From assembly GCA_963666975.2 (NCBI GenBank), contig CAXVYR010000004.1, positions 2,112,001 to 2,176,000 of the forward strand: DNA of 64,000 nucleotides. The letters run 5' to 3'. Position numbers and translations under genes: made by a program. Below are positions 1 through 64,000 of this stretch, one piece after another. Under the pieces are notes generated by a model, which had not been told where the DNA came from, did no database searches, and worked only from the letters and a program-made list of their open reading frames with translations. Within the stretch, counting starts at the first letter, position 1; each line of letters starts with the position of its first letter. The DNA comes from Terriglobia bacterium (GTDB lineage: Bacteria; Acidobacteriota; Terriglobia; 2-12-FULL-54-10).

Positions 1-87
1 CGATGAAAAGGAAACAACAGAGGAGGAAACGGCGATTAAGATGCTCCCGCTCCAACAACCTAGGCAATCGCCGACAAAACGCAGGCG

Positions 88-573
88 ATGACCCGTCGCA
101 ATCCCAAGCCACGAAACGAGCGTGAAGCAGAAGCCCGCAATCGCGCTCTGCACGCTCTTGCGCGAGTCCGCCGGGGTGAATCCCTTTCCCAGGCTGCACA
201 GGCCGAGCATGTGAAACTTGCCACAATCAAGAAGTACCTGGGCGGCCAGTTTCACCAAGACGCGCCCGGCAAGCGCTGGAAGCCAACCCAATCTGATCGG
301 CTCAGTGTCCGGATGAACGTTCTGACTCCGCTCGGCTCCACGACCGTATTAGTGCGCGGGTCACGCGAACGAATTCGCCTGGGACGTTACAACATCGCGC
401 TAGCAAAATGGCGGCGGTCAGAGCCGGGTGCGGAGGCGGAGCTAGCAAAATTCACGGGTAAGCGTGTTGGCGGGCATCTGCTCATTACCGACACAAAGCT
501 ACTGGCGACTCTCGAAGACGCTGATGTGATTGACTTCCCGGAATTGTATTCGTCTCTCACAGGGGGCGCATGA
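88..573 (+). CDS. Hypothetical protein with N-terminal HTH-like segment (mobile-element associated)
   Basis: 161-aa ORF; [21 protein letters not shown] resembles a helix-turn-helix; overlaps the next ORF by ATGA coupling. Confidence 0.6.
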
Positions 574-911
574 GCGTACGAGCAAAGACCAGCGCCCGCT
601 GTGTGATCTGTGGCATCAAGGAGATAGAGCACAACCATGTGGGCGGTCGGAATCATGTCGCATGGTTCACGATGCCGTTCTGCCGCAAGCACCATTCGCA
701 GTTTCACCATCTCCTCAGAAATGCCGGTGTCGATCTGGAATACACATCCGACCCGTGTGAACGATTGATTCGTGCGCTCAATGCACTGACGGCCTGCGAT
801 TGGATACTGCAAGAAGCGCTAAGAGAAATTATTCGTACGGCTCCAAGTAAATCTCCCCGCAGAACCCCCGAGAAGTGTACGTCGTCAGATAATGTTGGAC
901 ACAGAGCATAA
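570..911 (+). CDS. Small HNH-like Zn-binding protein; 3' end replaced by IS sequence from 876
   Basis: CVIC...[10 protein letters not shown]...FCRKHH pattern (CxxC, HNH-type His, CxxH); the last codons read into an IS end fragment. Confidence 0.6.
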
Positions 912-941
912 AAAGATAAGGTGGCGTTCAGGCTCCTCTGG
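876..941 (-). mobile_element. Isolated 66-bp right-end fragment of the IS3-type element, inverted and abutting the left end of the full copy
   Basis: 876-941 is the reverse complement of 2388-2453. Confidence 0.9.
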
Positions 942-1028
942 TGTGCCCCGTCAGGGCTTGTTGGACAGGTAGAGGGTAATAGTTAAGGTGATGTTTTTGG
1001 CTCATCGTAGAGACTGAAAGGAACGAAG

Positions 1029-1400
1029 ATGAGACAAAAACAAGACGACAGGGGGGCGGTCGAGAAGGCCGTCCGGGAGATCAAACGCAGGACGCGGCGC
1101 AGGTTCAGCCCGGAAGACAAAATCCGCATTGTATTGCAGGGACTTCGCGGCGAGGACAGCATCGCGGAGCTGTGCCGCCGCGAGGGGCTGCACCAGAACC
1201 AGTATTACCGCTGGAGCAAGGAGTTTCTGGAGGCTGGCCGCAAGCGGCTGGCGGGCGACATAGACCGTGAGGCAACCAGTGGCGAAGTCAAGACTCTGCG
1301 GGAGCAGGCCGTACAGCTGAAAGAGGCCCTGGCCGAGGCTATGCTGGAAAATCGCCTGCTAAAAAAAAGCGTGATCGGGGATGGGGAGGAACATACATGA
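1029..1400 (+). CDS. IS3-type transposase OrfA (HTH)
   Basis: FSPEDKIRIV...IAELCRREG...YYRW HTH; slippery A8G run at 1361-1369 leads into the open -1 frame of orfB. Confidence 0.92.
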   Translation: MRQKQDDRGAVEKAVREIKRRTRRRFSPEDKIRIVLQGLRGEDSIAELCRREGLHQNQYYRWSKEFLEAGRKRLAGDIDREATSGEVKTLREQAVQLKEALAEAMLENRLLKKSVIGDGEEHT

Positions 1401-2380
1401 GATACCCTGCCTCGGAGAAGCTGGAGATCATCTGCACGGTGGAGCAATCTGCCCTGGGGGTGCGCCGGACGCTGCAGCAGGTTGGCATTCCCAGATCGAC
1501 GTTTTACAACTGGTACGACCGCTATGTGTCGGAAGGCTTTGATGGGCTGGAAGACAAAAAACCCGATCCTGGCCCTGTCTGGAACAAGGTGCCGGAGGAG
1601 ATAACTCAGCAGTTGGTGACGTTAGCCCTGGCCGAGCCCGATCTGTCGTCACGCGAGCTGGCGGTGCGTTTTACCGAGGAAAGGCGGTATTACCTTTCTG
1701 AATCGACGGTTTACCGCGTCCTGAAAAGCCATGACCTGATTACCGCGCCAGCCTTTATTGTCCTGAAAGCGGCGGAACGGTTCGCCAACCCGACCACGGC
1801 GGTCAACCAGCTCTGGCAGACCGACTTCACCTACCTGAAAGTCATCGGTTGGGGCTGGTTCTACCTGTCCACGGTGCTGGACGACTTCTCGCGCTATATC
1901 ATCGCCTGGCGGCTGTGCAAAACCATGAGCGCAAGTGACGTCTCGGCCACGTTGCGGGATGCTTTGCAAGCCACCGGCCTCGACCGCGTGGGCGCCCGGC
2001 ACAGACCTCGCCTCCTGAGCGACAACGGGCCGTGCTACGTCTCTTCCGAACTGCAATCATGGCTGGCAGAAAACAGCGTGCCGCATACTCGCGGCAAGCC
2101 CTATCACCCCATGACGCAGGGCAAGATCGAACGCTGGCACCGAACTCTGAAAGACCGCATCCTGCTCAACAACTATTACCTGCCAGAAGAGCTGGAGCGG
2201 CAGATCGATGCCTTCGTCAACCACTACAACACCAACCGATACCATGAAAGCCTGAACAACCTGACACCGTATGACGTTTTTACAGGCCAAGGCAGTGCCA
2301 TCCTGCAAAAACGGGATCGCATCAAAGAGAAAACTATGATCTTAAGAAAACGGTTGCACTTCAAAAGAAGGGCAGCCTAA
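1397..2380 (+). CDS. IS3-type transposase OrfB (rve integrase core); OrfAB probably made by -1 frameshift
   Basis: WQTDFTY, LSDNG and QGKIERWH DDE motifs. Confidence 0.93.
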   Translation: MRYPASEKLEIICTVEQSALGVRRTLQQVGIPRSTFYNWYDRYVSEGFDGLEDKKPDPGPVWNKVPEEITQQLVTLALAEPDLSSRELAVRFTEERRYYLSESTVYRVLKSHDLITAPAFIVLKAAERFANPTTAVNQLWQTDFTYLKVIGWGWFYLSTVLDDFSRYIIAWRLCKTMSASDVSATLRDALQATGLDRVGARHRPRLLSDNGPCYVSSELQSWLAENSVPHTRGKPYHPMTQGKIERWHRTLKDRILLNNYYLPEELERQIDAFVNHYNTNRYHESLNNLTPYDVFTGQGSAILQKRDRIKEKTMILRKRLHFKRRAA

Positions 2381-2529
2381 CATCAACCCAGAGGAGCCTG
2401 AACGCCACCTTATCTTTTTATGCTCTGTGTCCAACATTATCTGACGACGTACAGATGACGATCCGGCCATCGCCCGAACCTAGGGGTATGGCTCCTTCGG
2501 ACAATGGAGCGTTACCTCTGAACCCATTC

Positions 2530-2979
2530 TTATTCTTTTGCTCCTGCCTTCTTGAGGATTTCAACCACTTCAGTGTGCCCATTCTCCTGTGCTTTCATCA
2601 ACGCAGTCGCTCCAAATGTGCCTTGGGCATTGACGTTAGCGCCTGCGTCGAGCAAGGCTTGCACGGTAGCGGTGTGGCCCCAAAATGCCGCCCACATCAA
2701 GGCCGTCGAACCCTCATTTTCTTCGGCATTGATGTCTGCGCTACCTTCAAGCAAGGCTTGCACGGTAGCGGTGTGGCCTCTGGCCGCCGCCTCCATCAAG
2801 GCCGTCCATCCATACTCGTCTTTGGCATTGACATTTGCACCCGCGTCGATCAAGGCCTGCACGGCATCGGTGTTGCCCATCCCTGCTGCGCTATTCAGCG
2901 CTAGATTAGCAGCCCTTGTGCAGGCTAGGAGCGGGATCAGAAGGGCAACAAGCAGGAGTCCTTTGCAGGCGTATCGCAT
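2530..2979 (-). CDS. Ankyrin-repeat lipoprotein (start re-set to ATG at 2979)
   Basis: Lipobox LLAC after a hydrophobic stretch; three to four GxTALMxAA...GHT ankyrin repeats. Confidence 0.85.
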   Translation of the reverse strand: MRYACKGLLLVALLIPLLACTRAANLALNSAAGMGNTDAVQALIDAGANVNAKDEYGWTALMEAAARGHTATVQALLEGSADINAEENEGSTALMWAAFWGHTATVQALLDAGANVNAQGTFGATALMKAQENGHTEVVEILKKAGAKE

Positions 2980-3947
2980 AACGTCCCTCAATCGAATTAA
3001 CTTTTGGCTTCCCGGTCTCAGTCGCAGTATACTCCCAATCCGCCAGGCCCCTCGCCCAGGGGGTGGGCCAGAAACAGGGGGCCGAGCCCTCAATCTAAAA
3101 CGTCCCCGCACGCGATCCGCGCCTGGTAACTTGAGACCACGCCGCATGCGCCTCCGCCTTGCTTTTCCCTCGGTTCCTGTGCCTTGGGGGTGTAGCACTT
3201 TTCCCGTCCGTATAGCCTACCCCCTCAACCGTTTGACGGGATAGGAGACAGGGCGATCTCAAACTGTACCCCCTACCAATAGGACGGTATAGGACTGTGT
3301 GAACCTGAGGGGGCGATTGCGCCCCTGGCCCCCGGCGCACCCGTCGAACTGAATTCTGGGCGAACACTCGCTACCCTGTTTCTGGCCCACCCCCCTCGGG
3401 AGCAAGACGGGTGTATACTCGCAACCGCCGAAGGGCCAAAAAACTAATTCCTGTTTAGGTGAGAGCGTTTTCCGGGCGGTCCATCAGCCCTCCTCTTTCC
3501 AGGAAGCTGTAAAGGATGTCAGGCCGCCCTCGCCTACCTCCAGGGTGAAGCCGTAGCGGCCTACAGTCGGGTGCCTGCTGAGAAGAACCTGAAGATGCTT
3601 TTATCCGCAACTAGGGATGAAACCCATTTTAGTAACAATAACAACAATCCAGCATGGGGGAATGAAACTCACCTTATTCTCAGTCTCTCCGGGGCTATAC
3701 GTAGTGATGGTTCATTTACGGGAAACTGCATAATCAAGAATACCGGAAGTGCCGCGAATAAAAATGCCCGGAGTATTAATCCAGTAGTTCTCGGATCGTC
3801 AGTCCGCCCGTTGCAGATCAATCCCTCGAGGAGTGCTCGGAACAGGGGTTTTTGTCGCGCGGCCTTCCTTAGTTGATCTTCCCCCTTGAGGAACTTTTTC
3901 GGCTTCGTTAGGTTCTAATAACACTGTAGGGTACATCCTCATTCATT

Positions 3948-5682
3948 TCATTTCCAGCCCTTGCCAACCTGCACAATTGGAGCTTCTATACCCGGGCTGA
4001 ATTTGACCTCATCCATGCTTTCTATGTGTACTACCTGACCCTCGACAAAATGAGAACTAAGGAAATACCCTAGTTGTACCCCCCGGGAATTAAAATAAGG
4101 CATAACCCACCATCCCTCTCTCCCGTTTGGTGCGGGCGGAGGAACATGCAGCAGTACCCCTTCGGGTGGGGGATAGACATCTCCGATCACCCATACCCGA
4201 TTCCCGGACCTGAGACTCTTTTCGATCTCATCCCAGACAGGCTGGAGCGGATTTACAGCTGACATTTTTTCTTGTAATAGATCGAATCGATTGATTGCTA
4301 AATCCTCGATGGGCGGAATCGTCATCCACTTTGTCTTACCCCGGTAATAGTGTTGGAACGTGATTCCCAACCAATACGGATTAAGAATAATCAAGTCTTC
4401 TTCCGATGCTCGTTCCTCCATTACGGATGCAATGATATCAAGGTTGGTAAATCGCTCTGGGACAATTTGCCACGTGATTGGAAGGGTCAATCCCGCCACC
4501 GCAAGCGCCACAACAAGACGTACAATCCTTCTACGGAACGTGTTGGCTGCTTGTTCCAATCCAATGTCTACCGAGATAGCAATAACACCCATCAAAATAA
4601 TATAGTACCAGGGGCTGGTCGGAAGGCCTGTGTTTTTCAAGAATACCACAAATAATACTGAACTCATAACCATAACCGTCAGGTTGAATATGCAGAGGTC
4701 GGCGGTATCTTTATGCTCTGGATCGTTCCGCTTGTACACTATGAAATAAATAGAGGTCAAAATACAAACAGCAGAGCAAACGACCCAAGTCCACAACAGG
4801 AATGAACTCAAAACGGAGGCGCGTCTCAAAATCTAAACTAAAGGAGAGTCTGAATCTTTCGAATATGACGGACCAAGGGTAGGATGATTGTACAACAACC
4901 AGTACTTCATGAGCTTTCCTTATTGTTTCTAGATAAGGGATCAATGAAAGAGCGGATATCGCTCCTATGCCAAGAACCAAAAAGTATTCTGTTCCATCTG
5001 CGTTTTCGGATGCATACGAAGGACGCCCCAAGGCAAATCGTGAACAGGAAGAATGCATTCTGATACAGGCACTGGACGCTCAGGACAGACACCAAGGCTG
5101 CCAACGCGACTCGGCCTTTGGATGGCGATGTCACTACTTTCCAAATAAGGCCATAAGCGAGCAATATTAAGAGTATGCCGAGGCTGTATCCTCGAATGGA
5201 AATCCACCACCGAATTACAGTAGGATTAAATCCGAACAAAACCAGGGAAAAGATAGGAACGGTGTAGCCTAGTCCTTTTCGATTTAACCATAATACTAAC
5301 AAAATCCCGATTCCGATCAATGCGCTAAAAAAAAAGCTAGTATTCTCAGACTGGCATCACCGCCTCCAAGCCATGGAACGCCTGTCCAAGTCCGCAAACC
5401 GATATACGGCAGTACAGCACAGCATTCGTGGGGGAGAGACGACCATAACTGTGAAAACGACGGCATAGTTGCAACACCGATCGTAGCTACTTCATCCCGC
5501 CAAAGGGCACCCACTTGGCTCGCACGATACACATGCAGGAAAACGATCATACCCGTGAGAGACCCAGCGAATAACAATTCCACCTTCCGGATTATCGGCA
5601 GATGGTCCTTTGGTGTACGATCTTTGTGCTTAAGGAAGATTTGCGGTTTTCTTCTTTTACGTTTGTTCGCGTTCTTACCCAT
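3948..5682 (-). pseudogene. Frameshifted multi-pass membrane protein, GT-C/PMT-like glycosyltransferase
   Basis: Three consecutive ORF pieces (5317-5682, 4907-5320, 3948-4829); LWRDE motif after the first TM, RGYSLG, many TM segments; lower GC. Confidence 0.65.
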
Positions 5683-6195
5683 TAAACTAAGAATCCCACG
5701 ATGGTTACGAGGCTACCGCAGGAGCCGCCCGGACACAGCTCGTGTCCGTCATAGCGGGGGGTGGCCACGATGGAGTCACTCGAACTGATGATCTGGCCCC
5801 GCAACGAGGAATTGGGGGGGTTGGCCCCCCCCCCAGTGATTCCAGGCTTTCTATGTGGACCGTTGGTGCTCGCAAGCATGGCCAACGTGATTTGGAAGGG
5901 AACAGTCGCAGTGTTGAGGCTATCTTGCCCTGTACTGTTGGAGCGTTGGTGAAGCAGGCATTGCAGGCTCAACCGTGAGGATCCCACCATCTTGCCCGTG
6001 TTGAGCTGGCCGTCTCCCTGTTGTCCGCAGGTCAACTTATCCGGAATTCCCATTTGAGCTTTACCTTCACCCGAAAACCTATGCCTGTTACACTGCCTTG
6101 TCAAGGGCAATGCGCCCTGTCTTCTTTGAGGTGATAGTGAAGCTCGTTTGGGACATTCTTCAGAGTCGCCGTGCGGGTTTTGATTCCACTTCATC

Positions 6196-6543
6196 TCATT
6201 TCCGCTCGATTCCAACGAGTTGCGCCAGCGTCTGCCAATGCCTCGGATGCGGAACCCGCCTGCCAGCACGAATATCCAATGTGTACGACTCAGAGACCCC
6301 GAGTGTTGAGGACAAGACTGAAAGCGTGACCCCTGCAAGACGAGGCTGTATCTGTTCGAGGTAGTCCCTTTCAGTAAGCTCAGTGAGTTGTCCAGACTTT
6401 TTCCAGGTGCGCTTTGCGGCAGCATGTCGGCGTTGTGTATTGGCCCGGCGGGCCTGGGCCTTGGGAGACAGCGCGGCGATTCTACCGAGTTTTGCAGCCT
6501 TCATCAGGCGCTCTGTCGAGAGTTCCAATGCGCTACGATGCAC
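6196..6543 (-). pseudogene. C-terminal HTH fragment resembling the tail of solo/casposon-type Cas1 proteins
   Basis: AQARRANTQRRH...IQPRLAGVT...LGVSESYTLDIRAGRRVPHPRHW; no proper N-terminus; family assignment from recall only. Confidence 0.45.
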
Positions 6544-6722
6544 ACTCTACACTAATTCTGAAAATGGTCTAAACTCTGGATGGATGAGGGTTAGCTCTTC
6601 TGAGTCTACTCTCAAGCTGATTCGCAGGGTATACTGCCAGGAGAACCGGGTAAGGGCAAGTTCGGCGCGGACGGTGCGACTTGGGAGATTGAATGCGAAT
6701 ACACGCTTCCCGAAGAGGGAGC

Positions 6723-7157
6723 CTACTTTTTCGCCAGATTCTCGTACCGATCCTGGGGGGCGCTGTCGGTGGCGGAAGGAAGACCGCGGGGCGCCCAGCC
6801 CGGAAAAGTGAGGTGCCCCATCTGGTCCACCTCCCCGCCAAATCCGCCGCGCATGTCGAGCACGTTGGAGAATTCGCCCACCAGCAGTAGCTCCGCCGCC
6901 TTCAGCGAGCGGCCCCCTCTCTGGCAGCCGGTAATGCACTTCACATCCTTGCCGAAATTCTTCTCCACCACCTCCACAAACCGGGCGTTCACCTGCATGC
7001 GCCCGTAGGCGTCCGGCTCCACCACCGGGACATTCTTGGCGCCCGGGACGTGACCGGCTTCGAACTCCGGCACGTTCCGCACGTCCAGATAGATGTAACC
7101 GGTATTGGAATCGAGCAGCTCCTTGGCTTCCTCCGGCGTGATTCGTGTGACTTGCAT
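6723..7157 (-). CDS. Rhodanese-like sulfurtransferase
   Basis: YLDVR..EF.AGHVPGAKN and CQRGGRS active-site loop; GGAGG RBS before ATG 7157. Confidence 0.9.
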   Translation of the reverse strand: MQVTRITPEEAKELLDSNTGYIYLDVRNVPEFEAGHVPGAKNVPVVEPDAYGRMQVNARFVEVVEKNFGKDVKCITGCQRGGRSLKAAELLLVGEFSNVLDMRGGFGGEVDQMGHLTFPGWAPRGLPSATDSAPQDRYENLAKK

Positions 7158-7740
7158 CTTTCCACCTCCGTCGTTGCTCAGAAGATCATAGTACCACTTT
7201 CCGGGGCTTTGGTGCATGGCGACGCTGCGGGGGGCAATGTCGCCTTAGCGTATGATTACGGACCCAGTCTGCCGGAGCCGAAAGCAACCATGCGCTATCC
7301 GAAACGCAACCAGCACAAGTACACGAAGAAGTCCTATCACCTGCGCAACTGGCCAGAGTATGAGGGCGCTCTGCGACGCCGAGGTGACCTTACGCTGTGG
7401 TTCTCCGAGGAAGCCATCCGGGCCTGGCATGCGCCCGCTGGATCGAAACCAGGCGGCCAGCGAATCTATTCCGACCTCGCCATCGAGACCGCCTTGACAG
7501 TGCGCTCGGTCTACCATCTTGCACTGCGTCAGACGGAGGGTTTCCTCGAGTCTCTATCGGTGCGGCTCGGACTGAATCTACGGATACCCGATCACACCAC
7601 GCTGTCGCGCCGAGCGAAGTGTCTCAACGTGAACGTGTTTCATTAACCGTCCGGTGAAGCTCTTCATTGTACGTCGTCAGATAATGTTGGACACAGAGCA
7701 TAAAAAGATAAGGTGGCGTTCAGGCTCCTCTGGGTTGATG

Positions 7741-8724
7741 TTAGGCTGCCCTTCTTTTGAAGTGCAACCGTTTTCTTAAGATCATAGTTTTCTCTTTGAT
7801 GCGATCCCGTTTTTGCAGGATGGCACTGCCTTGGCCTGTAAAAACGTCATACGGTGTCAGGTTGTTCAGGCTTTCATGGTATCGGTTGGTGTTGTAGTGG
7901 TTGACGAAGGCATCGATCTGCCGCTCCAGCTCTTCTGGCAGGTAATAGTTGTTGAGCAGGATGCGGTCTTTCAGAGTTCGGTGCCAGCGTTCGATCTTGC
8001 CCTGCGTCATGGGGTGATAGGGCTTGCCGCGAGTATGCGGCACGCTGTTTTCTGCCAGCCATGATTGCAGTTCGGAAGAGACGTAGCACGGCCCGTTGTC
8101 GCTCAGGAGGCGAGGTCTGTGCCGGGCGCCCACGCGGTCGAGGCCGGTGGCTTGCAAAGCATCCCGCAACGTGGCCGAGACGTCACTTGCGCTCATGGTT
8201 TTGCACAGCCGCCAGGCGATGATATAGCGCGAGAAGTCGTCCAGCACCGTGGACAGGTAGAACCAGCCCCAACCGATGACTTTCAGGTAGGTGAAGTCGG
8301 TCTGCCAGAGCTGGTTGACCGCCGTGGTCGGGTTGGCGAACCGTTCCGCCGCTTTCAGGACAATAAAGGCTGGCGCGGTAATCAGGTCATGGCTTTTCAG
8401 GACGCGGTAAACCGTCGATTCAGAAAGGTAATACCGCCTTTCCTCGGTAAAACGCACCGCCAGCTCGCGTGACGACAGATCGGGCTCGGCCAGGGCTAAC
8501 GTCACCAACTGCTGAGTTATCTCCTCCGGCACCTTGTTCCAGACAGGGCCAGGATCGGGTTTTTTGTCTTCCAGCCCATCAAAGCCTTCCGACACATAGC
8601 GGTCGTACCAGTTGTAAAACGTCGATCTGGGAATGCCAACCTGCTGCAGCGTCCGGCGCACCCCCAGGGCAGATTGCTCCACCGTGCAGATGATCTCCAG
8701 CTTCTCCGAGGCAGGGTATCTCAT
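7741..8724 (-). CDS. IS3-type transposase OrfB
   Basis: Protein identical to 1397-2380. Confidence 0.93.
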   Translation of the reverse strand: MRYPASEKLEIICTVEQSALGVRRTLQQVGIPRSTFYNWYDRYVSEGFDGLEDKKPDPGPVWNKVPEEITQQLVTLALAEPDLSSRELAVRFTEERRYYLSESTVYRVLKSHDLITAPAFIVLKAAERFANPTTAVNQLWQTDFTYLKVIGWGWFYLSTVLDDFSRYIIAWRLCKTMSASDVSATLRDALQATGLDRVGARHRPRLLSDNGPCYVSSELQSWLAENSVPHTRGKPYHPMTQGKIERWHRTLKDRILLNNYYLPEELERQIDAFVNHYNTNRYHESLNNLTPYDVFTGQGSAILQKRDRIKEKTMILRKRLHFKRRAA

Positions 8725-9092
8725 GTATGTTCCTCCCCATCCCCGATCACGCTTTTTTTTAGCAGGCGATTTTCCAGCATAGCCTCGGCCAGGGCCTCTT
8801 TCAGCTGTACGGCCTGCTCCCGCAGAGTCTTGACTTCGCCACTGGTTGCCTCACGGTCTATGTCGCCCGCCAGCCGCTTGCGGCCAGCCTCCAGAAACTC
8901 CTTGCTCCAGCGGTAATACTGGTTCTGGTGCAGCCCCTCGCGGCGGCACAGCTCCGCGATGCTGTCCTCGCCGCGAAGTCCCTGCAATACAATGCGGATT
9001 TTGTCTTCCGGGCTGAACCTGCGCCGCGTCCTGCGTTTGATCTCCCGGACGGCCTTCTCGACCGCCCCCCTGTCGTCTTGTTTTTGTCTCAT
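8721..9092 (-). CDS. IS3-type transposase OrfA
   Basis: Protein identical to 1029-1400. Confidence 0.92.
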   Translation of the reverse strand: MRQKQDDRGAVEKAVREIKRRTRRRFSPEDKIRIVLQGLRGEDSIAELCRREGLHQNQYYRWSKEFLEAGRKRLAGDIDREATSGEVKTLREQAVQLKEALAEAMLENRLLKKSVIGDGEEHT

Positions 9093-9404
9093 CTTCGTTC
9101 CTTTCAGTCTCTACGATGAGCCAAAAACATCACCTTAACTATTACCCTCTACCTGTCCAACAAGCCCTGACGGGGCACACTTCATATCTTGGTGGATAGT
9201 ACCGGTTTGAAAGTGTACGTTGATAGCGAGTGGAGAAAGCGCAGTAGCCGCCGGCTGTGGCGAAAACTTCATTTGGTGGTCGATGCGCAGACGGGTGACT
9301 TTGTGGCGTCGGAGCTCACCACGAACAAAGTGGGTGATGCTTCCCAGGTACCGATTCTGCTCGCGCAGATCGACGAGTCCATTGGCTCTATCACTGCGGA
9401 TGGT

Positions 9405-10853
9405 GAAGGTGTCCCAAACTCAGTTGCAGGTTGGGACGGCGGGTTGAGTTCATATTACGCCACTTTCTCCTTGTGAGAGGAAGCAGCGTTTGGACTTCGG
9501 CCGAGAATCGATGCCAAAGCCCAGAGATCGTGATAACCCATGATCTTCCGGAAATTCTTCTCGGTCAGCAGAAACGCTCCTGCCACCCAGCGCAACGTCA
9601 TCTCGCCGTCGCGCCAGCGGCAAACATTGCCAGTCTTTTTCCGCACGCCCGACTGCGGGCTCTCGATGAGGTTCGTGGTTGCCAGGCAGCGGTGGAGGCT
9701 GGGAGGAACGTCGGCTCGATTGATCGTAAAGGTCTCCTCCAACCCTTCGCGCAAGCTGGCGGCTGCTGCCGGATGATCGCACTCGATCATCCCAGCGAGC
9801 TTTTTTATGCGCACGATGCCTTCCTCGGCTTGGGGCAATCGCCAGGCGGCGCGCATCAGCGACCGCACCTGATTCGCCAGCATTTTGTCGCCCTTTGGTA
9901 ACCGCTCAGCCACGTTGCGCAGCTTATGAGTACGGCAACGCTGCACCAGCTGATTGCTGCCGAATACTTCCTCGATCCCCGCGCGGAGCGCTTTGGCGCC
10001 GTCGATCACAAACAGATAGCGCTGATCCGTGCGCAAACCTTGCTGGCGCAGGCGGGTGAGAAGGTCTTTCACCGCAGCGGCGTTTTCGGTCGCGCCCAGT
10101 TGAATCCCCAGCACATGCTTGCGGCCCTCGCTGTCCACGCCCACGGCGCTGATGACGTGGTGGGAGCCGAACCGCATTCCGTCCAGGTAAATCACCAGAA
10201 TCTCGACCTCCTCCCAGCGCCGCGCCAACAGTTCTTCCAGCCGCCGCGCTCCTTGCTCGGCCGCTTCCCGGCTCACCTGAGACTTCGACACCCCAGCGCT
10301 GTTGGCCATCTCCGGGATCACCTCGCGGTAGTTCCGCGTCGAAACCCCTTTCAACAGTGCCTCGAACATCTCCTCGCCCGTCTTCTCGCTTTTCCGCAGC
10401 GCTTCGTAGGCCGGCACCGCTTCTTCCCCTCCGCCCTTCCGGCGCAGCCGGGGCCGCTCCACCCGCAGCTGGCGATCGGCCAGTTTCACCCTCCCCAATT
10501 GCCGGCCATGCCAGCGCACCTCTCCGCTCGCCTTCCCGGGACTCTTTGGCCCCGCGATTTGCTCTGCGCTCATGCTCAGAATCGTTTCAATCAAACCTCG
10601 CCCGGCCCGATCAATCACCTCATCCACCGCCAGACGCGCCTCCGTGATCAGATCCACCACCGGCAACAGCATCTGTCCGTTGGTTTGGCAAAACTTCTGG
10701 ATGGTTTCTTCGGCTCCCTTGGAACCCAGTTCCAAAACGTGATATTTTCCCTTCATTCGGCGGTTCTCCTTCTATAGGATTTAGGCTTGGCCCGATTCTA
10801 TTCGATTCGGGCCGAACCGCCGTTCAACCTTCAACTATGTATGGGACACCCTC
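9405..10853 (-). mobile_element. IS256-family element, copy 1 (1449 bp; transposase 9455-10756)
   Basis: IRs GAAGGTGTCCCA and GAGGGTGTCCCA; 433-aa mutator-type transposase (GVSTR, YLDG, IDGAKAL, QRCRTHK, TTNLIES); no TSD. Confidence 0.95.
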
Positions 10854-13086
10854 AGATAACGGCCAGCGAGTTATCAGCAGAACGGGAGCGACAGGAATCC
10901 TAACTGACAGGAAAGGTGGTGGAAATCTGGGAAATTACCTCCAGGTGGAAGCGCTCAAGAAATATATTCCCCCTGATTTGTCCGGACTATCAATAGAGTT
11001 TGAAATCCACGTAACAAACAAAATGGTCCTCGGATATAAGGCGGAGACTTTCGTTGATATTTGCCGTGCTTATGTGCAAGCCCTGAGCGAGAATGCCTTA
11101 CAAACGGACCGACAGCGCGAAATCGCGGTAAAGGCGAGTATATTTCTGGCCTCATGTGCCAAGGTGGGGCTGATAGCCTTAATTGACGAGGCAACTGGCT
11201 ACCAATTATGATCGTGCAATCGATGCCCTACAGGTCAAGCTCAAGGCGTTTCTCGCGGAAGAAATGCGGGAATGGGAAAAAACATTTCCAAACGAACTGT
11301 GGGCCGAGTTTGGTCGATTGACCAGTTGGAAAGGGGCAGTTACGCAACGCCCAAAATATTGGGGCCATCTGGTTACCGAACTGGTTTATGAATACCTTGA
11401 TCCAGACGTTTCGAAGTGGCTTAAAGAAAATCACCCACAGCCGCGCCACGGCAAGAATTGGCATCAATGGCTGAGCGAGAAGGTGTCCCAAACTCAGTTG
11501 CAGGTTGGGACGGCGGGTTGAGTTCATATTACGCCACTTTCTCCTTGTGAGAGGAAGCAGCGTTTGGACTTCGGCCGAGAATCGATGCCAAAGCCCAGAG
11601 ATCGTGATAACCCATGATCTTCCGGAAATTCTTCTCGGTCAGCAGAAACGCTCCTGCCACCCAGCGCAACGTCATCTCGCCATCGCGCCAGCGGCAAACA
11701 TTGCCAGTCTTTTTCCGCACGCCCGACTGCGGGCTCTCGATGAGGTTCGTGGTTGCCAGGCAGCGGTGGAGGCTGGGAGGAACGTCGGCTCGATTGATCG
11801 TAAAGGTCTCCTCCAACCCTTCGCGCAAGCTGGCGGCTGCTGCCGGATGATCGCACTCGATCATCCCAGCGAGCTTTTTTATGCGCACGATGCCTTCCTC
11901 GGCTTGGGGCAATCGCCAGGCGGCGCGCATCAGCGACCGCACCTGATTCGCCAGCATTTTGTCGCCCTTTGGTAACCGCTCAGCCACGTTGCGCAGCTTA
12001 TGAGTACGGCAACGCTGCACCAGCTGATTGCTGCCGAATACTTCCTCGATCCCCGCGCGGAGCGCTTTGGCGCCGTCGATCACAAACAGATAGCGCTGAT
12101 CCGTGCGCAAACCTTGCTGGCGCAGGCGGGTGAGAAGGTCTTTCACCGCAGCGGCGTTTTCGGTCGCGCCCAGTTGAATCCCCAGCACATGCTTGCGGCC
12201 CTCGATGTCCACGCCCACGGCGCTGATGACGTGGTGGGAGCCGAACCGCATTCCGTCCAGGTAAATCACCAGAATCTCGACCTCCTCCCAGCGCCGCGCC
12301 AACAGTTCTTCCAGCCGCCGCGCTCCTTGCTCGGCCGCTTCCCGGCTCACCTGAGACTTCGACACCCCAGCGCTGTTGGCCATCTCCGGGATCACCTCGC
12401 GGTAGTTCCGCGTCGAAACCCCTTTCAACAGTGCCTCGAACATCTCCTCGCCCGTCTTCTCGCTTTTCCGCAGCGCTTCGTAGGCCGGCACCGCTTCTTC
12501 CCCTCCGCCCTTCCGGCGCAGCCGGGGCCGCTCCACCCGCAGCTGGCGATCGGCCAGTTTCACCCTCCCCAATTGCCGGCCATGCCAGCGCACCTCTCCG
12601 CTCGCCTTCCCGGGACTCTTTGGCCCCGCGATTTGCTCTGCGCTCATGCTCAGAATCGTTTCAATCAAACCTCGCCCGGCCCGATCAATCACCTCATCCA
12701 CCGCCAGACGCGCCTCCGTGATCAGATCCACCACCGGCAACAGCATCTGTCCGTTGGTTTGGCAAAACTTCTGGATGGTTTCTTCGGCTCCCTTGGAACC
12801 CAGTTCCAAAACGTGATATTTTCCCTTCATTCGGCGGTTCTCCTTCTATAGGATTTAGGCTTGGCCCGATTCTATTCGATTCGGGCCGAACCGCCGTTCA
12901 ACCTTCAACTATGTATGGGACACCCTCCTGAGCGAACAATATGGGCAGAAATTAGTTCAACATATTATACACTGATTGGAGTGCCAAGCCATGTGCCAGC
13001 CAATGCGCGAACTGATAGAGCATGGCAGAAATTATGGCAAGTCCCCCGTGCAGCTTCTATACCTTCCCACCTAGGCCGGAGATAAA
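10854..13086 (+). pseudogene. P63C-domain phage-type protein: 5' end truncated by IS256 copy 1, frameshifted near 11205, interrupted by IS256 copy 2
   Basis: AKVGLIALIDEATGYQ / YDR...WEKTFP...RPKYWGHLV...HQWLSE motifs typical of P63C proteins; 3' boundary approximate. Confidence 0.75.
11479..12927 (-). mobile_element. IS256-family element, copy 2 (transposase 11529-12830), 8-bp TSD CTGAGCGA
   Basis: TSD at 11471-11478 and 12928-12935. Confidence 0.96.
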
Positions 13087-13129
13087 TGTGTAACACTTCG
13101 GTGCAGCCATTCCAATGCTATTGACTTGG

Positions 13130-13348
13130 TTAGACGTTCCACCTGGCCCGGGCAGCATGGCGGGCAATCGTCAGAACGTCGCTTGGCTCAGCTGCGGCAG
13201 CGATGCGCTCGCCTCAGTCCTTACCACCTTTTCGCCTGCTTGCAGATGGCAGGTTATTAATTTCTCCGGTTGCAATCTTGGCGCCGATTGACCGCGCTCC
13301 CGATCACGTCAGCAGGTCTCTTGTGGCCGTGTGAGTCCACTGTGGCAT
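13130..13348 (-). pseudogene. Degraded small basic phage/IS-associated protein (KRPADVIG...KIATGE...AARARW type)
   Basis: Manual minus-strand translation across frameshifts and one stop gives HKRPADVIGSAV / AKIATGEI / RKGGK / IARHAARARW. Confidence 0.5.
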
Positions 13349-13685
13349 TGTTTCCCATCTTGTTTTGGTTGCTGTTTAATTCTAAGGCCACCGCCTGGAA
13401 TTTTCAATCGCCAGATTTCAAACTGAGACACTTGGCGAATCCTGAGCGTGACCGTAAGAGCTTGCATTTATAAAATCAATATAACATTTGATGAGAAGTC
13501 TGCCAATCAAAACTGGCCCGAGTTCACGGCGGACTTTGTGGGAAGCGCAATTGAACAACCCCACGGCAAACGGCCGCGTTTTCACTAACAGGAGAGAGCA
13601 CGAAATTGTCTCGCCAACCACCCGGTATAGGCTGATTTGGAGCGTGCTATAATGCCCGCGCAGCCTCAGTAATTCCACAGAAGGA

Positions 13686-14708
13686 GTGCTCGTGCTAATC
13701 TTCGTCCTCGCAGCCAAGCTCCGGCTGGAGCATCTTCAATATCAATATCTTTGCCCCCGCCCTTGCAGTGGCGGCGTTTGCATGCGTTGTGTCGCAAACA
13801 GTGATTCCGTTAAGGGCGCAAGGACAGGTTGCTGCATCCGGCGCTCCGGCCACAACTCCGGCGAACGTGGCGCCTGCAGGTCCGGACGAGGTGGTTCTGA
13901 GCATTGGCGAGGTGAAGATCACGGCGGCGGAGTTTGAGAAGGTGATGGCTGCCTTGCCCCCGCAGTTTGGCGGCACAGTGGGCACAATGGGAAAGCGGGG
14001 ATTTGCCGAGCAATATGCCAACCTCAGGGGCTTGGCTATGGAAGGCGAAAAACGGCAGATCGACCAAAGAGAAAGCTTCCAGGGATGATGGCCTTCCAAC
14101 GCATCTTGCAGCTTGCTCAGGTAACCCTGAATGAAGTGGCCAACGCCGGGACATAATCCGGCCCGAGGAGATCACTGAATATTGAATCGAATTAGCCGGA
14201 ATTTGAGGAGCTAAAGCTGAGGGGCATCTTTATCTCCTTCCAATCCGGGGCCGCTCCCGGGGGAGGGCAAGCTGGCTCGGCAAAACCCCAGCGCACCGAG
14301 GCGGAGGCAAGGGCCAAGGCGGAGTCCCTGATGAACCGCATTCGGGCCGGGAAGGACATGGCAACTTTGGCCAGAACGGATTCCGACCATGCTTCGTTCG
14401 CCCAAAGCGGGGATTTCGGTTTTGTCAGCCGCAGCCAGTTCGCTCCTGAGATCGGCAACGCCGTTTTCTCCCTCGAACTCAATCAGGCGAGCGAGCCTCT
14501 CCGGGACACCGGCGGGTTTTTCCTCTTTCGGGTGGAGGGGAAACGCATTCAGCCTCTGGAAGAGGCTCAAGCGGGCATCCGGAGCAACCTGCGCCAGCAA
14601 AAGCTGGGCAACGTACTTGCCAAAGTGAGAAGTGACTACCCGATAACGTTTAATCCGCGCTATTTTTCTGAATCCGCCCCAGCGGGCGCGGCCACTCCGG
14701 CGCAGTAG
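13686..14708 (+). pseudogene. PpiC/SurA-type peptidyl-prolyl isomerase, multiply frameshifted
   Basis: DMATLARTDSD...GDFGFV...FAPEIGNAVFSL parvulin motif in 14331-14708; N-terminal part in 13768-14088; indels near 14085-14200. Confidence 0.75.
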
Positions 14709-15047
14709 ACCTTTCCGCAGTTGCCATTCCGAAGCAAAACGACGGCGGCGGCGTGCTTTCCTCGTTTGCGGCAGCCCCATGCTATATAAGAGAGTTGGCA
14801 AGGTTTCCAACGGTCGTGTGGAAAAGTATGTGGAAAATCCCTTTCCGGTTTCTCTAATCTCTTTGCTGACGTTGCTTAGTGCAAAGTGCACTAAGGTGCA
14901 GCATGGCGGATAAAAGGTCTTATGTGACGAAGGTTAAATGGGTTAGCAGAAGTTGAGGAACCGAAAAATATCTTCCAAAGGGAGACTTTTCGGAAAAGGT
15001 TGATGATAAACAAGCATAGAACTTCTGTCCTCTCTGGAAAGTCCGCT

Positions 15048-16496
15048 GAGGGTGTCCCATACATAGTTGAAGGTTGAACGGCGGTTCGGCCCGAATCGAA
15101 TAGAATCGGGCCAAGCCTAAATCCTATAGAAGGAGAACCGCCGAATGAAGGGAAAATATCACGTTTTGGAACTGGGTTCCAAGGGAGCCGAAGAAACCAT
15201 CCAGAAGTTTTGCCAAACCAACGGACAGATGCTGTTGCCGGTGGTGGATCTGATCACGGAGGCGCGTCTGGCGGTGGATGAGGTGATTGATCGGGCCGGG
15301 CGAGGTTTGATTGAAACGATTCTGAGCATGAGCGCAGAGCAAATCGCGGGGCCAAAGAGTCCCGGGAAGGCGAGCGGAGAGGTGCGCTGGCATGGCCGGC
15401 AATTGGGGAGGGTGAAACTGGCCGATCGCCAGCTGCGGGTGGAGCGGCCCCGGCTGCGCCGGAAGGGCGGAGGGGAAGAAGCGGTGCCGGCCTACGAAGC
15501 ACTGCGGAAAAGCGAGAAGACGGGCGAGGAGATGTTCGAGGCACTGTTGAAAGGGGTTTCGACGCGGAACTACCGCGAGGTGATCCCGGAGATGGCCAAC
15601 AGCGCTGGGGTGTCGAAGTCTCAGGTGAGCCGGGAAGCGGCCGAGCAAGGAGCGCGGCGGCTGGAAGAACTGTTGGCGCGGCGCTGGGAGGAGGTCGAGA
15701 TTCTGGTGATTTACCTGGACGGAATGCGGTTCGGCTCCCACCACGTCATCAGCGCCGTGGGCGTGGACATCGAGGGCCGCAAGCATGTGCTGGGGATTCA
15801 ACTGGGCGCGACCGAAAACGCCGCTGCGGTGAAAGACCTTCTCACCCGCCTGCGCCAGCAAGGTTTGCGCACGGATCAGCGCTATCTGTTTGTGATCGAC
15901 GGCGCCAAAGCGCTCCGCGCGGGGATCGAGGAAGTATTCGGCAGCAATCAGCTGGTGCAGCGTTGCCGTACTCATAAGCTGCGCAACGTGGCTGAGCGGT
16001 TACCAAAGGGCGACAAAATGCTGGCGAATCAGGTGCGGTCGCTGATGCGCGCCGCCTGGCGATTGCCCCAAGCCGAGGAAGGCATCGTGCGCATAAAAAA
16101 GCTCGCTGGGATGATCGAGTGCGATCATCCGGCAGCAGCCGCCAGCTTGCGCGAAGGGTTGGAGGAGACCTTTACGATCAATCGAGCCGACGTTCCTCCC
16201 AGCCTCCACCGCTGCCTGGCAACCACGAACCTCATCGAGAGCCCGCAGTCGGGCGTGCGGAAAAAGACTGGCAATGTTTGCCGCTGGCGCGACGGCGAGA
16301 TGACGTTGCGCTGGGTGGCAGGAGCGTTTCTGCTGACCGAGAAGAATTTCCGGAAGATCATGGGTTATCACGATCTCTGGGCTTTGGCATCGATTCTCGG
16401 CCGAAGTCCAAACGCTGCTTCCTCTCACAAGGAGAAAGTGGCGTAATATGAACTCAACCCGCCGTCCCAACCTGCAACTGAGTTTGGGACACCTTC
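15048..16496 (+). mobile_element. IS256-family element, copy 3 (transposase 15145-16446)
   Basis: Same IRs and length; flanks AGTCCGCT and TGGGTAGC do not match. Confidence 0.95.
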
Positions 16497-16716
16497 TGGG
16501 TAGCAGATGCTTATCCGCTAATAACTGCGTTGACCCAGGCCACGGCTCACCCGCCCTTTTCTTTCTTTCAAAAAAGACAATGGATTTTGATAATTTTAAT
16601 ATGCTTGCCTTAGCTTGGCGTCGCTGCTCTTTGGCCTGTGCAATCAATGAATCCCATGGACCCACATCCGTGTCTAGGTCCGCATTTATTTCCCCCTTGA
16701 CTTTGTCTACAGACAT
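16497..16716 (-). CDS. Small hypothetical protein, 3' end running into IS256
   Basis: GAGGTGA RBS-like sequence before ATG 16716; coiled-coil-like 70 aa ending GEPWPG; divergent from 16731. Confidence 0.45.
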
Positions 16717-16730
16717 GTTATGTTCACCTC

Positions 16731-17258
16731 ATGGCAGATCAAGAGTACAATCCCGCAAAAATGTTGGAAACTCTCAGGGTGCGCCTTTGCGGCCTGGACA
16801 ATGAGCGCGATGAGCTTGACGCCAAGAGAGTTGAAATTGAAAAACAAATTGCAAACATTAAAGCCGTTATCAATAAAATGCTCCCCCTTTGCGGATTGGC
16901 CGCTTCCATAGATGATTTGAGCACTCTCGGCTTTACTGATGCGATACGCCACGTGTTTTTGACTTCGGGGGAACACGGAGCTTTGGGGCTCGCCTCGGCA
17001 TGGCTGTCTCCCAAGGACGTTAGGGACGAGCTTGCCAAGAGGGGGTTGGACTTGTCGCCCTACGAAAATCCAATGTCTTCCATTTATACGATTTTGAATC
17101 GCATGAAAGATAACGATGAGATAGAGATAAGGAGGGAAGGCCTCAACGTCTTCTACAAGGAAATAGTAAAGGAAGTGGATGAGGATGATTTTTCTTGGAC
17201 GCCAGACGCAGAAAATTTTATTGAGACTTCTAAACCGCCAAAGAGGAACAGTAGATGA
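16731..17258 (+). CDS. Hypothetical protein (N-terminal coiled coil plus winged-HTH-like region)
   Basis: 175-aa ORF; LSPKDVRDEL...SIYTILNRM resembles a wHTH. Confidence 0.65.
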   Translation: MADQEYNPAKMLETLRVRLCGLDNERDELDAKRVEIEKQIANIKAVINKMLPLCGLAASIDDLSTLGFTDAIRHVFLTSGEHGALGLASAWLSPKDVRDELAKRGLDLSPYENPMSSIYTILNRMKDNDEIEIRREGLNVFYKEIVKEVDEDDFSWTPDAENFIETSKPPKRNSR

Positions 17259-17368
17259 ATTGCAGTGGCCCCGTAGCTCAACGGCACAGAGGAACAAGCA
17301 GGGACTGAAGGCGCTAATCGGATGTGCGCTTGGTTTAGGAGGTATGGATTGAAAGATTGATAGATAAC

Positions 17369-17476
17369 GGGCCGGTAGCTCAGCGGAAACGATCCGGGAC
17401 CTTCTAGGGCAGGATCAAGAGCGTCCGCCTGCTAAGCGGAAGGTCGAGGGTTCGACTTTTCCTGGCCGGCCCGCCA
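17369..17476 (+). tRNA. Aberrant tRNA-like gene (anticodon GCT, Ser) with a hairpin insertion in the D-loop and a defective T-arm; probably a pseudo-tRNA
   Basis: Acceptor GGGCCGG/CCGGCCC plus G-CCA; D-stem GCTC/GAGC; anticodon arm TCCGC-CTGCTAA-GCGGA; GGTTCGA T-loop. Confidence 0.7.
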
Positions 17477-17478
17477 GC

Positions 17479-18927
17479 GAGGGTGTCCCATACATAGTTG
17501 AAGGTTGAACGGCGGTTCGGCCCGAATCGAATAGAATCGGGCCAAGCCTAAATCCTATAGAAGGAGAACCGCCGAATGAAGGGAAAATATCACGTTTTGG
17601 AACTGGGTTCCAAGGGAGCCGAAGAAACCATCCAGAAGTTTTGCCAAACCAACGGACAGATGCTGTTGCCGGTGGTGGATCTGATCACGGAGGCGCGTCT
17701 GGCGGTGGATGAGGTGATTGATCGGGCCGGGCGAGGTTTGATTGAAACGATTCTGAGCATGAGCGCAGAGCAAATCGCGGGGCCAAAGAGTCCCGGGAAG
17801 GCGAGCGGAGAGGTGCGCTGGCATGGCCGGCAATTGGGGAGGGTGAAACTGGCCGATCGCCAGCTGCGGGTGGAGCGGCCCCGGCTGCGCCGGAAGGGCG
17901 GAGGGGAAGAAGCGGTGCCGGCCTACGAAGCACTGCGGAAAAGCGAGAAGACGGGCGAGGAGATGTTCGAGGCACTGTTGAAAGGGGTTTCGACGCGGAA
18001 CTACCGCGAGGTGATCCCGGAGATGGCCAACAGCGCTGGGGTGTCGAAGTCTCAGGTGAGCCGGGAAGCGGCCGAGCAAGGAGCGCGGCGGCTGGAAGAA
18101 CTGTTGGCGCGGCGCTGGGAGGAGGTCGAGATTCTGGTGATTTACCTGGACGGAATGCGGTTCGGCTCCCACCACGTCATCAGCGCCGTGGGCGTGGACA
18201 TCGAGGGCCGCAAGCATGTGCTGGGGATTCAACTGGGCGCGACCGAAAACGCCGCTGCGGTGAAAGACCTTCTCACCCGCCTGCGCCAGCAAGGTTTGCG
18301 CACGGATCAGCGCTATCTGTTTGTGATCGACGGCGCCAAAGCGCTCCGCGCGGGGATCGAGGAAGTATTCGGCAGCAATCAGCTGGTGCAGCGTTGCCGT
18401 ACTCATAAGCTGCGCAACGTGGCTGAGCGGTTACCAAAGGGCGACAAAATGCTGGCGAATCAGGTGCGGTCGCTGATGCGCGCCGCCTGGCGATTGCCCC
18501 AAGCCGAGGAAGGCATCGTGCGCATAAAAAAGCTCGCTGGGATGATCGAGTGCGATCATCCGGCAGCAGCCGCCAGCTTGCGCGAAGGGTTGGAGGAGAC
18601 CTTTACGATCAATCGAGCCGACGTTCCTCCCAGCCTCCACCGCTGCCTGGCAACCACGAACCTCATCGAGAGCCCGCAGTCGGGCGTGCGGAAAAAGACT
18701 GGCAATGTTTGCCGCTGGCGCGACGGCGAGATGACGTTGCGCTGGGTGGCAGGAGCGTTTCTGCTGACCGAGAAGAATTTCCGGAAGATCATGGGTTATC
18801 ACGATCTCTGGGCTTTGGCATCGATTCTCGGCCGAAGTCCAAACGCTGCTTCCTCTCACAAGGAGGAAGTGGCGTAATATGAACTCAACCCGCCGTCCCA
18901 ACCTGCAACTGAGTTTGGGACACCTTC
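17479..18927 (+). mobile_element. IS256-family element, copy 4 (transposase 17576-18877), 8-bp TSD CCGCCAGC
   Basis: TSD at 17471-17478 and 18928-18935, overlapping the tRNA-like CCA end. Confidence 0.96.
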
Positions 18928-19001
18928 CCGCCAGCTTCTAGCAAGTAACCCCTGGAGTCTGCGACTAACAGGCTCCAGGGCATCGACACGGAGAAACCCC
19001 C

Positions 19002-20258
19002 TTGGCAGAAGGAAACCCCACAGCGAATTCGTTTGCGCCCCCGTGTTCCGAGTGCCCAAATTGTAAGGCGCTGTGCAAGAGGCACTCGGTCCGGGAAAGG
19101 CGTATCAAAGACCTTGATCTTGAGTGCGCTACCATATTGAATGTTAAGGTAGGGGTGTATCGCTGTCAAGCCTGCAAAAAGTTTTTCCGCTTCCAACCGC
19201 CAATGGCCCAAAAGGGGAAACACTACAGCCAAAGGGCCATTGAGAAGGCCCGCAGTGCGGTGGCGGAGGATAAGACCACGTTTGCTGGCTTGCGGAAGCG
19301 GCTTGAGCGCGACTTCCATGTCCGCCCCGCACTCTCGACAGCGTATGGCTGGTTCCATGATTCCGCCGATGCGATAGACATGGAGCGAGATTATGAGCGG
19401 TGGGCGGCGGAAGGCTTCTCCGGCGTATTGGTGGTGGACGAGCTTTACGATCATTACGCAGTGCTGGTTGCCACGGACCCTCTGAACGACAAGACCCTCT
19501 CGGTTCGATTGTGCCGGACTGCCAATGAAGAAGAGCTTCGCCAATTCCTGACACACCTTAAAGACTTGGGGATTCATCCAAGTGTCATTGTGACCGACGG
19601 TGCACCTATCTACCAAAACGTCCCAAAAGAAGTTTGGCCGGGGATCAGACAGCAACTCTGCATCTTCCACTACACCCGCGCCATTACCAAGAACGTCCTG
19701 ACCGCCATCAACGACCTTCGGGGCGTCCTTGCTCGAAAGGTGGGCACTAAAGAGGATTCCCGCAAGCTGTGGGGCCTCCGTTACGTCCTTTTGAGCCGAG
19801 AGGAGAAGCTGAGTGAGACCCAGCGGGCGGCCATTGCTGAACTGAGCGCCCGCTACGCCCGCCTCCGCCTGATCCGAGACCTTGTCCTGAAGGTGTTCGG
19901 CCTCTTCACGCGAAACCAAACCCACCTGGAGGCCTGGGGCAAACGTCGGGAGATCATCGAGAATGAGTTGTACTCGTTCAGCGACCCGCTCAAGAGAGTG
20001 GTCCGAACGCTCCGAACCGAGCAGTTTGCCAAGGCCATCACCTTCCTGGACTACATCGACTGCCCCCGGACCTCCAACCATGTCGAGCGGGCGAACCGTT
20101 ACTATCGGAAGCGGGCCAAAATCCACTATCGCAACCGGACCAAGAGGGCAATCTGGAACATGGTCAAGACCGACTTGCTCGTGAGGAAGGCCAACTATGG
20201 GGGAAGACCGCCCCAAAAGTTGCAACCGCACCAAAGGGGCGAGGCGGTTGCAGCGTAG
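19002..20258 (+). CDS. Transposase with N-terminal Zn finger (ISL3/mutator-like DDE)
   Basis: CPNC...CQAC; VVDE, VTDG, QLCIFH, TSNHVERAN motifs; element ends not resolved. Confidence 0.8.
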   Translation: MAEGNPTANSFAPPCSECPNCKALCKRHSVRERRIKDLDLECATILNVKVGVYRCQACKKFFRFQPPMAQKGKHYSQRAIEKARSAVAEDKTTFAGLRKRLERDFHVRPALSTAYGWFHDSADAIDMERDYERWAAEGFSGVLVVDELYDHYAVLVATDPLNDKTLSVRLCRTANEEELRQFLTHLKDLGIHPSVIVTDGAPIYQNVPKEVWPGIRQQLCIFHYTRAITKNVLTAINDLRGVLARKVGTKEDSRKLWGLRYVLLSREEKLSETQRAAIAELSARYARLRLIRDLVLKVFGLFTRNQTHLEAWGKRREIIENELYSFSDPLKRVVRTLRTEQFAKAITFLDYIDCPRTSNHVERANRYYRKRAKIHYRNRTKRAIWNMVKTDLLVRKANYGGRPPQKLQPHQRGEAVAA

Positions 20259-20304
20259 AGGTAACAACCTCTTGATTGAACAATCTCCTTGGCAGCTAGT
20301 CGAG

Positions 20305-21120
20305 CTAGGCACCGCTCTCTCCCTTATACTCAATCGAGCCTTCGTCCGTAGTATCAACCGAAAAGAGATACTCCGAATTTAATTTGCCATTGCTTGAGAT
20401 CAACCGGACCGTTACGGAGAGCTCTGCCGGTGTTGAGAGTTCCCAATATGCAGGGGCGTGCCATTTTTTATATTGATCCCTTCCATCCTCAACTGCACAC
20501 CAACTAAGTTCCCCCCCTCGTAATTGAACAGCTAGAATCAAGGCATTTGCGCCCCCACGAGCGAAAGACACTTCGTTAATATCCGCATCTACCCAGCATC
20601 CATAGTCAATCCGTATTGGCTCTATCTCGCCTTCTTTTTGAAAGGATAACTGCGCATGTACATCCGAGATGTATTCGCCAGCCGTTCTCTCTGGTGGAGT
20701 GTTTGTAAATATTGCGACAAGACCGAGCATCTCATCCTCTATTTGATGACGTTGTGGAACATGGTTCGTGTATTTACTCTGTTGCTCTCGATTTAAGCGA
20801 TAGAGATGTCTCTTCGCTATGCGGACATCGGTTATCAAGAATGTGGCCGTTGATTCTTTCTGGGTAGCCATAGTCGTTTTGTTCTGCCGCTTTGGGGCAA
20901 TCCAGCCTCTTTCTACTGCGAAAACTGGTCCGCTCAAAACCAGAGCGAATATTCCGCAAGCGAGCACAATTAACCAAGGCCCCGAGACATATCCCAGGAC
21001 TTGCAGGACTGTGGTAATAAAGGTCATCATACCGCCAGCCACAACAAGCCCAACAAGCCACTTGAAGGTCTGGACACGCTCGATCCATTTCCAAACCTGC
21101 TCCCATGTGATCTTAGCCAT
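20305..21120 (-). CDS. Hypothetical membrane-anchored protein
   Basis: 271 aa, two N-terminal TM segments, lower GC. Confidence 0.7.
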   Translation of the reverse strand: MAKITWEQVWKWIERVQTFKWLVGLVVAGGMMTFITTVLQVLGYVSGPWLIVLACGIFALVLSGPVFAVERGWIAPKRQNKTTMATQKESTATFLITDVRIAKRHLYRLNREQQSKYTNHVPQRHQIEDEMLGLVAIFTNTPPERTAGEYISDVHAQLSFQKEGEIEPIRIDYGCWVDADINEVSFARGGANALILAVQLRGGELSWCAVEDGRDQYKKWHAPAYWELSTPAELSVTVRLISSNGKLNSEYLFSVDTTDEGSIEYKGESGA

Positions 21121-21129
21121 GCCGCAAGA

Positions 21130-21513
21130 TTACGCCCAGACGTCCCTTGCCTCAACCAGATAAAGAAAGCACGGTACTTGTAGGCGAGCCTTTTCAACCT
21201 TTTCCGAAAAGTGTCCCAAAATTTGTCCCGCCATGCTCTCCAACCGCCCCAGGCGACTTTCAATAGCCGTAAGCCTCAGGTCGACTGTCCTGGTGTCTCG
21301 CCAATCTCCAAGGAGCGGCGTTTCCGGACGTCCTGTTTGACTTACCACTTTCTCCACTTCAGCAAGCCTTCGCAAGAAACGCCGGCTCGGCTGACGGGTG
21401 CCGGCTTCGTAACGCGCGATAGCAGACGGAGAATATGCAGTTAGATTCGCTAGCTCAGACTGGGTGAGGCCTAGCCGTTCCCGTATTTCCTTGACACTTT
21501 CCTCTGACGACAT
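21130..21513 (-). CDS. XRE-family HTH regulator
   Basis: IRERLGLTQSELANLTAYSPSAIARYEAGTRQP; start re-set to ATG 21513. Confidence 0.8.
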   Translation of the reverse strand: MSSEESVKEIRERLGLTQSELANLTAYSPSAIARYEAGTRQPSRRFLRRLAEVEKVVSQTGRPETPLLGDWRDTRTVDLRLTAIESRLGRLESMAGQILGHFSEKVEKARLQVPCFLYLVEARDVWA

Positions 21514-22319
21514 ATAGTTTCCTATTGACAGGAAGCTTACTGTCCTAGTACAATCCTGCCGTTGATGTTTTTTCTCTAAGGGGCTTGCCGGGGCATTAAC
21601 TACATCGGCAAAAAGCAACCCTTCGTTAACAAACGGCGAACTGGAACTACTCGCCAGTTCTGAGGGGTGGGGTATCTATAGAAATATCGCATGCACGAGA
21701 TGAACTGGGATTTCGGCACAGCCCTCACCACTTTAATAATACTTTGAAAATACCGGCCTGCCCAGGCTTGCATCATTAAGCAGTTATAATTCTAACAAGC
21801 GAACCCAACATCCCGCGCCAATAGTACATTGAGATATCCCTTATCCCCATTCCCCCCTTCCGTTACGAAATCACAGACAGCAACCGGACTCCTGAACCAG
21901 AATGCAAACGCCATGACCCATTGAACCATACCATTATGGGAATCGAATTCCAAGCTGGAATAAGAGCGGAAGGGGTGCTGCTGAATAGAGGCTTTGTTTT
22001 TCTCGCAACAGGAGGAAAAAACAATTTGCAGGAACAATCCGAATCACCTTGGTAAAGAGGTTCGCACCTTGCAGAGAAAGCAGCGTACAAGTGCCCCAGG
22101 GGTCCTATCCGGAAGGAGCGAATTCTGCTTGCCGCCTCGCAGCCCGTTCCCTGCAAACAGGAGCGGACTATTTCTTTTCGCTCCCTGCGAGAAAATCCAT
22201 CTGCTACAGGCCATCCGCATAGCTTTGCAGAACCGCCTATCCCAGCCCGTCGCCGATGATCCCGCCTCCACCGCAGAGGTAATCCACCAGGACCTTATGT
22301 ACACCGTCCCGGCCGAGAG

Positions 22320-22730
22320 TTGCAGGCAAGGCCCACAAGGAGCGAAGCATTAAAGAAACACTCGCCTCGGATACTCCTGGTGGAAGATCACCTGCGTTTG
22401 GCTACTTTGCGCCGCACGGCCCTTTCTGACCATGGGTACGATATCGTGTGCGTGGCGGACGGTGAGGAGGCGTGCCGGTTGCTTCGCCGGAAACGTTTTG
22501 ATTTGGTGCTGGCCAACGCGAAGTTGCCGAAGGGTTCTGGCTGGGAAGTGGCGACAGCAGCCAAGAAGAAGAATCTTCCCGTCATCCTGACTTCCGGCTG
22601 GGCAGACCAGATGTCTCCGGAAGAGACGGCCTGCCTCAGCGTGGACTTTGTAATCCCCAAACCCTGCAGCACCGACCATCTTCTTGCCATCATCCGCAAT
22701 GCCTTGAAAAAATCGGGGAGGGGGGAGTAG
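22320..22730 (+). CDS. Single-domain response regulator (receiver); phospho-acceptor position appears altered
   Basis: ILLVED...FDLVLANAKLP..SG...VILTSG...KP; start uncertain. Confidence 0.75.
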   Translation: MQARPTRSEALKKHSPRILLVEDHLRLATLRRTALSDHGYDIVCVADGEEACRLLRRKRFDLVLANAKLPKGSGWEVATAAKKKNLPVILTSGWADQMSPEETACLSVDFVIPKPCSTDHLLAIIRNALKKSGRGE

Positions 22731-22782
22731 AAAGCGAGCAGTTCTCCAGAAAGCTACTGTTCCTCACCGAACTCTGCTTACA

Positions 22783-23009
22783 AAACTCCCGCTTCGGCGG
22801 AACCAGTTCGGAGGCACGTTGGGGGGGGGAATCAGAATCTCCAGTTCCGGGCGGAATTCTTCAACATCTTTAACCACCCGAATTTCGGGCAGTCCCAGGC
22901 TAATGTTTTTCGGAACACCAGCGGGAATCCGGACTCCCGGTTCGTGCGAATCACCGAGACGGTCACTTCTTCGCGTCAGATTCAGCTTGTTTTGAAGTAC
23001 ACTTTCTAA
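22783..23009 (+). pseudogene. Internally deleted remnant of an Oar-type TonB-dependent receptor
   Basis: Manual translation: RRNQFGGTLGG joined to LQFRAEFFNIFNHPNF...SSRQIQLVLKYTF-stop; both motifs have counterparts in 44733-47594. Confidence 0.75.
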
Positions 23010-23125
23010 GGCGCGGAGCTAAGATCGAGCTTTTCCTTTGGGAGGAAGGCCGCAAACCTTTTCCTTGCCCAGCCATTCCGGGCAGTGAGGCCTTCTGGTA
23101 GCAAATAACAATGAGGTAGAGACTC

Positions 23126-25060
23126 ATGAAGCGAATTCCTTTTTTGAATGTTTCGTTTTTGCTGGCCCTGTTTTTCCTTTTAGCCGCTGAGGGAACCCAA
23201 GGGCAAACTGTGGACGATTTGACGCGCAAGCTGGAGCGCCTTGGGGCCTATCCAGACCTCATCGTAATCAACGGTAAAATCTCCACCATGGATGAACGGT
23301 TGACCGAGGTGGAGGCCATGGCGGTTAGGGATACCCGGATTGTGGCGCTGGGAAGCAATGATGAGATCCGCTTTTTGGCCGGCCAGAACACGGAAGTGCT
23401 GGACGTGAAGGGACGGCGGGTCTTGCCGGGCCTGATCGATAGCCACACCCATCCGAATCTCTGGGGCGTCGAGCATTGGCTCGGGGCCGAGGGAGACGCC
23501 TCGGCTGAAAGATACAATGACCCCCAGCTCAAGATTAGTCTCGCTTCGGGGAACAGCCCGGCCGAGGTGCTCCGGTCGCTGGAACGGGTCGTGAGGCAGA
23601 AGACACGGGAACTGGGTCCGGGAAAGTGGATTCTGGTAAAGGTCTTTGGAGGGAAAAGCATCCCTGAATCCAGAGAAATCGCCACTCCCTTATTTGCCTC
23701 CCGCAACGCTGCGGGGCCAATCGACACGAATTTTTTGGACACCCTGGCCCCGGATAATCCGGTGACGCTCTACGCCACCGAGGCCATCGGACCCACGGCG
23801 AACAGCACAATGGCCAAGCAGGAGATGATCCGGCTGCTTGGTTTCGAAGCCACGGGAATTTTTGCCCGCACGGCGGTCCCATTCGACATTCTTCTGAACG
23901 GACGATGGGAAGAGATGGCCGATCTGCTGAAGCGGGAAATACTGGAATGCCTGTCGGCGCACGGGATCACCGCCTTCGGGGACCGTTACGACCGCTCCCC
24001 TTCCATCATTAAGGCTTACAATCTGCTCTACCAGCGGGGGGAATTACACGCCCGTTACGGCTTTTATCCGGAAGGCGGCGCCAATACGACCAGCAAATTC
24101 GCGGATCGTGCTTTATCGCCTATCATCATTCGCTTGTCAAACCAGGAAGCAGGCGACTTCCGAGGCATCGGCAACGACTACATGTGGAATGCGGGAATTG
24201 CCAACGAAGGCTGGGAATGGGGACCTCAGGGGCAGGGAGGGATTGGTACCTGTACCGCCGCCAAACCGAATCCCAATAACCCGGTGGAACTTTTCATGGC
24301 CTGTTCGGACCCCAGAGCGACTGATTACGAGCAGTATGAAGGCTACCAGGCTGTCCAGGCAGGGCTGGAGAACGGCCAGCGCATCGGATACTTGCACGCC
24401 TACAGTGACGGCACTCTCGATGCGTTGTTCCATATGATTGAGGAGGCGATTGCGAAAGGCACATTGACGTTGGAGCAAGTCCGGGCCCTCCGGATTAGCA
24501 CGGAGCACAACCCGATGATTCGCCCGGATCAGGTCGAGAAATTTGCCAAGTACAATATCATGCCCGGCTTCAATGGCTATCAGGTACAGGGCGACATCAA
24601 AGGCGGAGCCTTTCTGAAGGCTTACGGAGAACAGTACATGAACTGGATGGTGCCCGTAAAAAGCCTGGTGGATGCGGGGGTACACGTGGTATTCAATACC
24701 GACGCCCACTTGCACAAGGGTCCCGTCGAATTCAAAGATATGGATTATCCGCCTCAGTGGGACGGCAATATCTGGGCGTTTATGGAGTTCTTTGTCACCC
24801 GCGTTATGCCCCATGACGGGGTCACCTACAACAAGTTGGAAGCCGTCGATAAGGTCACCCTGATGAAGGCTGCCACCATTTGGGGAGCCGAGCAATTGTT
24901 GAACGAGAAAAACATCGGCTCGTTGGAGGCTGGCAAGCTGGCTGATTTCATCGTCATTGACAAGGATTATTTCGCAATTCCCGAGGATCAAATCCACACC
25001 ATTAAGAACTTGATGACCGGCCTGGGCGGGGAGATCGTTTTTCGGTCGCCGGATTTCTAA
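23126..25060 (+). CDS. Secreted amidohydrolase_3 (YtcJ-like) protein
   Basis: Signal peptide; VLPGLIDSHTH; GSLEAGKLADFIVIDKD. Confidence 0.9.
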   Translation: MKRIPFLNVSFLLALFFLLAAEGTQGQTVDDLTRKLERLGAYPDLIVINGKISTMDERLTEVEAMAVRDTRIVALGSNDEIRFLAGQNTEVLDVKGRRVLPGLIDSHTHPNLWGVEHWLGAEGDASAERYNDPQLKISLASGNSPAEVLRSLERVVRQKTRELGPGKWILVKVFGGKSIPESREIATPLFASRNAAGPIDTNFLDTLAPDNPVTLYATEAIGPTANSTMAKQEMIRLLGFEATGIFARTAVPFDILLNGRWEEMADLLKREILECLSAHGITAFGDRYDRSPSIIKAYNLLYQRGELHARYGFYPEGGANTTSKFADRALSPIIIRLSNQEAGDFRGIGNDYMWNAGIANEGWEWGPQGQGGIGTCTAAKPNPNNPVELFMACSDPRATDYEQYEGYQAVQAGLENGQRIGYLHAYSDGTLDALFHMIEEAIAKGTLTLEQVRALRISTEHNPMIRPDQVEKFAKYNIMPGFNGYQVQGDIKGGAFLKAYGEQYMNWMVPVKSLVDAGVHVVFNTDAHLHKGPVEFKDMDYPPQWDGNIWAFMEFFVTRVMPHDGVTYNKLEAVDKVTLMKAATIWGAEQLLNEKNIGSLEAGKLADFIVIDKDYFAIPEDQIHTIKNLMTGLGGEIVFRSPDF

Positions 25061-25235
25061 TCCGAGACCGAAGGCGGGTAGCCATGGCGGTCTGAGCTTG
25101 AAGCGGCAGGGCTTGAAGCGCCACATCCGGTGGCGTAACATCTATAGCCAGGGCAAGGCGGAAATCCCAATATCTCTAAACCAATATCTCTAAAAAGGTT
25201 CTCTACAATCAATCCTAGCAAAGGGGGAGGATTTT

Positions 25236-26522
25236 ATGATGGCAGGCTCTCAGAGTATGGCGAAGTATTGCGGCGGAGTGCGCACAGCGCTATTGCTGTC
25301 GGCGGTGTTTTTGTTTTCCTTGGTTCCTGCACAAAGCCAGCGGGGCCCCGCCCCGGAGCAAAGCGCATTGCCCGAAGGCCCGGGCAAGCAGTTCGTGGCG
25401 GCGACTTGCGGGGAGTGCCACAGCCTCGACCGCGTGACACGGCCGGCCGGACACACCTCGGAGGAATGGCAAGCGATTATGAGCAACATGGTCGAGATCG
25501 GCATGCCTCTGACGGAAGAGCAGGCCGGTGTTGTGACGGCGTATTTGGTCAGCAATTTTCCGGACACGGCCCCGAAGGCGGTGCTGGTTCCCGGCAGCGT
25601 CGAGGTCTCCATCCAGGAATGGACCGTCCCCACACCCGGCGCGCGGCCTCATGATCCGCTGGTGGCGCCGGACGGCTCTATTTGGTACACGGGGCAAAGG
25701 AAAAATTTGCTGGGGCGGTTCGATCCGGCCAGCGGCAAGTTCAAAGAGTATCCCTTAAAAACCCCGGACTCAGCCCCCCACGGCCTGGTCGCCGACAAGA
25801 AAGGGAACATCTGGTTCACGGCAATTGATGGCGCTTACGTCGGCATGCTCGACCCGAAAACAGGCGAGATAACCGAATACCGCATGCCCGACCCCGAAGC
25901 TCGCCGCCCGCACACACCCATCTTCGACCAAAAAGGAACGCTTTGGTTCACCATGTCCGGGTCCAACAGGATTGGGAGAATTATTCCCAAGACCGGCGAG
26001 GTAAAGGTGGCCACTCCGCCCACAGCGGGGTCGAACCCCTACGGCACCGTGGTGAACTCCCAGGGCGTCCCCTTCTTCACCGAGTTCCGCACCAACAAGC
26101 TGGCCAGCATTGACCCGGACACCATGGAGATTCGGGAATACGTCTTGCCGAATCCTGACGCTCGTCCCCGGCGCATCGCCGTCACCCCTGACGACGTTCT
26201 CTGGTACACCGACTATGCGCGCGGCCATCTGGGCCGGATGGACCCCAAGACCGGCAAGTTCAGCGAGTGGCCCTCTCCCGGCGGGCCGAAGTCCGCGCCT
26301 TACGGCATCACCACGTTCGGCAACAAGCTGTGGTACAGCGAGTCGGGCGTGAAGCCGAATACGGTGGTGCTGTTTGATCCGCAGACGGAGAAGTTCCAAA
26401 CCTGGCTGATCCCGTCGGGCGGAGGCGTGGTGCGCCACATGGTAGCAGCGCCGGACGGCGACCTGTGGCTTGCCACCAGCGGCGTCAATGGAATTGCCAA
26501 AGTCGAAGTAAGAAGCAACTAG
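25236..26522 (+). CDS. Cytochrome c domain fused to Vgb-family beta-propeller
   Basis: Signal peptide; CGECH heme motif; PHDP/PHG/PYG repeats with IWYT/IWFT blades. Confidence 0.88.
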   Translation: MMAGSQSMAKYCGGVRTALLLSAVFLFSLVPAQSQRGPAPEQSALPEGPGKQFVAATCGECHSLDRVTRPAGHTSEEWQAIMSNMVEIGMPLTEEQAGVVTAYLVSNFPDTAPKAVLVPGSVEVSIQEWTVPTPGARPHDPLVAPDGSIWYTGQRKNLLGRFDPASGKFKEYPLKTPDSAPHGLVADKKGNIWFTAIDGAYVGMLDPKTGEITEYRMPDPEARRPHTPIFDQKGTLWFTMSGSNRIGRIIPKTGEVKVATPPTAGSNPYGTVVNSQGVPFFTEFRTNKLASIDPDTMEIREYVLPNPDARPRRIAVTPDDVLWYTDYARGHLGRMDPKTGKFSEWPSPGGPKSAPYGITTFGNKLWYSESGVKPNTVVLFDPQTEKFQTWLIPSGGGVVRHMVAAPDGDLWLATSGVNGIAKVEVRSN

Positions 26523-26572
26523 CTCTCCTGCTTGTTTCGTGTTTTTCTGGTGGGCAGATCGGCCGAGCGCCT

Positions 26573-27271
26573 ATGCCATATAAAGCCTCTTCGCTCGCAC
26601 GGTTCGATCTGCCCCCTTTGGAAGCGCGCCGCCTGCAACAACAGATTGCTCCTCTGGTTGTCCGCCGGGACCAACTGGGCAAACCGCGGACGGTAGCCGG
26701 GGCCGACATCTCCCTGGAGGAAAAAACCGGCTACGCCGGCGTCATTCTCTATTCTTTTCCTGAATTGACCGAGATCGAACGCGTCTGGTGCTCGGGTCAG
26801 TTGCGTTTCCCTTACGTGCCGGGCCTGCTGTCCTTTCGGGAGATCCCGCTATTGCTCCGCGCCTTTGCCAAGCTTCGCCGCCGCCCGGACCTCATCCTGG
26901 CCGATGCCCATGGGTGGGCCCATCCGAGACGCGCGGGGCTGGCCTGCCATCTGGGAATAGTTCTCGACACGCCCACCATCGGCTGCGCCAAGTCGGTGCT
27001 GATTGGGAAATATAAGATGCCCGCCGCCCGGAGCGGCTCCACTTCTCCGCTACGGGACGGCACGGAGAAAATCGGCGTTGCGTTGCGGACCCGCACCGGC
27101 GTGCGCCCCGTGTTTGTCTCCTGCGGCCACCGGGTTTCGCTCCCGACAGCGATCCGGCTGACGCTTGCCTGCTCGGACGGCTACCGCATCCCCAAACCTC
27201 AGCGGGAGGCCGACCGCTGGGTCAAACAGATTCGCATCAGAAAAAGTGCCGAGAAGATTCGAACGCCGTGA
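26573..27271 (+). CDS. nfi: Endonuclease V
   Basis: VAGADIS, FPYVPGLLSFRE, DAHGWAHPRRAGLACHLG, IGCAKS. Confidence 0.93.
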   Translation: MPYKASSLARFDLPPLEARRLQQQIAPLVVRRDQLGKPRTVAGADISLEEKTGYAGVILYSFPELTEIERVWCSGQLRFPYVPGLLSFREIPLLLRAFAKLRRRPDLILADAHGWAHPRRAGLACHLGIVLDTPTIGCAKSVLIGKYKMPAARSGSTSPLRDGTEKIGVALRTRTGVRPVFVSCGHRVSLPTAIRLTLACSDGYRIPKPQREADRWVKQIRIRKSAEKIRTP

Positions 27272-27616
27272 AGCCCGGCAGTTGCTCTTAGGAGATGAGA
27301 GTAAAAGTATTCGTGCATCCAACGCAGATCAGCCGCAGATCAGCGCGGACGAGCGCAAAGTCTTTTCATCCTCTCAATATTTGGCATATAATGATGGAGC
27401 GTTGAAGTGGACAAGGTACGCACTGCTCATTCCTCCAAGAGTATCTCGACGACCTCCGGCCTTGTTGACCGGCCGGAAACAGCCGAAAGACATCGCCAGC
27501 GAGTTGCGAGCCAGGGTCCCGCAAGCGGACATTGCCCGTTAAGCGCCTATTCGGTCCCCGGCCGTCAAACAACCATCGAGTGAGCATCCACTAATCATAA
27601 TCCTGAGGATCATCCA

Positions 27617-29014
<1,398 letters not shown>

Positions 29015-29162
29015 CCTCTGATGGCCGCCCCAAACCAGAGAAAGACCGGGGTTTTTCCAACCGTTTTTATTCCTAACGCGGGGAACGGGCCTGCCGGGCG
29101 CAAGCGTTTCTTGTGCGCTTTGTCTGCACTCGCTCTCCGCGGCACTTAAAAAGGGGGTTCCC

Positions 29163-30089
29163 ATGAGTAAGAAAGTAACTGTGGTCGGTGCTGGCAATGT
29201 AGGAGCGTCGGTCGCCCTGCGTCTCGCCGACAAAGAGCTGGCCGACGTGGTAATAATTGATATCCTGGAAGGCATCCCGCAGGGCAAGGCGCTGGACACG
29301 CTCCAGGCCGGTCCCGTCATGCGGTCCGACTCGCAGGTAACCGGCACCAACGACTACAAAGATACAGCCGGTTCGGACCTGGTCGTGATCACGGCAGGCT
29401 TTCCGCGCAAGCCGGGCATGAGCCGGGACGACCTGCTGAAGAAGAATTACGATGTGATCAAGCCCACCACCGAACAGATAGTCCAGTATTCCCCGAACTG
29501 CATTCTGATCATCGTCACTAACCCGCTGGACGCCATGTGCCAGGCGGCCCTGCGCGTGAGCGGCTTCCCTAAGCACCGCGTCATCGGCATGGCCGGCATT
29601 CTGGACTCGGCGCGGTTCCGCACCTTCATCGCGCAAGAACTGAAGGTCTCGGTGGAAAACGTGCAGGCCTTTGTGATGGGGGGGCACGGAGACACCATGG
29701 TGCCGCTGGTGCGTTTTTCCCAGGTCGCAGGCATTCCGTTAACCGAGTTGCTCGACGCGGCTACGATTGAAAGGATTGTTCAGCGCACGCGGGACGGAGG
29801 AGCCGAGATTGTCAAATACCTGAAGGCAGGCAGCGCTTTCTACGCGCCGTCGGCGGCGGTGATGGAGATGGTGGAGGCGATCTTGAAAGACAAGAAAAAG
29901 ATTCTTCCTTGCGCCGCCTATCTCGAAGGCGAGTACGGCATCCAGGGACTCTACGTGGGCGTGCCGGTGAAGCTGGGCGCAAACGGCATCGAGCAGATCA
30001 TCGAGGTCAAGCTCACGGCAGACGAGCAGAAAGCCTTGAAGAAGAGCGCCGATGCGGTCAAGGAGTTGGTGGACGTCATTAAAATCTAA
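29163..30089 (+). CDS. mdh: Malate dehydrogenase (LDH-like)
   Basis: [32 protein letters not shown]. Confidence 0.97.
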
Positions 30090-30231
30090 GAGGTTGTTGA
30101 AAAACACCGGTAGTATAATACCCGCGCTTCCGGCATAACGCCCGCGCCGCCGATAGCAACAGGCTTGGCGAAGTTTTTCCTGTGACTCCGGCTGGCAGCC
30201 GGAGTCACCCATCTTTTATCTGGAGCGGGAA

Positions 30232-30828
30232 ATGACGATGAAGCTGCCCTCGTACGGTTTTGTTTCATTGTCAGGGATCGCCGCAATGGCGTTGCTGCTG
30301 TTCCCTGCGCTTGCCGCTGCCCAAGCTTCCGAGGCGAGAGCGTCTGCCAACCTCATCCTGGGGACGGTCGCCAGCGACCGCGGAACGACCGCTACGATCC
30401 CGCTCTATTACCAGCCAGCCGAAGAAACACCGATCCGCAGCCTGCACCTGGAAGTGGACTTTGTCAGCAACAGCGTGAAGTTTGCCAAGGCAGAGAAGGG
30501 AATCGCCTCAGAGGTCCAGGATTACGAACTGACCGTTGAGGCTGAGGAACTGCCGCCGAGCGATCAGGACCTATCCCGCACGCGGTTGAAAATTGATATC
30601 GCCGTCGTGGATTCCGATCCCAGCAAGGCTCTTCCGCAAGGGTTGTGGACTTTCCTGGACTTCCGAATTCCGGAAGACGCCAAACCGTTCGCCATCTCGC
30701 TGACCCCGGCCTCGGTCTCCGCGCAGGACGAAGCCGGGCAGCCGGTAGAGGTGACAGTCGAGGCCGGAAAGGTCATCGTCTCGGTTCCGGACGAACCGCT
30801 GGTGGGCTGCTTCTTCTTCACTCATTAG
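30232..30828 (+). CDS. Secreted cohesin-like beta-sandwich protein with C-terminal CFFFTH tail
   Basis: Signal peptide; alternating beta-strand pattern (ATIPLYY, LHLEVDF, LPQGLWTFLDFRI). Confidence 0.7.
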   Translation: MTMKLPSYGFVSLSGIAAMALLLFPALAAAQASEARASANLILGTVASDRGTTATIPLYYQPAEETPIRSLHLEVDFVSNSVKFAKAEKGIASEVQDYELTVEAEELPPSDQDLSRTRLKIDIAVVDSDPSKALPQGLWTFLDFRIPEDAKPFAISLTPASVSAQDEAGQPVEVTVEAGKVIVSVPDEPLVGCFFFTH

Positions 30829-30924
30829 CTGGAGGTGGGTTTCTAACTCCGGGAAAGGCCCACGGCGAGAAAGAACGCTCGCCGTGGCTACCCGAAAAAC
30901 CACGCTGCCACACTCACCCCGCAG

Positions 30925-31170
30925 CTAAACAATCTCCGGGAAATAATACGTCAGCACAGCGTTCCGGCGCATGTCGGAGACAATCAGCGCCTTGTTCTTG
31001 GGGTCCATCACCACCAAGTCCGCCCTCGTCATAAAGATTTCCAGGCCGGCACACTCGTAGCTGTTCCGGTCCGGCTCAAACGCCACCTTGGCTCCGGCGT
31101 CCAGCATGCTCTTTACCGGGCTCAGGAACGTGTGCGCCACTTCCTCTTCATTGGAGGCAGACTCACACAA
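30925..31170 (-). pseudogene. Chimeric relic: amidohydrolase_3 fragment fused to the C-terminus of a third beta-propeller paralog
   Basis: FLSPVKSMLDAGAKVAFE matches the amidohydrolases; DPKNKALIVSDMRRNAVLTYYFPEI matches the propeller C-termini. Confidence 0.8.
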
Positions 31171-31280
31171 GAGGCAGTCCGTGAGGTACTGTCACGCACG
31201 GAGAATTTTGTTCGCGGGCTGTAGGAGAGCTGCGGCTGCCGGGTTTTCAGTCCGTATGCCTTAATGCGGGCTGCATCATG

Positions 31281-33164
31281 TCACCACTGAGCGGCTGGTC
31301 CGCCCAGGGCAACCTGAGCGCCGGCGGGCTGCATGCCCAACTCGCGAGCTAAAGAGGGCACCAGGTGGACAATCTTGCCGCCAACTACTGTCATCAAGAT
31401 TCGGATATCGCGAACCTCATCCACGGGAGCGGTCAGATAATCTTTGTCCAATACCGTGAAATCAGCCAGCTTATTTGTTTCGAGCGAGCCGATCGCGTCC
31501 TCCTTGAGCGCGTAGTAGGCTCCCCAGAGGGAAACCGACTTCAGTAACCGGACCCGATCCATTGCTTGGTTGGGCGCATAGACTCTGCCGTCCATGGATT
31601 CCCGCTTGAGCTGCAACCAGAGATACCAGAAGGCGTTTACGCCAGCCAACGCCAAAGAGCGATCCACCTCGAAGGTGTTCATCATCCCGATGTCATTTTG
31701 CATCTTTGCGGGGGAGATGAATTGCACCGCCCTCTCTCCATAATCGCGGAAGTATCGGGGTGAGAGATTCCAGATGTCAATGAGGCGATTGCCTGCGATC
31801 ATCCCCAGCTCCTTGGCGCGCTCGGCCTGATCGCGCCGGGGGCTCAGGAAACCATGGTCCCAGGTATGGCGTTTGGCTCGAATCTGATCCAGGGTGAAAC
31901 CGGCATCTCTGCTGGCTCGGGTGATGATCTCAATCAGGTTGTCCACATCGATGTCTCCCATCATGTGGTAACCCATCACCCTGCCGCCCATCCGAGAAAA
32001 GGTATAGAGGTTTTCAGCCTGCAAGGTGCCCGGAGCCAAATTGGGCTTGCAGCTTGCTTCTTGTTCTGCCACCTCCGGATTAACGGCTCGGAACGTGGAG
32101 CAGGAACTCCCGGCGGAACCTGCCGCTCCGGTGCCGTAATACCACATGTAGTCAGATCCTTCTCCATCTCTCATTACCAGGTCAGCGACAATGTAAGGAT
32201 ATTGAAAAACCTCCTTCGTCACTGTAGGGTTCAGGCCGTATCCCCAGGCAATGCGACTATCCATCTCTCCTCGTTTCTCCAGCGTCTTGTATGCCATCAG
32301 AGTGTTGAAGGAGTGCAACAACGTTCCTATAGTGGTGATCCCGTCGCCCGCAGACCAGGAGAGCCCCAACCTTAGAATCTCCATCCACAAATCCAGACGA
32401 TCATTGAACATCACATCGGCTTCGGCTTGCCGATAGGTCAGCGCTCCTTCCCCGGTCTGCTCATTGGGACGGCCACTCCAGAGAAGCTTGGAAAAATCCG
32501 GGTAGACTTTATGAAACTCATCGAGGGCTTTCTGATTGTAAAGAGTTCCGGTAAAGCTGTTTCTCAACATCACCGGATTGTTCGGGGCGGCTCGATCGAG
32601 CTGCTGCTTGGTAATTTGCTTGACAAAAATGTTGCTAAACGGGCCAGTGTAGGCATCACCCTCGTGCTGGTAATCCTGCCCGTAGAGAAAGACAATCCGG
32701 ATCCACTGCCCGGGCCTGGCTTTTTGGACCAGTTCGTCGAGCAAACGGGGGAACTGTTGCACTTGCTGGTCGGCGGGCCCTTCCAGCCAGCCCTGAAGCG
32801 CGAAATCTTCCGGAACCACCTTCTTCATGATGTAGGGATTGAGCGGGTCCCAGTCGGCAGGGTGCTCGTGGGTGTCTATAAAAGTGGGAAGAACGGTCCT
32901 TCCATTCAGATCTACGGATTTCGTGCCCGGCCCAGCCAGATCCCGCACTTCGGCATTGCTGCCAATAGCCCAAAGCTTTCCATCTTTGATTGCCAGAGCT
33001 TGGGCGATGTTTCCCGGACTGGTGCTAAACGAGTGGTCATCGAGCGTCACAATCTTACCGTTGTAGAAAACACTATCCGCATACACGACGCGGCCCGCCG
33101 CGAAGATCGTCGGCGCACTACCCAGCCAGAGAGCCATGACAAGAACACATCTGTAATTTTTCAT
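31281..33164 (-). CDS. Secreted amidohydrolase_3 protein
   Basis: Signal peptide; VLPTFIDTHEH; GSLETNKLADF. Confidence 0.9.
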   Translation of the reverse strand: MKNYRCVLVMALWLGSAPTIFAAGRVVYADSVFYNGKIVTLDDHSFSTSPGNIAQALAIKDGKLWAIGSNAEVRDLAGPGTKSVDLNGRTVLPTFIDTHEHPADWDPLNPYIMKKVVPEDFALQGWLEGPADQQVQQFPRLLDELVQKARPGQWIRIVFLYGQDYQHEGDAYTGPFSNIFVKQITKQQLDRAAPNNPVMLRNSFTGTLYNQKALDEFHKVYPDFSKLLWSGRPNEQTGEGALTYRQAEADVMFNDRLDLWMEILRLGLSWSAGDGITTIGTLLHSFNTLMAYKTLEKRGEMDSRIAWGYGLNPTVTKEVFQYPYIVADLVMRDGEGSDYMWYYGTGAAGSAGSSCSTFRAVNPEVAEQEASCKPNLAPGTLQAENLYTFSRMGGRVMGYHMMGDIDVDNLIEIITRASRDAGFTLDQIRAKRHTWDHGFLSPRRDQAERAKELGMIAGNRLIDIWNLSPRYFRDYGERAVQFISPAKMQNDIGMMNTFEVDRSLALAGVNAFWYLWLQLKRESMDGRVYAPNQAMDRVRLLKSVSLWGAYYALKEDAIGSLETNKLADFTVLDKDYLTAPVDEVRDIRILMTVVGGKIVHLVPSLARELGMQPAGAQVALGGPAAQW

Positions 33165-33241
33165 CTCACTTCCTCAATGCAGGTCTGTTGTGAAGAAACC
33201 GCCTCTCACTTGGCAAGGCTTAAGTGGGGGGGCACAAGTGC

Positions 33242-35119
33242 CTACTCGATCTGTTTGACGGCCAGGCTTCCCAACTCGACCTGGGGTCCGGCGGGCTGTC
33301 GGCCCAGATCCCGCGCGAGCGAAGGAACCAGGTGAACAACCTTGCCTCCCACCACCGTCATGAGAACATTGATGTCGGCGAGCTGCTCTACCGGCACGGA
33401 TAAAAAATCTTTATCGATTACCATGAAGTCAGCAAATTTCCCCGCTTCCAGAGATCCCAGATCCTCCTCACGGAACAGGTAATGCGATCCCCAGGTGGTG
33501 CCCGATTTGAGCATCGGCACGCGATCCACCGCCTGGTTCTGGCCATAGACCTTCCCATCCCACGATTTCCGGGTCACGCCGATGACCAGCAAGTCGAAGA
33601 CGTTCCAGCTCGTGGAAGCCAGAGGACGGTCGCCCTCAAACGACGTCATTAAACGGGCGTCCAGGGCCGTTTTTCTGGGGACGATCCGGTCCATTCCGCG
33701 TTCCCCAAAATGCTCAAACTCGAAGGGGGGACGCTCAAAGATGGAGATATTCATCATCCCCATTACCATCCCCAGCCCGGCTATCCGCTCGGCTTGGTCC
33801 CGTCGGGGAGCTCCGTAGCCGTGATCGATTCCATGTCGGCGGGCGCGAATCTGCTCCAGGCTAAGGCCTCCCTCACGGCTCGCCTTTTCGATCAGTTCCA
33901 GCAAGTTATCGATGTCCTTGTCCCCGTCCGTGTGAAAGCCTGTCAATCTGCCGCCTGCTTTGATGACGGCGTAAATTTGCTCGTAGAGCGGCGTGCCGGG
34001 GATGATGGTGCACGTGTTTTTCATTGTTTTCGCGTATTCTGTAAGCGGCGTCAGCGTGCTGCAATTCATACCTATCCCGCCGGGCTCTCCCAGACCGGCA
34101 AACCACAAGTAATCCGAGCCCTGTCCAAAGCGCGTTGCAATATCCGCTACCAGGTACTCGTCGCGATAATCGAAGGGCCAACCCCAATCCCAGGAGAAAC
34201 GAATGGCCATCTCTCCCCGGCGGTCGAGCTCCTTGTAAGCCTTCAGGAAGTTGGGGGAGTAGATGGAGGAATTGAATGTGGTGACGCCGTATCCGGCCCA
34301 CCACGGCAGTCCCACCCGTTCCATTTCGACGATCAGGTCCACGCGATCGCCCAGAAGGATTTCAGGCTCGAAGGTCCGATACCCCCCCACTCCCGCTCCG
34401 ATTCCAGTCTGTGGATCGATCTGGATGAAACTAGCGCCCTGCGAATCTAAGGCTTGAATCAACCCGATGGCCCTGGAATTGTAGGTGGCGCCTGTAAAGG
34501 CGCTCCGGACCGTGACCGGGTTGTTGGGCGCGATCGCATCCAAATTGGCTTTTAGGATCCGAGGCTCATGCTTGTAGGGATGGCCGTGGCCGGCCGAGAA
34601 CCACGAACGGACTTCGTGATAGAACTCGTAGTTCTCTCCAAAGGACAAGACAGCCCGAATCCACTGCCCCGGCCGCGCCCGCCGCACCGCTTCTCGCATC
34701 CTTTGCTCCATCTGGGTCAGCTGTTGCTCGGCCGGGCCTTGCAGAAAAATGTGGATCGCAACATCTTCCGGAATCACTTTCTGAACGAGGTAGGGATTCG
34801 TCATATCCCAATCGCTGGGATGCTCGTGTGTCATGATGAATCCCGGCAGCACCATCTTCCCTTTCAGATCCATCACCTGGGTAGCCCCGCCGGCCATTGC
34901 CCGGATTTGAGCGTTATTGCCAACGGCCACAATCCTCCCATCCCGGATCGCCATGGCCTCCGCAATTGTGCCGGGATTGGAATTAAAAGAGGCATCATCC
35001 ACGGTCACGATTCTGGCGTTAACGACAATTAATTCCGGCTGCTGCGCCATCGCGAACCGAGTCCCCCCAAGCATAAAGATCCATAGAATCAGAAATCGAG
35101 ATATCGGCATCCCTTTCAT
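33242..35119 (-). CDS. Secreted amidohydrolase_3 protein (tandem paralog)
   Basis: AAGGAG RBS before ATG 35119; signal peptide; LPGFIMTHEH; GSLEAGKFADF. Confidence 0.9.
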   Translation of the reverse strand: MKGMPISRFLILWIFMLGGTRFAMAQQPELIVVNARIVTVDDASFNSNPGTIAEAMAIRDGRIVAVGNNAQIRAMAGGATQVMDLKGKMVLPGFIMTHEHPSDWDMTNPYLVQKVIPEDVAIHIFLQGPAEQQLTQMEQRMREAVRRARPGQWIRAVLSFGENYEFYHEVRSWFSAGHGHPYKHEPRILKANLDAIAPNNPVTVRSAFTGATYNSRAIGLIQALDSQGASFIQIDPQTGIGAGVGGYRTFEPEILLGDRVDLIVEMERVGLPWWAGYGVTTFNSSIYSPNFLKAYKELDRRGEMAIRFSWDWGWPFDYRDEYLVADIATRFGQGSDYLWFAGLGEPGGIGMNCSTLTPLTEYAKTMKNTCTIIPGTPLYEQIYAVIKAGGRLTGFHTDGDKDIDNLLELIEKASREGGLSLEQIRARRHGIDHGYGAPRRDQAERIAGLGMVMGMMNISIFERPPFEFEHFGERGMDRIVPRKTALDARLMTSFEGDRPLASTSWNVFDLLVIGVTRKSWDGKVYGQNQAVDRVPMLKSGTTWGSHYLFREEDLGSLEAGKFADFMVIDKDFLSVPVEQLADINVLMTVVGGKVVHLVPSLARDLGRQPAGPQVELGSLAVKQIE

Positions 35120-35477
35120 TTTTTTTCTCCTTTCGGCAGGTTCCACCGAACGCCCCAGTTTAATCGTATGTCGCGGAACAGAACAGCGGTTAGTGAAGTT
35201 GGCATTCTGGCACAAATAGCGTAACACTGGAACCGGTTTTCTCGATCCGCTAAATACTGCTGCCGCGCTCCATCCCAGGTAAAGCTGTTTAGCGACGTCT
35301 CGGGCCTCCGGTCTCGCTTGTTTGCAGGGTTTTCTTGTAAGGAAGCAAATTGAGCCAGCGATTAAGAAGACCCGCCTGTCAACGACCTGAAGCGCCCCAT
35401 AAAATGAATCGAAACCGTGCGACGGTAGCCACGGTAAATTGGCAGTTCCAATTTGCCGTGGGTTTGTACATTCAATC

Positions 35478-35540
35478 CGAGCCGCGCGCGCCTGTCCCGC
35501 CTGCCCTGAGCATAGCCGAAGGGAGCGAAGCCGAGGGATC
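35478..35540. repeat. REP-like repeat GCGCGCCTGTCCCGCCTGCCCTGAGC..GCCGAAGGGAGCGAAGCCGAGGG
   Basis: Near-identical copies at about 37030-37085 and 44000-44070; partial copies at about 35600-35625 and 47755-47780. Confidence 0.8.
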
Positions 35541-35768
35541 AGCAGGCGGTTACAAACACTAGCGGAAAGTGCGAAAGTTCTTTTGACCGCTCCCTCACAG
35601 CTTGCCCTGAGTGAAGCCGAAGGGGTCGCGGCTCGGATTCGCTTCTAGTCGTGGTAATCTGGAGTTAGACGCCGCCTAATACCGGCGCATTCTCGGGCGA
35701 AGGGGGTAGCTCAAAACAGAAAACACCGGCGGGGACATTCCACCTCAAAGAGAGGCAGGGCAGATACC

Positions 35769-36983
35769 ATGGGAATCTTTGAAAAAATGTCAAAACTCGC
35801 TGTCCATCGTCTGGTCATCTCCTCAACCAAAATCTTTCCCGCGAAACCCGCCATTGCCGGAACCAATTGGATCAAACAGGTCCTCAAAAAAGAAGGTCAT
35901 GAGAAGCTGATTTTGGTCAGCCATCCGGAGGTCGGTCTCCGTGCCGCCATCGCCATCCACGACCGCACGCTGGGGCGCCAGGCGCTGGGCGGCTGCCGTG
36001 TCCTGCCCTATCGAAACGAAGAAGAGATGATCCTCGACGTTCTGAAACTGTCCAAGGCCATGACATGCAAGGCCGCGATGGCCGGCCTGGAACGGGGCGG
36101 CGGCAAATGCGTCATCTGGTGCGACCCTCGGACGGAAAAAACCGCTGACCTGCTGTTGAAACTCGCCGAGGAGATTGACCAACTCAACGGCGAATTCGTC
36201 ATCTGCGAAGACATGAACTTTACCCCGCAAGACATCCTGGTGATGCGGGAGAAAACCATTCACGTCTCCGGCCTTCCCAAGCAGTACCACCACCATTCCT
36301 ACCGGGGCAGCGGCGATCCTTCGCAAAAAACTGCGCGGGGTGTTGTGAACGGCATGAAAGCCTGCCTGCGTTTTCTTGGCCTCGGTCCGGTGCGCGGAAA
36401 GACCGTCGCCATTCAAGGCCTCGGCAAGGTCGGCTACGCCTTGGCCCGGCTTCTGCATCATGAAGGCGCGAACCTCGTCGCTTGCGATGTGGACGAAGTG
36501 AGGACCGCGCAATTTGCGGACGAGTTTCACAGCAACCGCCTGTCGAGGCGCCCTCCCTCGGCCCGCGTGGTCGCTCCGAAAGAGATCTTCTCGCAGAAGT
36601 GCGACATCTTCGCGCCCTGCGCGGCGGGCGGCGCGATCCATCCCCATACCATTCCACTTTTACGATGCAGGATCGTGGCCGGGGCCGCCAATAATCAACT
36701 CGCCAATGAACAGTGCGGGAGGATGCTGCGGAAGCGGAACATCCTGTATGCTCCCGATTATGTGATCAACGCCGGCGGGTTGATTAACCTGGACGAGGAA
36801 AAACATCCCCGCGGTTACAGCGAGATGCGGGTGCAGAAGCGGCTGGAGAATATCTACTTCAACCTGCTGCGTATCTTCTGGTACTCCGGCAAATTTGGGT
36901 TTCCCACCAATGAGGTGGCCGATCTGTTTGTGGAGGAGAAGATTCATTTCCAGAAAGAGCTGCATCAAGCAGTTTCTTTCTGA
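35769..36983 (+). CDS. Leu/Phe/Val (amino acid) dehydrogenase
   Basis: ALGGCR, GGGKCVI, SGDPS, IQGLGKVG, GAANNQL, PDYVINAGG. Confidence 0.92.
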   Translation: MGIFEKMSKLAVHRLVISSTKIFPAKPAIAGTNWIKQVLKKEGHEKLILVSHPEVGLRAAIAIHDRTLGRQALGGCRVLPYRNEEEMILDVLKLSKAMTCKAAMAGLERGGGKCVIWCDPRTEKTADLLLKLAEEIDQLNGEFVICEDMNFTPQDILVMREKTIHVSGLPKQYHHHSYRGSGDPSQKTARGVVNGMKACLRFLGLGPVRGKTVAIQGLGKVGYALARLLHHEGANLVACDVDEVRTAQFADEFHSNRLSRRPPSARVVAPKEIFSQKCDIFAPCAAGGAIHPHTIPLLRCRIVAGAANNQLANEQCGRMLRKRNILYAPDYVINAGGLINLDEEKHPRGYSEMRVQKRLENIYFNLLRIFWYSGKFGFPTNEVADLFVEEKIHFQKELHQAVSF

Positions 36984-37122
36984 ATGGATATTGGTTTCAG
37001 GGAATCGTTGAACTCACCGCCGGACGGAACGCGCGCCTGTCCCGCCTGCCCTAAGCATAGCCGAAGGGAGCGAAGCCGAGGGGTTAGCAAGCGGACCCAT
37101 ACAGCAGTTTTTCAACAACCTC

Positions 37123-38040
37123 CTAAACCGCTTGCAGCACAATTCCCGCTTTTTCTATAGCGGCTTTCAGCGACTGGATCTGCTCCGTGCCAAGCTCCTC
37201 GGTCTTCCATCGCGGATATCGTTTCACGTCAAACCCCCGCAAGCGGGCTATGGCAGCCAGCACGGCTCTGCCGTTCGCCTTCGTCTTCGCCATGGCCGCA
37301 ACCAGCCCGTACAGCTTGCGCTGATGTTCAAAGGTCTCCTTCCAGCGCTCGTTCCGAATGGCGTCCCACAAGCCGACGCACAGCTCCGGGAATAAACTGG
37401 TCGGCGGGTGAATCGAGCCATTGAGTCCCACAGGAGCGGCGGCGGCCAAATTAAAAATCGACCCGGAAAAAACGCCGAACTCAGCCGGGAGCGTGTGGAT
37501 ATACTTTAACAGTTCATCCACAGCAACAAACGATACCTTGAGCCCGCAAATCGTGGGGATCGCATCGACGTATCGCCGCACCGTCTCCGCCGTCATGTGT
37601 ATGCCCGCATAGAGGGAATTATCGTAGAGAAACATAGGGTATTGCCCCAGCGCGGCCGCCACGGCCCGAAAGTGTTCCAAAATGTCGTAGTCGGTGTGGT
37701 CGCTGTAATAAAAAGGCGGCAGAACGGCGACGGCGGCCGAGCCAATGCTTTTGGCGTGAACAGCCAGCTCCACCGTGGTTTCGGTGTCGGCGCAGCCCAC
37801 GTGCGTTATGATCGGGATGCGGCTCTTTACTTGGTCCAACACCGTTTCGGCAGCCCACCGCCGCTGCGCCGGAGTCATCACAGGCCCCTGCCCGGCCGAG
37901 CCGAGAATAAACAGCCCATGAACGCCGCTTTTCACCATGAATTCCACCAGCTCGCGCAAAACCGGCTCGTCCAACTCGCCCTTGTGGTCGAAGGGCGTAA
38001 TCAGTGGAATTAAAATTCCTTCGCAGACCGTCCTAGCCAT
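37123..38040 (-). CDS. Dihydrodipicolinate synthase/NAL family aldolase
   Basis: ITPFD, GVHGLFILGSAGQ, LPPFYY, GLKVS. Confidence 0.9.
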   Translation of the reverse strand: MARTVCEGILIPLITPFDHKGELDEPVLRELVEFMVKSGVHGLFILGSAGQGPVMTPAQRRWAAETVLDQVKSRIPIITHVGCADTETTVELAVHAKSIGSAAVAVLPPFYYSDHTDYDILEHFRAVAAALGQYPMFLYDNSLYAGIHMTAETVRRYVDAIPTICGLKVSFVAVDELLKYIHTLPAEFGVFSGSIFNLAAAAPVGLNGSIHPPTSLFPELCVGLWDAIRNERWKETFEHQRKLYGLVAAMAKTKANGRAVLAAIARLRGFDVKRYPRWKTEELGTEQIQSLKAAIEKAGIVLQAV

Positions 38041-38236
38041 AAAACAATGCTCCCTGATTGGATTTTTTCTCCGGCACAACTCCACCGCCCGGCCATCCCC
38101 GGAAAGCCCGGCCGCATCCTATGCGAGTAGTCTGGAGCTAATCGGGTGGGCAATTGTACCAAATCTTCTGCGGCCAGGGCCCAACCCTCCGGCGGTTTAG
38201 CTCAGGAGGGGCGGCAGCATCTGGCCCGAAAAAGGA

Positions 38237-38265
38237 TTGAACACGGCAAGAGGCTGGGGTATATT
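38237..38265 (+). promoter_or_regulatory. Putative sigma70 promoter for the propeller gene
   Basis: TTGAAC-N17-TATATT about 95 bp upstream of ATG 38361. Confidence 0.5.
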
Positions 38266-38360
38266 CCACCCACAAATAAAGGCGCGATCTTGCGCCCCTT
38301 CCGGCTAGGGCGGGAAAACGGAGTTAGGGAATCAGCTCGATATATTAGGGGGAGGGAGAC

Positions 38361-40592
38361 ATGAGTGTTAGACCAAACCGAAGGTTCTTGCGCAGCAATT
38401 GGAACGTTATTGCCACGCTGACCGTTATTACTCTGATTGCCGTGTGGATCGTATTTCCGAATGGGGGGAACCTCTCGGGAGCATCTGCGAAGGGTCGTTC
38501 CTCTTGGTGGCCGCAGACGGGGGGGCCGCAGTTGATATCCGTGCAGCCATTCCCTGAAATGGAGGGAGCCATCTGCGAATGGGTGCCGGCCAGCGCTTCG
38601 GGAAACGACACCCTCGCCGCCTCTTTTCGTCCTGCAGCCTTGCTGAACCATGCGTTGCAAGGCGCGGCACAAAGCGCCCCGGATGGTGTAAGAACCGCCA
38701 CCGAGATTGAACGCGCGCCGCTGCGGGTCATCCGGGACACCTACCCGACATACAGCGCCATCGCCGTCGACACCACCTCTAATGAAGTGTACATGCAGGA
38801 TGAGAACCTGTTCGGCTTGAAGGTGTTCAACCGTCTGGACAACACTCCGCCGAACGCCGCATTTACCGAGCCGAAGCGAGTGATTTCCGGTCCAAACACG
38901 AAGCTCGAGTTTAATTGCGGCCTGTATATAGACCAGAAGACGGGCGACGTCTATTCAGTGAACAACGACACTATGGACACCTTGACGGTGTTCGCTCGCG
39001 GGGCCAGCGGAAATGCGACGCCCAAACGGGCGCTCCACACTCCGCACGGAACCTACGGAATCGCCGTAAACGAGGCCGTGCAGGAACTGTTCCTCACCAT
39101 CGAGCACATCAACGCCGTGGTGGTGTACCGGAAGCTGGCCGACGGGGAGGAAAAGCCGCTGCGGACGCTGCGCGGGCTTCAGACTCAACTGGAGGACCCG
39201 CACGGGATCGCCGTGGACGCGAAAAACAAGTGGCTGTTCGTCGGCAACCACGGCAACCATAAACTGAGCGAGGCTCCCTGGACGGGGCGGTTTGAGCCTC
39301 CCGCGATCACGGTTTATCCGCTGGAAGCCAGCGGCGACACCGCTCCGCTGCGGGTGATCGAAGGTCCCAAGACTCAATTGAACTGGCCGTCAGCGATGTT
39401 TATCGACGAGGAGCGCCAGGAGCTGTACGTAGCCAACGATGTGGGCGACTCCATCCTGGTTTTCCGCAGCACCGACAGCGGGAACGTGGCTCCCATCCGG
39501 ATCGTCAAAGGTCCGCAAACGCAGATCAAAAACCCCACCGGCGTGTTTGTAGATTTGAAAAACGACGAGCTCTGGGCCTCCAACATGGGAAACCACCGCG
39601 CGGTGGTATTCCCCCGCTCGGCGAACGGCAACGTCGCGCCGCTGCGCGTCATCCGGAGCGCCCCGGCGGAAAAGATGGCCCTGGCCATCGGCAATCCCGG
39701 CGCTGCCGCCTATGACAGCAAACGCGAAGAGATTCTGGTTCCCAACTGAGTGGCCCACCCGCAAATTGCGATCTTCGCCAGGCTGGCGAAAGAAAATTCC
39801 AAGCCCACCCGTTTGCTTTCCGGCCAGGCAACACGGCTGGCCCGCACCATGCACGACATCCGCTATGACGCGATCCACGATGAAATAATCGTGCCGAACC
39901 CTTTCGCACAAGCGATCCTGGTTTTCCGGGGAGGCGCCGACGGCGAAGAAGCGCCGATTCGCATCATTCAGGGGCCCCATACGCTGTTGCAGGGAACGGG
40001 CGCGGCGGCGGGCGGAGTGGACCGCCTGGACGTCGATCCGGTCCACGATGAAATCTTCGTCCCCGCCGGGGAAAAGATTTTGGTGTATCCGCGGACGGGC
40101 AACGGCGACGTGCCACCGTTGCGGGTCATCGAAGGCCCCGACACCACGCTCTACAGAGCGCAAGCGATTGCCGTGGACCCGGTTCATAACGTCATCGTGG
40201 CCGGCACGCACAGGAGTTACAACAACGGTCAGGGGGCCCTGCTGATCTTCAACCGCACCGACAACGGAAACGTCAGGCCCTCCAGAATCATCATGGGACC
40301 GAAGGCGGAGATCGGCAATATGAACCAGATTTTGATCCATCCGCCCAAGGGCTGGATCGTGGCGGCACAGACGGGAAACTCCTACGGGGTGCTGGAGCCG
40401 GAAGGCGTCTATGTCGGCGTCTGGAGCATCTACGACGACGGCGACGTTCCCGCGCGCTGGAAGCTCGCCGGAGATAAGAGCCTCATTAAGAAGCCGCGCG
40501 GGATCGCGCTGAACCCCAAGAACAAAGAGCTGATCGTCGCCGACATGCGGCTCAATGCGATGTTGACGTTTTACTTCCCGGAGATTTTTTAG
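38361..40592 (+). CDS. Exported multi-blade beta-propeller (NHL/YVTN-like), probably one 743-aa protein with in-frame TGA (Sec?) at 39747-39749
   Basis: ORFs 38361-39749 and 39750-40592 are contiguous and in frame; the junction lies inside a repeat; same TGA in the paralog. Confidence 0.8.
39774..39790 (+). promoter_or_regulatory. Candidate bacterial SECIS / recoding hairpin
   Basis: TTCGCCA-GGC-TGGCGAA perfect stem; loop begins 31 nt after TGA; identical in the paralog. Confidence 0.7.
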
Positions 40593-40824
40593 ACTTGTTT
40601 CAGAGTTGGTGTATCCCATATTGCGCTCTTGTCAGGGCACGGTTTTAACCGTGCCGCCACCTGGAGCACGACAGCGGCTTCAGCCGCTGAGGTGGGGGGG
40701 TGAATCGCTGGCACACGCAGACTTCAAGACGCACCTCAGGCGCTAAAGTTCACTTGACTGGAGAACCTTTCGGCACGGCTGAAGCCGTGCCCTGACGGGA
40801 TACACAATCCATAAAAACGGTCTG
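40590..40824. repeat. About 235-bp MITE/REPIN-like palindromic element
   Basis: GTCAGGGCACGG...CCGTGCCCTGAC arms with internal REP hairpins; reverse-complement relative at 53409-53642. Confidence 0.85.
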
Positions 40825-40988
40825 GTTTTTTCGGATACGGTCTTAGAAGAACATATGTTTGGCGGAACTATGTTTGATGGGTGGGCGGCCTAAAAAATGC
40901 GGACAGTCCCGACATTTCATTTCCTTGACACGAATCGTCTCTTGTGTTCGAACCTAGCCACCCGATCATCGGAGGACGCGTGAACACC

Positions 40989-42203
40989 ATGAAATCCAGC
41001 CGCCGGCGTTTCTTGAAGGATGGCGCCATACTGACCGGTTTGGTCGCCGGGACAGTGCAATCTGCAAGCGGACAAACGCCCGGCCCCGAGGAAGCCGCCC
41101 ATCGCTCGGCTGGCTTTGTGCGCGCGATTGGCGAGCGATCACGTCTTGAAACCTCGGCACGCGCGTGGTCTGATTCTTCCACGGGCCGCGTGACTTCGTC
41201 GCTGACTCCGCTGCAAAACTCCAAAGGAATGATCACGCCTTCGATGCTTCATTTTGAACGCCACCACGCGCGTGTCCCGGACATCGACCCCCGTCAGTAT
41301 CGTCTCCTGATCCACGGCCTGGTGGATCGCCCGCTGATTTTTACAGTGGCGGAGTTGGAGCGCCTGCCTTCCGTATCGCGGATCTATTTCCTCGAATGCT
41401 CGGGCAATAGCCGCAATCCGGGCCGGGGAAACGCGGAGACAGTCCAGGGAACCCACGGCATGACCAGTTGCAGCGAATGGACGGGGGTCCCGCTGTCCCT
41501 GTTGCTCCAAGAGGCGGGGGTGCAAAAGGGGGCAAGCTGGCTGGTGGCGGAGGGCGCAGACGCAGCCAAAATGACGCGGAGCATTCCGCTCACGAAGGCC
41601 ATGGACGACATTCTGGTGGCCTACGGGCAAAATGGCGGGGCGCTTCGTCCTGAGCAGGGCTACCCGTTGCGGCTGCTGATCCCCGGATGGGAAGGAAACA
41701 TCAGCATCAAGTGGCTGCGGCAAATCAAGGTGGTGGACCAGCCCTATATGACAAGAGAAGAAACCTCCCGCTACACCGACCTGATGCCGGATGGCCGCGC
41801 GCGCCAGTTCACTTTTGAGATGGACGCTAAATCAGTCATCACATTTCCTTCCGGCGGACAGAATCTGCCGGGCCCCGGATTCTACGAAATCACGGGCCTG
41901 GCTTGGTCCGGCAGAGGCGCAATCCGCAGGGTGGAAGTATCCACCGACGGCGGCGCGTCCTGGCAGGACGCCCAGCTTCAGGAGCCGGTACTGCGATTCG
42001 CGCATACCCGGTTTCGCTTCGCCTGGAAATGGGACGGCGGCGAGGCCGTGGTCCAGTCCCGCTGCATCGATGAGCAGGGTGGGGTTCAGCCGACCGTGGA
42101 CGATCTGATCCGGGTCCGGGGAAGGAGCTATAATTATCACTCCAACCACATTCAAGCCTGGAAGATCAACCGTAATGGAAGCGTGCAAAATGCGCTGGTC
42201 TGA
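40989..42203 (+). CDS. soxC: Tat-exported sulfite oxidase-family molybdoenzyme (SoxC/SorA-like)
   Basis: SRRRFLK Tat motif; LHFERHH, FLECSGN, EQGYPLRL, IKWL, GLAWSG. Confidence 0.88.
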   Translation: MKSSRRRFLKDGAILTGLVAGTVQSASGQTPGPEEAAHRSAGFVRAIGERSRLETSARAWSDSSTGRVTSSLTPLQNSKGMITPSMLHFERHHARVPDIDPRQYRLLIHGLVDRPLIFTVAELERLPSVSRIYFLECSGNSRNPGRGNAETVQGTHGMTSCSEWTGVPLSLLLQEAGVQKGASWLVAEGADAAKMTRSIPLTKAMDDILVAYGQNGGALRPEQGYPLRLLIPGWEGNISIKWLRQIKVVDQPYMTREETSRYTDLMPDGRARQFTFEMDAKSVITFPSGGQNLPGPGFYEITGLAWSGRGAIRRVEVSTDGGASWQDAQLQEPVLRFAHTRFRFAWKWDGGEAVVQSRCIDEQGGVQPTVDDLIRVRGRSYNYHSNHIQAWKINRNGSVQNALV

Positions 42204-42744
42204 TCTTTTGATCCCGGCAGTTTTCTTGGTTGTCTGCGCCGCGGCGCAGGCGCAGTCGCCCGCCTATGGCGTGGGCAGAACGCCGAGCGCCAAAGCAATT
42301 CGTGCGTGGGACATCGCCATTGGACCCGAGGGAAAGGAACTTCCGCCAGGAAAAGGAACCGCGAAAGAAGGCGCCACGATCTACGCACAGCGGTGTGCGG
42401 CGTGCCACGGGCAGACGGGAACGGAAGGACCGTTCAGCCGCTTAGTGGGCGGCCAAGGAACACTGAACACCAATCGCCCTGTAAAGACGGTTGGAAGCTA
42501 CTGGCCATTTGCCACGACGATATGGGATTACATCAACCGCGCCATGCCCGACGATAAACCGGGATCGCTGAGCGCAGACCAAGTTTACGCGGTGACGGCG
42601 TTTCTCCTCTACCGGAATGGCATCATCCAGGAAAGCGACGTAATCGACGCCAAAAGTTTGCCGAAAATCCAAATGCCGAATCGCAATGGATTTGTTTCCG
42701 ATCCACGGCCGGATTGGAAAACGCCGTCTGGCGGTCGTAACTGA
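42190..42744 (+). CDS. soxD: Monoheme cytochrome c (SoxD-like)
   Basis: Signal peptide; WDIAIGPEG, CAACH, GSYWPFATTIWDYINRAMP, MPNRNGF. Confidence 0.88.
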   Translation: MRWSDLLIPAVFLVVCAAAQAQSPAYGVGRTPSAKAIRAWDIAIGPEGKELPPGKGTAKEGATIYAQRCAACHGQTGTEGPFSRLVGGQGTLNTNRPVKTVGSYWPFATTIWDYINRAMPDDKPGSLSADQVYAVTAFLLYRNGIIQESDVIDAKSLPKIQMPNRNGFVSDPRPDWKTPSGGRN

Positions 42745-42801
42745 ACCGCGTGAGCAGAATTAGCAGTGGTTAAAGCAATTTCAGAGTTGGTGTAAAACGC
42801 C

Positions 42802-43887
42802 TTGCTTATAAATCCATCCGAGCCGCGAGACGAAAAGAAAACCCTCGAGCAATTCGACGCGGAATTAGCAAAGCTCCATATGCGCGGCCAGTGGAAGGCC
42901 GATGAACTGCTGGTCCAAACGATAGGCGGGCCGAAACCGGGAGGGAGCCCTTGCGTCTGGAAATGGTCCGCAGTCCATCCGCTGCTGCTGGAAGCGTGCG
43001 ATGTGCTGCCGGAAAGTTTCACGGCCCGACGTCACCTAGGCTTTATAAATCCCGGGCTGGAGCGGGGAGGAGCCACCCACACCATCCGCATGGGGCTGCA
43101 AATGGTGAGGCCGGGGGAGATCGCATGGGCTCACCGGCACACCATCGCAGCGCTTCGCTTTGTGGTCGCAGGGAGCAATCAGGCATACACCGTCGTCGAT
43201 GGCGAGGTCTGCCCCATGGAAAACTACGATTTGATTCTGACCCCGCAGTGGAGCTGGCACGATCATCACAACGAAAGCGGCGAAAACATCATCTGGCTGG
43301 ACGTTCTCGACGCCTCGTTGATTGCCTCGCTGAACGCAACGTTCTACGAGCCGTACGGGGAAAAACGCCAGCAAGTGAGGCGGTCCGGTGAGGAAGGCTT
43401 CCTTCCGGAGCGGGCAGGAGCCCAGCAACTGCCGCTGCGATACCCGTGGAGCGAAGCGGAGAAGCTGCTTGAAAAAATGGCGCACCTGGAAGGAAGCTCT
43501 TACGACGGTCTCTCCCTGGAGTATGTGAACCCCATGACGGGCGGCCCTGCGCTGCCGACACTGGGGTGCCGGGTGCAGATGTTGCGGCCGGGGGAGAGCA
43601 CGCAGGCTCACCGGCACATCTCGAGCGCCGTTTATTTTGTGGTGCGAGGAGAAGGCGAAACCGTTGTGGGAGACGAGCGGCTGGAATGGAACCGGCACGA
43701 TTCCTTTGCCGTCCCCAATTGGAGCTGGCACCGGCACATCAACCGCTCGAAGACGGACGCAGCCATTCTGTTCTCCGTAAACGATACTCCCGTATTTCAG
43801 GCGCTCGGTTTATACCGGGAAGAGCCGGAGAATTCCTTGCAACAGGCGGCGGCTCCCTTAGCGCCCGCTCCATTAGCAGGTTGTTGA
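42802..43887 (+). CDS. Gentisate 1,2-dioxygenase-like bicupin
   Basis: AHRHT, WSWHDHHN, AHRH, NWSWHRH cupin motifs. Confidence 0.88.
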   Translation: MLINPSEPRDEKKTLEQFDAELAKLHMRGQWKADELLVQTIGGPKPGGSPCVWKWSAVHPLLLEACDVLPESFTARRHLGFINPGLERGGATHTIRMGLQMVRPGEIAWAHRHTIAALRFVVAGSNQAYTVVDGEVCPMENYDLILTPQWSWHDHHNESGENIIWLDVLDASLIASLNATFYEPYGEKRQQVRRSGEEGFLPERAGAQQLPLRYPWSEAEKLLEKMAHLEGSSYDGLSLEYVNPMTGGPALPTLGCRVQMLRPGESTQAHRHISSAVYFVVRGEGETVVGDERLEWNRHDSFAVPNWSWHRHINRSKTDAAILFSVNDTPVFQALGLYREEPENSLQQAAAPLAPAPLAGC

Positions 43888-44107
43888 AAAACACCCTTTG
43901 TCCGCTCCCTCACGGGGTCCCCAACGCGCTGCTTTCAGCGCGATGGGGTGTCTCACGACCGCAGCTTGGAATCGGCCTGCTGATTGGGCTGCACTGACCG
44001 AGCCGCGCGCGCCTGTCCCGCCTGCCCTGCCTGCCCTGAGCGAAGCCGAAGGGAGCGAAGCCGAGGGATTAGCAAGCGGACCCTTACACCAGTTTTTCAA
44101 CAACCTC
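43877..44107. mobile_element. MITE with terminal IR AGGTTGTTGAAAAAC carrying REP repeats
   Basis: IRs at 43878-43892 and 44092-44106; solo ends at about 30091-30105 and 37106-37120. Confidence 0.75.
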
Positions 44108-44118
44108 TTAGGGACGCA

Positions 44119-44262
44119 TATGGCGGAAGACCCAGAAGCTCTCCAAAATTTGGACCTCCCGACGCTGACCGTCCGGGGACTGGCGAAGGAGTTTAGCCCC
44201 GGCATGATCTTGATGATGACCGGCATCGGAACCAGTCATTTGATCACCGCGCCGGTAGCGGC
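44119..44262 (+). pseudogene. N-terminal fragment of an Nramp-like transporter
   Basis: FSPGMILMMTGIGTSHLITAP resembles Nramp/SLC11-like TM1; truncated. Confidence 0.55.
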
Positions 44263-44614
44263 ATCCCGAGCATCGGCGGATGCGGCAGAAATTGCGAGCC
44301 CCAGCAGGGCGAGCCATTTATCAGCGGCGCAAAGCAATCGTGGAACCGGTGATCGGAGTCTTGAAAGAACAACGTGGAATGCGACAGTTCCGGCGTCGGG
44401 GTCTGACAAAGGTTGCGGTCGAACTGGCTCTGGCTGCCACCGCCTTCAACTTCACACGCCTGCGGCACGCAAACCCGGCGCTGCAGTGTGCGCGCTAAGC
44501 GCGGGGAAGCTGGCACGACCGATTTTGTCGGAACTGAATACTGTAAATTCATAGGCCTATATCTCAAAACCGGCAACTCGTTTCGCAAAAGTGGTTCCGT
44601 TTTCACACAGACTC
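44263..44614 (+). mobile_element. 3' remnant of an IS1182-family element
   Basis: YQRRKAIVEPVIGVLK...FRRRGL...AFNF C-terminal motif (44280-44498); possible end TTTCACACAGACTC. Confidence 0.7.
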
Positions 44615-44732
44615 TGGAGCCATGCCCTGACGCGGAATCAGACGTGACAATTGGCCCACTCCCGGCGAGTCCAGACCATTGATTTCCTGCCCGGCCTGCT
44701 GTATAGTCTGATGCACGCCTTCTGGGAAAACT

Positions 44733-47594
44733 ATGAAACGAAAAAGATATCTGCTTAGCCTTGCTCTTTTTGCCGCTGCTTTGTTGGTTCCGAACTTCCA
44801 CGTTGTTGCGGCCACCTTATCCGGCACAATTTCGGACACCGAAGGGGCCACCGTCGCCGGGGCTCAAATCATCGTCCGGCAGCCCGATACAGATTTCTCC
44901 GAGATGGTGCTGACGGAAGAAGACGGAAGCTATTTTCTGGAATCGCTTCCTCCGGGAGTTTATACCGTTACCGTTAGAAAATCGGGGTATGCCGACCTGA
45001 CTCAGGGACGAGTCACTGCCGGCGACCCGGCGGAACCCGTGCGGCTGAACCTGCGGCTACAGTCCAGCCAGGAACAAACTACGGTCCGGGCAACCGAGGA
45101 ACTGAATCCCAACATCTTTATCGTGAAGCTGGATACAAATGAAATAAACAGAAATTTGGACAAGCGGGGAGCCAACATTCAATTCCTCCGGGAGTTTCGG
45201 TCGCAGGAGAATAATTACGGAGCAATGTACGGCCACCCGCTGCGGAGGGCAGATTTGCTCCGGCCCAGATCGCCGCTGAGGAACTTCCACGGCTCCCTGT
45301 ACAATTCGCATCAGAACAGCGCCCTCAACGCCCGCTCTTTTTTCACCGTGGGCAGCCTCAGGCCGTCCCGGCGAAATCAGTACGGGGCTACGTTGGGTGG
45401 GCCCCTCTTCAGCGACAAGCTGTCTTTCGATTTCGCCTGGAGCCAGACCCGGGATTCCGGGTTTGTGAATGGAAACGTTCAGGTGCCCCTGGAGAGCGAA
45501 AGGACTCCTCGCTCTTCGGACCCGCAGGTGAACGCCGTCATCGCGAGACTGCTCGAAGGATTTCCCGGAGACCTTCCCAACCTTCCGGACGTCAGCCCGC
45601 GTCAACTGAATACGAATGCGCTTCGGGACATCCGCAGAACGGCCTTTTCCACCCGGCTGGATTACCGGCCCGGCGAGGCGGATCAAATCGCCTTTGAGCA
45701 AAGGTTTTTGGATGCGACCGAGGTGCCGTTTGAAATCGTAGCCGGGCAAAACCCGGATACTTTTCTCCGGCCGCAGAGCACCCATCTGACGCACACCCAC
45801 ACTTTCTCTCCCAATACTCTCTCCCGGCTCTCCGTTGATTTTGACCGCCTGGCGGTTGTGCTCAATATTACGGACCGGTATAGAAATCTGCTCGCCCCGT
45901 TGGGAATTGACGTGGTTCCGGAATATGCTTTCGGCCAAGAAATCTCGGCGCTGGGGAGCGGGGGCCGTGGGTCGAGCCTTCCCCGCAGGCGAGTGGAGAA
46001 TCGGTTTTCTTTTGCTCCGGAAGTAACCCGCGTCCTCGGAAAACACACTCTTTCAGCCGGATTCCGAATCACCCGGTTGCGAATTAATGATCTGCAAAGC
46101 GATAACTCCCGAGGCCAGTTTTCCTTCACCCGGGACTTCGGTCGCTCCGCCGTGGAGAATTTCCTGCACGGAACACCCACCTCGTTTACGATTGCCCTCG
46201 GAGATCTCTATCGCGGATTTCGCAACTGGGAAAACGCCTTCTATTTGCAGGACACCATCCGGGCCAGTTCCCGCTGGACGCTTTCGCTCGGACTGCGATA
46301 CGAAATGGTGACGGCGCCGAACGAGGTGAACGGCCTCACTTCGATTGCCTACTCGACCGACGCCAATAACTTCGCTCCGCAGTTCGGTTTCGCATGGAAT
46401 CCAGGCGGGGGGAAGACGGTCGTGCGCGGCGGCTATGGGATTGCCTTCGGGTCCGTCTTTCCGATCCTCTACCAGCGGGCGCGCTTTAACCCGCCCGAAG
46501 TGCAGGTGATCAAAATTGATAATCCTGACCTGCTTAATCCTTTGGGCGGCGCCGCCGAAGTGAAGAGATCAGAGTTGAATCTGCTGAGTCCGGACTTGGT
46601 GGCTCCCTACTCGCACATGTATAACTTCGGCATCGAGCGAGAACTGCCGGCGAATCTGTTTTTCCGGATCGGATATATCGGGAGCCGCACGTTCAAATTG
46701 CCAACCCGTGCCATCTCCAACCGGGCCCAGCCGGTTCCGGGACTCTGCGAGGAGCGGGAGGGTTTCCCTTTTCTTTGGTGCGGGACGAATACGACCAACC
46801 TCAGGCGGCCTGATCAGCGGTTCGCACAGATCTCAACCGTCACGAGCGGCGGCATTAGCTATTTTGACGGCCTGCAGGTTGCCGTGGACAAGCGCATGGG
46901 CCGGGGATTGACCTGGAATGCCCGCTACACATTCAGCAAGGCCATTACCACTTCAGATACGCATTTTGCACAGATCGGAACAGGCTTCCACAACAGCACC
47001 ATTGAGGACGTCTTCGGCGACCTGAGAGGGCTCGCGCGGTTTGACACTCCGCACGCGCTGACGCTCGGCTACCGGTTTGAGCTTCCCTGGGCGCGCAACC
47101 AGCGAGGAATCCGGTCCCTGCTGCTGGGTGGATGGAACATTTCCGGGACGACCACCTTCCGATCGGGCACTCCCACCCACGCGCATACCGGTTCGGATTC
47201 TCCCGGCTTTGGAAACGCGGACGGAGTGGGCGGGGACAGGCCAAACCTGCTGAACCCTGCGATTCTTTGGAAGAGCGTGGATCACCCGGATACCGCCCGC
47301 TTCATCTTGGCCAAGGAAAATTTCGATACGATCATCCCGCCGGGAGGGCGGGGGAATCTTGGCTATCAGACTTTCCGGAACGACGGCACGCATAATTGGA
47401 ATATCGCCGTCGCGAAGGATTTCCCTGCCGGGGAAACGGGCACTTTTCAACTTCGCACCGAGTTTCTCAACTCCTTCAACCAGCCGCAATTTGACGAAGC
47501 GAGGCACGTGATATCCGCAGACACCTTCGGAAGAATCCTGAATACGTCAAACAAGGGACGCGTCATCCAGATCATGCTGCAATTTCGCATGTAA
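44733..47594 (+). CDS. Oar-type TonB-dependent receptor with carboxypeptidase-regulatory-like N-domain
   Basis: Signal peptide; GTISD..GATVAGA; RRNQYGATLGGP; LRTEFLNSFNQPQF. Confidence 0.9.
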   Translation: MKRKRYLLSLALFAAALLVPNFHVVAATLSGTISDTEGATVAGAQIIVRQPDTDFSEMVLTEEDGSYFLESLPPGVYTVTVRKSGYADLTQGRVTAGDPAEPVRLNLRLQSSQEQTTVRATEELNPNIFIVKLDTNEINRNLDKRGANIQFLREFRSQENNYGAMYGHPLRRADLLRPRSPLRNFHGSLYNSHQNSALNARSFFTVGSLRPSRRNQYGATLGGPLFSDKLSFDFAWSQTRDSGFVNGNVQVPLESERTPRSSDPQVNAVIARLLEGFPGDLPNLPDVSPRQLNTNALRDIRRTAFSTRLDYRPGEADQIAFEQRFLDATEVPFEIVAGQNPDTFLRPQSTHLTHTHTFSPNTLSRLSVDFDRLAVVLNITDRYRNLLAPLGIDVVPEYAFGQEISALGSGGRGSSLPRRRVENRFSFAPEVTRVLGKHTLSAGFRITRLRINDLQSDNSRGQFSFTRDFGRSAVENFLHGTPTSFTIALGDLYRGFRNWENAFYLQDTIRASSRWTLSLGLRYEMVTAPNEVNGLTSIAYSTDANNFAPQFGFAWNPGGGKTVVRGGYGIAFGSVFPILYQRARFNPPEVQVIKIDNPDLLNPLGGAAEVKRSELNLLSPDLVAPYSHMYNFGIERELPANLFFRIGYIGSRTFKLPTRAISNRAQPVPGLCEEREGFPFLWCGTNTTNLRRPDQRFAQISTVTSGGISYFDGLQVAVDKRMGRGLTWNARYTFSKAITTSDTHFAQIGTGFHNSTIEDVFGDLRGLARFDTPHALTLGYRFELPWARNQRGIRSLLLGGWNISGTTTFRSGTPTHAHTGSDSPGFGNADGVGGDRPNLLNPAILWKSVDHPDTARFILAKENFDTIIPPGGRGNLGYQTFRNDGTHNWNIAVAKDFPAGETGTFQLRTEFLNSFNQPQFDEARHVISADTFGRILNTSNKGRVIQIMLQFRM

Positions 47595-47629
47595 CGAAAC
47601 CTTTCCCCGCTCCCCCCGTTCTGCAAACC

Positions 47630-47926
47630 TAAAGCAAATTCATGGTTGCTGTATAGCTTCCCAGAACGCTCGTGAAGCCCCAGAGGGGCGCAAGAGTTTA
47701 GCCCACGGCGCCAGCCGTGGGTGGGAAAGGCCACGCCGGATCAGCCCCGGAAGAGCCTGCCCTGAGCTTGCCGAAGGGGGCGAAAGAAGAGGGCCGGAGC
47801 GTCTTTCGCCCCTCTGGGGCTTGAGGTAATATCGGTCCCCGTTGTCCCAGGGCTTACGCCCTGGGTTAGATTCTGCCGCCCTTGCAGGGCTGTGAAGCAC
47901 TCTACACCAACTCTGAAATTGGTCTG
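47630..47926. repeat. MITE-like element with a REP hairpin cluster
   Basis: Ends TAAAGCAAATTCATGGTTGCTGTA and TACACCAACTCTGAAATTGGTCTG; hairpins CCCACGGC..GCCGTGGG and CCCAGGGC..GCCCTGGG. Confidence 0.7.
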
Positions 47927-48070
47927 GAGCAGCAGTTTCACAGTAGCTGTATAGCAATCCGAGATGTCATTCCGAGGGTTGAAGGCTTTTCGGCCCGAGG
48001 AATCTGCTTGAAAAGCGGTTTCAGGTTCTGGAAACGAGCCCGCCGCGCCTCCCCTTGCATGCCGCTGTTT

Positions 48071-49969
48071 CTAATAATCGTAGGCCGGCTTATTTTCATA
48101 GGTAATTTGAATGCCGGCAGGCTGCTTCCCAAGCTCCGGGGCATAGTCCTCGTGCAGAAAAACCACATTGCCTCCGACAACCGTCATCAACGGATAGGTG
48201 TTGGCAATTTCGTCCACCGGCTGCACGGTGAAGTAGTCCTGGTTCAAGACCAGGAAATCAGCCAGTTTGCCCGGCTCCAGCGTCCCGATCCGGTCCTCCC
48301 GCAACATGTAATAGGAAGGCCAGGAGGTCATCATCTTCATCAGAATTTCCCGTTCCACGGCCTCGTCCGGCGCAACCATATATCCCTTGTGATTCTTCCG
48401 GGTGATCAGCGGAACCGCATCATAAAAGTAGGTGGTGCTGTTCGTGCCCCGCACGCCGGCTTCGTTTTCAAAGACCACCCTGACCCCGCCCTCCAACAAA
48501 CTGCGGATGGGGGAAATCCACTTCTGATACTGCATCCCGTACAGCTCCAGCCAGGGATAGGTCCGGTCCAAAACGTTTCCGCCACAACTGATGATCATCC
48601 CCAGCCGGGCCATGCGGGGGATCTGGTCGGGACGGGGATAGAGCCCGCAGTGATCCGAGCTGAAGCGCCGCGAGCGGACATAGTCCAGGGTGATGCTGGG
48701 CTCCTCGCGCATCGCCCTTTCGATGGAGTCCATAAAGTAATCGACGCCCCGGTCGGCGTAGGCGTGTCCCAGAGAGACCCGCTCCCTGGAGACGAGAGCG
48801 GCGTAGATACCTTCTGCCTGCGAAGTCCCCGGAGCATTTTTGCAATACTCCCGTTTCTTGATCTCCGGGCGGGACGGGATCGAGGAGCAGAACATGGGCG
48901 GGCCGTCGTCAATGTTGCCCACGCCTGCTCCTGTAGTCCAAAAGTAGTCGCTGCCCATGCCCGCCATATCGCCCAGACGGCGGTAAAAACTGGCCGGGTC
49001 CGGATTGTTCTGGAAGCCGAAGTAGTGAGTGTAGGCAAAGCGGACCGGCATTCTGTCCTGGCTCTCCAGCAGCCGGTAGGCATCCATAAAGCGCAGACCC
49101 ATCAGGTGCGAGGTGAAGGTCGTGATTCCGACCGCGGCGTTTTTCAGCAGTCCGTCCCGGACGACATCAGCCAGTTCCGGAATGTGGTCTTTGAAGTATC
49201 CGTCCACCACCAGGGCCCGGCCGTAGAGCACCAGTCCCCCCTGCTGGTTCTCGTCCATCTCCTCGTTTTCACCCATCGGCGGCTCAAATCCGTAGAGGTC
49301 CACGATGGCCTGCTTGGCCGCGTCGTTAATCATGTAGGCCGGGTGGGCCGCGATGAAGACGGGAACTTCCGGTGACAGGCTGTTGAGATAGCTGACCGCC
49401 ATTTTGTGGTCCTGCACGTACTTCACGCCGGGCCCCATGCCGGAACCGCCGTCTTCCGTGTTCAGATAGAGAAACGCCCACTGGCCTTCCGGAGCGTTGC
49501 CCATGCTCTCCTTCAGCGCTACCTCGATTCCCCGCGTAATCTCCTCGTCGGTTTTCCCGCCAACGAAAAACAGCCGGGAATATCTGTCTATGATCTCTGG
49601 ATTGTCCTCAATCCAGTTCTGCACTTCGCGGTTGTGGATGTGGGTGTGAGAATCAATGATTCCCGGAATTACCGTGTGCCCGCCGAGATCGATGCGTTCC
49701 GTATTGGGCCCGGCCAGAGACAGGATCTCGTCGTTGCTGCCGATCTCGAAGATTTCATCGCCGCGAATCGCCATGGCCTCGACGATGGCGCCGAGGTTGG
49801 TCGTGGTCGACTCATCATCCATGGTCACAATCTTGCCGTTATAGACAATCAGGCTCGGGTAGGTCACCAGCTTTCGCGGAACCGTAACCGAATCCTGCGC
49901 GCTAAGGAAAGCGGCCATAGAGAACACCACGAGGACCGCCAAGACCAATCGGGCAGCATATTTCATCAC
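48071..49969 (-). CDS. Secreted amidohydrolase_3 protein
   Basis: Signal peptide; IPGIIDSHTH; GTLEPGKLADF. Confidence 0.9.
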   Translation of the reverse strand: MMKYAARLVLAVLVVFSMAAFLSAQDSVTVPRKLVTYPSLIVYNGKIVTMDDESTTTNLGAIVEAMAIRGDEIFEIGSNDEILSLAGPNTERIDLGGHTVIPGIIDSHTHIHNREVQNWIEDNPEIIDRYSRLFFVGGKTDEEITRGIEVALKESMGNAPEGQWAFLYLNTEDGGSGMGPGVKYVQDHKMAVSYLNSLSPEVPVFIAAHPAYMINDAAKQAIVDLYGFEPPMGENEEMDENQQGGLVLYGRALVVDGYFKDHIPELADVVRDGLLKNAAVGITTFTSHLMGLRFMDAYRLLESQDRMPVRFAYTHYFGFQNNPDPASFYRRLGDMAGMGSDYFWTTGAGVGNIDDGPPMFCSSIPSRPEIKKREYCKNAPGTSQAEGIYAALVSRERVSLGHAYADRGVDYFMDSIERAMREEPSITLDYVRSRRFSSDHCGLYPRPDQIPRMARLGMIISCGGNVLDRTYPWLELYGMQYQKWISPIRSLLEGGVRVVFENEAGVRGTNSTTYFYDAVPLITRKNHKGYMVAPDEAVEREILMKMMTSWPSYYMLREDRIGTLEPGKLADFLVLNQDYFTVQPVDEIANTYPLMTVVGGNVVFLHEDYAPELGKQPAGIQITYENKPAYDY

Positions 49970-50156
49970 TCATCTCCCTCCTTACGAAGGCATACTCTTC
50001 ACAGAGACTCAAAGTTTAGAGAAGTATTCGCTAGTGCAATAGCTCCGCTATTGCGCTGACTAAAATGAACCTGCAATCGAAAACAGCGGCCAGTCAACCC
50101 TTTGGGGGGCTCTTTCGTATCCGTTATCCCTGGCAAACAAACTACCCAACCATCGC

Positions 50157-50987
50157 TTACCCAACCACCGCCGAGAACAAGGGGATGGGTTCAATTCGCT
50201 GCTGGCGGAAATCCTGCTCGAACTGTTCCATCTCGGTAGGCGTCAGCGGATGGAGAAACTGTTCGTTTCGCTGCCGCAACTCCTGCACGTGGAGGCCGAC
50301 GACCTTCTGCCTGGCTTCTTCCAACGCTTCGAGCGGCGGGGCGGCCCGGGCCAGCTTCGGAATCATCTCCGAACCGTGGTGCAGCTCATCGGCGGCAACA
50401 CCGCGTTCATGCTTGGTGATGCGGTCGGAAAATTCATCGGTCACAGGAAGCTGCCCCATGACGTAGTGGAAGCCGACGGCGGCCCCTTCCCGGTTCATCA
50501 TGATGACGTCCCGGAGCCACTGCGAGCTTGCCTCGCGGGCCAGCTTGGCGCCCAAGTCAAAGTAGCCGTAATGCTCCGGCCAAAGAGCTTTTTTCATCCC
50601 CGGACCCGGCGCAAAGGCGTCGGAAACGTCTCCATACCCCCACATTTCCGGCACCTCGCAGGGCTTGCCATCCAAGTACCAGTTGAGAATCCGCATGTAA
50701 CCAAAATAATGTTCTGCCTCCTCAAAGCTGTCGGTGCTCGACTTCTGGATACTCTCGAGCGGCTCCATGTTTTTAGCCTTGCGGAACATCATGCCAGAGT
50801 GGAAAACCATCGCGCCGTATTCTTTGGTGGTCTGCAAAGCCAGCCAGTTCACGTCCCGGTCCCGATTCCTCCGCTCCGAGTACGCCAGAGCCAGCCGCTT
50901 CGCAGCCCCCGTGTAGCGCTCGATCATCCTCGCCAGTTCCTCGCGGACAAACTTTTCGTCCATCTCATTCTTTCTATCCAGCGCCAT
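50157..50987 (-). CDS. Ferritin-like / di-iron four-helix-bundle protein of unknown function
   Basis: KE...EEAEH...REG...DELHH carboxylate/ExxH pattern; GGAAGGT RBS. Confidence 0.7.
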   Translation of the reverse strand: MALDRKNEMDEKFVREELARMIERYTGAAKRLALAYSERRNRDRDVNWLALQTTKEYGAMVFHSGMMFRKAKNMEPLESIQKSSTDSFEEAEHYFGYMRILNWYLDGKPCEVPEMWGYGDVSDAFAPGPGMKKALWPEHYGYFDLGAKLAREASSQWLRDVIMMNREGAAVGFHYVMGQLPVTDEFSDRITKHERGVAADELHHGSEMIPKLARAAPPLEALEEARQKVVGLHVQELRQRNEQFLHPLTPTEMEQFEQDFRQQRIEPIPLFSAVVG

Positions 50988-51046
50988 ATCGCACCTTCCT
51001 GAGAGCTTTAGTCGGTTTCTAGGGACTTCGGTCTAGTCTCCGCCCT

Positions 51047-53281
51047 TCAAAAAATCTCCGGGAAATAATACGTCAGCACGGAGTTGAGCCTCATGTCCGC
51101 CACGATGATCTCTTTGGTCCTCGGATTCAAGGCCACGCCGCGAGGTCTTTCAATCGTGCTTTGGGGTCCGCCGATCTTCCACCGTGCGGGAATATCGCCG
51201 TGATCGCGAATGCTCCAGACACCGATAAAAGCGCCCTCCGGCGTCGCCGCCGCCCAGTCGGTGGATTGAGGAATGATGATCCAGCCGCGGGGCGGATAGA
51301 CCTGGATCTGCTCCACGATGGAGATTTCTGTCGCAGGCCCGCGAATGATGCCTCGCGGCTGCACATTGCCATTGTCGGTGCGGTTGAAGATCAGCAGGGC
51401 CCCGCTTCCCCTGCCGCCTCCGTATTCGGTGAGCTTATTGAGCCCCACCACCACCACGTCGTTGACCGGATCAACCGCGACGCTGTTGGCGTTGCGCAAT
51501 TGGGTCGCGGGACCTCGGATCACCCGGATGGGGGCAACATTCCCATTCGCTTCCCTGGGGAAGACCAGTACTGAATCCCGGTTGGGGACGAATATTTCAT
51601 TGTTGATCGGGTCCACGTCCAGCCGGTCCGGCCTCTTCAACTGGGTGCGGGAACCCTGAATGATCCGGATCGGCGCCTCTTCCCCTGTAGCTCCGCCTCG
51701 GAATGTCAGAATCGTCTGGCCGAACTGATTCGGCACCAGGATTTCATCATGAACCGCATCATAGCGGATATCGTGCATGGTTCGTGCCAGCAGCGTCTTT
51801 TGTCCTGCCAGCAATCGATGGGCGGTTGCTGTCCCGTTCGCCAGCCTGGCGAAGGCCGCAATCTGCGGATGGGCCACTCAGTTGGGCACCAGAAGCTCAT
51901 CCCGCTTGGAGTCATAGGCCACACCCCCCGGATTGCCGATCGCCATCGCCACTTTTCCGAGCGGCGCACTGCGGATGGTGCGCAGCGGCGCGGCATTCCC
52001 GTTCGCCGTGCGCCGGTAAATGGTGGCCGAATGGTTGCCCATATTGGAGACCACCACCTCGTCGTTTTTGTTGTCCACATAAATGCCGGTGGGGTTTCGC
52101 AGGCCGGTTGCGGAACCTTCGAGGACCCGGAGAGGCGCTACGTTGCCGCTATCGGTCGCGCGGAAGACCAGGATCGAATCCGCTCCGTCATTGGCGACAA
52201 ACAGTTCCCCGTGCTCCCGGTCCAGATAGATTTGTCCCGGCCAGTTCAACTGCGTCCGGGAGCCTTGGATGACCCGCAACGGTGCGGCGTCTCCGCTGGC
52301 GGTCCGCTCGTGCACGGTGATCGAGGGAGGCAGTGTTTTTCCGCTGCCCGGCACCGCCCTGCTTCGAGTCAGCGGCCAGTTCTCCCGGCCGGGATTCCCG
52401 GCGTCCTCCCGCACTTGATGAACCGAGCCGTGATTGGCCACAAAGATCCAATCATTCTCCGGGTCCACGGCAATCCCATGAGGATCGGCGAGACCGGCAC
52501 GATCCCCCTGGATGAGGCGGATCGGGCCGTCTTCCCCTTGCGCCATCTTGGGATAAACCACCACGGCGCTGTCGTGCTCCACCGTCAGAAACATTTCCTG
52601 GTTTTCTTCGTCCACTGCGATGCCGTAGGTTCCGTGCGGAGTGTGAAGTTCGCGGTCGGGAGGAACGTCGCCCCGCGCCTGGCGGGAAAAGATGACCAAT
52701 GTATCCATGGTGTCGTTGTTGACCGAATAGATGTCCCCATTTGCCGGATCCACATAGAGCCCGCAGTTAAACTCCACCTTGGTCCTGTGCCCGCCGATTA
52801 CGCGCTTCGGCTCGGTCATAGTAGCTGTCGGCGGAGTATTGGCCTCTCGGTCATACACCATGATTTGGAAGAGGTTCTCGTCCTGCAGAATGATCTCATC
52901 CCTCACAGGATCAACGGCCACGGCGCTGAAGGTTGGATAAGTATCCTTGATCGCCCGCACGGGAGCGCGGTCGGCGTCGATGGAAGCTCCCCCGTCATTG
53001 GCGTTCTCTGCGAACACTCGCTCCTGCCGCAGAGCAGCCACCAGCCGGCTCTGCGAACTGGCCGGAACCCACTCGCACATGGCGCTGCCAGCGGCGGGCA
53101 TGGGCTCAACCGAGACCAGTTGAGCGAAGCCCGAGGGTCTCCGCAGAGCCGCCTGGGAGCTCGCCTGGAAAGCAGGCTGCTCCGTGTCCCCGGCTGAAAT
53201 GATCCATCCGGCGCTAACGGCCATTGCAGCGAGAATCGCAATGACACCCGGACGCCATCCAGATTGGTTGCTACGCGGCAT
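51047..53281 (-). CDS. Exported beta-propeller paralog 2, probably one 744-aa protein with in-frame TGA (Sec?) at 51878-51880
   Basis: ORFs 51878-53281 and 51047-51877 are contiguous and in frame; DELLVPN-TGA-VAHPQIAAFARLA. Confidence 0.8.
51837..51853 (-). promoter_or_regulatory. Candidate bacterial SECIS / recoding hairpin (paralog 2)
   Basis: Minus strand TTCGCCAGGCTGGCGAA; same sequence and spacing as 39774-39790. Confidence 0.7.
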
Positions 53282-53408
53282 ATCGGTTCGTTCCTCCTCC
53301 CAACTTGCCCCGCATGAATGGGTCTATTTTAACGGCTAATCAGCCAACTCAACAACCCAGAGAATGCCGGATTGCGCGGGACTGCAAGCGGTCCATTCTG
53401 TTGGCGGC

Positions 53409-53642
53409 TAAACCGTTTTTACGAATTGTGTGTCCCGTCAGGGCACGGCTTCAGCCGTGCCGAAATGCTCTTCAGCCAAGTGCGCTTCAGCGCCTGAGGT
53501 AAGTCTTGAACTCTGCTTGTTCCAGCGATTCAATCCCACCCTCAGCGGCTGAAGCCGCTGTCGTGATCCGAGTGGCGGCACGGTTAAAACCGTGCCCTGA
53601 CAAGAGCGCAATATGGGATACACGAGTTGTGAAACAGGTATA
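53409..53642. repeat. About 235-bp MITE/REPIN-like element (inverted relative of 40590-40824)
   Basis: Shared arms and internal hairpins CAGCGGCTGAAGCCGCTG and GGCACGG..CCGTGCC. Confidence 0.85.
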
Positions 53643-53731
53643 GAAAAAGGAAATTGGCTGCACCGCGAATGTGTCGCTCCCGGGTTCCCTCCTTTTATCC
53701 GATTTCCGAATCTTTATCCAATCCCGGCCAT

Positions 53732-55150
53732 CTATACAATTCCGATCAGGGGCCAATACACCGTTACCAGCAAGAACAGAAGAACCCAGTCCACGACCAG
53801 GAAGAATGCAGCAAACTTCAACACGTCCCGGGAGCCATAACAGCCAAATGTATAGCCGGCAATCAATACGAGCGACTGATAGATGAAAAGCTTTCCGCTG
53901 GCGGAAAAACTCCAGATCATACCCACCGCCAGCGGATTCAAGTTATTGTTCACGGCATAATCCATCACCACCGGCAAGGTGACGGCGATGTTGGCGGTCT
54001 GGGAGGCCAGCAGGAGGTGCGAGACAAAAGCAAGCCAATAGAGGACCAGCGCGGAATGCGATACTTCCTGCAAATAGGGAGCTATGTGCCGGAACACGCC
54101 ATCGGCCATCAGCTGCAGCATCTGTGTATCGCGCAACGCGCCGCCCATGCTGATCGTCGCGCCCATGAAGATGAAGATGAAGAAGTTGATTTTTTTTGTA
54201 TTCTCCGCGGTCAAGACCCCGATGCCGGGCAGAGTCGCCGCCAGACCGACTCCCAGCCCCACCATCGCCGGGCTGATGTGGTGCAGCATATCCGTGGCCC
54301 AGATCGCGATGGCGATTGAGGTCAGAATAGCGGCCCGCTTTTCCTTCCCGCTCCAGGGGCCCAGAAGCTGCAACTGCTCCCGCAGGAACTCCCTTCCTCC
54401 GGGCAACTCCTTTTTCTCCGGAGGGTACAGACGCAGCACCAGCCACCAGACCGCAACCGTATAAAAGATATCCAGCGGCAAATACGCAATGAACCACTGG
54501 CTCCAGTACACGGGCACATTGCCGTGTTCAATGATTAAAGACCGCGCCAGGATGGCGGGCGTGCTGCCGATGATGCACTTGTCAAATAGGGTGGCGCAAA
54601 AGACAACCGCCAGCATCATGCCTTTGGCGACATTGCTCTTCCGGTCCAATCCAAAGCTGGATACCACGCCCATGACGATCGTGCCGAGCAAAATCACACG
54701 GGGCGGCCCCGCCGGAACCAGGAAGGTCAGCACAAAATCAGTGAGGATAAAGGCGAGCAGGATGTTTGAAAAAGAGGTGCCCACACGGGAGAGAATCGTA
54801 AAGGCGAGCCGCCGGGCCAGTCCGCTTTCGGTTACCATGGCGGCGATGAAAAGCGCTCCCAGCAGGAACCAGGGCGCCTCGCTGGTGAAGCCGCTAAACG
54901 CGATGCGGGAGGGAACCACCTGGAGAGCCCAGAACAGCCAGCAGCCGAGCAAGCCCGTCATGGCATGGGGAATCACCTCCCCGATCCAGAAGATCACCAT
55001 GAAACAGGTGATCGCCAGGGCGTGCTGGGGGCGCGGATCCAGCGGCAACGGCGCAAACCATAAAACTGCAAGCGTGAGAACGCCCAGGGCCGCCCCAGCA
55101 AGCTTTCCCTTCGGCATCGGAACCGATTCGTTGACTGCTTCGCCGGTCAC
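53732..55150 (-). CDS. SLC13/DASS-family anion/dicarboxylate transporter
   Basis: Many TM segments; AFSGF, ESGLARRLA, WSGKEKRA motifs. Confidence 0.88.
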   Translation of the reverse strand: MTGEAVNESVPMPKGKLAGAALGVLTLAVLWFAPLPLDPRPQHALAITCFMVIFWIGEVIPHAMTGLLGCWLFWALQVVPSRIAFSGFTSEAPWFLLGALFIAAMVTESGLARRLAFTILSRVGTSFSNILLAFILTDFVLTFLVPAGPPRVILLGTIVMGVVSSFGLDRKSNVAKGMMLAVVFCATLFDKCIIGSTPAILARSLIIEHGNVPVYWSQWFIAYLPLDIFYTVAVWWLVLRLYPPEKKELPGGREFLREQLQLLGPWSGKEKRAAILTSIAIAIWATDMLHHISPAMVGLGVGLAATLPGIGVLTAENTKKINFFIFIFMGATISMGGALRDTQMLQLMADGVFRHIAPYLQEVSHSALVLYWLAFVSHLLLASQTANIAVTLPVVMDYAVNNNLNPLAVGMIWSFSASGKLFIYQSLVLIAGYTFGCYGSRDVLKFAAFFLVVDWVLLFLLVTVYWPLIGIV

Positions 55151-55437
55151 AGGAATACTCCTCCGCAGTTCTCGCTCCGTATGTTGGAAACAGTGAGGGC
55201 GGGACCACCTGCCAGCTACTCTTCAATCGCAGGGCTTTCTTCGTCCAGAAACCGCTTGCTGCAGTATGGGCAGGCCAGGAGAATCTTTTTATGGCGCAAC
55301 TCCTCATAGTGGCAGTAAAAACGCCCCTGGCATCCCGGACAAGTAACCCAAAAAATTCTGGCCATTCTAAAAAGACCGTTCTTCAGAAAATCCGCCAGAA
55401 GGAAGTCCGCAGGCCCAAATGGCGGGAAGGGGCGCGG

Positions 55438-56928
55438 CTAGACACTCCGTCGGGAATCGGAGAATGTCGGCAGCGCATCCAGTTGTTTGGAGTCCACATA
55501 ATTCTCCAGAGGAAATTTCTGGAGAGCTTGCGCCGGAACCCTTACACGGGCCGCAAAGGGCCTTTTTACCGGCATCGTGGCGTCGATCAACAGCTTGTCG
55601 GTGAGCAAATCGTCGCTCTGGGAAGGGTCCAGAGTGTTTCCTTTGACGTTCTTGATGATATCCACCGCTTCGCGTGCCTGCGTCCGGGTGGCGACGGCGA
55701 ACATGACTTCCTGTTCATTAAACGGATCAATGTCGGCATCGACCACAATGATGTTTTTGATAAAGTCCACCTGCCCAAAGGCAGCCAGCGCGGCCTGCTT
55801 GGTTTCCCCCGGCACCTTCTTGTCAATCGAGATGTAGCAGTTGAAGCGGCCGCTCCCGGAAAGAGCGAAATGCACCGCCTTGACCGTGGGCACGATGCCC
55901 TTGATGGTGTTATAAATCGCTCCTTCCTTCGGGATTCCCCCCAGAATCCAATTGTCGCGGTGGCCCACGAAGGCGTGCTGCAGGATGGCTTGGCGGCGGT
56001 GGGTGATGGCGGTCACCTGGATCACGGGCCGGACTCGCTGGGGGCCGTAGTAGCCGGTGAATTCCCCGAAAGGCGCTTCCACTTCGCGCTCATTGGGCAA
56101 AATCTCTCCCTCCACGATCATTTCCGCATCGGCGGGCACCAGAATCTCTTCGCCCCAGGTCTCGGAAGCAACCAGCCGCAGTGGCTGGCCCGTAATCCCG
56201 CCGATGACCGCGTAGTCATCCTTGCCAAAGGCTTCCACATTCAACGCTCCCAGATAAAAGCCGGGGTGGTGGCTGGCGACGATCGCCACGGGGGTGGGCC
56301 GGTTCCGCGATTCGTACTGGCGGAAAATCTGCCAGTTGTGCCGGGGAGACATGTGGATGCCCAGCTTCCGCGGCCCTTTGTACATGGTCCGCAAGAAGGC
56401 AATGTTGTAGAAGCCCTCCTCCGGATGCTTCATCACCGGAGTCATGTTGATATAAGGGGCGGGGTCCATTTCATGATGGCGCACGATCGGGAAGTTGCGC
56501 AGGTCGCACTCCTCACCCCGCGCGACCACTTCTTTGACCGGGGCGTGGGACGGCTCAATGCGAACCGGCGGCAGCGGAGATTCCAGCCGGCGGGCATATT
56601 CCAGGCTCAATTCCATGCCGGACTGCTCACGCTTCAGTCCCAAGGCCAGCGCGCACCGTTCCCGGCAGGCGTAAACATTGCTCAGCAACGGAAAGGGCAG
56701 GTCGTCGCCCCGCATGCCTTTCGTCTTTTCAAACCACACCAGCGGAAACTTCCCCAAGTCCTCCAGATGTTTCAGCACCGCCGTGACCTCGAACTTTGCG
56801 GGGTCCACCGGCCGACTGACCCGGATCATCTCGCTGGGAAAATTCTTTTCGAGCGAGCCCAAAAACTTGCGCAGAGACAGCTCGGCGACAGCCGCGCCGC
56901 TTTTGGATTTAAGAACGGTAGCACCCAT
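55438..56928 (-). CDS. UbiD-family (prFMN) decarboxylase
   Basis: VPADAEMIVEG, EAPFGEFTGYY, VVDADID, LDPS. Confidence 0.92.
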   Translation of the reverse strand: MGATVLKSKSGAAVAELSLRKFLGSLEKNFPSEMIRVSRPVDPAKFEVTAVLKHLEDLGKFPLVWFEKTKGMRGDDLPFPLLSNVYACRERCALALGLKREQSGMELSLEYARRLESPLPPVRIEPSHAPVKEVVARGEECDLRNFPIVRHHEMDPAPYINMTPVMKHPEEGFYNIAFLRTMYKGPRKLGIHMSPRHNWQIFRQYESRNRPTPVAIVASHHPGFYLGALNVEAFGKDDYAVIGGITGQPLRLVASETWGEEILVPADAEMIVEGEILPNEREVEAPFGEFTGYYGPQRVRPVIQVTAITHRRQAILQHAFVGHRDNWILGGIPKEGAIYNTIKGIVPTVKAVHFALSGSGRFNCYISIDKKVPGETKQAALAAFGQVDFIKNIIVVDADIDPFNEQEVMFAVATRTQAREAVDIIKNVKGNTLDPSQSDDLLTDKLLIDATMPVKRPFAARVRVPAQALQKFPLENYVDSKQLDALPTFSDSRRSV

Positions 56929-57045
56929 AGGAAATCCTTTCTCCGTATCAGGCCCCTGCATCCATTATTCCGGACAAAAAGGATACCTCAGCCGCAGGAT
57001 TCCCGCAAACCCCCTTCTTGCTTTCTTCTGAGCTGAAGCGGCGGG

Positions 57046-58110
57046 TTATTGCTGGGTTTTGAGTTTTTGAAGCGATTCGAGATAAGGGGCCCTGGCCACT
57101 CCCCGCTCGGTGATGATGGCGGAAACGTAGGAGTGAGGCGTAACGTCAAAGGCAGGGTTCAAGACGGCAATCCCCTCCGGCGCGATCCGCACGCCCTGGA
57201 TGGAAGTCACCTCAGAGCCGGAGCGCTGTTCGATGGGGATCGACTCGCCGGAAGCAATATCCAGGTCCACGGTGGAAAGCGGCGCGGCTACATAAAAAGG
57301 AACTTTGTTTTCCTTGGCCAAAACCGCCACCGAGTATGTTCCGATCTTGTTCGCCACATCGCCATTGGCGGCGATGCGATCGGCTCCCACCACAACGCAC
57401 CCGACTCGTCCGGAATGCAGGAAGTGGCCCGCCATGTTGTCGGAGATCAGCGTGGTTGGAATCCCGTCCTTCTGGAGTTCCCAAGCAGTCAGCCGGGCGC
57501 CTTGCAGGAAGGGGCGGGTCTCGAGCGACAGCACATCCACGTTCTTGCCCTCGGCTATCGCGGAACGGATCACGCCCAAGGCCGTCCCATAACCCGCCGT
57601 AGCCAGCGCACCGGCGTTACAGTAGGTCATCACCGTTTTCCCGGCTGGTATCAGCGAGGCTCCATGCCCGCCCAGGGCTTTGTTCGCTTCAATGTCTTCT
57701 TCTAAGATTAGTTGCGCCTCCTGTTCCAGCTTTGTCCGGGCTGTCTCGATGCTCGCCTCCTGTTTCATCAGGCCGTCAAACAACTCGCTCATGCGCCTGA
57801 TCGCCCAGAAGAGGTTGACCGCCGTGGGGCGGGTGGCAGCCAGGGTCTCGGTGATCTGCCGGAATTCGGCTTTCAAAGCATCCCTGTCTGTGGCCTGGGA
57901 TTGCCGGACGCCCAGAGCAATCCCCATAGCCGCCGTCACCCCGATGGCGGGAGCGCCGCGCACCGCCATGGACCGGATGGCCTCGGCCACCTCCTGGTAA
58001 GTGCGGCACAGTAGATACTCTTCCTGGAGCGGCAACAGGCGCTGGTCGATCAGCAGGACGCCTTCCGGGGTCCATTCGATGGTCTTCACCGTGTTTGCGG
58101 TTGCTTTCAA
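57046..58110 (-). CDS. mtnA: S-methyl-5-thioribose-1-phosphate isomerase
   Basis: [35 protein letters not shown]; start uncertain. Confidence 0.95.
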
Positions 58111-58195
58111 GGAATCACCGATCTTTTGACCCTGCCCACTCTTCTGCCCCGCGAATTCTTCCTGTTCCTATCCGCTCTTCGGGTCTGGCTGGCCC

Positions 58196-59065
58196 TCATC
58201 CGCTCAGGTCGCGGAAGCCGTCCGTGGAGATGTACATCGAGACAAACAGGCAAGCATTGTACGCCAGATGCATTAGAAAAGGCGGCAGCAAGGAGCCGGT
58301 TTTCCCCCGGCAATAGGAAAACACACCTCCCACAACGAGGATGGTGGCGATTTCAGGCCATCCACCCCACAATTGCGGGGCGTGAATGGCGGCGAACAGC
58401 AGCGCGGTTAAAACTACCGCTATCCAAAATCCCCAAAGCTTCTCAAATACGGGATAAAAGAACCCCCGGAAGATCAGTTCCTCCACAAAGGGAGCCACAC
58501 AGATCCCCAAAACAACCAGCATATAGGCAGCGTCGGGACTGGAAAGCCACTTTTCAATGGGCAGTGGTTTCTCGGAGGGGAATAAGTTGAATTGGTCGAA
58601 AGTCCAGTCCAGGATCGGCGCCAGGAAGGCTAATGCTGCGCCGCCGAACAGATAGGCAATCCCGTGCTGCGGTCCGCGCACCCACCGGAGGGCCTGCCAA
58701 AACGGCCGGCGATACTTCGTGGTGATGATGAAGTAGATGAACAGAAGCCACGAAAGCTCCAACCCCACCTGCATCGAAATCACAAAAGGAGTCTGCCTGG
58801 AAGCTTCCTCCCCGGGTGGAAAGAATGAGGAGGCCGCCAAAACCACAAACAGAAAAGAAAGCACGGCAAATAAGACGAAAGCGCCCAGGTCGGCGAGCGA
58901 CCAGGGCGGCTCCATGCCAGAAGTGGGGCTGGAAACCGGACTAGAAGCGGGAGTTACAGGTGCAGTCTCGGAGGGCCACAAAGGAAGCTGCGAACCGGCC
59001 TGATCGGCCGGTTGTTGTTCGTTCCGTGTGCCGGGCGGCTCGCGCCGCAACTCATCCATTGCCAT
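58196..59065 (-). CDS. CPBP (CAAX protease/Abi) intramembrane metalloprotease
   Basis: EELIFRG, FAAIH, HLAYN. Confidence 0.9.
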   Translation of the reverse strand: MAMDELRREPPGTRNEQQPADQAGSQLPLWPSETAPVTPASSPVSSPTSGMEPPWSLADLGAFVLFAVLSFLFVVLAASSFFPPGEEASRQTPFVISMQVGLELSWLLFIYFIITTKYRRPFWQALRWVRGPQHGIAYLFGGAALAFLAPILDWTFDQFNLFPSEKPLPIEKWLSSPDAAYMLVVLGICVAPFVEELIFRGFFYPVFEKLWGFWIAVVLTALLFAAIHAPQLWGGWPEIATILVVGGVFSYCRGKTGSLLPPFLMHLAYNACLFVSMYISTDGFRDLSG

Positions 59066-60046
59066 TTAATCCTGTTCAATCAGGGCCGCCGCCAGCAGCG
59101 GCAACAGGATTTCGTGATGACCGGTAAGGGCAATTCCCTGGCCTCCATCGAGGGTCGGCCGCCGCACCACATTTTCCGACGGCCGGTACTGCTGTAAAAA
59201 GTCCATGTTCACGGTAGTGAATTCCCGCAACGGGTGGCCCAGGTTGCGCACCACAGAGACTGCCTTCAGGAATACCTCCGGCAGGATCACGGCGGAGCCT
59301 ACGTTCAGGTAAACGCCGCCGGAGTTCAGCTCCCGAACCAAGCTGGCAAACAACGAAAAATCTCGGAAGCTGGTCCCGCCGATGGCCCGGCCATCGGCCA
59401 GCGGATGGTTGTGCGGCGTGTCGGTGCCCAGGGCCACATGGACCGTGACGGGAATCTTCCGGCGATAGGCATGGATCAGCAGGCTCGCATCTGCGAACGC
59501 CGCTTTTCCGGGAGATGATCCCGCCGGTTCCTGACAGAGACCTTCCAGGAACCGGCCCAGTCCCTCGCCCATCCCGATCTCGTCGCGATCGGCGGCCGAG
59601 ATTGCCTGGTTCATCCATGCGCCGGTCTCCTCCGCCATGCCAAACCGTCCTTCGGGCAGCGCGGCGTCTACGTCCTCCGAAGTAGCCCCAGCCAGAGCGA
59701 CCTCAAAGTCATGAATGGCCGCAGCCCCGTTCATGACGATGCTAGAGACAAACCCCCGCTCCATCAGGTCAATCAGCACCGGACTTAGTCCGACCTTAAT
59801 GACGTGGCCGCCCAGTCCCCACAGGATCGGCTTCCCTTTTTTTCGGGCACTGAGAATTGCTTCGACGGCGGCGCGAAAACTTTTGCCGGCCAGAATCTGC
59901 GGCAGCGAATCGACCAGCGCCCCGACGCCTTGCCCTTTCCGGTAGGGGCGCGCGAACTGGCTTGCCTGGACCTTCGCAGGCCGTTTGCCCAAAGCTATTG
60001 TCCGCAAGCCGGTCCGGTCCAGCGGGCCTGTATCATAAATACTCAT
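59066..60046 (-). CDS. Deoxyhypusine-synthase-like conserved protein
   Basis: GGHVIKVGL, GRFGMAEETG, GSAVILPEVFLKA, GHHEI. Confidence 0.75.
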   Translation of the reverse strand: MSIYDTGPLDRTGLRTIALGKRPAKVQASQFARPYRKGQGVGALVDSLPQILAGKSFRAAVEAILSARKKGKPILWGLGGHVIKVGLSPVLIDLMERGFVSSIVMNGAAAIHDFEVALAGATSEDVDAALPEGRFGMAEETGAWMNQAISAADRDEIGMGEGLGRFLEGLCQEPAGSSPGKAAFADASLLIHAYRRKIPVTVHVALGTDTPHNHPLADGRAIGGTSFRDFSLFASLVRELNSGGVYLNVGSAVILPEVFLKAVSVVRNLGHPLREFTTVNMDFLQQYRPSENVVRRPTLDGGQGIALTGHHEILLPLLAAALIEQD

Positions 60047-60275
60047 AGCTACTCATGAACACCTGCGGCCAGAAGAATCGTTTCCGGTCCCTCGCGGGCG
60101 GGTCCGGACGTGAGCGGCGCTCAATTGCTTATTGTAAACGGATTCGGTGGTTGGGGAACATTCCCGAAATATTACGGGCAGTCTATTCATTGCGGGGAAC
60201 AAGCAGATGGCAGGCACGGTCTCCCCGGCTTTGGAGCGGGACTATTGATCGAGAGGGTCATTGGATCGCTTTTTG

Positions 60276-63086
60276 TTACCGGGAGCGCCCTCCGTTCATC
60301 CCCGAACGCGCCGGAAGAACCTTGGCGAGGGCCTGGCCCGTGAAGGAACGACGGGAGCGCATCACCTGTTCCGGAGTTCCCTGGGCTACCAGCTTCCCCC
60401 CGGCTTCCCCTCCCTCGGGTCCGAGATCAATCACCCAGTCCGCCGTCTTGATTACATCCAGATTGTGCTCGATGATGATGACGGTGTTCCCCAACTCTGT
60501 CAAGCGGTTCAACACCTCCAGGAGCTTCCGCACGTCGTCATAGTGAAGGCCTGTGGTAGGCTCGTCCAGGATGTACAAGGTGCGGCCCGTCTGGCGTTTG
60601 CTCAACTCGCGCGCCAGCTTGATGCGCTGGGCCTCTCCCCCGGATAGCGTTGTCGAGGACTGCCCCAGGTGCAGGTAGCCGAGGCCCACCTCCTCCAGCG
60701 TTTTCAGCTTCTGCATCACCTGAGGGATGTTTTCGAGCACCGGCAGGACGTCCTGCACCGTGCTCTCCAGCATGTCTGCGATAGAGTGCCCCTTGTAGTT
60801 GACCGCCAGCGTCTCGGAATTGTAACGGCGTCCCCGGCAGATTTCGCAGGTGACGTAAACGTCGGGCAGGAAGTTCATCTCGATGCGCCGCTGCCCGTCT
60901 CCCTGGCAGGCCTCGCACCTTCCGCCGCGGACGTTGAAGCTGAAGCGCCCGGGGCGATAGCCGCGTTCGCGGGACTCCGGCAACAGGGCGAACCATTCCC
61001 GGATAGGAGTAAAAACGCCGGTGTAGGTAGCGGGGTTGGACCGTGGCGTGCGCCCGATGGGCGATTGATCGATGCAGATGACCTTGTCGATCAACTCGGC
61101 GCCTTGCAGGCGGCTGTGCGCTCCCGGCTTTTCCATCGCCCGGTAAATTTTGCGGGCCATGGCGCGGTAGAGAATGTCATTCACCAGCGTCGATTTGCCG
61201 GAGCCGGAGACTCCCGTGACCACGGTGAGCAACCCGATGGGGAACCCGGCCTCTATGCTTTTCAGGTTGTTGGCGCGAGCGCCCAATACCCGAATGAACT
61301 TTCCGTTCGGCTTTCGGCGCAATGCTGGAACAGGGATGGCAAGCTTCCCGGCCAGGTAACGGCCCGTCAAGGAAGCCTCGCTGGCAGCGATCTCGGCGGG
61401 CGTGCCGGCAGCCACCAGATAACCCCCTTTGCGTCCGGCTCCCGGCCCCAGGTCCACCACGTAATCGGCACGGCGAATAGTCTCCTCGTCGTGCTCCACT
61501 ACAAGCACGGTATTGCCCAGATCGCGCAGATTTTCGAGTGTTGCCAGCAACCGGGCGTTGTCGCGCTGGTGCAGGCCGATGGAAGGCTCGTCCAAAACGT
61601 AGAGCACGCCTCGCAATTTGGAGCCGATCTGCGTGGCCAGGCGGATACGCTGCGCCTCCCCGCCCGAGAGCGTGGTTGCGGAGCGGTCCAGCGTCAAATA
61701 GCCGATGCCCACGTCCATCAAAAATTGCAACCGCTCCAATATCTCGCCCACAACGCGCCCGGCGATTTTCTCCTCCCGGCCCATCAGGCTCAGCCCCTCC
61801 AGTATCTGGACCACTTTGCTGACAGGCTCCGCAGTGAGGTCGGCGATGGAGAATTGCTTCACCCGTACGGCCAGACTTTCCGGACGCAGCCGCCGCCCCT
61901 GGCAATTTTCGCAAGCTACAGCCGACATATATTGCGTCAGCCATTCCCGGTATCCCTCCGAACTGCTCTCTTCATAAACCTGCCGGAGACTAGGGATGAT
62001 GCCGGGAAATTTTTTCCGGGAGCGCTGCCCGTTCGATTGCTTGCCGTAGAGAATCTGGTTTTGCACCCGCGTCGGCAAATCACCAAAGGGAGTTCCGAGA
62101 TCGACGCGATGCTCCTCTGCTGCCTCGGCCAGCGCCCGCCGCAGAACCAGCGAACCGGAGCCGGGCCCCAATCCTCCCTCGAGCAGCGGCTTGCCCCAGT
62201 CCACAATCAGCCGGGCGGGATCGAAGTCCCACTTGTTGCCGAGTCCCTGGCAGGAGGCGCACGCTCCGTATTTGCTGTTGAAGGAGAAGGAGCGAGGCTC
62301 AAATGCGGGGACGCTGGTGCCGCAATCCGCGCAAGCCAGCGATTCCGAATAGAGGCGCTCTTCCCCATCCACCACGGCCACCTGTACCAGCCCTTTGGCC
62401 AGCTTCATGGCGGTGGCGACGGAGGCTTCCACCCGCTTCTCCACGCCGGGCCTCACCAGCAGACGGTCCACTACAACCTCAATGGTATGGTTCTTGCGCT
62501 TGTCGAGACGAATCGGCTCCTCCAGGCTGTGCAGCGCGCCGTCGATGCGCGCGCGGAGGAAACCCTCGCGCGCGAGTTTTTCCATCTCCTTCTTGAACTC
62601 TCCTTTGCGGCCCCGAACCAGGGGAGCCAGGATCATGATGCGGTCGCTGCCTTCGAGCGCGAGGACCTGCTCGACGATTTGGTGAACGGACTGGCGCGTG
62701 ACGGGCTTCCGGCAGTTGGGACAATGTGGAACGCCGATGGAGGAATAGAGCAGCCGCAGGTAGTCGTAAATCTCCGTAATGGTGCCCACCGTCGAGCGCG
62801 GGCTGCGGGCGGTGGTTTTCTGTTCAATGGAGATGGCGGGGCTCAGGCCCTCTATCGAGTCCACATCGGGCCGCTCCACCTGGTCCAGAAACTGCCGCGC
62901 ATAGGCCGAGAGCGTCTCGACGTAGCGGCGCTGGCCCTCGGCGTAGATGGTGTCAAACGCCAGGCTGGATTTCCCGGAGCCGCTCAGGCCGGTGACGACA
63001 GTGAGCGCGTGACGGGGAATCTCCACGGAGATGTTTTTCAGGTTGTGCTGCCGCGCCCCGCGAACAGTGATCTTCTCAATCGCCAT
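60276..63086 (-). CDS. uvrA: Excinuclease ABC subunit A
   Basis: [14 protein letters not shown], two LSGGEAQR motifs, Zn fingers; start re-set to ATG 63086. Confidence 0.98.
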
Positions 63087-63254
63087 TAGATTTCCACACT
63101 CAGTCGTTCCGGCAAGATAGAAGCTACGGAAAGCCCCATGGAAGACAGGACAACCAATTATCATAGCCCTTGTGTCAGGAGAGGGTCAAACCACTGCTTG
63201 TCCAACCGCTTGTCCAGCCCATTACTAATCGCGTGCTCTTCAACAAATGGGGCG

Positions 63255-63359
63255 GTCCTGAATTTGAAGGACGTGCGAGGCAAGGCCAAGGCTTACCAAG
63301 TCCGGCAGTTGCTTCAGATCGTGGAGCGGTATAACCTGTCGCTAGGTGGTGAGGAATGA
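63255..63359 (+). pseudogene. C-terminal remnant of a HicA-type toxin
   Basis: LNLKDVRGKAKAYQVRQLL..VERYNL; no GSH motif upstream; coupled to hicB by ATGA. Confidence 0.65.
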
Positions 63360-63586
63360 GGGACTACCATATCAACATTTTCTTCAGTGAGGAAGACGGC
63401 GGCTACATTGCCGACATCCCTGATCTGGCGCACTGCGCGGCTTTCGGCGAGACGCCGGAACAGGCTCTGGGCGAAGTGCTCAAGGCCAAGGCGGTTTGGA
63501 TCGAGGCCGCCAGGGCGGAAGGCAAGCCAGTGCCCCCGCCTTCTTATCGGCCAGCTATTTATCAGGTAACTCCGGTCCACGCCTAG
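63356..63586 (+). CDS. hicB: HicB-family antitoxin
   Basis: EEDGGYIADIPDL..CAAFGETPEQAL...GKPVPPP. Confidence 0.9.
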   Translation: MRDYHINIFFSEEDGGYIADIPDLAHCAAFGETPEQALGEVLKAKAVWIEAARAEGKPVPPPSYRPAIYQVTPVHA

Positions 63587-63661
63587 CCCCTCGCCGCCAG
63601 CGCTTTCGTAGCCACCGCCCGCCAAGGCGGTTTGGGCGGGGTGGGCTCTTTGGGGGAACCC

Positions 63662-64000
63662 ATGCCAGGAATTGACGATCAGATAGAGGCAGTAAAGAAA
63701 CAGTATCCGAATGAATCCGATTCAACCTTCAATTTGATTCTTCGTGTTGCAGGCCAATTCAACGTATTGGCAGGCGTAGTCAACACAATCAAACAGCAGT
63801 TCTCAGGTGCCGCGGCAACCGATAAGGTAATGGCGCTTCTGAATGTGTTTGAGCAAACGATTCGAAGGCTGGAGCGGAACGTTGAGCGACTGTCGGCGAA
63901 ACTCGAATCTCCTAAATTCGTCGAGACGTTAACGGTGGCTGTCAATGAAACGATCCGCACATCTGACCGGAATAAGATTGAACGATTTGCGGTTGTTTTA
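63662..64000 (+). CDS. Hypothetical protein, partial (runs off the window)
   Basis: Open frame from ATG 63662 (MPGIDDQIEAVKKQYP...) to the window end. Confidence 0.6.
   Translation, partial: MPGIDDQIEAVKKQYPNESDSTFNLILRVAGQFNVLAGVVNTIKQQFSGAAATDKVMALLNVFEQTIRRLERNVERLSAKLESPKFVETLTVAVNETIRTSDRNKIERFAVVL

What the first reader, a model, noticed from the sequence alone, without database searches (positions are those of the whole stretch)
38361..40592. Candidate new selenoprotein family: exported beta-propeller with conserved in-frame UGA (copy 1)
Seen: the two called ORFs are in one frame, separated only by TGA (CCC AAC TGA GTG GCC CAC). The junction YDSKREEILVPN*VAHPQIAIFAR is collinear with the next intact repeat YDAIHDEIIVPNPFAQAILVFR, so the stop falls inside a blade. 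The downstream ORF has no evident RBS or signal peptide, while the upstream part has an N-terminal hydrophobic export/anchor segment. The diverged paralog at 51047-53281 has TGA at the same site. The only Cys residues (CEWVPAS, EFNCGLY) are conserved in both. Established: bacterial Sec is encoded by UGA plus an immediately downstream SECIS. Inference: a 743-aa protein with PN-U-VAHPQ, possibly pairing with the EFNC Cys. I know of no described selenoprotein family of this kind, and annotation pipelines would split it in two.
Basis: partly seen in the sequence, partly recalled or inferred. Interest (0 to 1): 0.93.

Follow-up and report, generated by a model that had tools for sequence, protein, structure and literature searches.

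The report
New beta-propeller selenoprotein family
The two "split" genes are one gene for an exported double beta-propeller protein whose internal TGA very probably encodes selenocysteine, and it belongs to a large, apparently undescribed selenoprotein family that some soil Acidobacteria carry in up to about 27 copies per genome.

Summary
Window 38361-40592(+) is one 743-codon frame interrupted only by TGA at 39747-39749. The paralog at 51047-53281(-) has TGA at the same PN-U-VAHPQ site.

The Sec reading passes every computational test I could run:
- 132 of 149 distinct family junctions carry TGA, 17 carry TGC or TGT, and none carries TAA or TAG.
- 119 of 120 full-length database homologs have Cys at that column.
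- dN/dS downstream of the TGA is 0.11.
- A 7-bp hairpin with a GGN loop lies 31 nt after the UGA. It fits the published bSECIS model and shows compensatory changes.
- The genome encodes selA, selB, selD and tRNA-Sec.

The protein has an N-terminal anchor and two six-bladed NHL-type propellers. This genome holds 9 copies and relatives hold up to 27. No NCBIfam model matches it, and the 2026 catalogue of 119 prokaryotic selenoprotein families does not list it.

The biochemical function is still inferred, and no protein-level evidence exists.

The parts
38361..40592 (+). Copy 1: single 743-codon gene (stop TAG at 40590-40592) for an anchored or exported tandem six-bladed NHL-type beta-propeller selenoprotein
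   Evidence: one frame. (AF2 pLDDT 87.7, 12 blades). (NHL propellers, Z 29). (dN/dS 0.24 upstream and 0.11 downstream of the TGA).
38400..38456 (+). N-terminal hydrophobic segment (residues 14-32), a signal-anchor or signal peptide
   Evidence: sequence. (helix 14-30, followed by a low-confidence linker 32-111).
38574..38576 (+). Codon of Cys72 (CEW motif) in the flexible tether. It is the only cysteine besides the Sec site conserved across the family, and a candidate resolving cysteine.
   Evidence: 72 of 74 rows with a residue at this column. (70/73 Sec forms, 114/117 Cys forms).
39747..39749 (+). In-frame UGA read as selenocysteine (U463), in the turn between the third and fourth strands of blade 7
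39759..39771 (+). Small first hairpin (alignment columns 13-16 paired with 22-25), with weaker support. It has only 3 bp in copy 1.
   Evidence: 92.1% of cells paired; 2 pairs with changes on both sides. (synonymous positions 15 and 24 are G in 130/130 and 126/130).
39774..39790 (+). SECIS-like hairpin UUCGCCA-GGC-UGGCGAA (7 bp, GGN loop). The loop begins 31 nt after the UGA.
   Evidence: 98% paired; compensatory CG>UA x5, GC>CG x4, CG>AU x1; loop G35 invariant. (AGG 9/9 here against 9.3% elsewhere). (model constraints).
51047..53281 (-). Copy 2: diverged paralog (58% identity) of 744 codons, terminated by TGA
51878..51880 (-). In-frame UGA (U468) of copy 2 at the same PN-U-VAHPQ site
51837..51853 (-). 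SECIS-like hairpin of copy 2 (UUCGCCA-GGC-UGGCGAA)

Best explanation
Window 38361-40592 (and its paralog 51047-53281) encodes one ~743-residue protein in which UGA is decoded as selenocysteine.

Proposed decoding mechanism. The hairpin UUCGCCA-GGN-UGGCGAA lies inside the coding sequence, with its loop 31 nt after the UGA. It acts as a bacterial SECIS that recruits SelB with Sec-tRNA(Sec) to the ribosome. The genome supplies selA, selB, selD and tRNA-Sec(UCA).

The product. It has an N-terminal membrane anchor or signal, a ~80-residue flexible tether carrying the conserved Cys72, and two six-bladed NHL-type beta-propellers. One propeller spans about residues 127-435. The other spans about 436-741 and is closed by strand 115-125. 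Sec463 sits in the turn between the third and fourth strands of the first blade of the second propeller. By strand topology this is the same face as the invariant Arg495 and His498. Those two residues replace the canonical P-x-G of the next blade.

Shown by computation: the conserved TGA, Sec/Cys exchange in homologs, coding constraint on both sides of the TGA, the hairpin with covariation, the Sec machinery, the fold, and the copy numbers.

Inferred only: that the protein is an extracytoplasmic selenol-based enzyme, most likely an oxidoreductase. In this reading Sec463 is the attacking nucleophile, activated by His498 and Arg495, and Cys72 on the tether resolves the selenenyl intermediate. 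The many paralogs would then differ in substrate. I rate this two-residue redox mechanism at about 0.4 on its own. The substrate is unknown. The confidence given below (0.9) is for the core claim that this is one gene whose UGA encodes selenocysteine.
For: (1) Junction codon. All 9 paralogs in this genome have exactly one in-frame TGA at PN-U-VAHPQIA. Of the 150 rows listed for 41 related genomes, 147 have one TGA, one has a TGA plus a TAG, and 2 have none; both of those are TGC. Among 149 distinct junctions from all loci there are 132 TGA, 15 TGC, 2 TGT and no TAA or TAG.
(2) Sec/Cys pairing. Of 120 full-length database homologs, 119 have Cys at the column and 1 has W, presumably a gene call that read TGA as Trp. 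The column is invariant in the 85-row alignment A1. On a FastTree of 213 proteins the Sec and Cys forms interleave, with at least 15 changes of state.
(3) Coding constraint. dN/dS against the 91%-identical ortholog is 0.24 over 461 codons upstream and 0.11 over 280 codons downstream.
(4) Hairpin. In 130 distinct Sec-form sequences, helix 28-34/38-44 is paired in 98% of cells. Three of its pairs show changes on both sides (CG>UA in 5 rows, GC>CG in 4, CG>AU in 1). Several of these need coordinated amino-acid changes (FARLA to FPRLG or FDRLS). For the two helices together, 0 of 500 shuffles reach the observed values, and slid controls pair only 36-55% of cells. The loop G35 is invariant. Synonymous positions inside the stems are nearly fixed (130/130, 126/130, 130/130, 129/130), whereas unpaired synonymous positions vary (58-102 of 130). 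The loop Arg codon is the rare AGG in 9/9 own paralogs, against 40/432 Arg codons elsewhere in them.
(5) Fit to the SECIS model. The hairpin meets all four constraints quoted in PMC13188914 section 5. The loop is 3 nt with the pattern N1-G-G-N-N2, the stem is 7 bp, the spacing is 31 nt, and the mean MFE is -11.3 kcal/mol for n=132.
(6) Comparison with selD. The genome's own Sec-containing selD has a like-shaped element, GUCCAAA-GGU-UUUGGAC.
(7) Cys forms. Two divergent Cys-form paralogs lack the hairpin (-3.1 and -5.2 kcal/mol; one keeps F-P-R-L-A but uses CGC CTT).
(8) Sec machinery. selB scores 372 bits, selA 563 bits, selD 350 bits and tRNA-Sec 72.8 bits with anticodon TCA. Of the 12 family-bearing genomes, 10 have selA. 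The two without it (95% and 78% complete) both have selB, and one of them also has tRNA-Sec.
(9) TGA is not reassigned. It terminates copy 2 and two further paralogs.
(10) The TGA is not an assembly error. Contigs from two DNA studies carry it unchanged.
Against: - There is no protein-level evidence: no mass spectrometry and no 75Se labelling.
- Folded alone, the 60-nt stretches after the UGA are no more stable than shuffles (z -0.79 and +0.06). The hairpin therefore rests on comparative evidence.
- The hairpin encodes the conserved peptide F-A-R-L-A, so part of its conservation is protein-driven.
- The 17 Cys-form genes for which I had DNA, all close relatives of Sec forms, still carry the hairpin (mean -9.0 kcal/mol). 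I read this as a fossil of recent Sec-to-Cys conversion, since it shows first decay (AGA or CGA for AGG, uncompensated GCT or GCA). It also shows that the hairpin is not strictly Sec-specific.
- The loop lies 11 nt further from the UGA than in selD.
- No Rfam family matched.
- selA was not found in G001, which has about 23 TGA copies and is 95% complete.
- RNA-library contigs cover only short pieces on either side of the TGA, not the TGA itself, and may be DNA carry-over.
The proximity of Sec463 to His498, Arg495 or Cys72 is deduced from strand topology and was not measured. The tether is modelled with pLDDT below 50.
- No conserved neighbouring gene gives a functional hint.
Confidence: 0.9

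Rival explanations
1. The UGA is read through, but not as selenocysteine. A near-cognate tRNA would insert, for example, Trp or Cys, and the hairpin would merely slow termination.
For: Readthrough would also explain conservation of the frame on both sides of the TGA. One public gene call has W at the site (P0003).
Against: The aligned residue in non-TGA homologs is Cys in 119 of 120 and TGC or TGT in 17+2 genes, which is the signature of Sec/Cys exchange. The hairpin fits the SelB-type SECIS model, with an invariant loop G, and resembles the selD element of the same genome. A complete Sec machinery is present. The W in P0003 is most simply a gene caller using a TGA=Trp table.
Confidence: 0.04
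2. Two polypeptides are made. Translation terminates at UGA and restarts at the adjacent GUG (UGAGUG), and the 462-aa and 280-aa pieces assemble into a split propeller.
For: The codon after the TGA is GTG in 126 of 130 sequences, and gene callers annotate two ORFs.
Against: The cut would fall between two strands of one blade. No ribosome-binding site precedes the GTG. Val (78/85) or Ile (7/85) at that position is equally conserved in the uninterrupted Cys forms, so GTG reflects the amino acid. Nothing in this model explains why only TGA ever occurs, or why Cys replaces it.
Confidence: 0.03
3. The genes are pseudogenes or carry a sequencing or assembly error, so the in-frame stop has no function.
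For: One own-genome copy (G000 C4:2003473-2005033) is truncated and frameshifted.
Against: The same TGA occurs in 132 distinct genes from many genomes and metagenomes. dN/dS downstream is 0.11. Eight of the nine own copies have no other lesion. Two independent DNA runs carry the identical TGA region.
Confidence: 0.01
4. It is a true selenoprotein, but Sec is not a redox nucleophile. It could instead ligate a metal or metalloid, or act as the nucleophile of a hydrolase or lyase in the manner of other six-bladed propeller enzymes. (This rivals only the functional part of the best explanation, not the Sec reading.)
For: The closest folds include metal-dependent propeller enzymes (PAL, lactonases, phytase; Z 25-26). 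Pfam Lactonase scores just above its cut-off (26.6 against 21.7). An invariant His and Arg lie close in sequence.
Against: A second family-wide conserved cysteine on a flexible tether suits a resolving-cysteine redox cycle. Most catalogued selenoproteins are thought to be redox proteins, but the catalogue (PMC13188914) also lists metal-binding ones. No test here discriminates between these readings.
Confidence: 0.3

Closest known systems
Bacterial selenoproteins decoded by UGA plus an in-frame bSECIS (for example SelD of this same genome, G000 C4:1360322-1361257)
   Same: In-frame UGA. A hairpin of 7 bp with a GGN loop closed by A-U, inside the coding region. Sec/Cys exchange among homologs. 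Dependence on selA, selB, selC and selD.
   Different: The protein family, fold and cellular location differ. The loop lies 31 nt after the UGA, against 20 nt in selD. There are 9-27 paralogs per genome.
The 119 prokaryotic selenoprotein families and subfamilies catalogued in PMC13188914, Table 1
   Same: A single Sec per protein with Cys-containing homologs, and predicted by the same criteria.
   Different: No listed family is a beta-propeller or NHL protein or carries a PN-U-VAHPQ motif (parts 1-2 of 3 of section 7, which hold the whole table). No NCBIfam model matches. Most listed families are thioredoxin-like or carry CxxU or UxxC motifs. Here the partner cysteine, if any, is 391 residues away.
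NHL-repeat six-bladed beta-propellers (TRIM71/Lin41, TRIM2, Brat, NHLRC2, PknD sensor domain, PAL)
   Same: The fold matches at Z 26-29.4, rmsd 2.4-3.3 A, over 237-281 aligned residues per propeller. Pfam NHL scores above its cut-off.
   Different: Sequence identity is 13-22%. This protein has two propellers in tandem with a membrane anchor. None of those proteins is known to me to contain Sec (recalled, not tested). No function can be transferred.
Beta-propeller lactonases / YncE (PF10282, PF08450, NF052280), the names public sources give the fragments
   Same: A weak Pfam Lactonase match (26.6 and 33.8 bits against a cut-off of 21.7). JGI names homologs 'DNA-binding beta-propeller fold protein YncE' or '6-phosphogluconolactonase'.
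   Different: The YncE equivalog scores 17.6 bits against a cut-off of 400. The model has six-bladed, not seven-bladed, propellers. Catalytic residues were not examined.

Membership tests
Bacterial selenoprotein (UGA = Sec) | In-frame UGA conserved at one alignment column, never UAA or UAG | tested here: met
   132 TGA, 17 Cys codons and no TAA or TAG among 149 distinct junctions. 9/9 own paralogs. 148 of the 150 listed rows in relatives carry the TGA.
Bacterial selenoprotein (UGA = Sec) | Homologs with Cys at the aligned position | tested here: met
   119 of 120 full-length database homologs have Cys and 1 has W. TGC in two G011 paralogs.
Bacterial selenoprotein (UGA = Sec) | Protein-coding constraint continues downstream of the UGA in the same frame | tested here: met
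   dN/dS 0.11 over 280 downstream codons. 54-76% identity of the C-terminal parts among paralogs.
Bacterial selenoprotein (UGA = Sec) | bSECIS model as quoted in PMC13188914 section 5: 3-9 nt loop, 4-16 bp stem, G in the first two loop positions, 16-37 nt from the UGA, MFE <= -7.5 kcal/mol | tested here: met
   7-bp stem, loop GGN with G35 invariant, 31 nt spacing. Mean MFE -11.3 kcal/mol, with 95% of 132 at <= -8. Constraints read.
Bacterial selenoprotein (UGA = Sec) | Hairpin supported by covariation, not only by protein conservation | tested here: met
   Three pairs of helix 2 change on both sides. For the two helices together, 0 of 500 shuffles reach the observed values. Synonymous sites are fixed in stems and variable outside them. 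AGG is 9/9 at the loop against 9.3% elsewhere. Caveat: related sequences can exceed shuffles without any structure.
Bacterial selenoprotein (UGA = Sec) | Host encodes selA, selB, selD and tRNA-Sec | tested here: met
   for this genome. selA in 10 of 12 family-bearing genomes. selB in both of the other two, and tRNA-Sec in one of them.
Bacterial selenoprotein (UGA = Sec) | Selenium shown in the protein (75Se labelling or mass spectrometry) | not testable with these tools
   No proteomic data were available here.
Any catalogued selenoprotein family (NCBIfam models; Table 1 of PMC13188914) | Match to a family model or a listed domain or motif | tested here: not met
   The best NCBIfam hit is 17.6 bits against a cut-off of 400, and none is a selenoprotein model. 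The table has no propeller or NHL entry.
NHL-repeat six-bladed beta-propeller | NHL repeat profile above threshold, and a six-bladed propeller fold | tested here: met
   PF01436 scores 34.2 and 38.2 bits against a cut-off of 20. 12 blades in the model. Z 29.4, rmsd 2.4 A, 263 aligned residues to NHL domains, for each half.
Beta-propeller lactonase (PF10282 / SGL) | Profile match plus metal-binding catalytic residues | tested here: inconclusive
   PF10282 scores 26.6 and 33.8 bits against a cut-off of 21.7. Catalytic residues were not examined. Lactonase structures match at Z about 25, no better than non-enzymatic NHL domains.
YncE (NF052280) | Equivalog score above cut-off | tested here: not met
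   17.6 and 12.2 bits against a cut-off of 400.

The most novel reading that the evidence does not exclude
This may be the first beta-propeller selenoprotein family, and the largest single-family selenoprotein expansion in any bacterium: 27 Sec-encoding paralogs in one complete 3.8-Mb genome. In this acidobacterial lineage, which lacks a Sec-type formate dehydrogenase, the family would be the main user of selenocysteine. It would work outside the cytoplasm with a new active-site arrangement: Sec in a blade turn next to an invariant His and Arg, serviced by a cysteine on a flexible tether. That would point to a selenium-dependent extracytoplasmic chemistry in abundant soil and groundwater bacteria that current annotation misses entirely.
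Probability: 0.5. Interest if true: 0.85.

Novelty: new member of a known kind. Interest (0 to 1): 0.76.

Why it matters
- **A new fold for Sec.** Most catalogued selenoproteins contain a thioredoxin-like fold with a redox motif (PMC13188914). A membrane-anchored tandem NHL propeller with a lone Sec would widen the range of structures known to use selenium. It would also give a new enzyme class to characterise.
- **Scale of the expansion.** With 9-27 copies per genome, these Acidobacteria would have selenoproteomes comparable in gene number to the largest reported. The record is 46 genes in PMC12013277. Here one family alone would supply most of the count.
- **What maintains the Sec trait.** The expansion suggests that this family, rather than formate dehydrogenase, maintains the Sec trait in this lineage.
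- **Annotation.** Public gene calls split every Sec-form member into a ~430-500-aa and a ~275-aa "hypothetical/lactonase/YncE" fragment. A family model with the Sec column would correct very many database entries.
- **Ecology.** It would also improve estimates of selenium demand in soil, peat and groundwater communities.

Tried and rejected
- **Rfam scan** of 39650-39900 at E<=10 gave no hit. Bacterial SECIS elements are poorly covered, so this is uninformative.
- **Single-sequence folding** z-scores were unremarkable. The argument was moved to comparative evidence.
- **Foldseek against PDB** with the whole model returned only generic tandem WD/YWTD propellers, with TM 0.25-0.35. VIA-wide gave NHL-type propellers for each half. 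Neither gives a function.
- **Model coordinates** are not delivered to the script box, so I could not measure Sec-His, Sec-Arg or Sec-Cys72 distances.
- **Conserved neighbours.** I clustered 2064 flanking ORFs from 165 loci. Apart from the family itself and its shadow ORFs, the only recurrent neighbour was a TonB-dependent-receptor-like outer-membrane protein, in 20 of 165 loci.
- **Chance level of that neighbour.** This genome has 38 such OMP loci. Only 3 of 9 propeller genes lie within 8 kb of one, and two of those share the same OMP. That is about the chance level, so I dropped the association.
- **SorAB-like genes and the sulfate symporter** beside the window copies are not conserved next to other copies, so I do not use them as functional evidence.
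- **EFNC Cys as the partner of Sec:** rejected, 12/85.
- **Tat signal:** copy 1 has RRFLRS but copy 2 has no RR, so it is not a family feature.
- **Sec-type FdhA:** not found in this genome. The best match scores 78 bits against a cut-off of 814 and has no internal stop.
- **Phylum-wide sample.** Only 1 of 300 further Acidobacteriota genomes had a match at E<=1e-50. This is "not found in those searched", not absence.
- **RNA runs** gave only three short contigs, none across the TGA. That is no evidence about readthrough.
- **Literature.** Full-text searches found no paper on a propeller or NHL selenoprotein, or on selenoproteins of these acidobacterial genera. The search for PAL active-site geometry also led nowhere. 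For most papers I saw listings only.
  - PMC13188914: I read the outline, section 5, and parts 1-2 of 3 of section 7, and ran term searches.
  - PMC12013277: I saw passages only.
Supplementary tables of selenoproteome surveys (for example Table S2 of PMC12013277) could list this family and I could not see them.
Full report
**Observation.** The window has an ORF at 38361-39749(+) ending in TGA (39747-39749). It is followed directly, in the same frame, by an ORF at 39750-40592. Reading TGA as U gives a 743-residue protein with the junction ...YDSKREEILVPN-U-VAHPQIAIFAR.... The paralog at 51047-53281(-) has TGA at the same site (U468, window 51878-51880). Its real terminator is also TGA, so TGA is still a stop codon in this organism.

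**How widespread the TGA is.**
- The window's genome (4.23 Mb, 4 contigs, 98.9% complete) holds nine paralogs, each with exactly one in-frame TGA.
- Eight of them are full-length two-part frames. One (C4:2003473-2005033) is truncated and frameshifted.
- All nine read PN-U-VAHPQIA.
- Among 41 related genomes, 11 of the 13 other genomes of the same family-level group have the family, and 0 of 27 genomes of ten other families of the class do.
- Of the 150 rows listed in that search, 147 have one TGA, one has a TGA plus a TAG, and two (both in G011) have none. Those two have TGC.
- Counting with a C-terminal query gives 27 TGA-bearing copies in the complete single-contig genome G003, about 23 in G001, about 17-21 in G009 and G012, and about 6 in G005.
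- Named records with the family are Terriglobia or "Acidobacteria bacterium" MAGs, including ones labelled Candidatus Sulfopaludibacter and Solibacteraceae.
- In an even sample of 300 further genomes of the phylum, only one had a match at E<=1e-50, and that one also carries a TGA.
- Over all fetched loci, the 149 distinct junctions comprise 132 TGA, 15 TGC, 2 TGT and no TAA or TAG.

**Sec/Cys pairing.**
- A search of 5.8 billion proteins with residues 380-743 returned many uninterrupted 620-796-residue homologs.
- Of the 120 listed, 119 have Cys at the column of the TGA. One (P0003) has Trp, most simply a gene call made with a TGA=Trp table.
- In the 85-row alignment A1 this column is invariant.
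- A FastTree of 92 Sec-form and 121 Cys-form proteins shows the two forms interleaved through all major clades, with at least 15 changes of state.
- Sampling differs between the two classes. Sec forms come from fetched DNA and Cys forms mostly from protein databases, so no direction or frequency should be read from this tree.
- Public gene calls split the Sec forms. Among the 150 best representatives at 50% identity, at least 24 end exactly at query residue 462 with their own last residue, and 10 begin at residues 464-466.
- The ESM Atlas neighbours of a Cys form are acidobacterial clusters of 431-504 aa and of 273-303 aa, the sizes of the two halves.

**Coding constraint.** Against the 91%-identical ortholog in G002, dN/dS is 0.24 over 461 codons upstream and 0.11 over 280 codons downstream of the TGA. 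The downstream part is therefore translated in this frame. Contigs from two DNA studies carry the TGA region with no difference. Contigs from two metatranscriptome libraries cover short pieces on both sides of the TGA but not the TGA itself, and they could be DNA carry-over.

**The hairpin.**
- Twenty-four nucleotides after the UGA begins UUCGCCA-GGC-UGGCGAA (window 39774-39790). The same element occurs in copy 2.
- Folded alone, the 60-nt stretches are not more stable than shuffles (z -0.79 and +0.06). The support is comparative.
- In 130 distinct Sec-form sequences (alignment A2, gapless), the 7-bp helix is paired in 98% of cells.
- Three of its pairs change on both sides: CG to UA in 5 rows, GC to CG in 4, and CG to AU in 1.
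- For the two helices together, 0 of 500 column shuffles reach the observed values, and slid partners pair only 36-55% of cells.
- The tool warns that related sequences can beat shuffles without any structure. However, some of these double changes require coordinated amino-acid replacements (FARLA to FPRLG or FDRLS), which is hard to explain otherwise.
- Synonymous third positions inside the stems are almost fixed (G15 130/130, G24 126/130, C33 130/130, G39 129/130). C30 and G42 covary. Unpaired third positions vary freely, with the major allele at 42-102 of 130.
- The loop Arg codon is the rare AGG in 9 of 9 own paralogs, against 40 of 432 Arg codons elsewhere in the same genes. Loop G35 is invariant.
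- The element meets all four constraints of the consensus bSECIS model as quoted in PMC13188914 section 5. The loop is 3 nt with the pattern N1-G-G-N-N2, the stem is 7 bp, the spacing is 31 nt, and the mean MFE is -11.3 kcal/mol.
- The genome's own selD, which itself has an in-frame TGA, carries a similarly shaped element, GUCCAAA-GGU-UUUGGAC, 11 nt closer to its UGA.
- A small first hairpin (columns 13-16 with 22-25) is less well supported, at 92% paired. It might shorten the effective spacer, but this is speculation.

**Hairpin in Cys forms.** The 17 Cys-form genes with DNA are close relatives of Sec forms. They retain the hairpin (mean -9.0 kcal/mol) with first signs of decay: AGA or CGA for AGG, and uncompensated GCT or GCA. 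Two divergent Cys paralogs in G011 have lost it (-3.1 and -5.2 kcal/mol). One of them keeps F-P-R-L-A but encodes it as CGC CTT. This fits a SECIS that decays after Sec-to-Cys replacement, but the sample of distant Cys-form DNA is only two genes.

**Sec machinery.**
- This genome has selB (372 bits against a cut-off of 242), selA (563 against 268), selD (350 against 125) and tRNA-Sec (72.8 bits, anticodon TCA).
- selA was found in 10 of the 12 family-bearing genomes.
- The two without it are G001 (95% complete) and G007 (78% complete). Both have selB, and G001 also has tRNA-Sec.
- G148 has selB and tRNA-Sec.
- selA is also common in the rest of the class, in 25 of 27 genomes. The Sec trait is therefore older and wider than this family.
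- No Sec-type formate dehydrogenase was found in this genome.

**The protein.**
- AlphaFold2 with alignment A1 gives a confident model (mean pLDDT 87.7, pTM 0.83).
- It shows an N-terminal helix at 14-30, a low-confidence tether at 32-111, and then twelve four-stranded blades.
- VIA-align against 48,161 PDB representatives matches each half to six-bladed NHL propellers: Lin41, TRIM2 and TRIM71 at Z 29.0-29.4, rmsd 2.4-2.5 A, 259-263 aligned residues. NHLRC2, PknD, PAL and lactonases follow at Z 25-28.
- The matched ranges indicate one propeller at about 127-435, and a second at about 436-741 closed by strand 115-125.
- Pfam finds NHL (34 and 38 bits against a cut-off of 20) and, weakly, Lactonase. 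NCBIfam has no model for the family.
- Sec463 lies in the turn between strands 457-462 and 468-473 of the first blade of the second propeller.
- Family-wide invariant residues near it in sequence are R455, R495, H498, D507 and E508.
- R495 and H498 occupy the place of the canonical P-x-G of the next blade. By strand topology they lie on the same face as the Sec turn.
- A typical member has only two or three cysteines. Apart from the Sec/Cys site, the only conserved one is C72 in the tether (72 of 74 rows; 70/73 Sec forms and 114/117 Cys forms).

**Function.**
- No neighbouring gene is conserved. The TonB-receptor-like OMP found near some copies is at chance level.
- The SorAB-like molybdoenzyme and cytochrome c pair, the cupin and the sulfate-symporter genes near the window copies are not recurrent.
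- My best guess is an extracytoplasmic selenol-based oxidoreductase, with Sec463 as nucleophile, His498 and Arg495 as activating or substrate-binding residues, and Cys72 as a tethered resolving cysteine. The paralogs would differ in substrate. I give this about 0.4.
- A metal-binding or hydrolytic role for Sec is the main functional alternative, at about 0.3.

**Comparison with what is known, and novelty.**
- The decoding mechanism is the standard bacterial one.
- The protein family is not among the 119 families and subfamilies in Table 1 of the 2026 review PMC13188914. That paper contains no occurrence of "propeller", "NHL", "lactonase" or "Acidobacteri".
- No NCBIfam release 20.0 model matches.
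- Five full-text searches found no paper describing such a selenoprotein.
- I therefore file it as a new member (a new family) of a known kind. It has two unusual traits: a beta-propeller fold, and an expansion to 9-27 Sec-encoding paralogs per genome. For scale, the largest reported bacterial selenoprotein gene set is 46 (PMC12013277, passages seen).

**Verdict.** The interpretation as a new selenoprotein family is supported at about 0.9 by all available computational criteria. The partner-cysteine detail is corrected. Biochemical function and actual selenium incorporation remain to be shown.

Noticed in passing
G000 C4:1360322-1361257 (locus L010): The genome's selD itself has one in-frame TGA (…VKAAG-U-ASKLSP…), followed 13 nt later by the hairpin GUCCAAA-GGU-UUUGGAC. 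This has the same shape (7 bp, GGN loop closed by A-U) as the propeller hairpin but lies 11 nt closer to the UGA.
   Followed up: partly
whole genome G000: No selenocysteine-type formate dehydrogenase alpha subunit was found. The best TIGR01553 match scores 78 bits against a cut-off of 814 and has no internal stop. The propeller family and SelD may therefore be the main Sec users here.
   Followed up: partly
window 40944-42744 (+): A sulfite-oxidase-like molybdopterin oxidoreductase (Oxidored_molyb + Mo-co_dimer, 40944-42203) overlaps the start of a c-type cytochrome (42175-42744). This is a SorAB-like pair directly downstream of copy 1. It is not conserved next to other copies.
   Followed up: partly
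window 42802-43887, 44733-47594 (+), 53732-55150 (-): A double-cupin protein, a CarboxypepD_reg/TonB-dependent-receptor-like outer-membrane protein (one of 38 such loci in the genome), and a Na+/sulfate-symporter-family transporter lie between and beside the two copies.
   Followed up: partly
window 43898-44554, 47882-49375, 49406-50059, 50250-51002 (+): Four sizeable ORFs between the two copies have no Pfam family at E<=0.001. I did not test whether they are real genes.
   Followed up: no
G000 C4:2003473-2005033 (locus L027): A ninth paralog lacks the middle blades, and its two remaining parts are in different frames. It is probably a pseudogene. It still has the TGA and a hairpin with the compensated UUUGCCA/UGGCAAA variant, and the junction sequence of an intact gene in G001 (L033) is identical to its own.
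   Followed up: partly
protein P0003 (JGI, 725 aa): One public gene call has Trp at the Sec column, as if the caller had used a TGA=Trp code for that contig. This is an annotation artefact that hides a Sec form among 'full-length' proteins.
   Followed up: no
alignment A2 columns 4-6 (window 39750-39752): The Val codon right after the UGA is GTG in 126 of 130 sequences although it is unpaired. This is a possible context effect on UGA decoding.
   Followed up: no
window 39711-39785: In Logan contigs of two DNA runs, summed depth jumps to 76x and 32x, against about 8x and 6x elsewhere, and contigs break at 39742-39762. The nucleotide sequence around the UGA is shared by many paralogs and fragments short-read assemblies there.
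   Followed up: no
relatives G001-G040: selA is present in 25 of 27 genomes of other families of the class that lack the propeller family. Selenocysteine use is common in this acidobacterial class independently of this family.
   Followed up: no

Follow-up and report, generated by a model that had tools for sequence, protein, structure and literature searches.

Introduction

The experimental prototype of the bacterial SECIS is that of Escherichia coli fdhF, a stem-loop of the SelB type whose apical loop carries conserved G and U-type bases and which is read with the ribosome positioned at the UGA codon. This element is generally described as lying nearer to the UGA than the hairpins analyzed here and as having a bulged U in its stem, whereas these hairpins appear to have no conserved bulge. 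A wider description is provided by the bSECIS model of Zhang and Gladyshev which, as summarised in PMC13188914, comprises an upper stem of 4-16 bp capped by a loop of 3-9 nt, a G at loop position 1 or 2 that in most cases precedes a G or U, a spacing of 16-37 nt and an MFE of -7.5 kcal/mol or lower.

In the window (the whole 64-kb stretch of DNA that was analyzed), two paralogous beta-propeller genes each contain an in-frame UGA followed by a candidate SECIS. Compared with that summary of the model, the propeller hairpin is likewise intragenic and placed after the UGA, with a 3-nt G[G/U] loop on a stem of 7-9 bp, and its spacing of 31 nt falls within the described range, toward the long end. 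By contrast with the summarised model, the propeller genes have a short helix, selected only in selenocysteine (Sec) forms, ahead of the main stem in the stretch that follows the UGA, and the codon right after the UGA is nearly always GTG.

As in the catalogued selenoprotein families, there would be one Sec per protein, Cys homologs and an intragenic SECIS. The propeller protein differs from these families in being large, in having an N-terminal hydrophobic helix and in occurring as nine copies in the source genome. Among the 119 families in the 2026 Table 1 of PMC13188914, no beta-propeller, NHL or lactonase-like family was found, and the Sec context of the propeller family, N-U-V-A-H-P, matched none of the Sec-related motifs tabulated there; the BSepDB and deep-Sep supplementary lists may include the family. 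A search of NCBIfam release 20.0 gave nothing above cut-off; the best match scored 17.6 bits, whereas its cut-off is 400.

Two paralogous propeller genes with an in-frame UGA

The genes and their UGA codons are located as follows.

38361..40592, + strand: copy 1 gene, membrane-anchored/exported double beta-propeller of 743 residues, in one frame with a single TGA
39747..39749, + strand: UGA codon of copy 1, putative Sec (U463)
51047..53281, - strand: copy 2 gene, paralog of 744 residues with a putative Sec at U468 and 55% protein identity to copy 1
51878..51880, - strand: UGA codon of copy 2, putative Sec

Copy 1 contains NHL and Lactonase propeller domains (Pfam), and its AF2 model (pLDDT 88.4) has an N-terminal hydrophobic helix at residues 14-31. 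Both the homology and this model run through the UGA position without interruption, U463 being flanked by strands 457-461 and 469-473. When the TGA is taken as a stop, copy 1 becomes two ORFs, 38361-39749 and 39750-40592, the second one GTG-started and 280 aa long. In the family, the N-U-V-A-H-P context is followed, a few dozen residues downstream, by invariant Arg, His, Asp and Glu residues. At the UGA column, the best 120 full-length database homologs have Cys in 119 cases and W in one. A Foldseek comparison with the PDB returned generic tandem WD/propeller matches alone (TM up to 0.34 to the query) and gave no functional lead. In one metatranscriptome run, short exact contigs matched both halves of copy 1; none of them bridged its UGA, the uncovered parts being uninformative. 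A sulfite-oxidase-like gene and a cytochrome c gene neighbour copy 1 and recur at two and one close relatives, respectively; since they recur in so few relatives, an operon was not inferred.

A hairpin common to both copies

The original prediction had placed the same hairpin 24 nt after the TGA of both paralogs, with a G-first 3-nt loop at 31 nt, and both positions were recovered.

39772..39792, + strand: candidate main SECIS hairpin of copy 1, GGC loop at 39781-39783 on a stem in which 39774-39780 pairs with 39784-39790
51837..51853, - strand: candidate main SECIS hairpin of copy 2, the same 17 nt as in copy 1, loop GGC at 51846-51844

The 17 nt (TTCGCCA-GGC-TGGCGAA) occupy 39774-39790 in copy 1 and 51853-51837 in copy 2, and in most relatives two extra pairs, 39772-39773 with 39791-39792, extend the stem to 9 bp. 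The 21-nt segments fold with -9.1 (copy 1) and -8.8 kcal/mol (copy 2), with z-scores of -2.78 and -2.24; only 3/200 and 5/200 shuffles, respectively, were as stable. Thus loop, stem, spacing and MFE all lie within the bSECIS model in both copies; the original prediction had claimed a fit to the general model of a small G-containing loop a short way after the UGA. The 60-nt contexts, for their part, are thermodynamically ordinary with respect to shuffles (z of -0.79 for copy 1 and +0.11 for copy 2). A scan of 39600-39950 against Rfam revealed no SECIS or other family, the one match (IMPDH RNA, E 7.3) being at chance level.

In the 64-kb window, the exact 17-mer is present at these two sites and no others. 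When two mismatches or fewer are allowed, 0.03 matches are expected, and none of 100 shuffles reached the count of 4, in which every palindromic site is scored twice, once per strand. The claim that these 17 nt are identical while their flanks diverge was borne out by the comparison of the two copies, which agree at 40/44 nt over the segment extending from the TGA to the end of the hairpin versus 8/22 in the nucleotides that follow.

Conservation in Sec and Cys forms

The survey was carried out on a pooled set of 233 distinct homologous sites, i.e. 150 TGA, 82 TGC/TGT (Cys) and one GCG, in which Sec and Cys sites were drawn largely from different collections; the tree was built with FastTree. 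At least 6 of the 7 pairs together with a G[G/U] loop were found in all 150 TGA forms, in the ungapped alignment of which the offset of the hairpin from the UGA is constant (150/150), and the MFE is -7.5 kcal/mol or lower in 147/150. All seven pairs are kept in 132/150 TGA forms versus 19/82 Cys forms, while the outer six pairs are present in 25/82 of the latter. The hairpin is thus conserved in TGA-bearing homologs and not equally so in Cys-bearing ones, which were two of the outcomes on which the original prediction depended. The exception is one shallow clade, to which 17 of the 19 fully paired Cys forms belong; these forms indicate that a stem without a UGA persists at least for some time.

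At least 14 switches between Sec and Cys were counted on the tree, and the full stem has been lost in 16/18 clades that consist of Cys forms alone, some of them at a tree distance of only 0.14-0.17 from Sec forms. In 12 phylogenetically independent Sec/Cys pairs, the hairpin followed Sec in about 10.4 and went the opposite way in 0.1 (sign test, median p about 0.002).

Selection at the RNA level and covariation

Sec forms show a third-position entropy of 0.00-0.27 bits at codons +9 to +13, which belong to the hairpin, versus 0.64-1.58 bits in Cys forms, whereas in codons outside the stems third-position variation is similar in both. The AGG codon at the Arg site of the hairpin, which had been singled out in the original prediction, is kept in 136/150 Sec forms versus 33/82 Cys forms, and AGG accounts for 7.7% of Arg codons in the long ORFs of the source genome. 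Such conservation of synonymous sites is seen in Sec forms only and supports the proposed selection at the RNA level.

Compensatory changes were also found across the homologs when covariation was examined, as had been suggested. In the covariation test, 94.3% of cells were paired versus 34-52% for slid partners, seven pairs had changes on both sides, and none of 500 shuffles matched the observed values. For the main hairpin, 95.8% of cells were paired among 149 distinct Sec forms, with four pairs changed on both sides. The synonymous pair 39773/39791 takes all four Watson-Crick types (CG, GC, AU and UA). Pair 39/57 is paired in 119/150 Sec forms versus a shuffle mean of 60.8, which no shuffle out of 5000 brought to the observed count; in Cys forms it is paired in 39/82 versus a shuffle mean of 33.6.

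The upstream mini-stem

A second small stem, said to be kept just upstream of the hairpin, is present in both copies.

39759..39771, + strand: copy 1 mini-stem, 4 bp, 39760-39763 with 39767-39770 (CGCA-AAT-TGCG), loop AAU, -3.5 kcal/mol
51856..51868, - strand: copy 2 mini-stem, 5 bp (CCGCA-GAT-TGCGG), loop GAU, -5.3 kcal/mol

All three of its core pairs are present in 145/150 Sec forms versus 40/82 Cys forms, so that the constraint applies to Sec forms only, and the Ala codon +7 is GCG in 143/146 versus 43/74. The first loop base in Sec forms is G in 134/149 and A in 15. The mini-stem probably serves the SECIS as an auxiliary helix, either as a compacting spacer or as a stacking partner.

Selenocysteine machinery and other Sec genes of the source genome

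The host side of the bSECIS description is complete in the source genome, where SelA (563.5 bits), SelB (371.8 bits), tRNA-Sec (72.8 bits, anticodon TCA) and SelD were all detected. SelB was above cut-off in 5/5 other genomes with TGA forms, from four lineages, i.e. in 6/6 with the source genome. It is also present in 4/5 genomes with Cys forms; therefore Cys forms are no marker of the loss of the Sec trait, and this comparison is non-discriminating.

The source-genome SelD gene itself carries an in-frame TGA (G000:C4, TGA at 1360349), followed by a hairpin with a 7-bp stem and a GGU loop closed by an A-U pair. The comparison with selD that had been called for revealed the same A-GGN-U apical motif: the 7-bp stem, the 3-nt GG-first loop and the A-U closing pair are shared with the propeller genes. 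The two differ in that the selD loop lies 20 nt after the UGA versus 31 nt, and an upstream mini-stem was not noted in selD. The thioredoxin Sec gene has a GUC loop 27 nt after its UGA, and the two AhpC/TSA Sec genes have GUG and GGA loops, both at 21 nt. A G[G/U]N triloop is consequently common to the propeller genes, SelD and the three Trx-fold Sec genes, while the propeller spacing exceeds the 20-27 nt of these four other Sec genes. A Sec-formate dehydrogenase, sought as a comparator, is not found in this genome.

When the genome was scanned for hairpins with an AGGNT loop downstream of an in-frame TGA, 22 matches were obtained versus 7 for TAG and 9 for TAA. Eight of its matches were propeller copies, and seven others, when translated, all looked non-coding; for this reason the scan was replaced by a codon-score scan.

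Proposed mechanism and alternative explanations

Taken with the alternation of Cys and Sec codons at one column, the sequence comparisons make it very likely that this family has its bacterial SECIS in the 7-bp hairpin, extended to 9 bp in the majority of relatives, whose A-GGN-U end lies 31 nt downstream of the UGA; we infer that SelB binds to it and that Sec is inserted at the UGA. With the ribosome at the UGA, the SelB-GTP-Sec-tRNA(Sec) complex would be tethered via the C-terminal domains of SelB to the G[G/U] loop and would deliver selenocysteine, termination being avoided. The product would be a single double beta-propeller protein of about 743 residues. The mini-stem would act as a second helix, 5' of the main helix and abutting it, selected in Sec forms only.

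That the hairpin is a by-product of the conserved peptide VAHPQIAxFARLA and of codon bias, without an RNA function, is a reading to which we give very little credence. The peptide is also conserved among Cys forms, and 4/7 pairs are dictated by its part F-A-x-x-A-[K/E/D/N/G], where Ala-Ala and Phe-Lys/Glu codons supply them at no cost; the fully paired Cys forms and the ordinary 60-nt z-scores likewise speak for it. However, among Sec forms with the same peptide FARLA, 115/116 are fully paired, versus 2.3% when synonymous codons are drawn at random, and where amino acids change, the RNA compensates (CCC..GGG, GAC..GTC). The prevalence of AGG and the loss of the full stem in Cys clades close to Sec forms also argue against a by-product. 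It is similarly improbable that SelB binds the mini-stem, with the larger hairpin as an accessory, despite the Sec-specific constraint on the former and its mostly G-first loop. The mini-stem loop begins 14 nt after the UGA, outside the 16-37 nt of the model as summarised in PMC13188914; it is A-first in 15 forms, and the stem has 3-5 bp with -3.5 to -5.3 kcal/mol. On the other hand, the loop of the main hairpin is G[G/U] in 150/150, like those of the four other elements of the genome.

The two remaining explanations dispense with Sec. The TGA could be a true stop splitting the gene, the second propeller being made by termination-reinitiation at the adjoining GTG. Such a GTG follows the TGA in 142/150 TGA forms versus the Cys codon in 46/82 Cys forms, and ORF finders do call the GTG-started 280-aa ORF, but the other eight TGA forms have GTC or GTA, and no ribosome-binding site or other constraint specific to Sec forms is seen in the eight codons upstream. 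Moreover, a stable hairpin just past the start codon would impede initiation, the TGA falls between two strands which, from the strand list of the model, appear to belong to the same blade, and neither the G[G/U] loop nor the full Sec machinery would be accounted for; we thus consider reinitiation highly unlikely. Still less credible is SelB-independent, near-cognate readthrough of the UGA (by Trp, Cys or Arg) promoted by the hairpin. Downstream RNA structures can stimulate readthrough, and Sec insertion is deduced here from sequence. Nevertheless, the loop motif, spacing and stem agree with the SelB-type model and with the selD element of the same genome, the alternative residue at all but one of the non-TGA sites is Cys, the usual partner of Sec, and SelB accompanies the TGA forms in every genome checked.

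Significance

The hairpin, very probably a SECIS, would identify a large family of propeller proteins containing selenium that lies outside current catalogues, a rare selenoprotein case beyond the thioredoxin-fold and molybdoenzyme types. Once validated, it would allow the split propeller ORFs to be annotated as whole genes. The family would rank among the larger selenoprotein families, given its 150 distinct Sec sites in reference genomes and nine source-genome copies, and it suggests that abundant soil Acidobacteriota have a demand for selenium that has gone unrecognised. The contrast between Sec and Cys forms amounts to a natural experiment, with its repeated switches, a second helix selected in Sec forms only and, in one Cys clade, a fossil hairpin; it is informative about which elements of a bacterial SECIS are under selection and how fast they decay after loss of the UGA.

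A more far-reaching reading, which we hold to be possible though rather doubtful, is that the family constitutes a new class of exported selenoenzymes with a non-thioredoxin Sec site, and the main reason why the Sec machinery is retained in these soil Acidobacteriota. The SECIS would then be a lineage-specific two-helix element, in which the mini-stem stacked on the SelB-binding hairpin spans the unusually long 31 nt, with the conserved GUG that follows the UGA as a further determinant. By a non-exhaustive detection, the propeller genes make up 9 of the 13 Sec genes of the source genome.

The hairpin and its neighbouring helix in the two gene copies

The two paralogous double beta-propeller genes, copy 1 (38361-40592, +) and copy 2 (53281-51047, -), each contain one in-frame TGA. 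This codon is followed by a smaller helix (mini-stem) and, just downstream, by a 17-nt SECIS candidate (main hairpin), both located from the sequence.

39747-39749, +: TGA, copy 1
39760-39770, +: mini-stem CGCA-AAT-TGCG, copy 1; -3.5 kcal/mol
39774-39790, +: main hairpin TTCGCCA-GGC-TGGCGAA, copy 1; -9.1 kcal/mol for the 21-nt segment
51880-51878, -: TGA, copy 2
51868-51856, -: mini-stem CCGCA-GAT-TGCGG, copy 2; -5.3 kcal/mol
51853-51837, -: main hairpin, same 17-mer, copy 2; -8.8 kcal/mol for the 21-nt segment

In copy 1, the stem starts 24 nt and the loop 31 nt after the TGA. The original prediction of an identical hairpin at this spacing in both paralogs, with a second small stem kept upstream, was borne out at both loci. 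The 17 nt were also said to be identical while their flanks diverge, and this proved correct: 40 of 44 nt are the same from the TGA through the hairpin, versus only 8 of the next 22. The two proteins share 55% identity. Within the window, the 17-mer is unique to the two copies, the chance expectation at two mismatches or fewer being 0.03 matches. When the 60-nt contexts were compared with shuffles, no extra stability was found (z -0.79 for copy 1 and +0.11 for copy 2). Since these folding energies are ordinary, the case was built on comparison and not on energy.

According to the available text of PMC13188914, a bSECIS has a 4-16 bp stem carrying a 3-9 nt loop, a G within the first two loop positions (mostly GG or GU) flanked by a closing pair, a spacing of 16-37 nt and an MFE not above -7.5 kcal/mol. 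The two hairpins of the window fall within all four of these criteria.

Conservation in relatives carrying TGA

Initially, 58 loci were retrieved from MAGs of Acidobacteriota, and in this set, source genome included, 77/77 aligned sites were TGA. Among its 74 distinct rows, 99.0% of the cells of the 7-bp helix were paired, three pairs showed both-side changes, and RNAalifold made the helix two pairs longer. After further searches, the pooled set contained 233 distinct sites, namely 150 with TGA (Sec forms), 82 with TGC or TGT at the same codon (Cys forms) and one with GCG. The two-helix structure was then tested with the full set of Sec forms (n=150, 149 rows being distinct). It was paired in 94.3% of cells, versus 34-52% with slid partners, and both-side changes were observed in seven pairs (73 cells). 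Any observed measure was equalled by 0/500 shuffles, a result to be read knowing that kinship among sequences alone may outdo every shuffle without structure. Pair 39/57 (alignment columns corresponding to window 39773/39791) joins two third-codon positions and occurs as CG 55, GC 30, AU 15, UA 10, UG 5 and GU 3, with 31 unpaired; it is paired in 119/150 rows, versus a shuffle mean of 60.8 (reached by 0/5000 shuffles).

Judged by record titles, Sec forms occur in Terriglobia, Bryobacterales and Vicinamibacterales, plus three in Binatia MAGs and one in a Verrucomicrobiia MAG. In an even phylum sample including the source genome, only 4/401 genomes gave matches at E <=1e-20, and the distribution of the family is therefore patchy. 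Four distant homologs in two other genomes (L093, L094, L097 and L098, in G163 and G364) match the first propeller only and have no stop; they belong to much longer open frames of 771-1586 aa, with Ser codons where the Sec column aligned.

Comparison of Sec and Cys forms

Of the best 120 full-length database homologs, 119 carry Cys at the Sec column and the remaining one W. These Cys homologs keep the peptide ...PNCV(A/N)HPQIAxF(A/S)R(L/T/S)A, so that nucleotide conservation is partly explained by the peptide alone; four of the seven pairs are dictated by Phe, Ala, Ala and the next codon.

Table. Hairpin features in Sec and Cys forms
All seven pairs: Sec 132/150; Cys 19/82
Outer six pairs: Sec 147/150; Cys 25/82
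Loop G[G/U]: Sec 150/150; Cys 49/82
AGG at the Arg codon: Sec 136/150; Cys 33/82
MFE -7.5 kcal/mol or lower: Sec 147/150; Cys 24/82

The hairpin is thus conserved in TGA-bearing homologs, as had been anticipated, and the equal conservation in Cys homologs that would have spoken against it was not seen. In the source genome, AGG represents 7.7% of Arg codons. At codons +9 to +13, counted from the TGA codon, third-position entropy was 0.00-0.27 bits in Sec forms versus 0.64-1.58 in Cys forms, and it was similar in both classes at codons -8 to -1, +2, +3, +8 and from +15 onward. With the same FARLA peptide, full pairing was present in 115/116 Sec versus 18/26 Cys forms; random synonymous codons drawn at source-genome usage give it in 2.3% of cases. 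The proposed check of synonymous sites across homologs therefore agreed with selection at the RNA level, low entropy at the hairpin codons being confined to Sec forms. The presence of SelB does not separate Sec from Cys: it was found in 5/5 other genomes holding TGA forms and in 4/5 genomes with Cys forms.

Seventeen Cys sites with ...FARLAEGG keep the whole stem without UGA (L217, L225, L226, L229, L233-L235, L238, L242, L245, L255, L257, L261, L264, L273, L280 and L282), and 14 of them form one shallow tree clade (depth 0.08). Their loop has changed from GG to GA in 6/17 cases, which never occurs in the 150 Sec forms. This stem looks like a young fossil SECIS, and a second role for it in this clade is also conceivable.

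A FastTree tree was built from the 205 of 233 sites with enough flanking sequence, after masking of the Sec column and of all residues encoded by the hairpin. It requires at least 14 Sec/Cys changes, and fully paired hairpins occur in only 2 of 18 pure Cys clades. In several Cys clades at a distance of 0.14-0.17 from Sec forms, the stem is already gone and AGG has become CGC. When 12 independent Sec/Cys pairs lying on supported branches were compared, the hairpin tracked Sec in about 10.4, went the opposite way in 0.1 and showed no difference in 1.5 (sign test, median p 0.002, range 0.0005-0.02).

The mini-stem and the codon following TGA

All three core pairs of the mini-stem are present in 145/150 Sec versus 40/82 Cys forms, and the Ala codon +7 is GCG in 143/146 versus 43/74. 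As the mini-stem ends at the column just ahead of the extended main helix, the two helices may be stacked. Its loop lies 14 nt past the UGA, below the 16-37 nt range of the model, and the base that opens the loop varies (G 134, A 15); the main hairpin was consequently taken as the predicted SelB site.

The codon after TGA (39750-39752; 51877-51875) is GTG in 142/150 Sec versus 46/82 Cys forms. The constraint is synonymous and specific to Sec forms, and no pairing partner is shown for it. Such a preference would be expected if the second half of the gene were restarted at this GUG, but eight Sec forms do not have GTG at the restart codon and no Sec-specific constraint was found upstream of the TGA. 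A propeller SECIS that would direct Sec insertion is well supported as a prediction from these comparisons; it has an auxiliary helix specific to Sec forms and, directly after the UGA, an unexplained GUG.

Sec machinery and other Sec genes of the source genome

The source genome encodes SelB (371.8 bits), SelA (563.5 bits), a tRNA-Sec with anticodon TCA (72.8 bits) and a SelD with its own in-frame TGA; a Sec formate dehydrogenase was not found in it. To find other Sec genes, every in-frame TGA was scanned with a codon score and the results were checked with Pfam; this gave three Trx-fold genes with U-x-x-C motifs.

C4:1360349, +: selD, in-frame TGA, 7-bp stem, GGU triloop 20 nt downstream
C4:1726991, -: thioredoxin (scan and Pfam)
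C4:419143, -: AhpC/TSA (scan and Pfam)
C4:1108800, +: AhpC/TSA (scan and Pfam)

The triloop is GUC at 27 nt in the thioredoxin gene and GUG and GGA, both at 21 nt, in the AhpC/TSA genes. All four further Sec genes thus have a 3-nt G[G/U]N apical loop 20-27 nt past the UGA, and the propeller hairpin, with its GGC triloop at 31 nt, is of the same apical type as these members of known families. The suggested comparison with the selD SECIS was favourable, the 7-bp stem and the G-first triloop being shared. The original observation was right, and its reading as an ordinary-type bacterial SECIS is well supported.

A propeller family with predicted Sec

Nine propeller copies with TGA and hairpin are present in the source genome, one with an internal deletion. 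This paralog (G000 C4:2003473-2005033) is without approximately residues 219-436, has kept the TGA and carries a compensated TTT..GCA variant of the hairpin. In Table 1 of PMC13188914, which lists 119 selenoprotein families, no propeller, NHL or lactonase-like entry was found; 'propeller', 'NHL' and 'lactonase' were likewise not found in the main texts of the BSepDB and deep-Sep papers, nor did a full-text literature search find a paper describing such a family. It is well supported that the SECIS would serve an uncatalogued, multi-copy propeller selenoprotein family, in which Sec incorporation is predicted.

With TGA read as U, each locus is a single frame of 743 (copy 1) or 744 (copy 2) residues. 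Pfam matches are NHL repeats and a lactonase-type propeller; no NCBIfam model came near its cut-off, and Foldseek gave nothing beyond generic tandem propellers. The AlphaFold model (alignment of 85 sequences; mean pLDDT 88.4, pTM 0.84) has a hydrophobic N-terminal helix at residues 14-31 and strands all through 114-738. Strands 457-461 and 469-473 flank U463, which therefore places the TGA within the propeller structure and not at a domain junction. The full-length database protein P0003 has W at the Sec column, the gene caller having apparently taken TGA as Trp.

RNA-library contigs from four metatranscriptome runs contain small parts of the gene. In one run, contigs matched each half of copy 1 exactly, which is no proof of one mRNA, and two runs gave the TGA-hairpin core of relatives; these contigs bear on RNA presence and carry no information on Sec.

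The genes downstream of copy 1 (+) encode a molybdoenzyme resembling sulfite oxidases at 40944-42203, then a cytochrome c at 42175-42744 and, at 42802-43887, a cupin protein. These neighbours recur only near close relatives (Mo enzyme at loci L027 and L028, cytochrome c at L028, cupin at L021). On either side of copy 2 (-) are a transporter of the Na/sulfate-symporter family (53732-55150) and a 276-aa protein without Pfam match (50157-50987).
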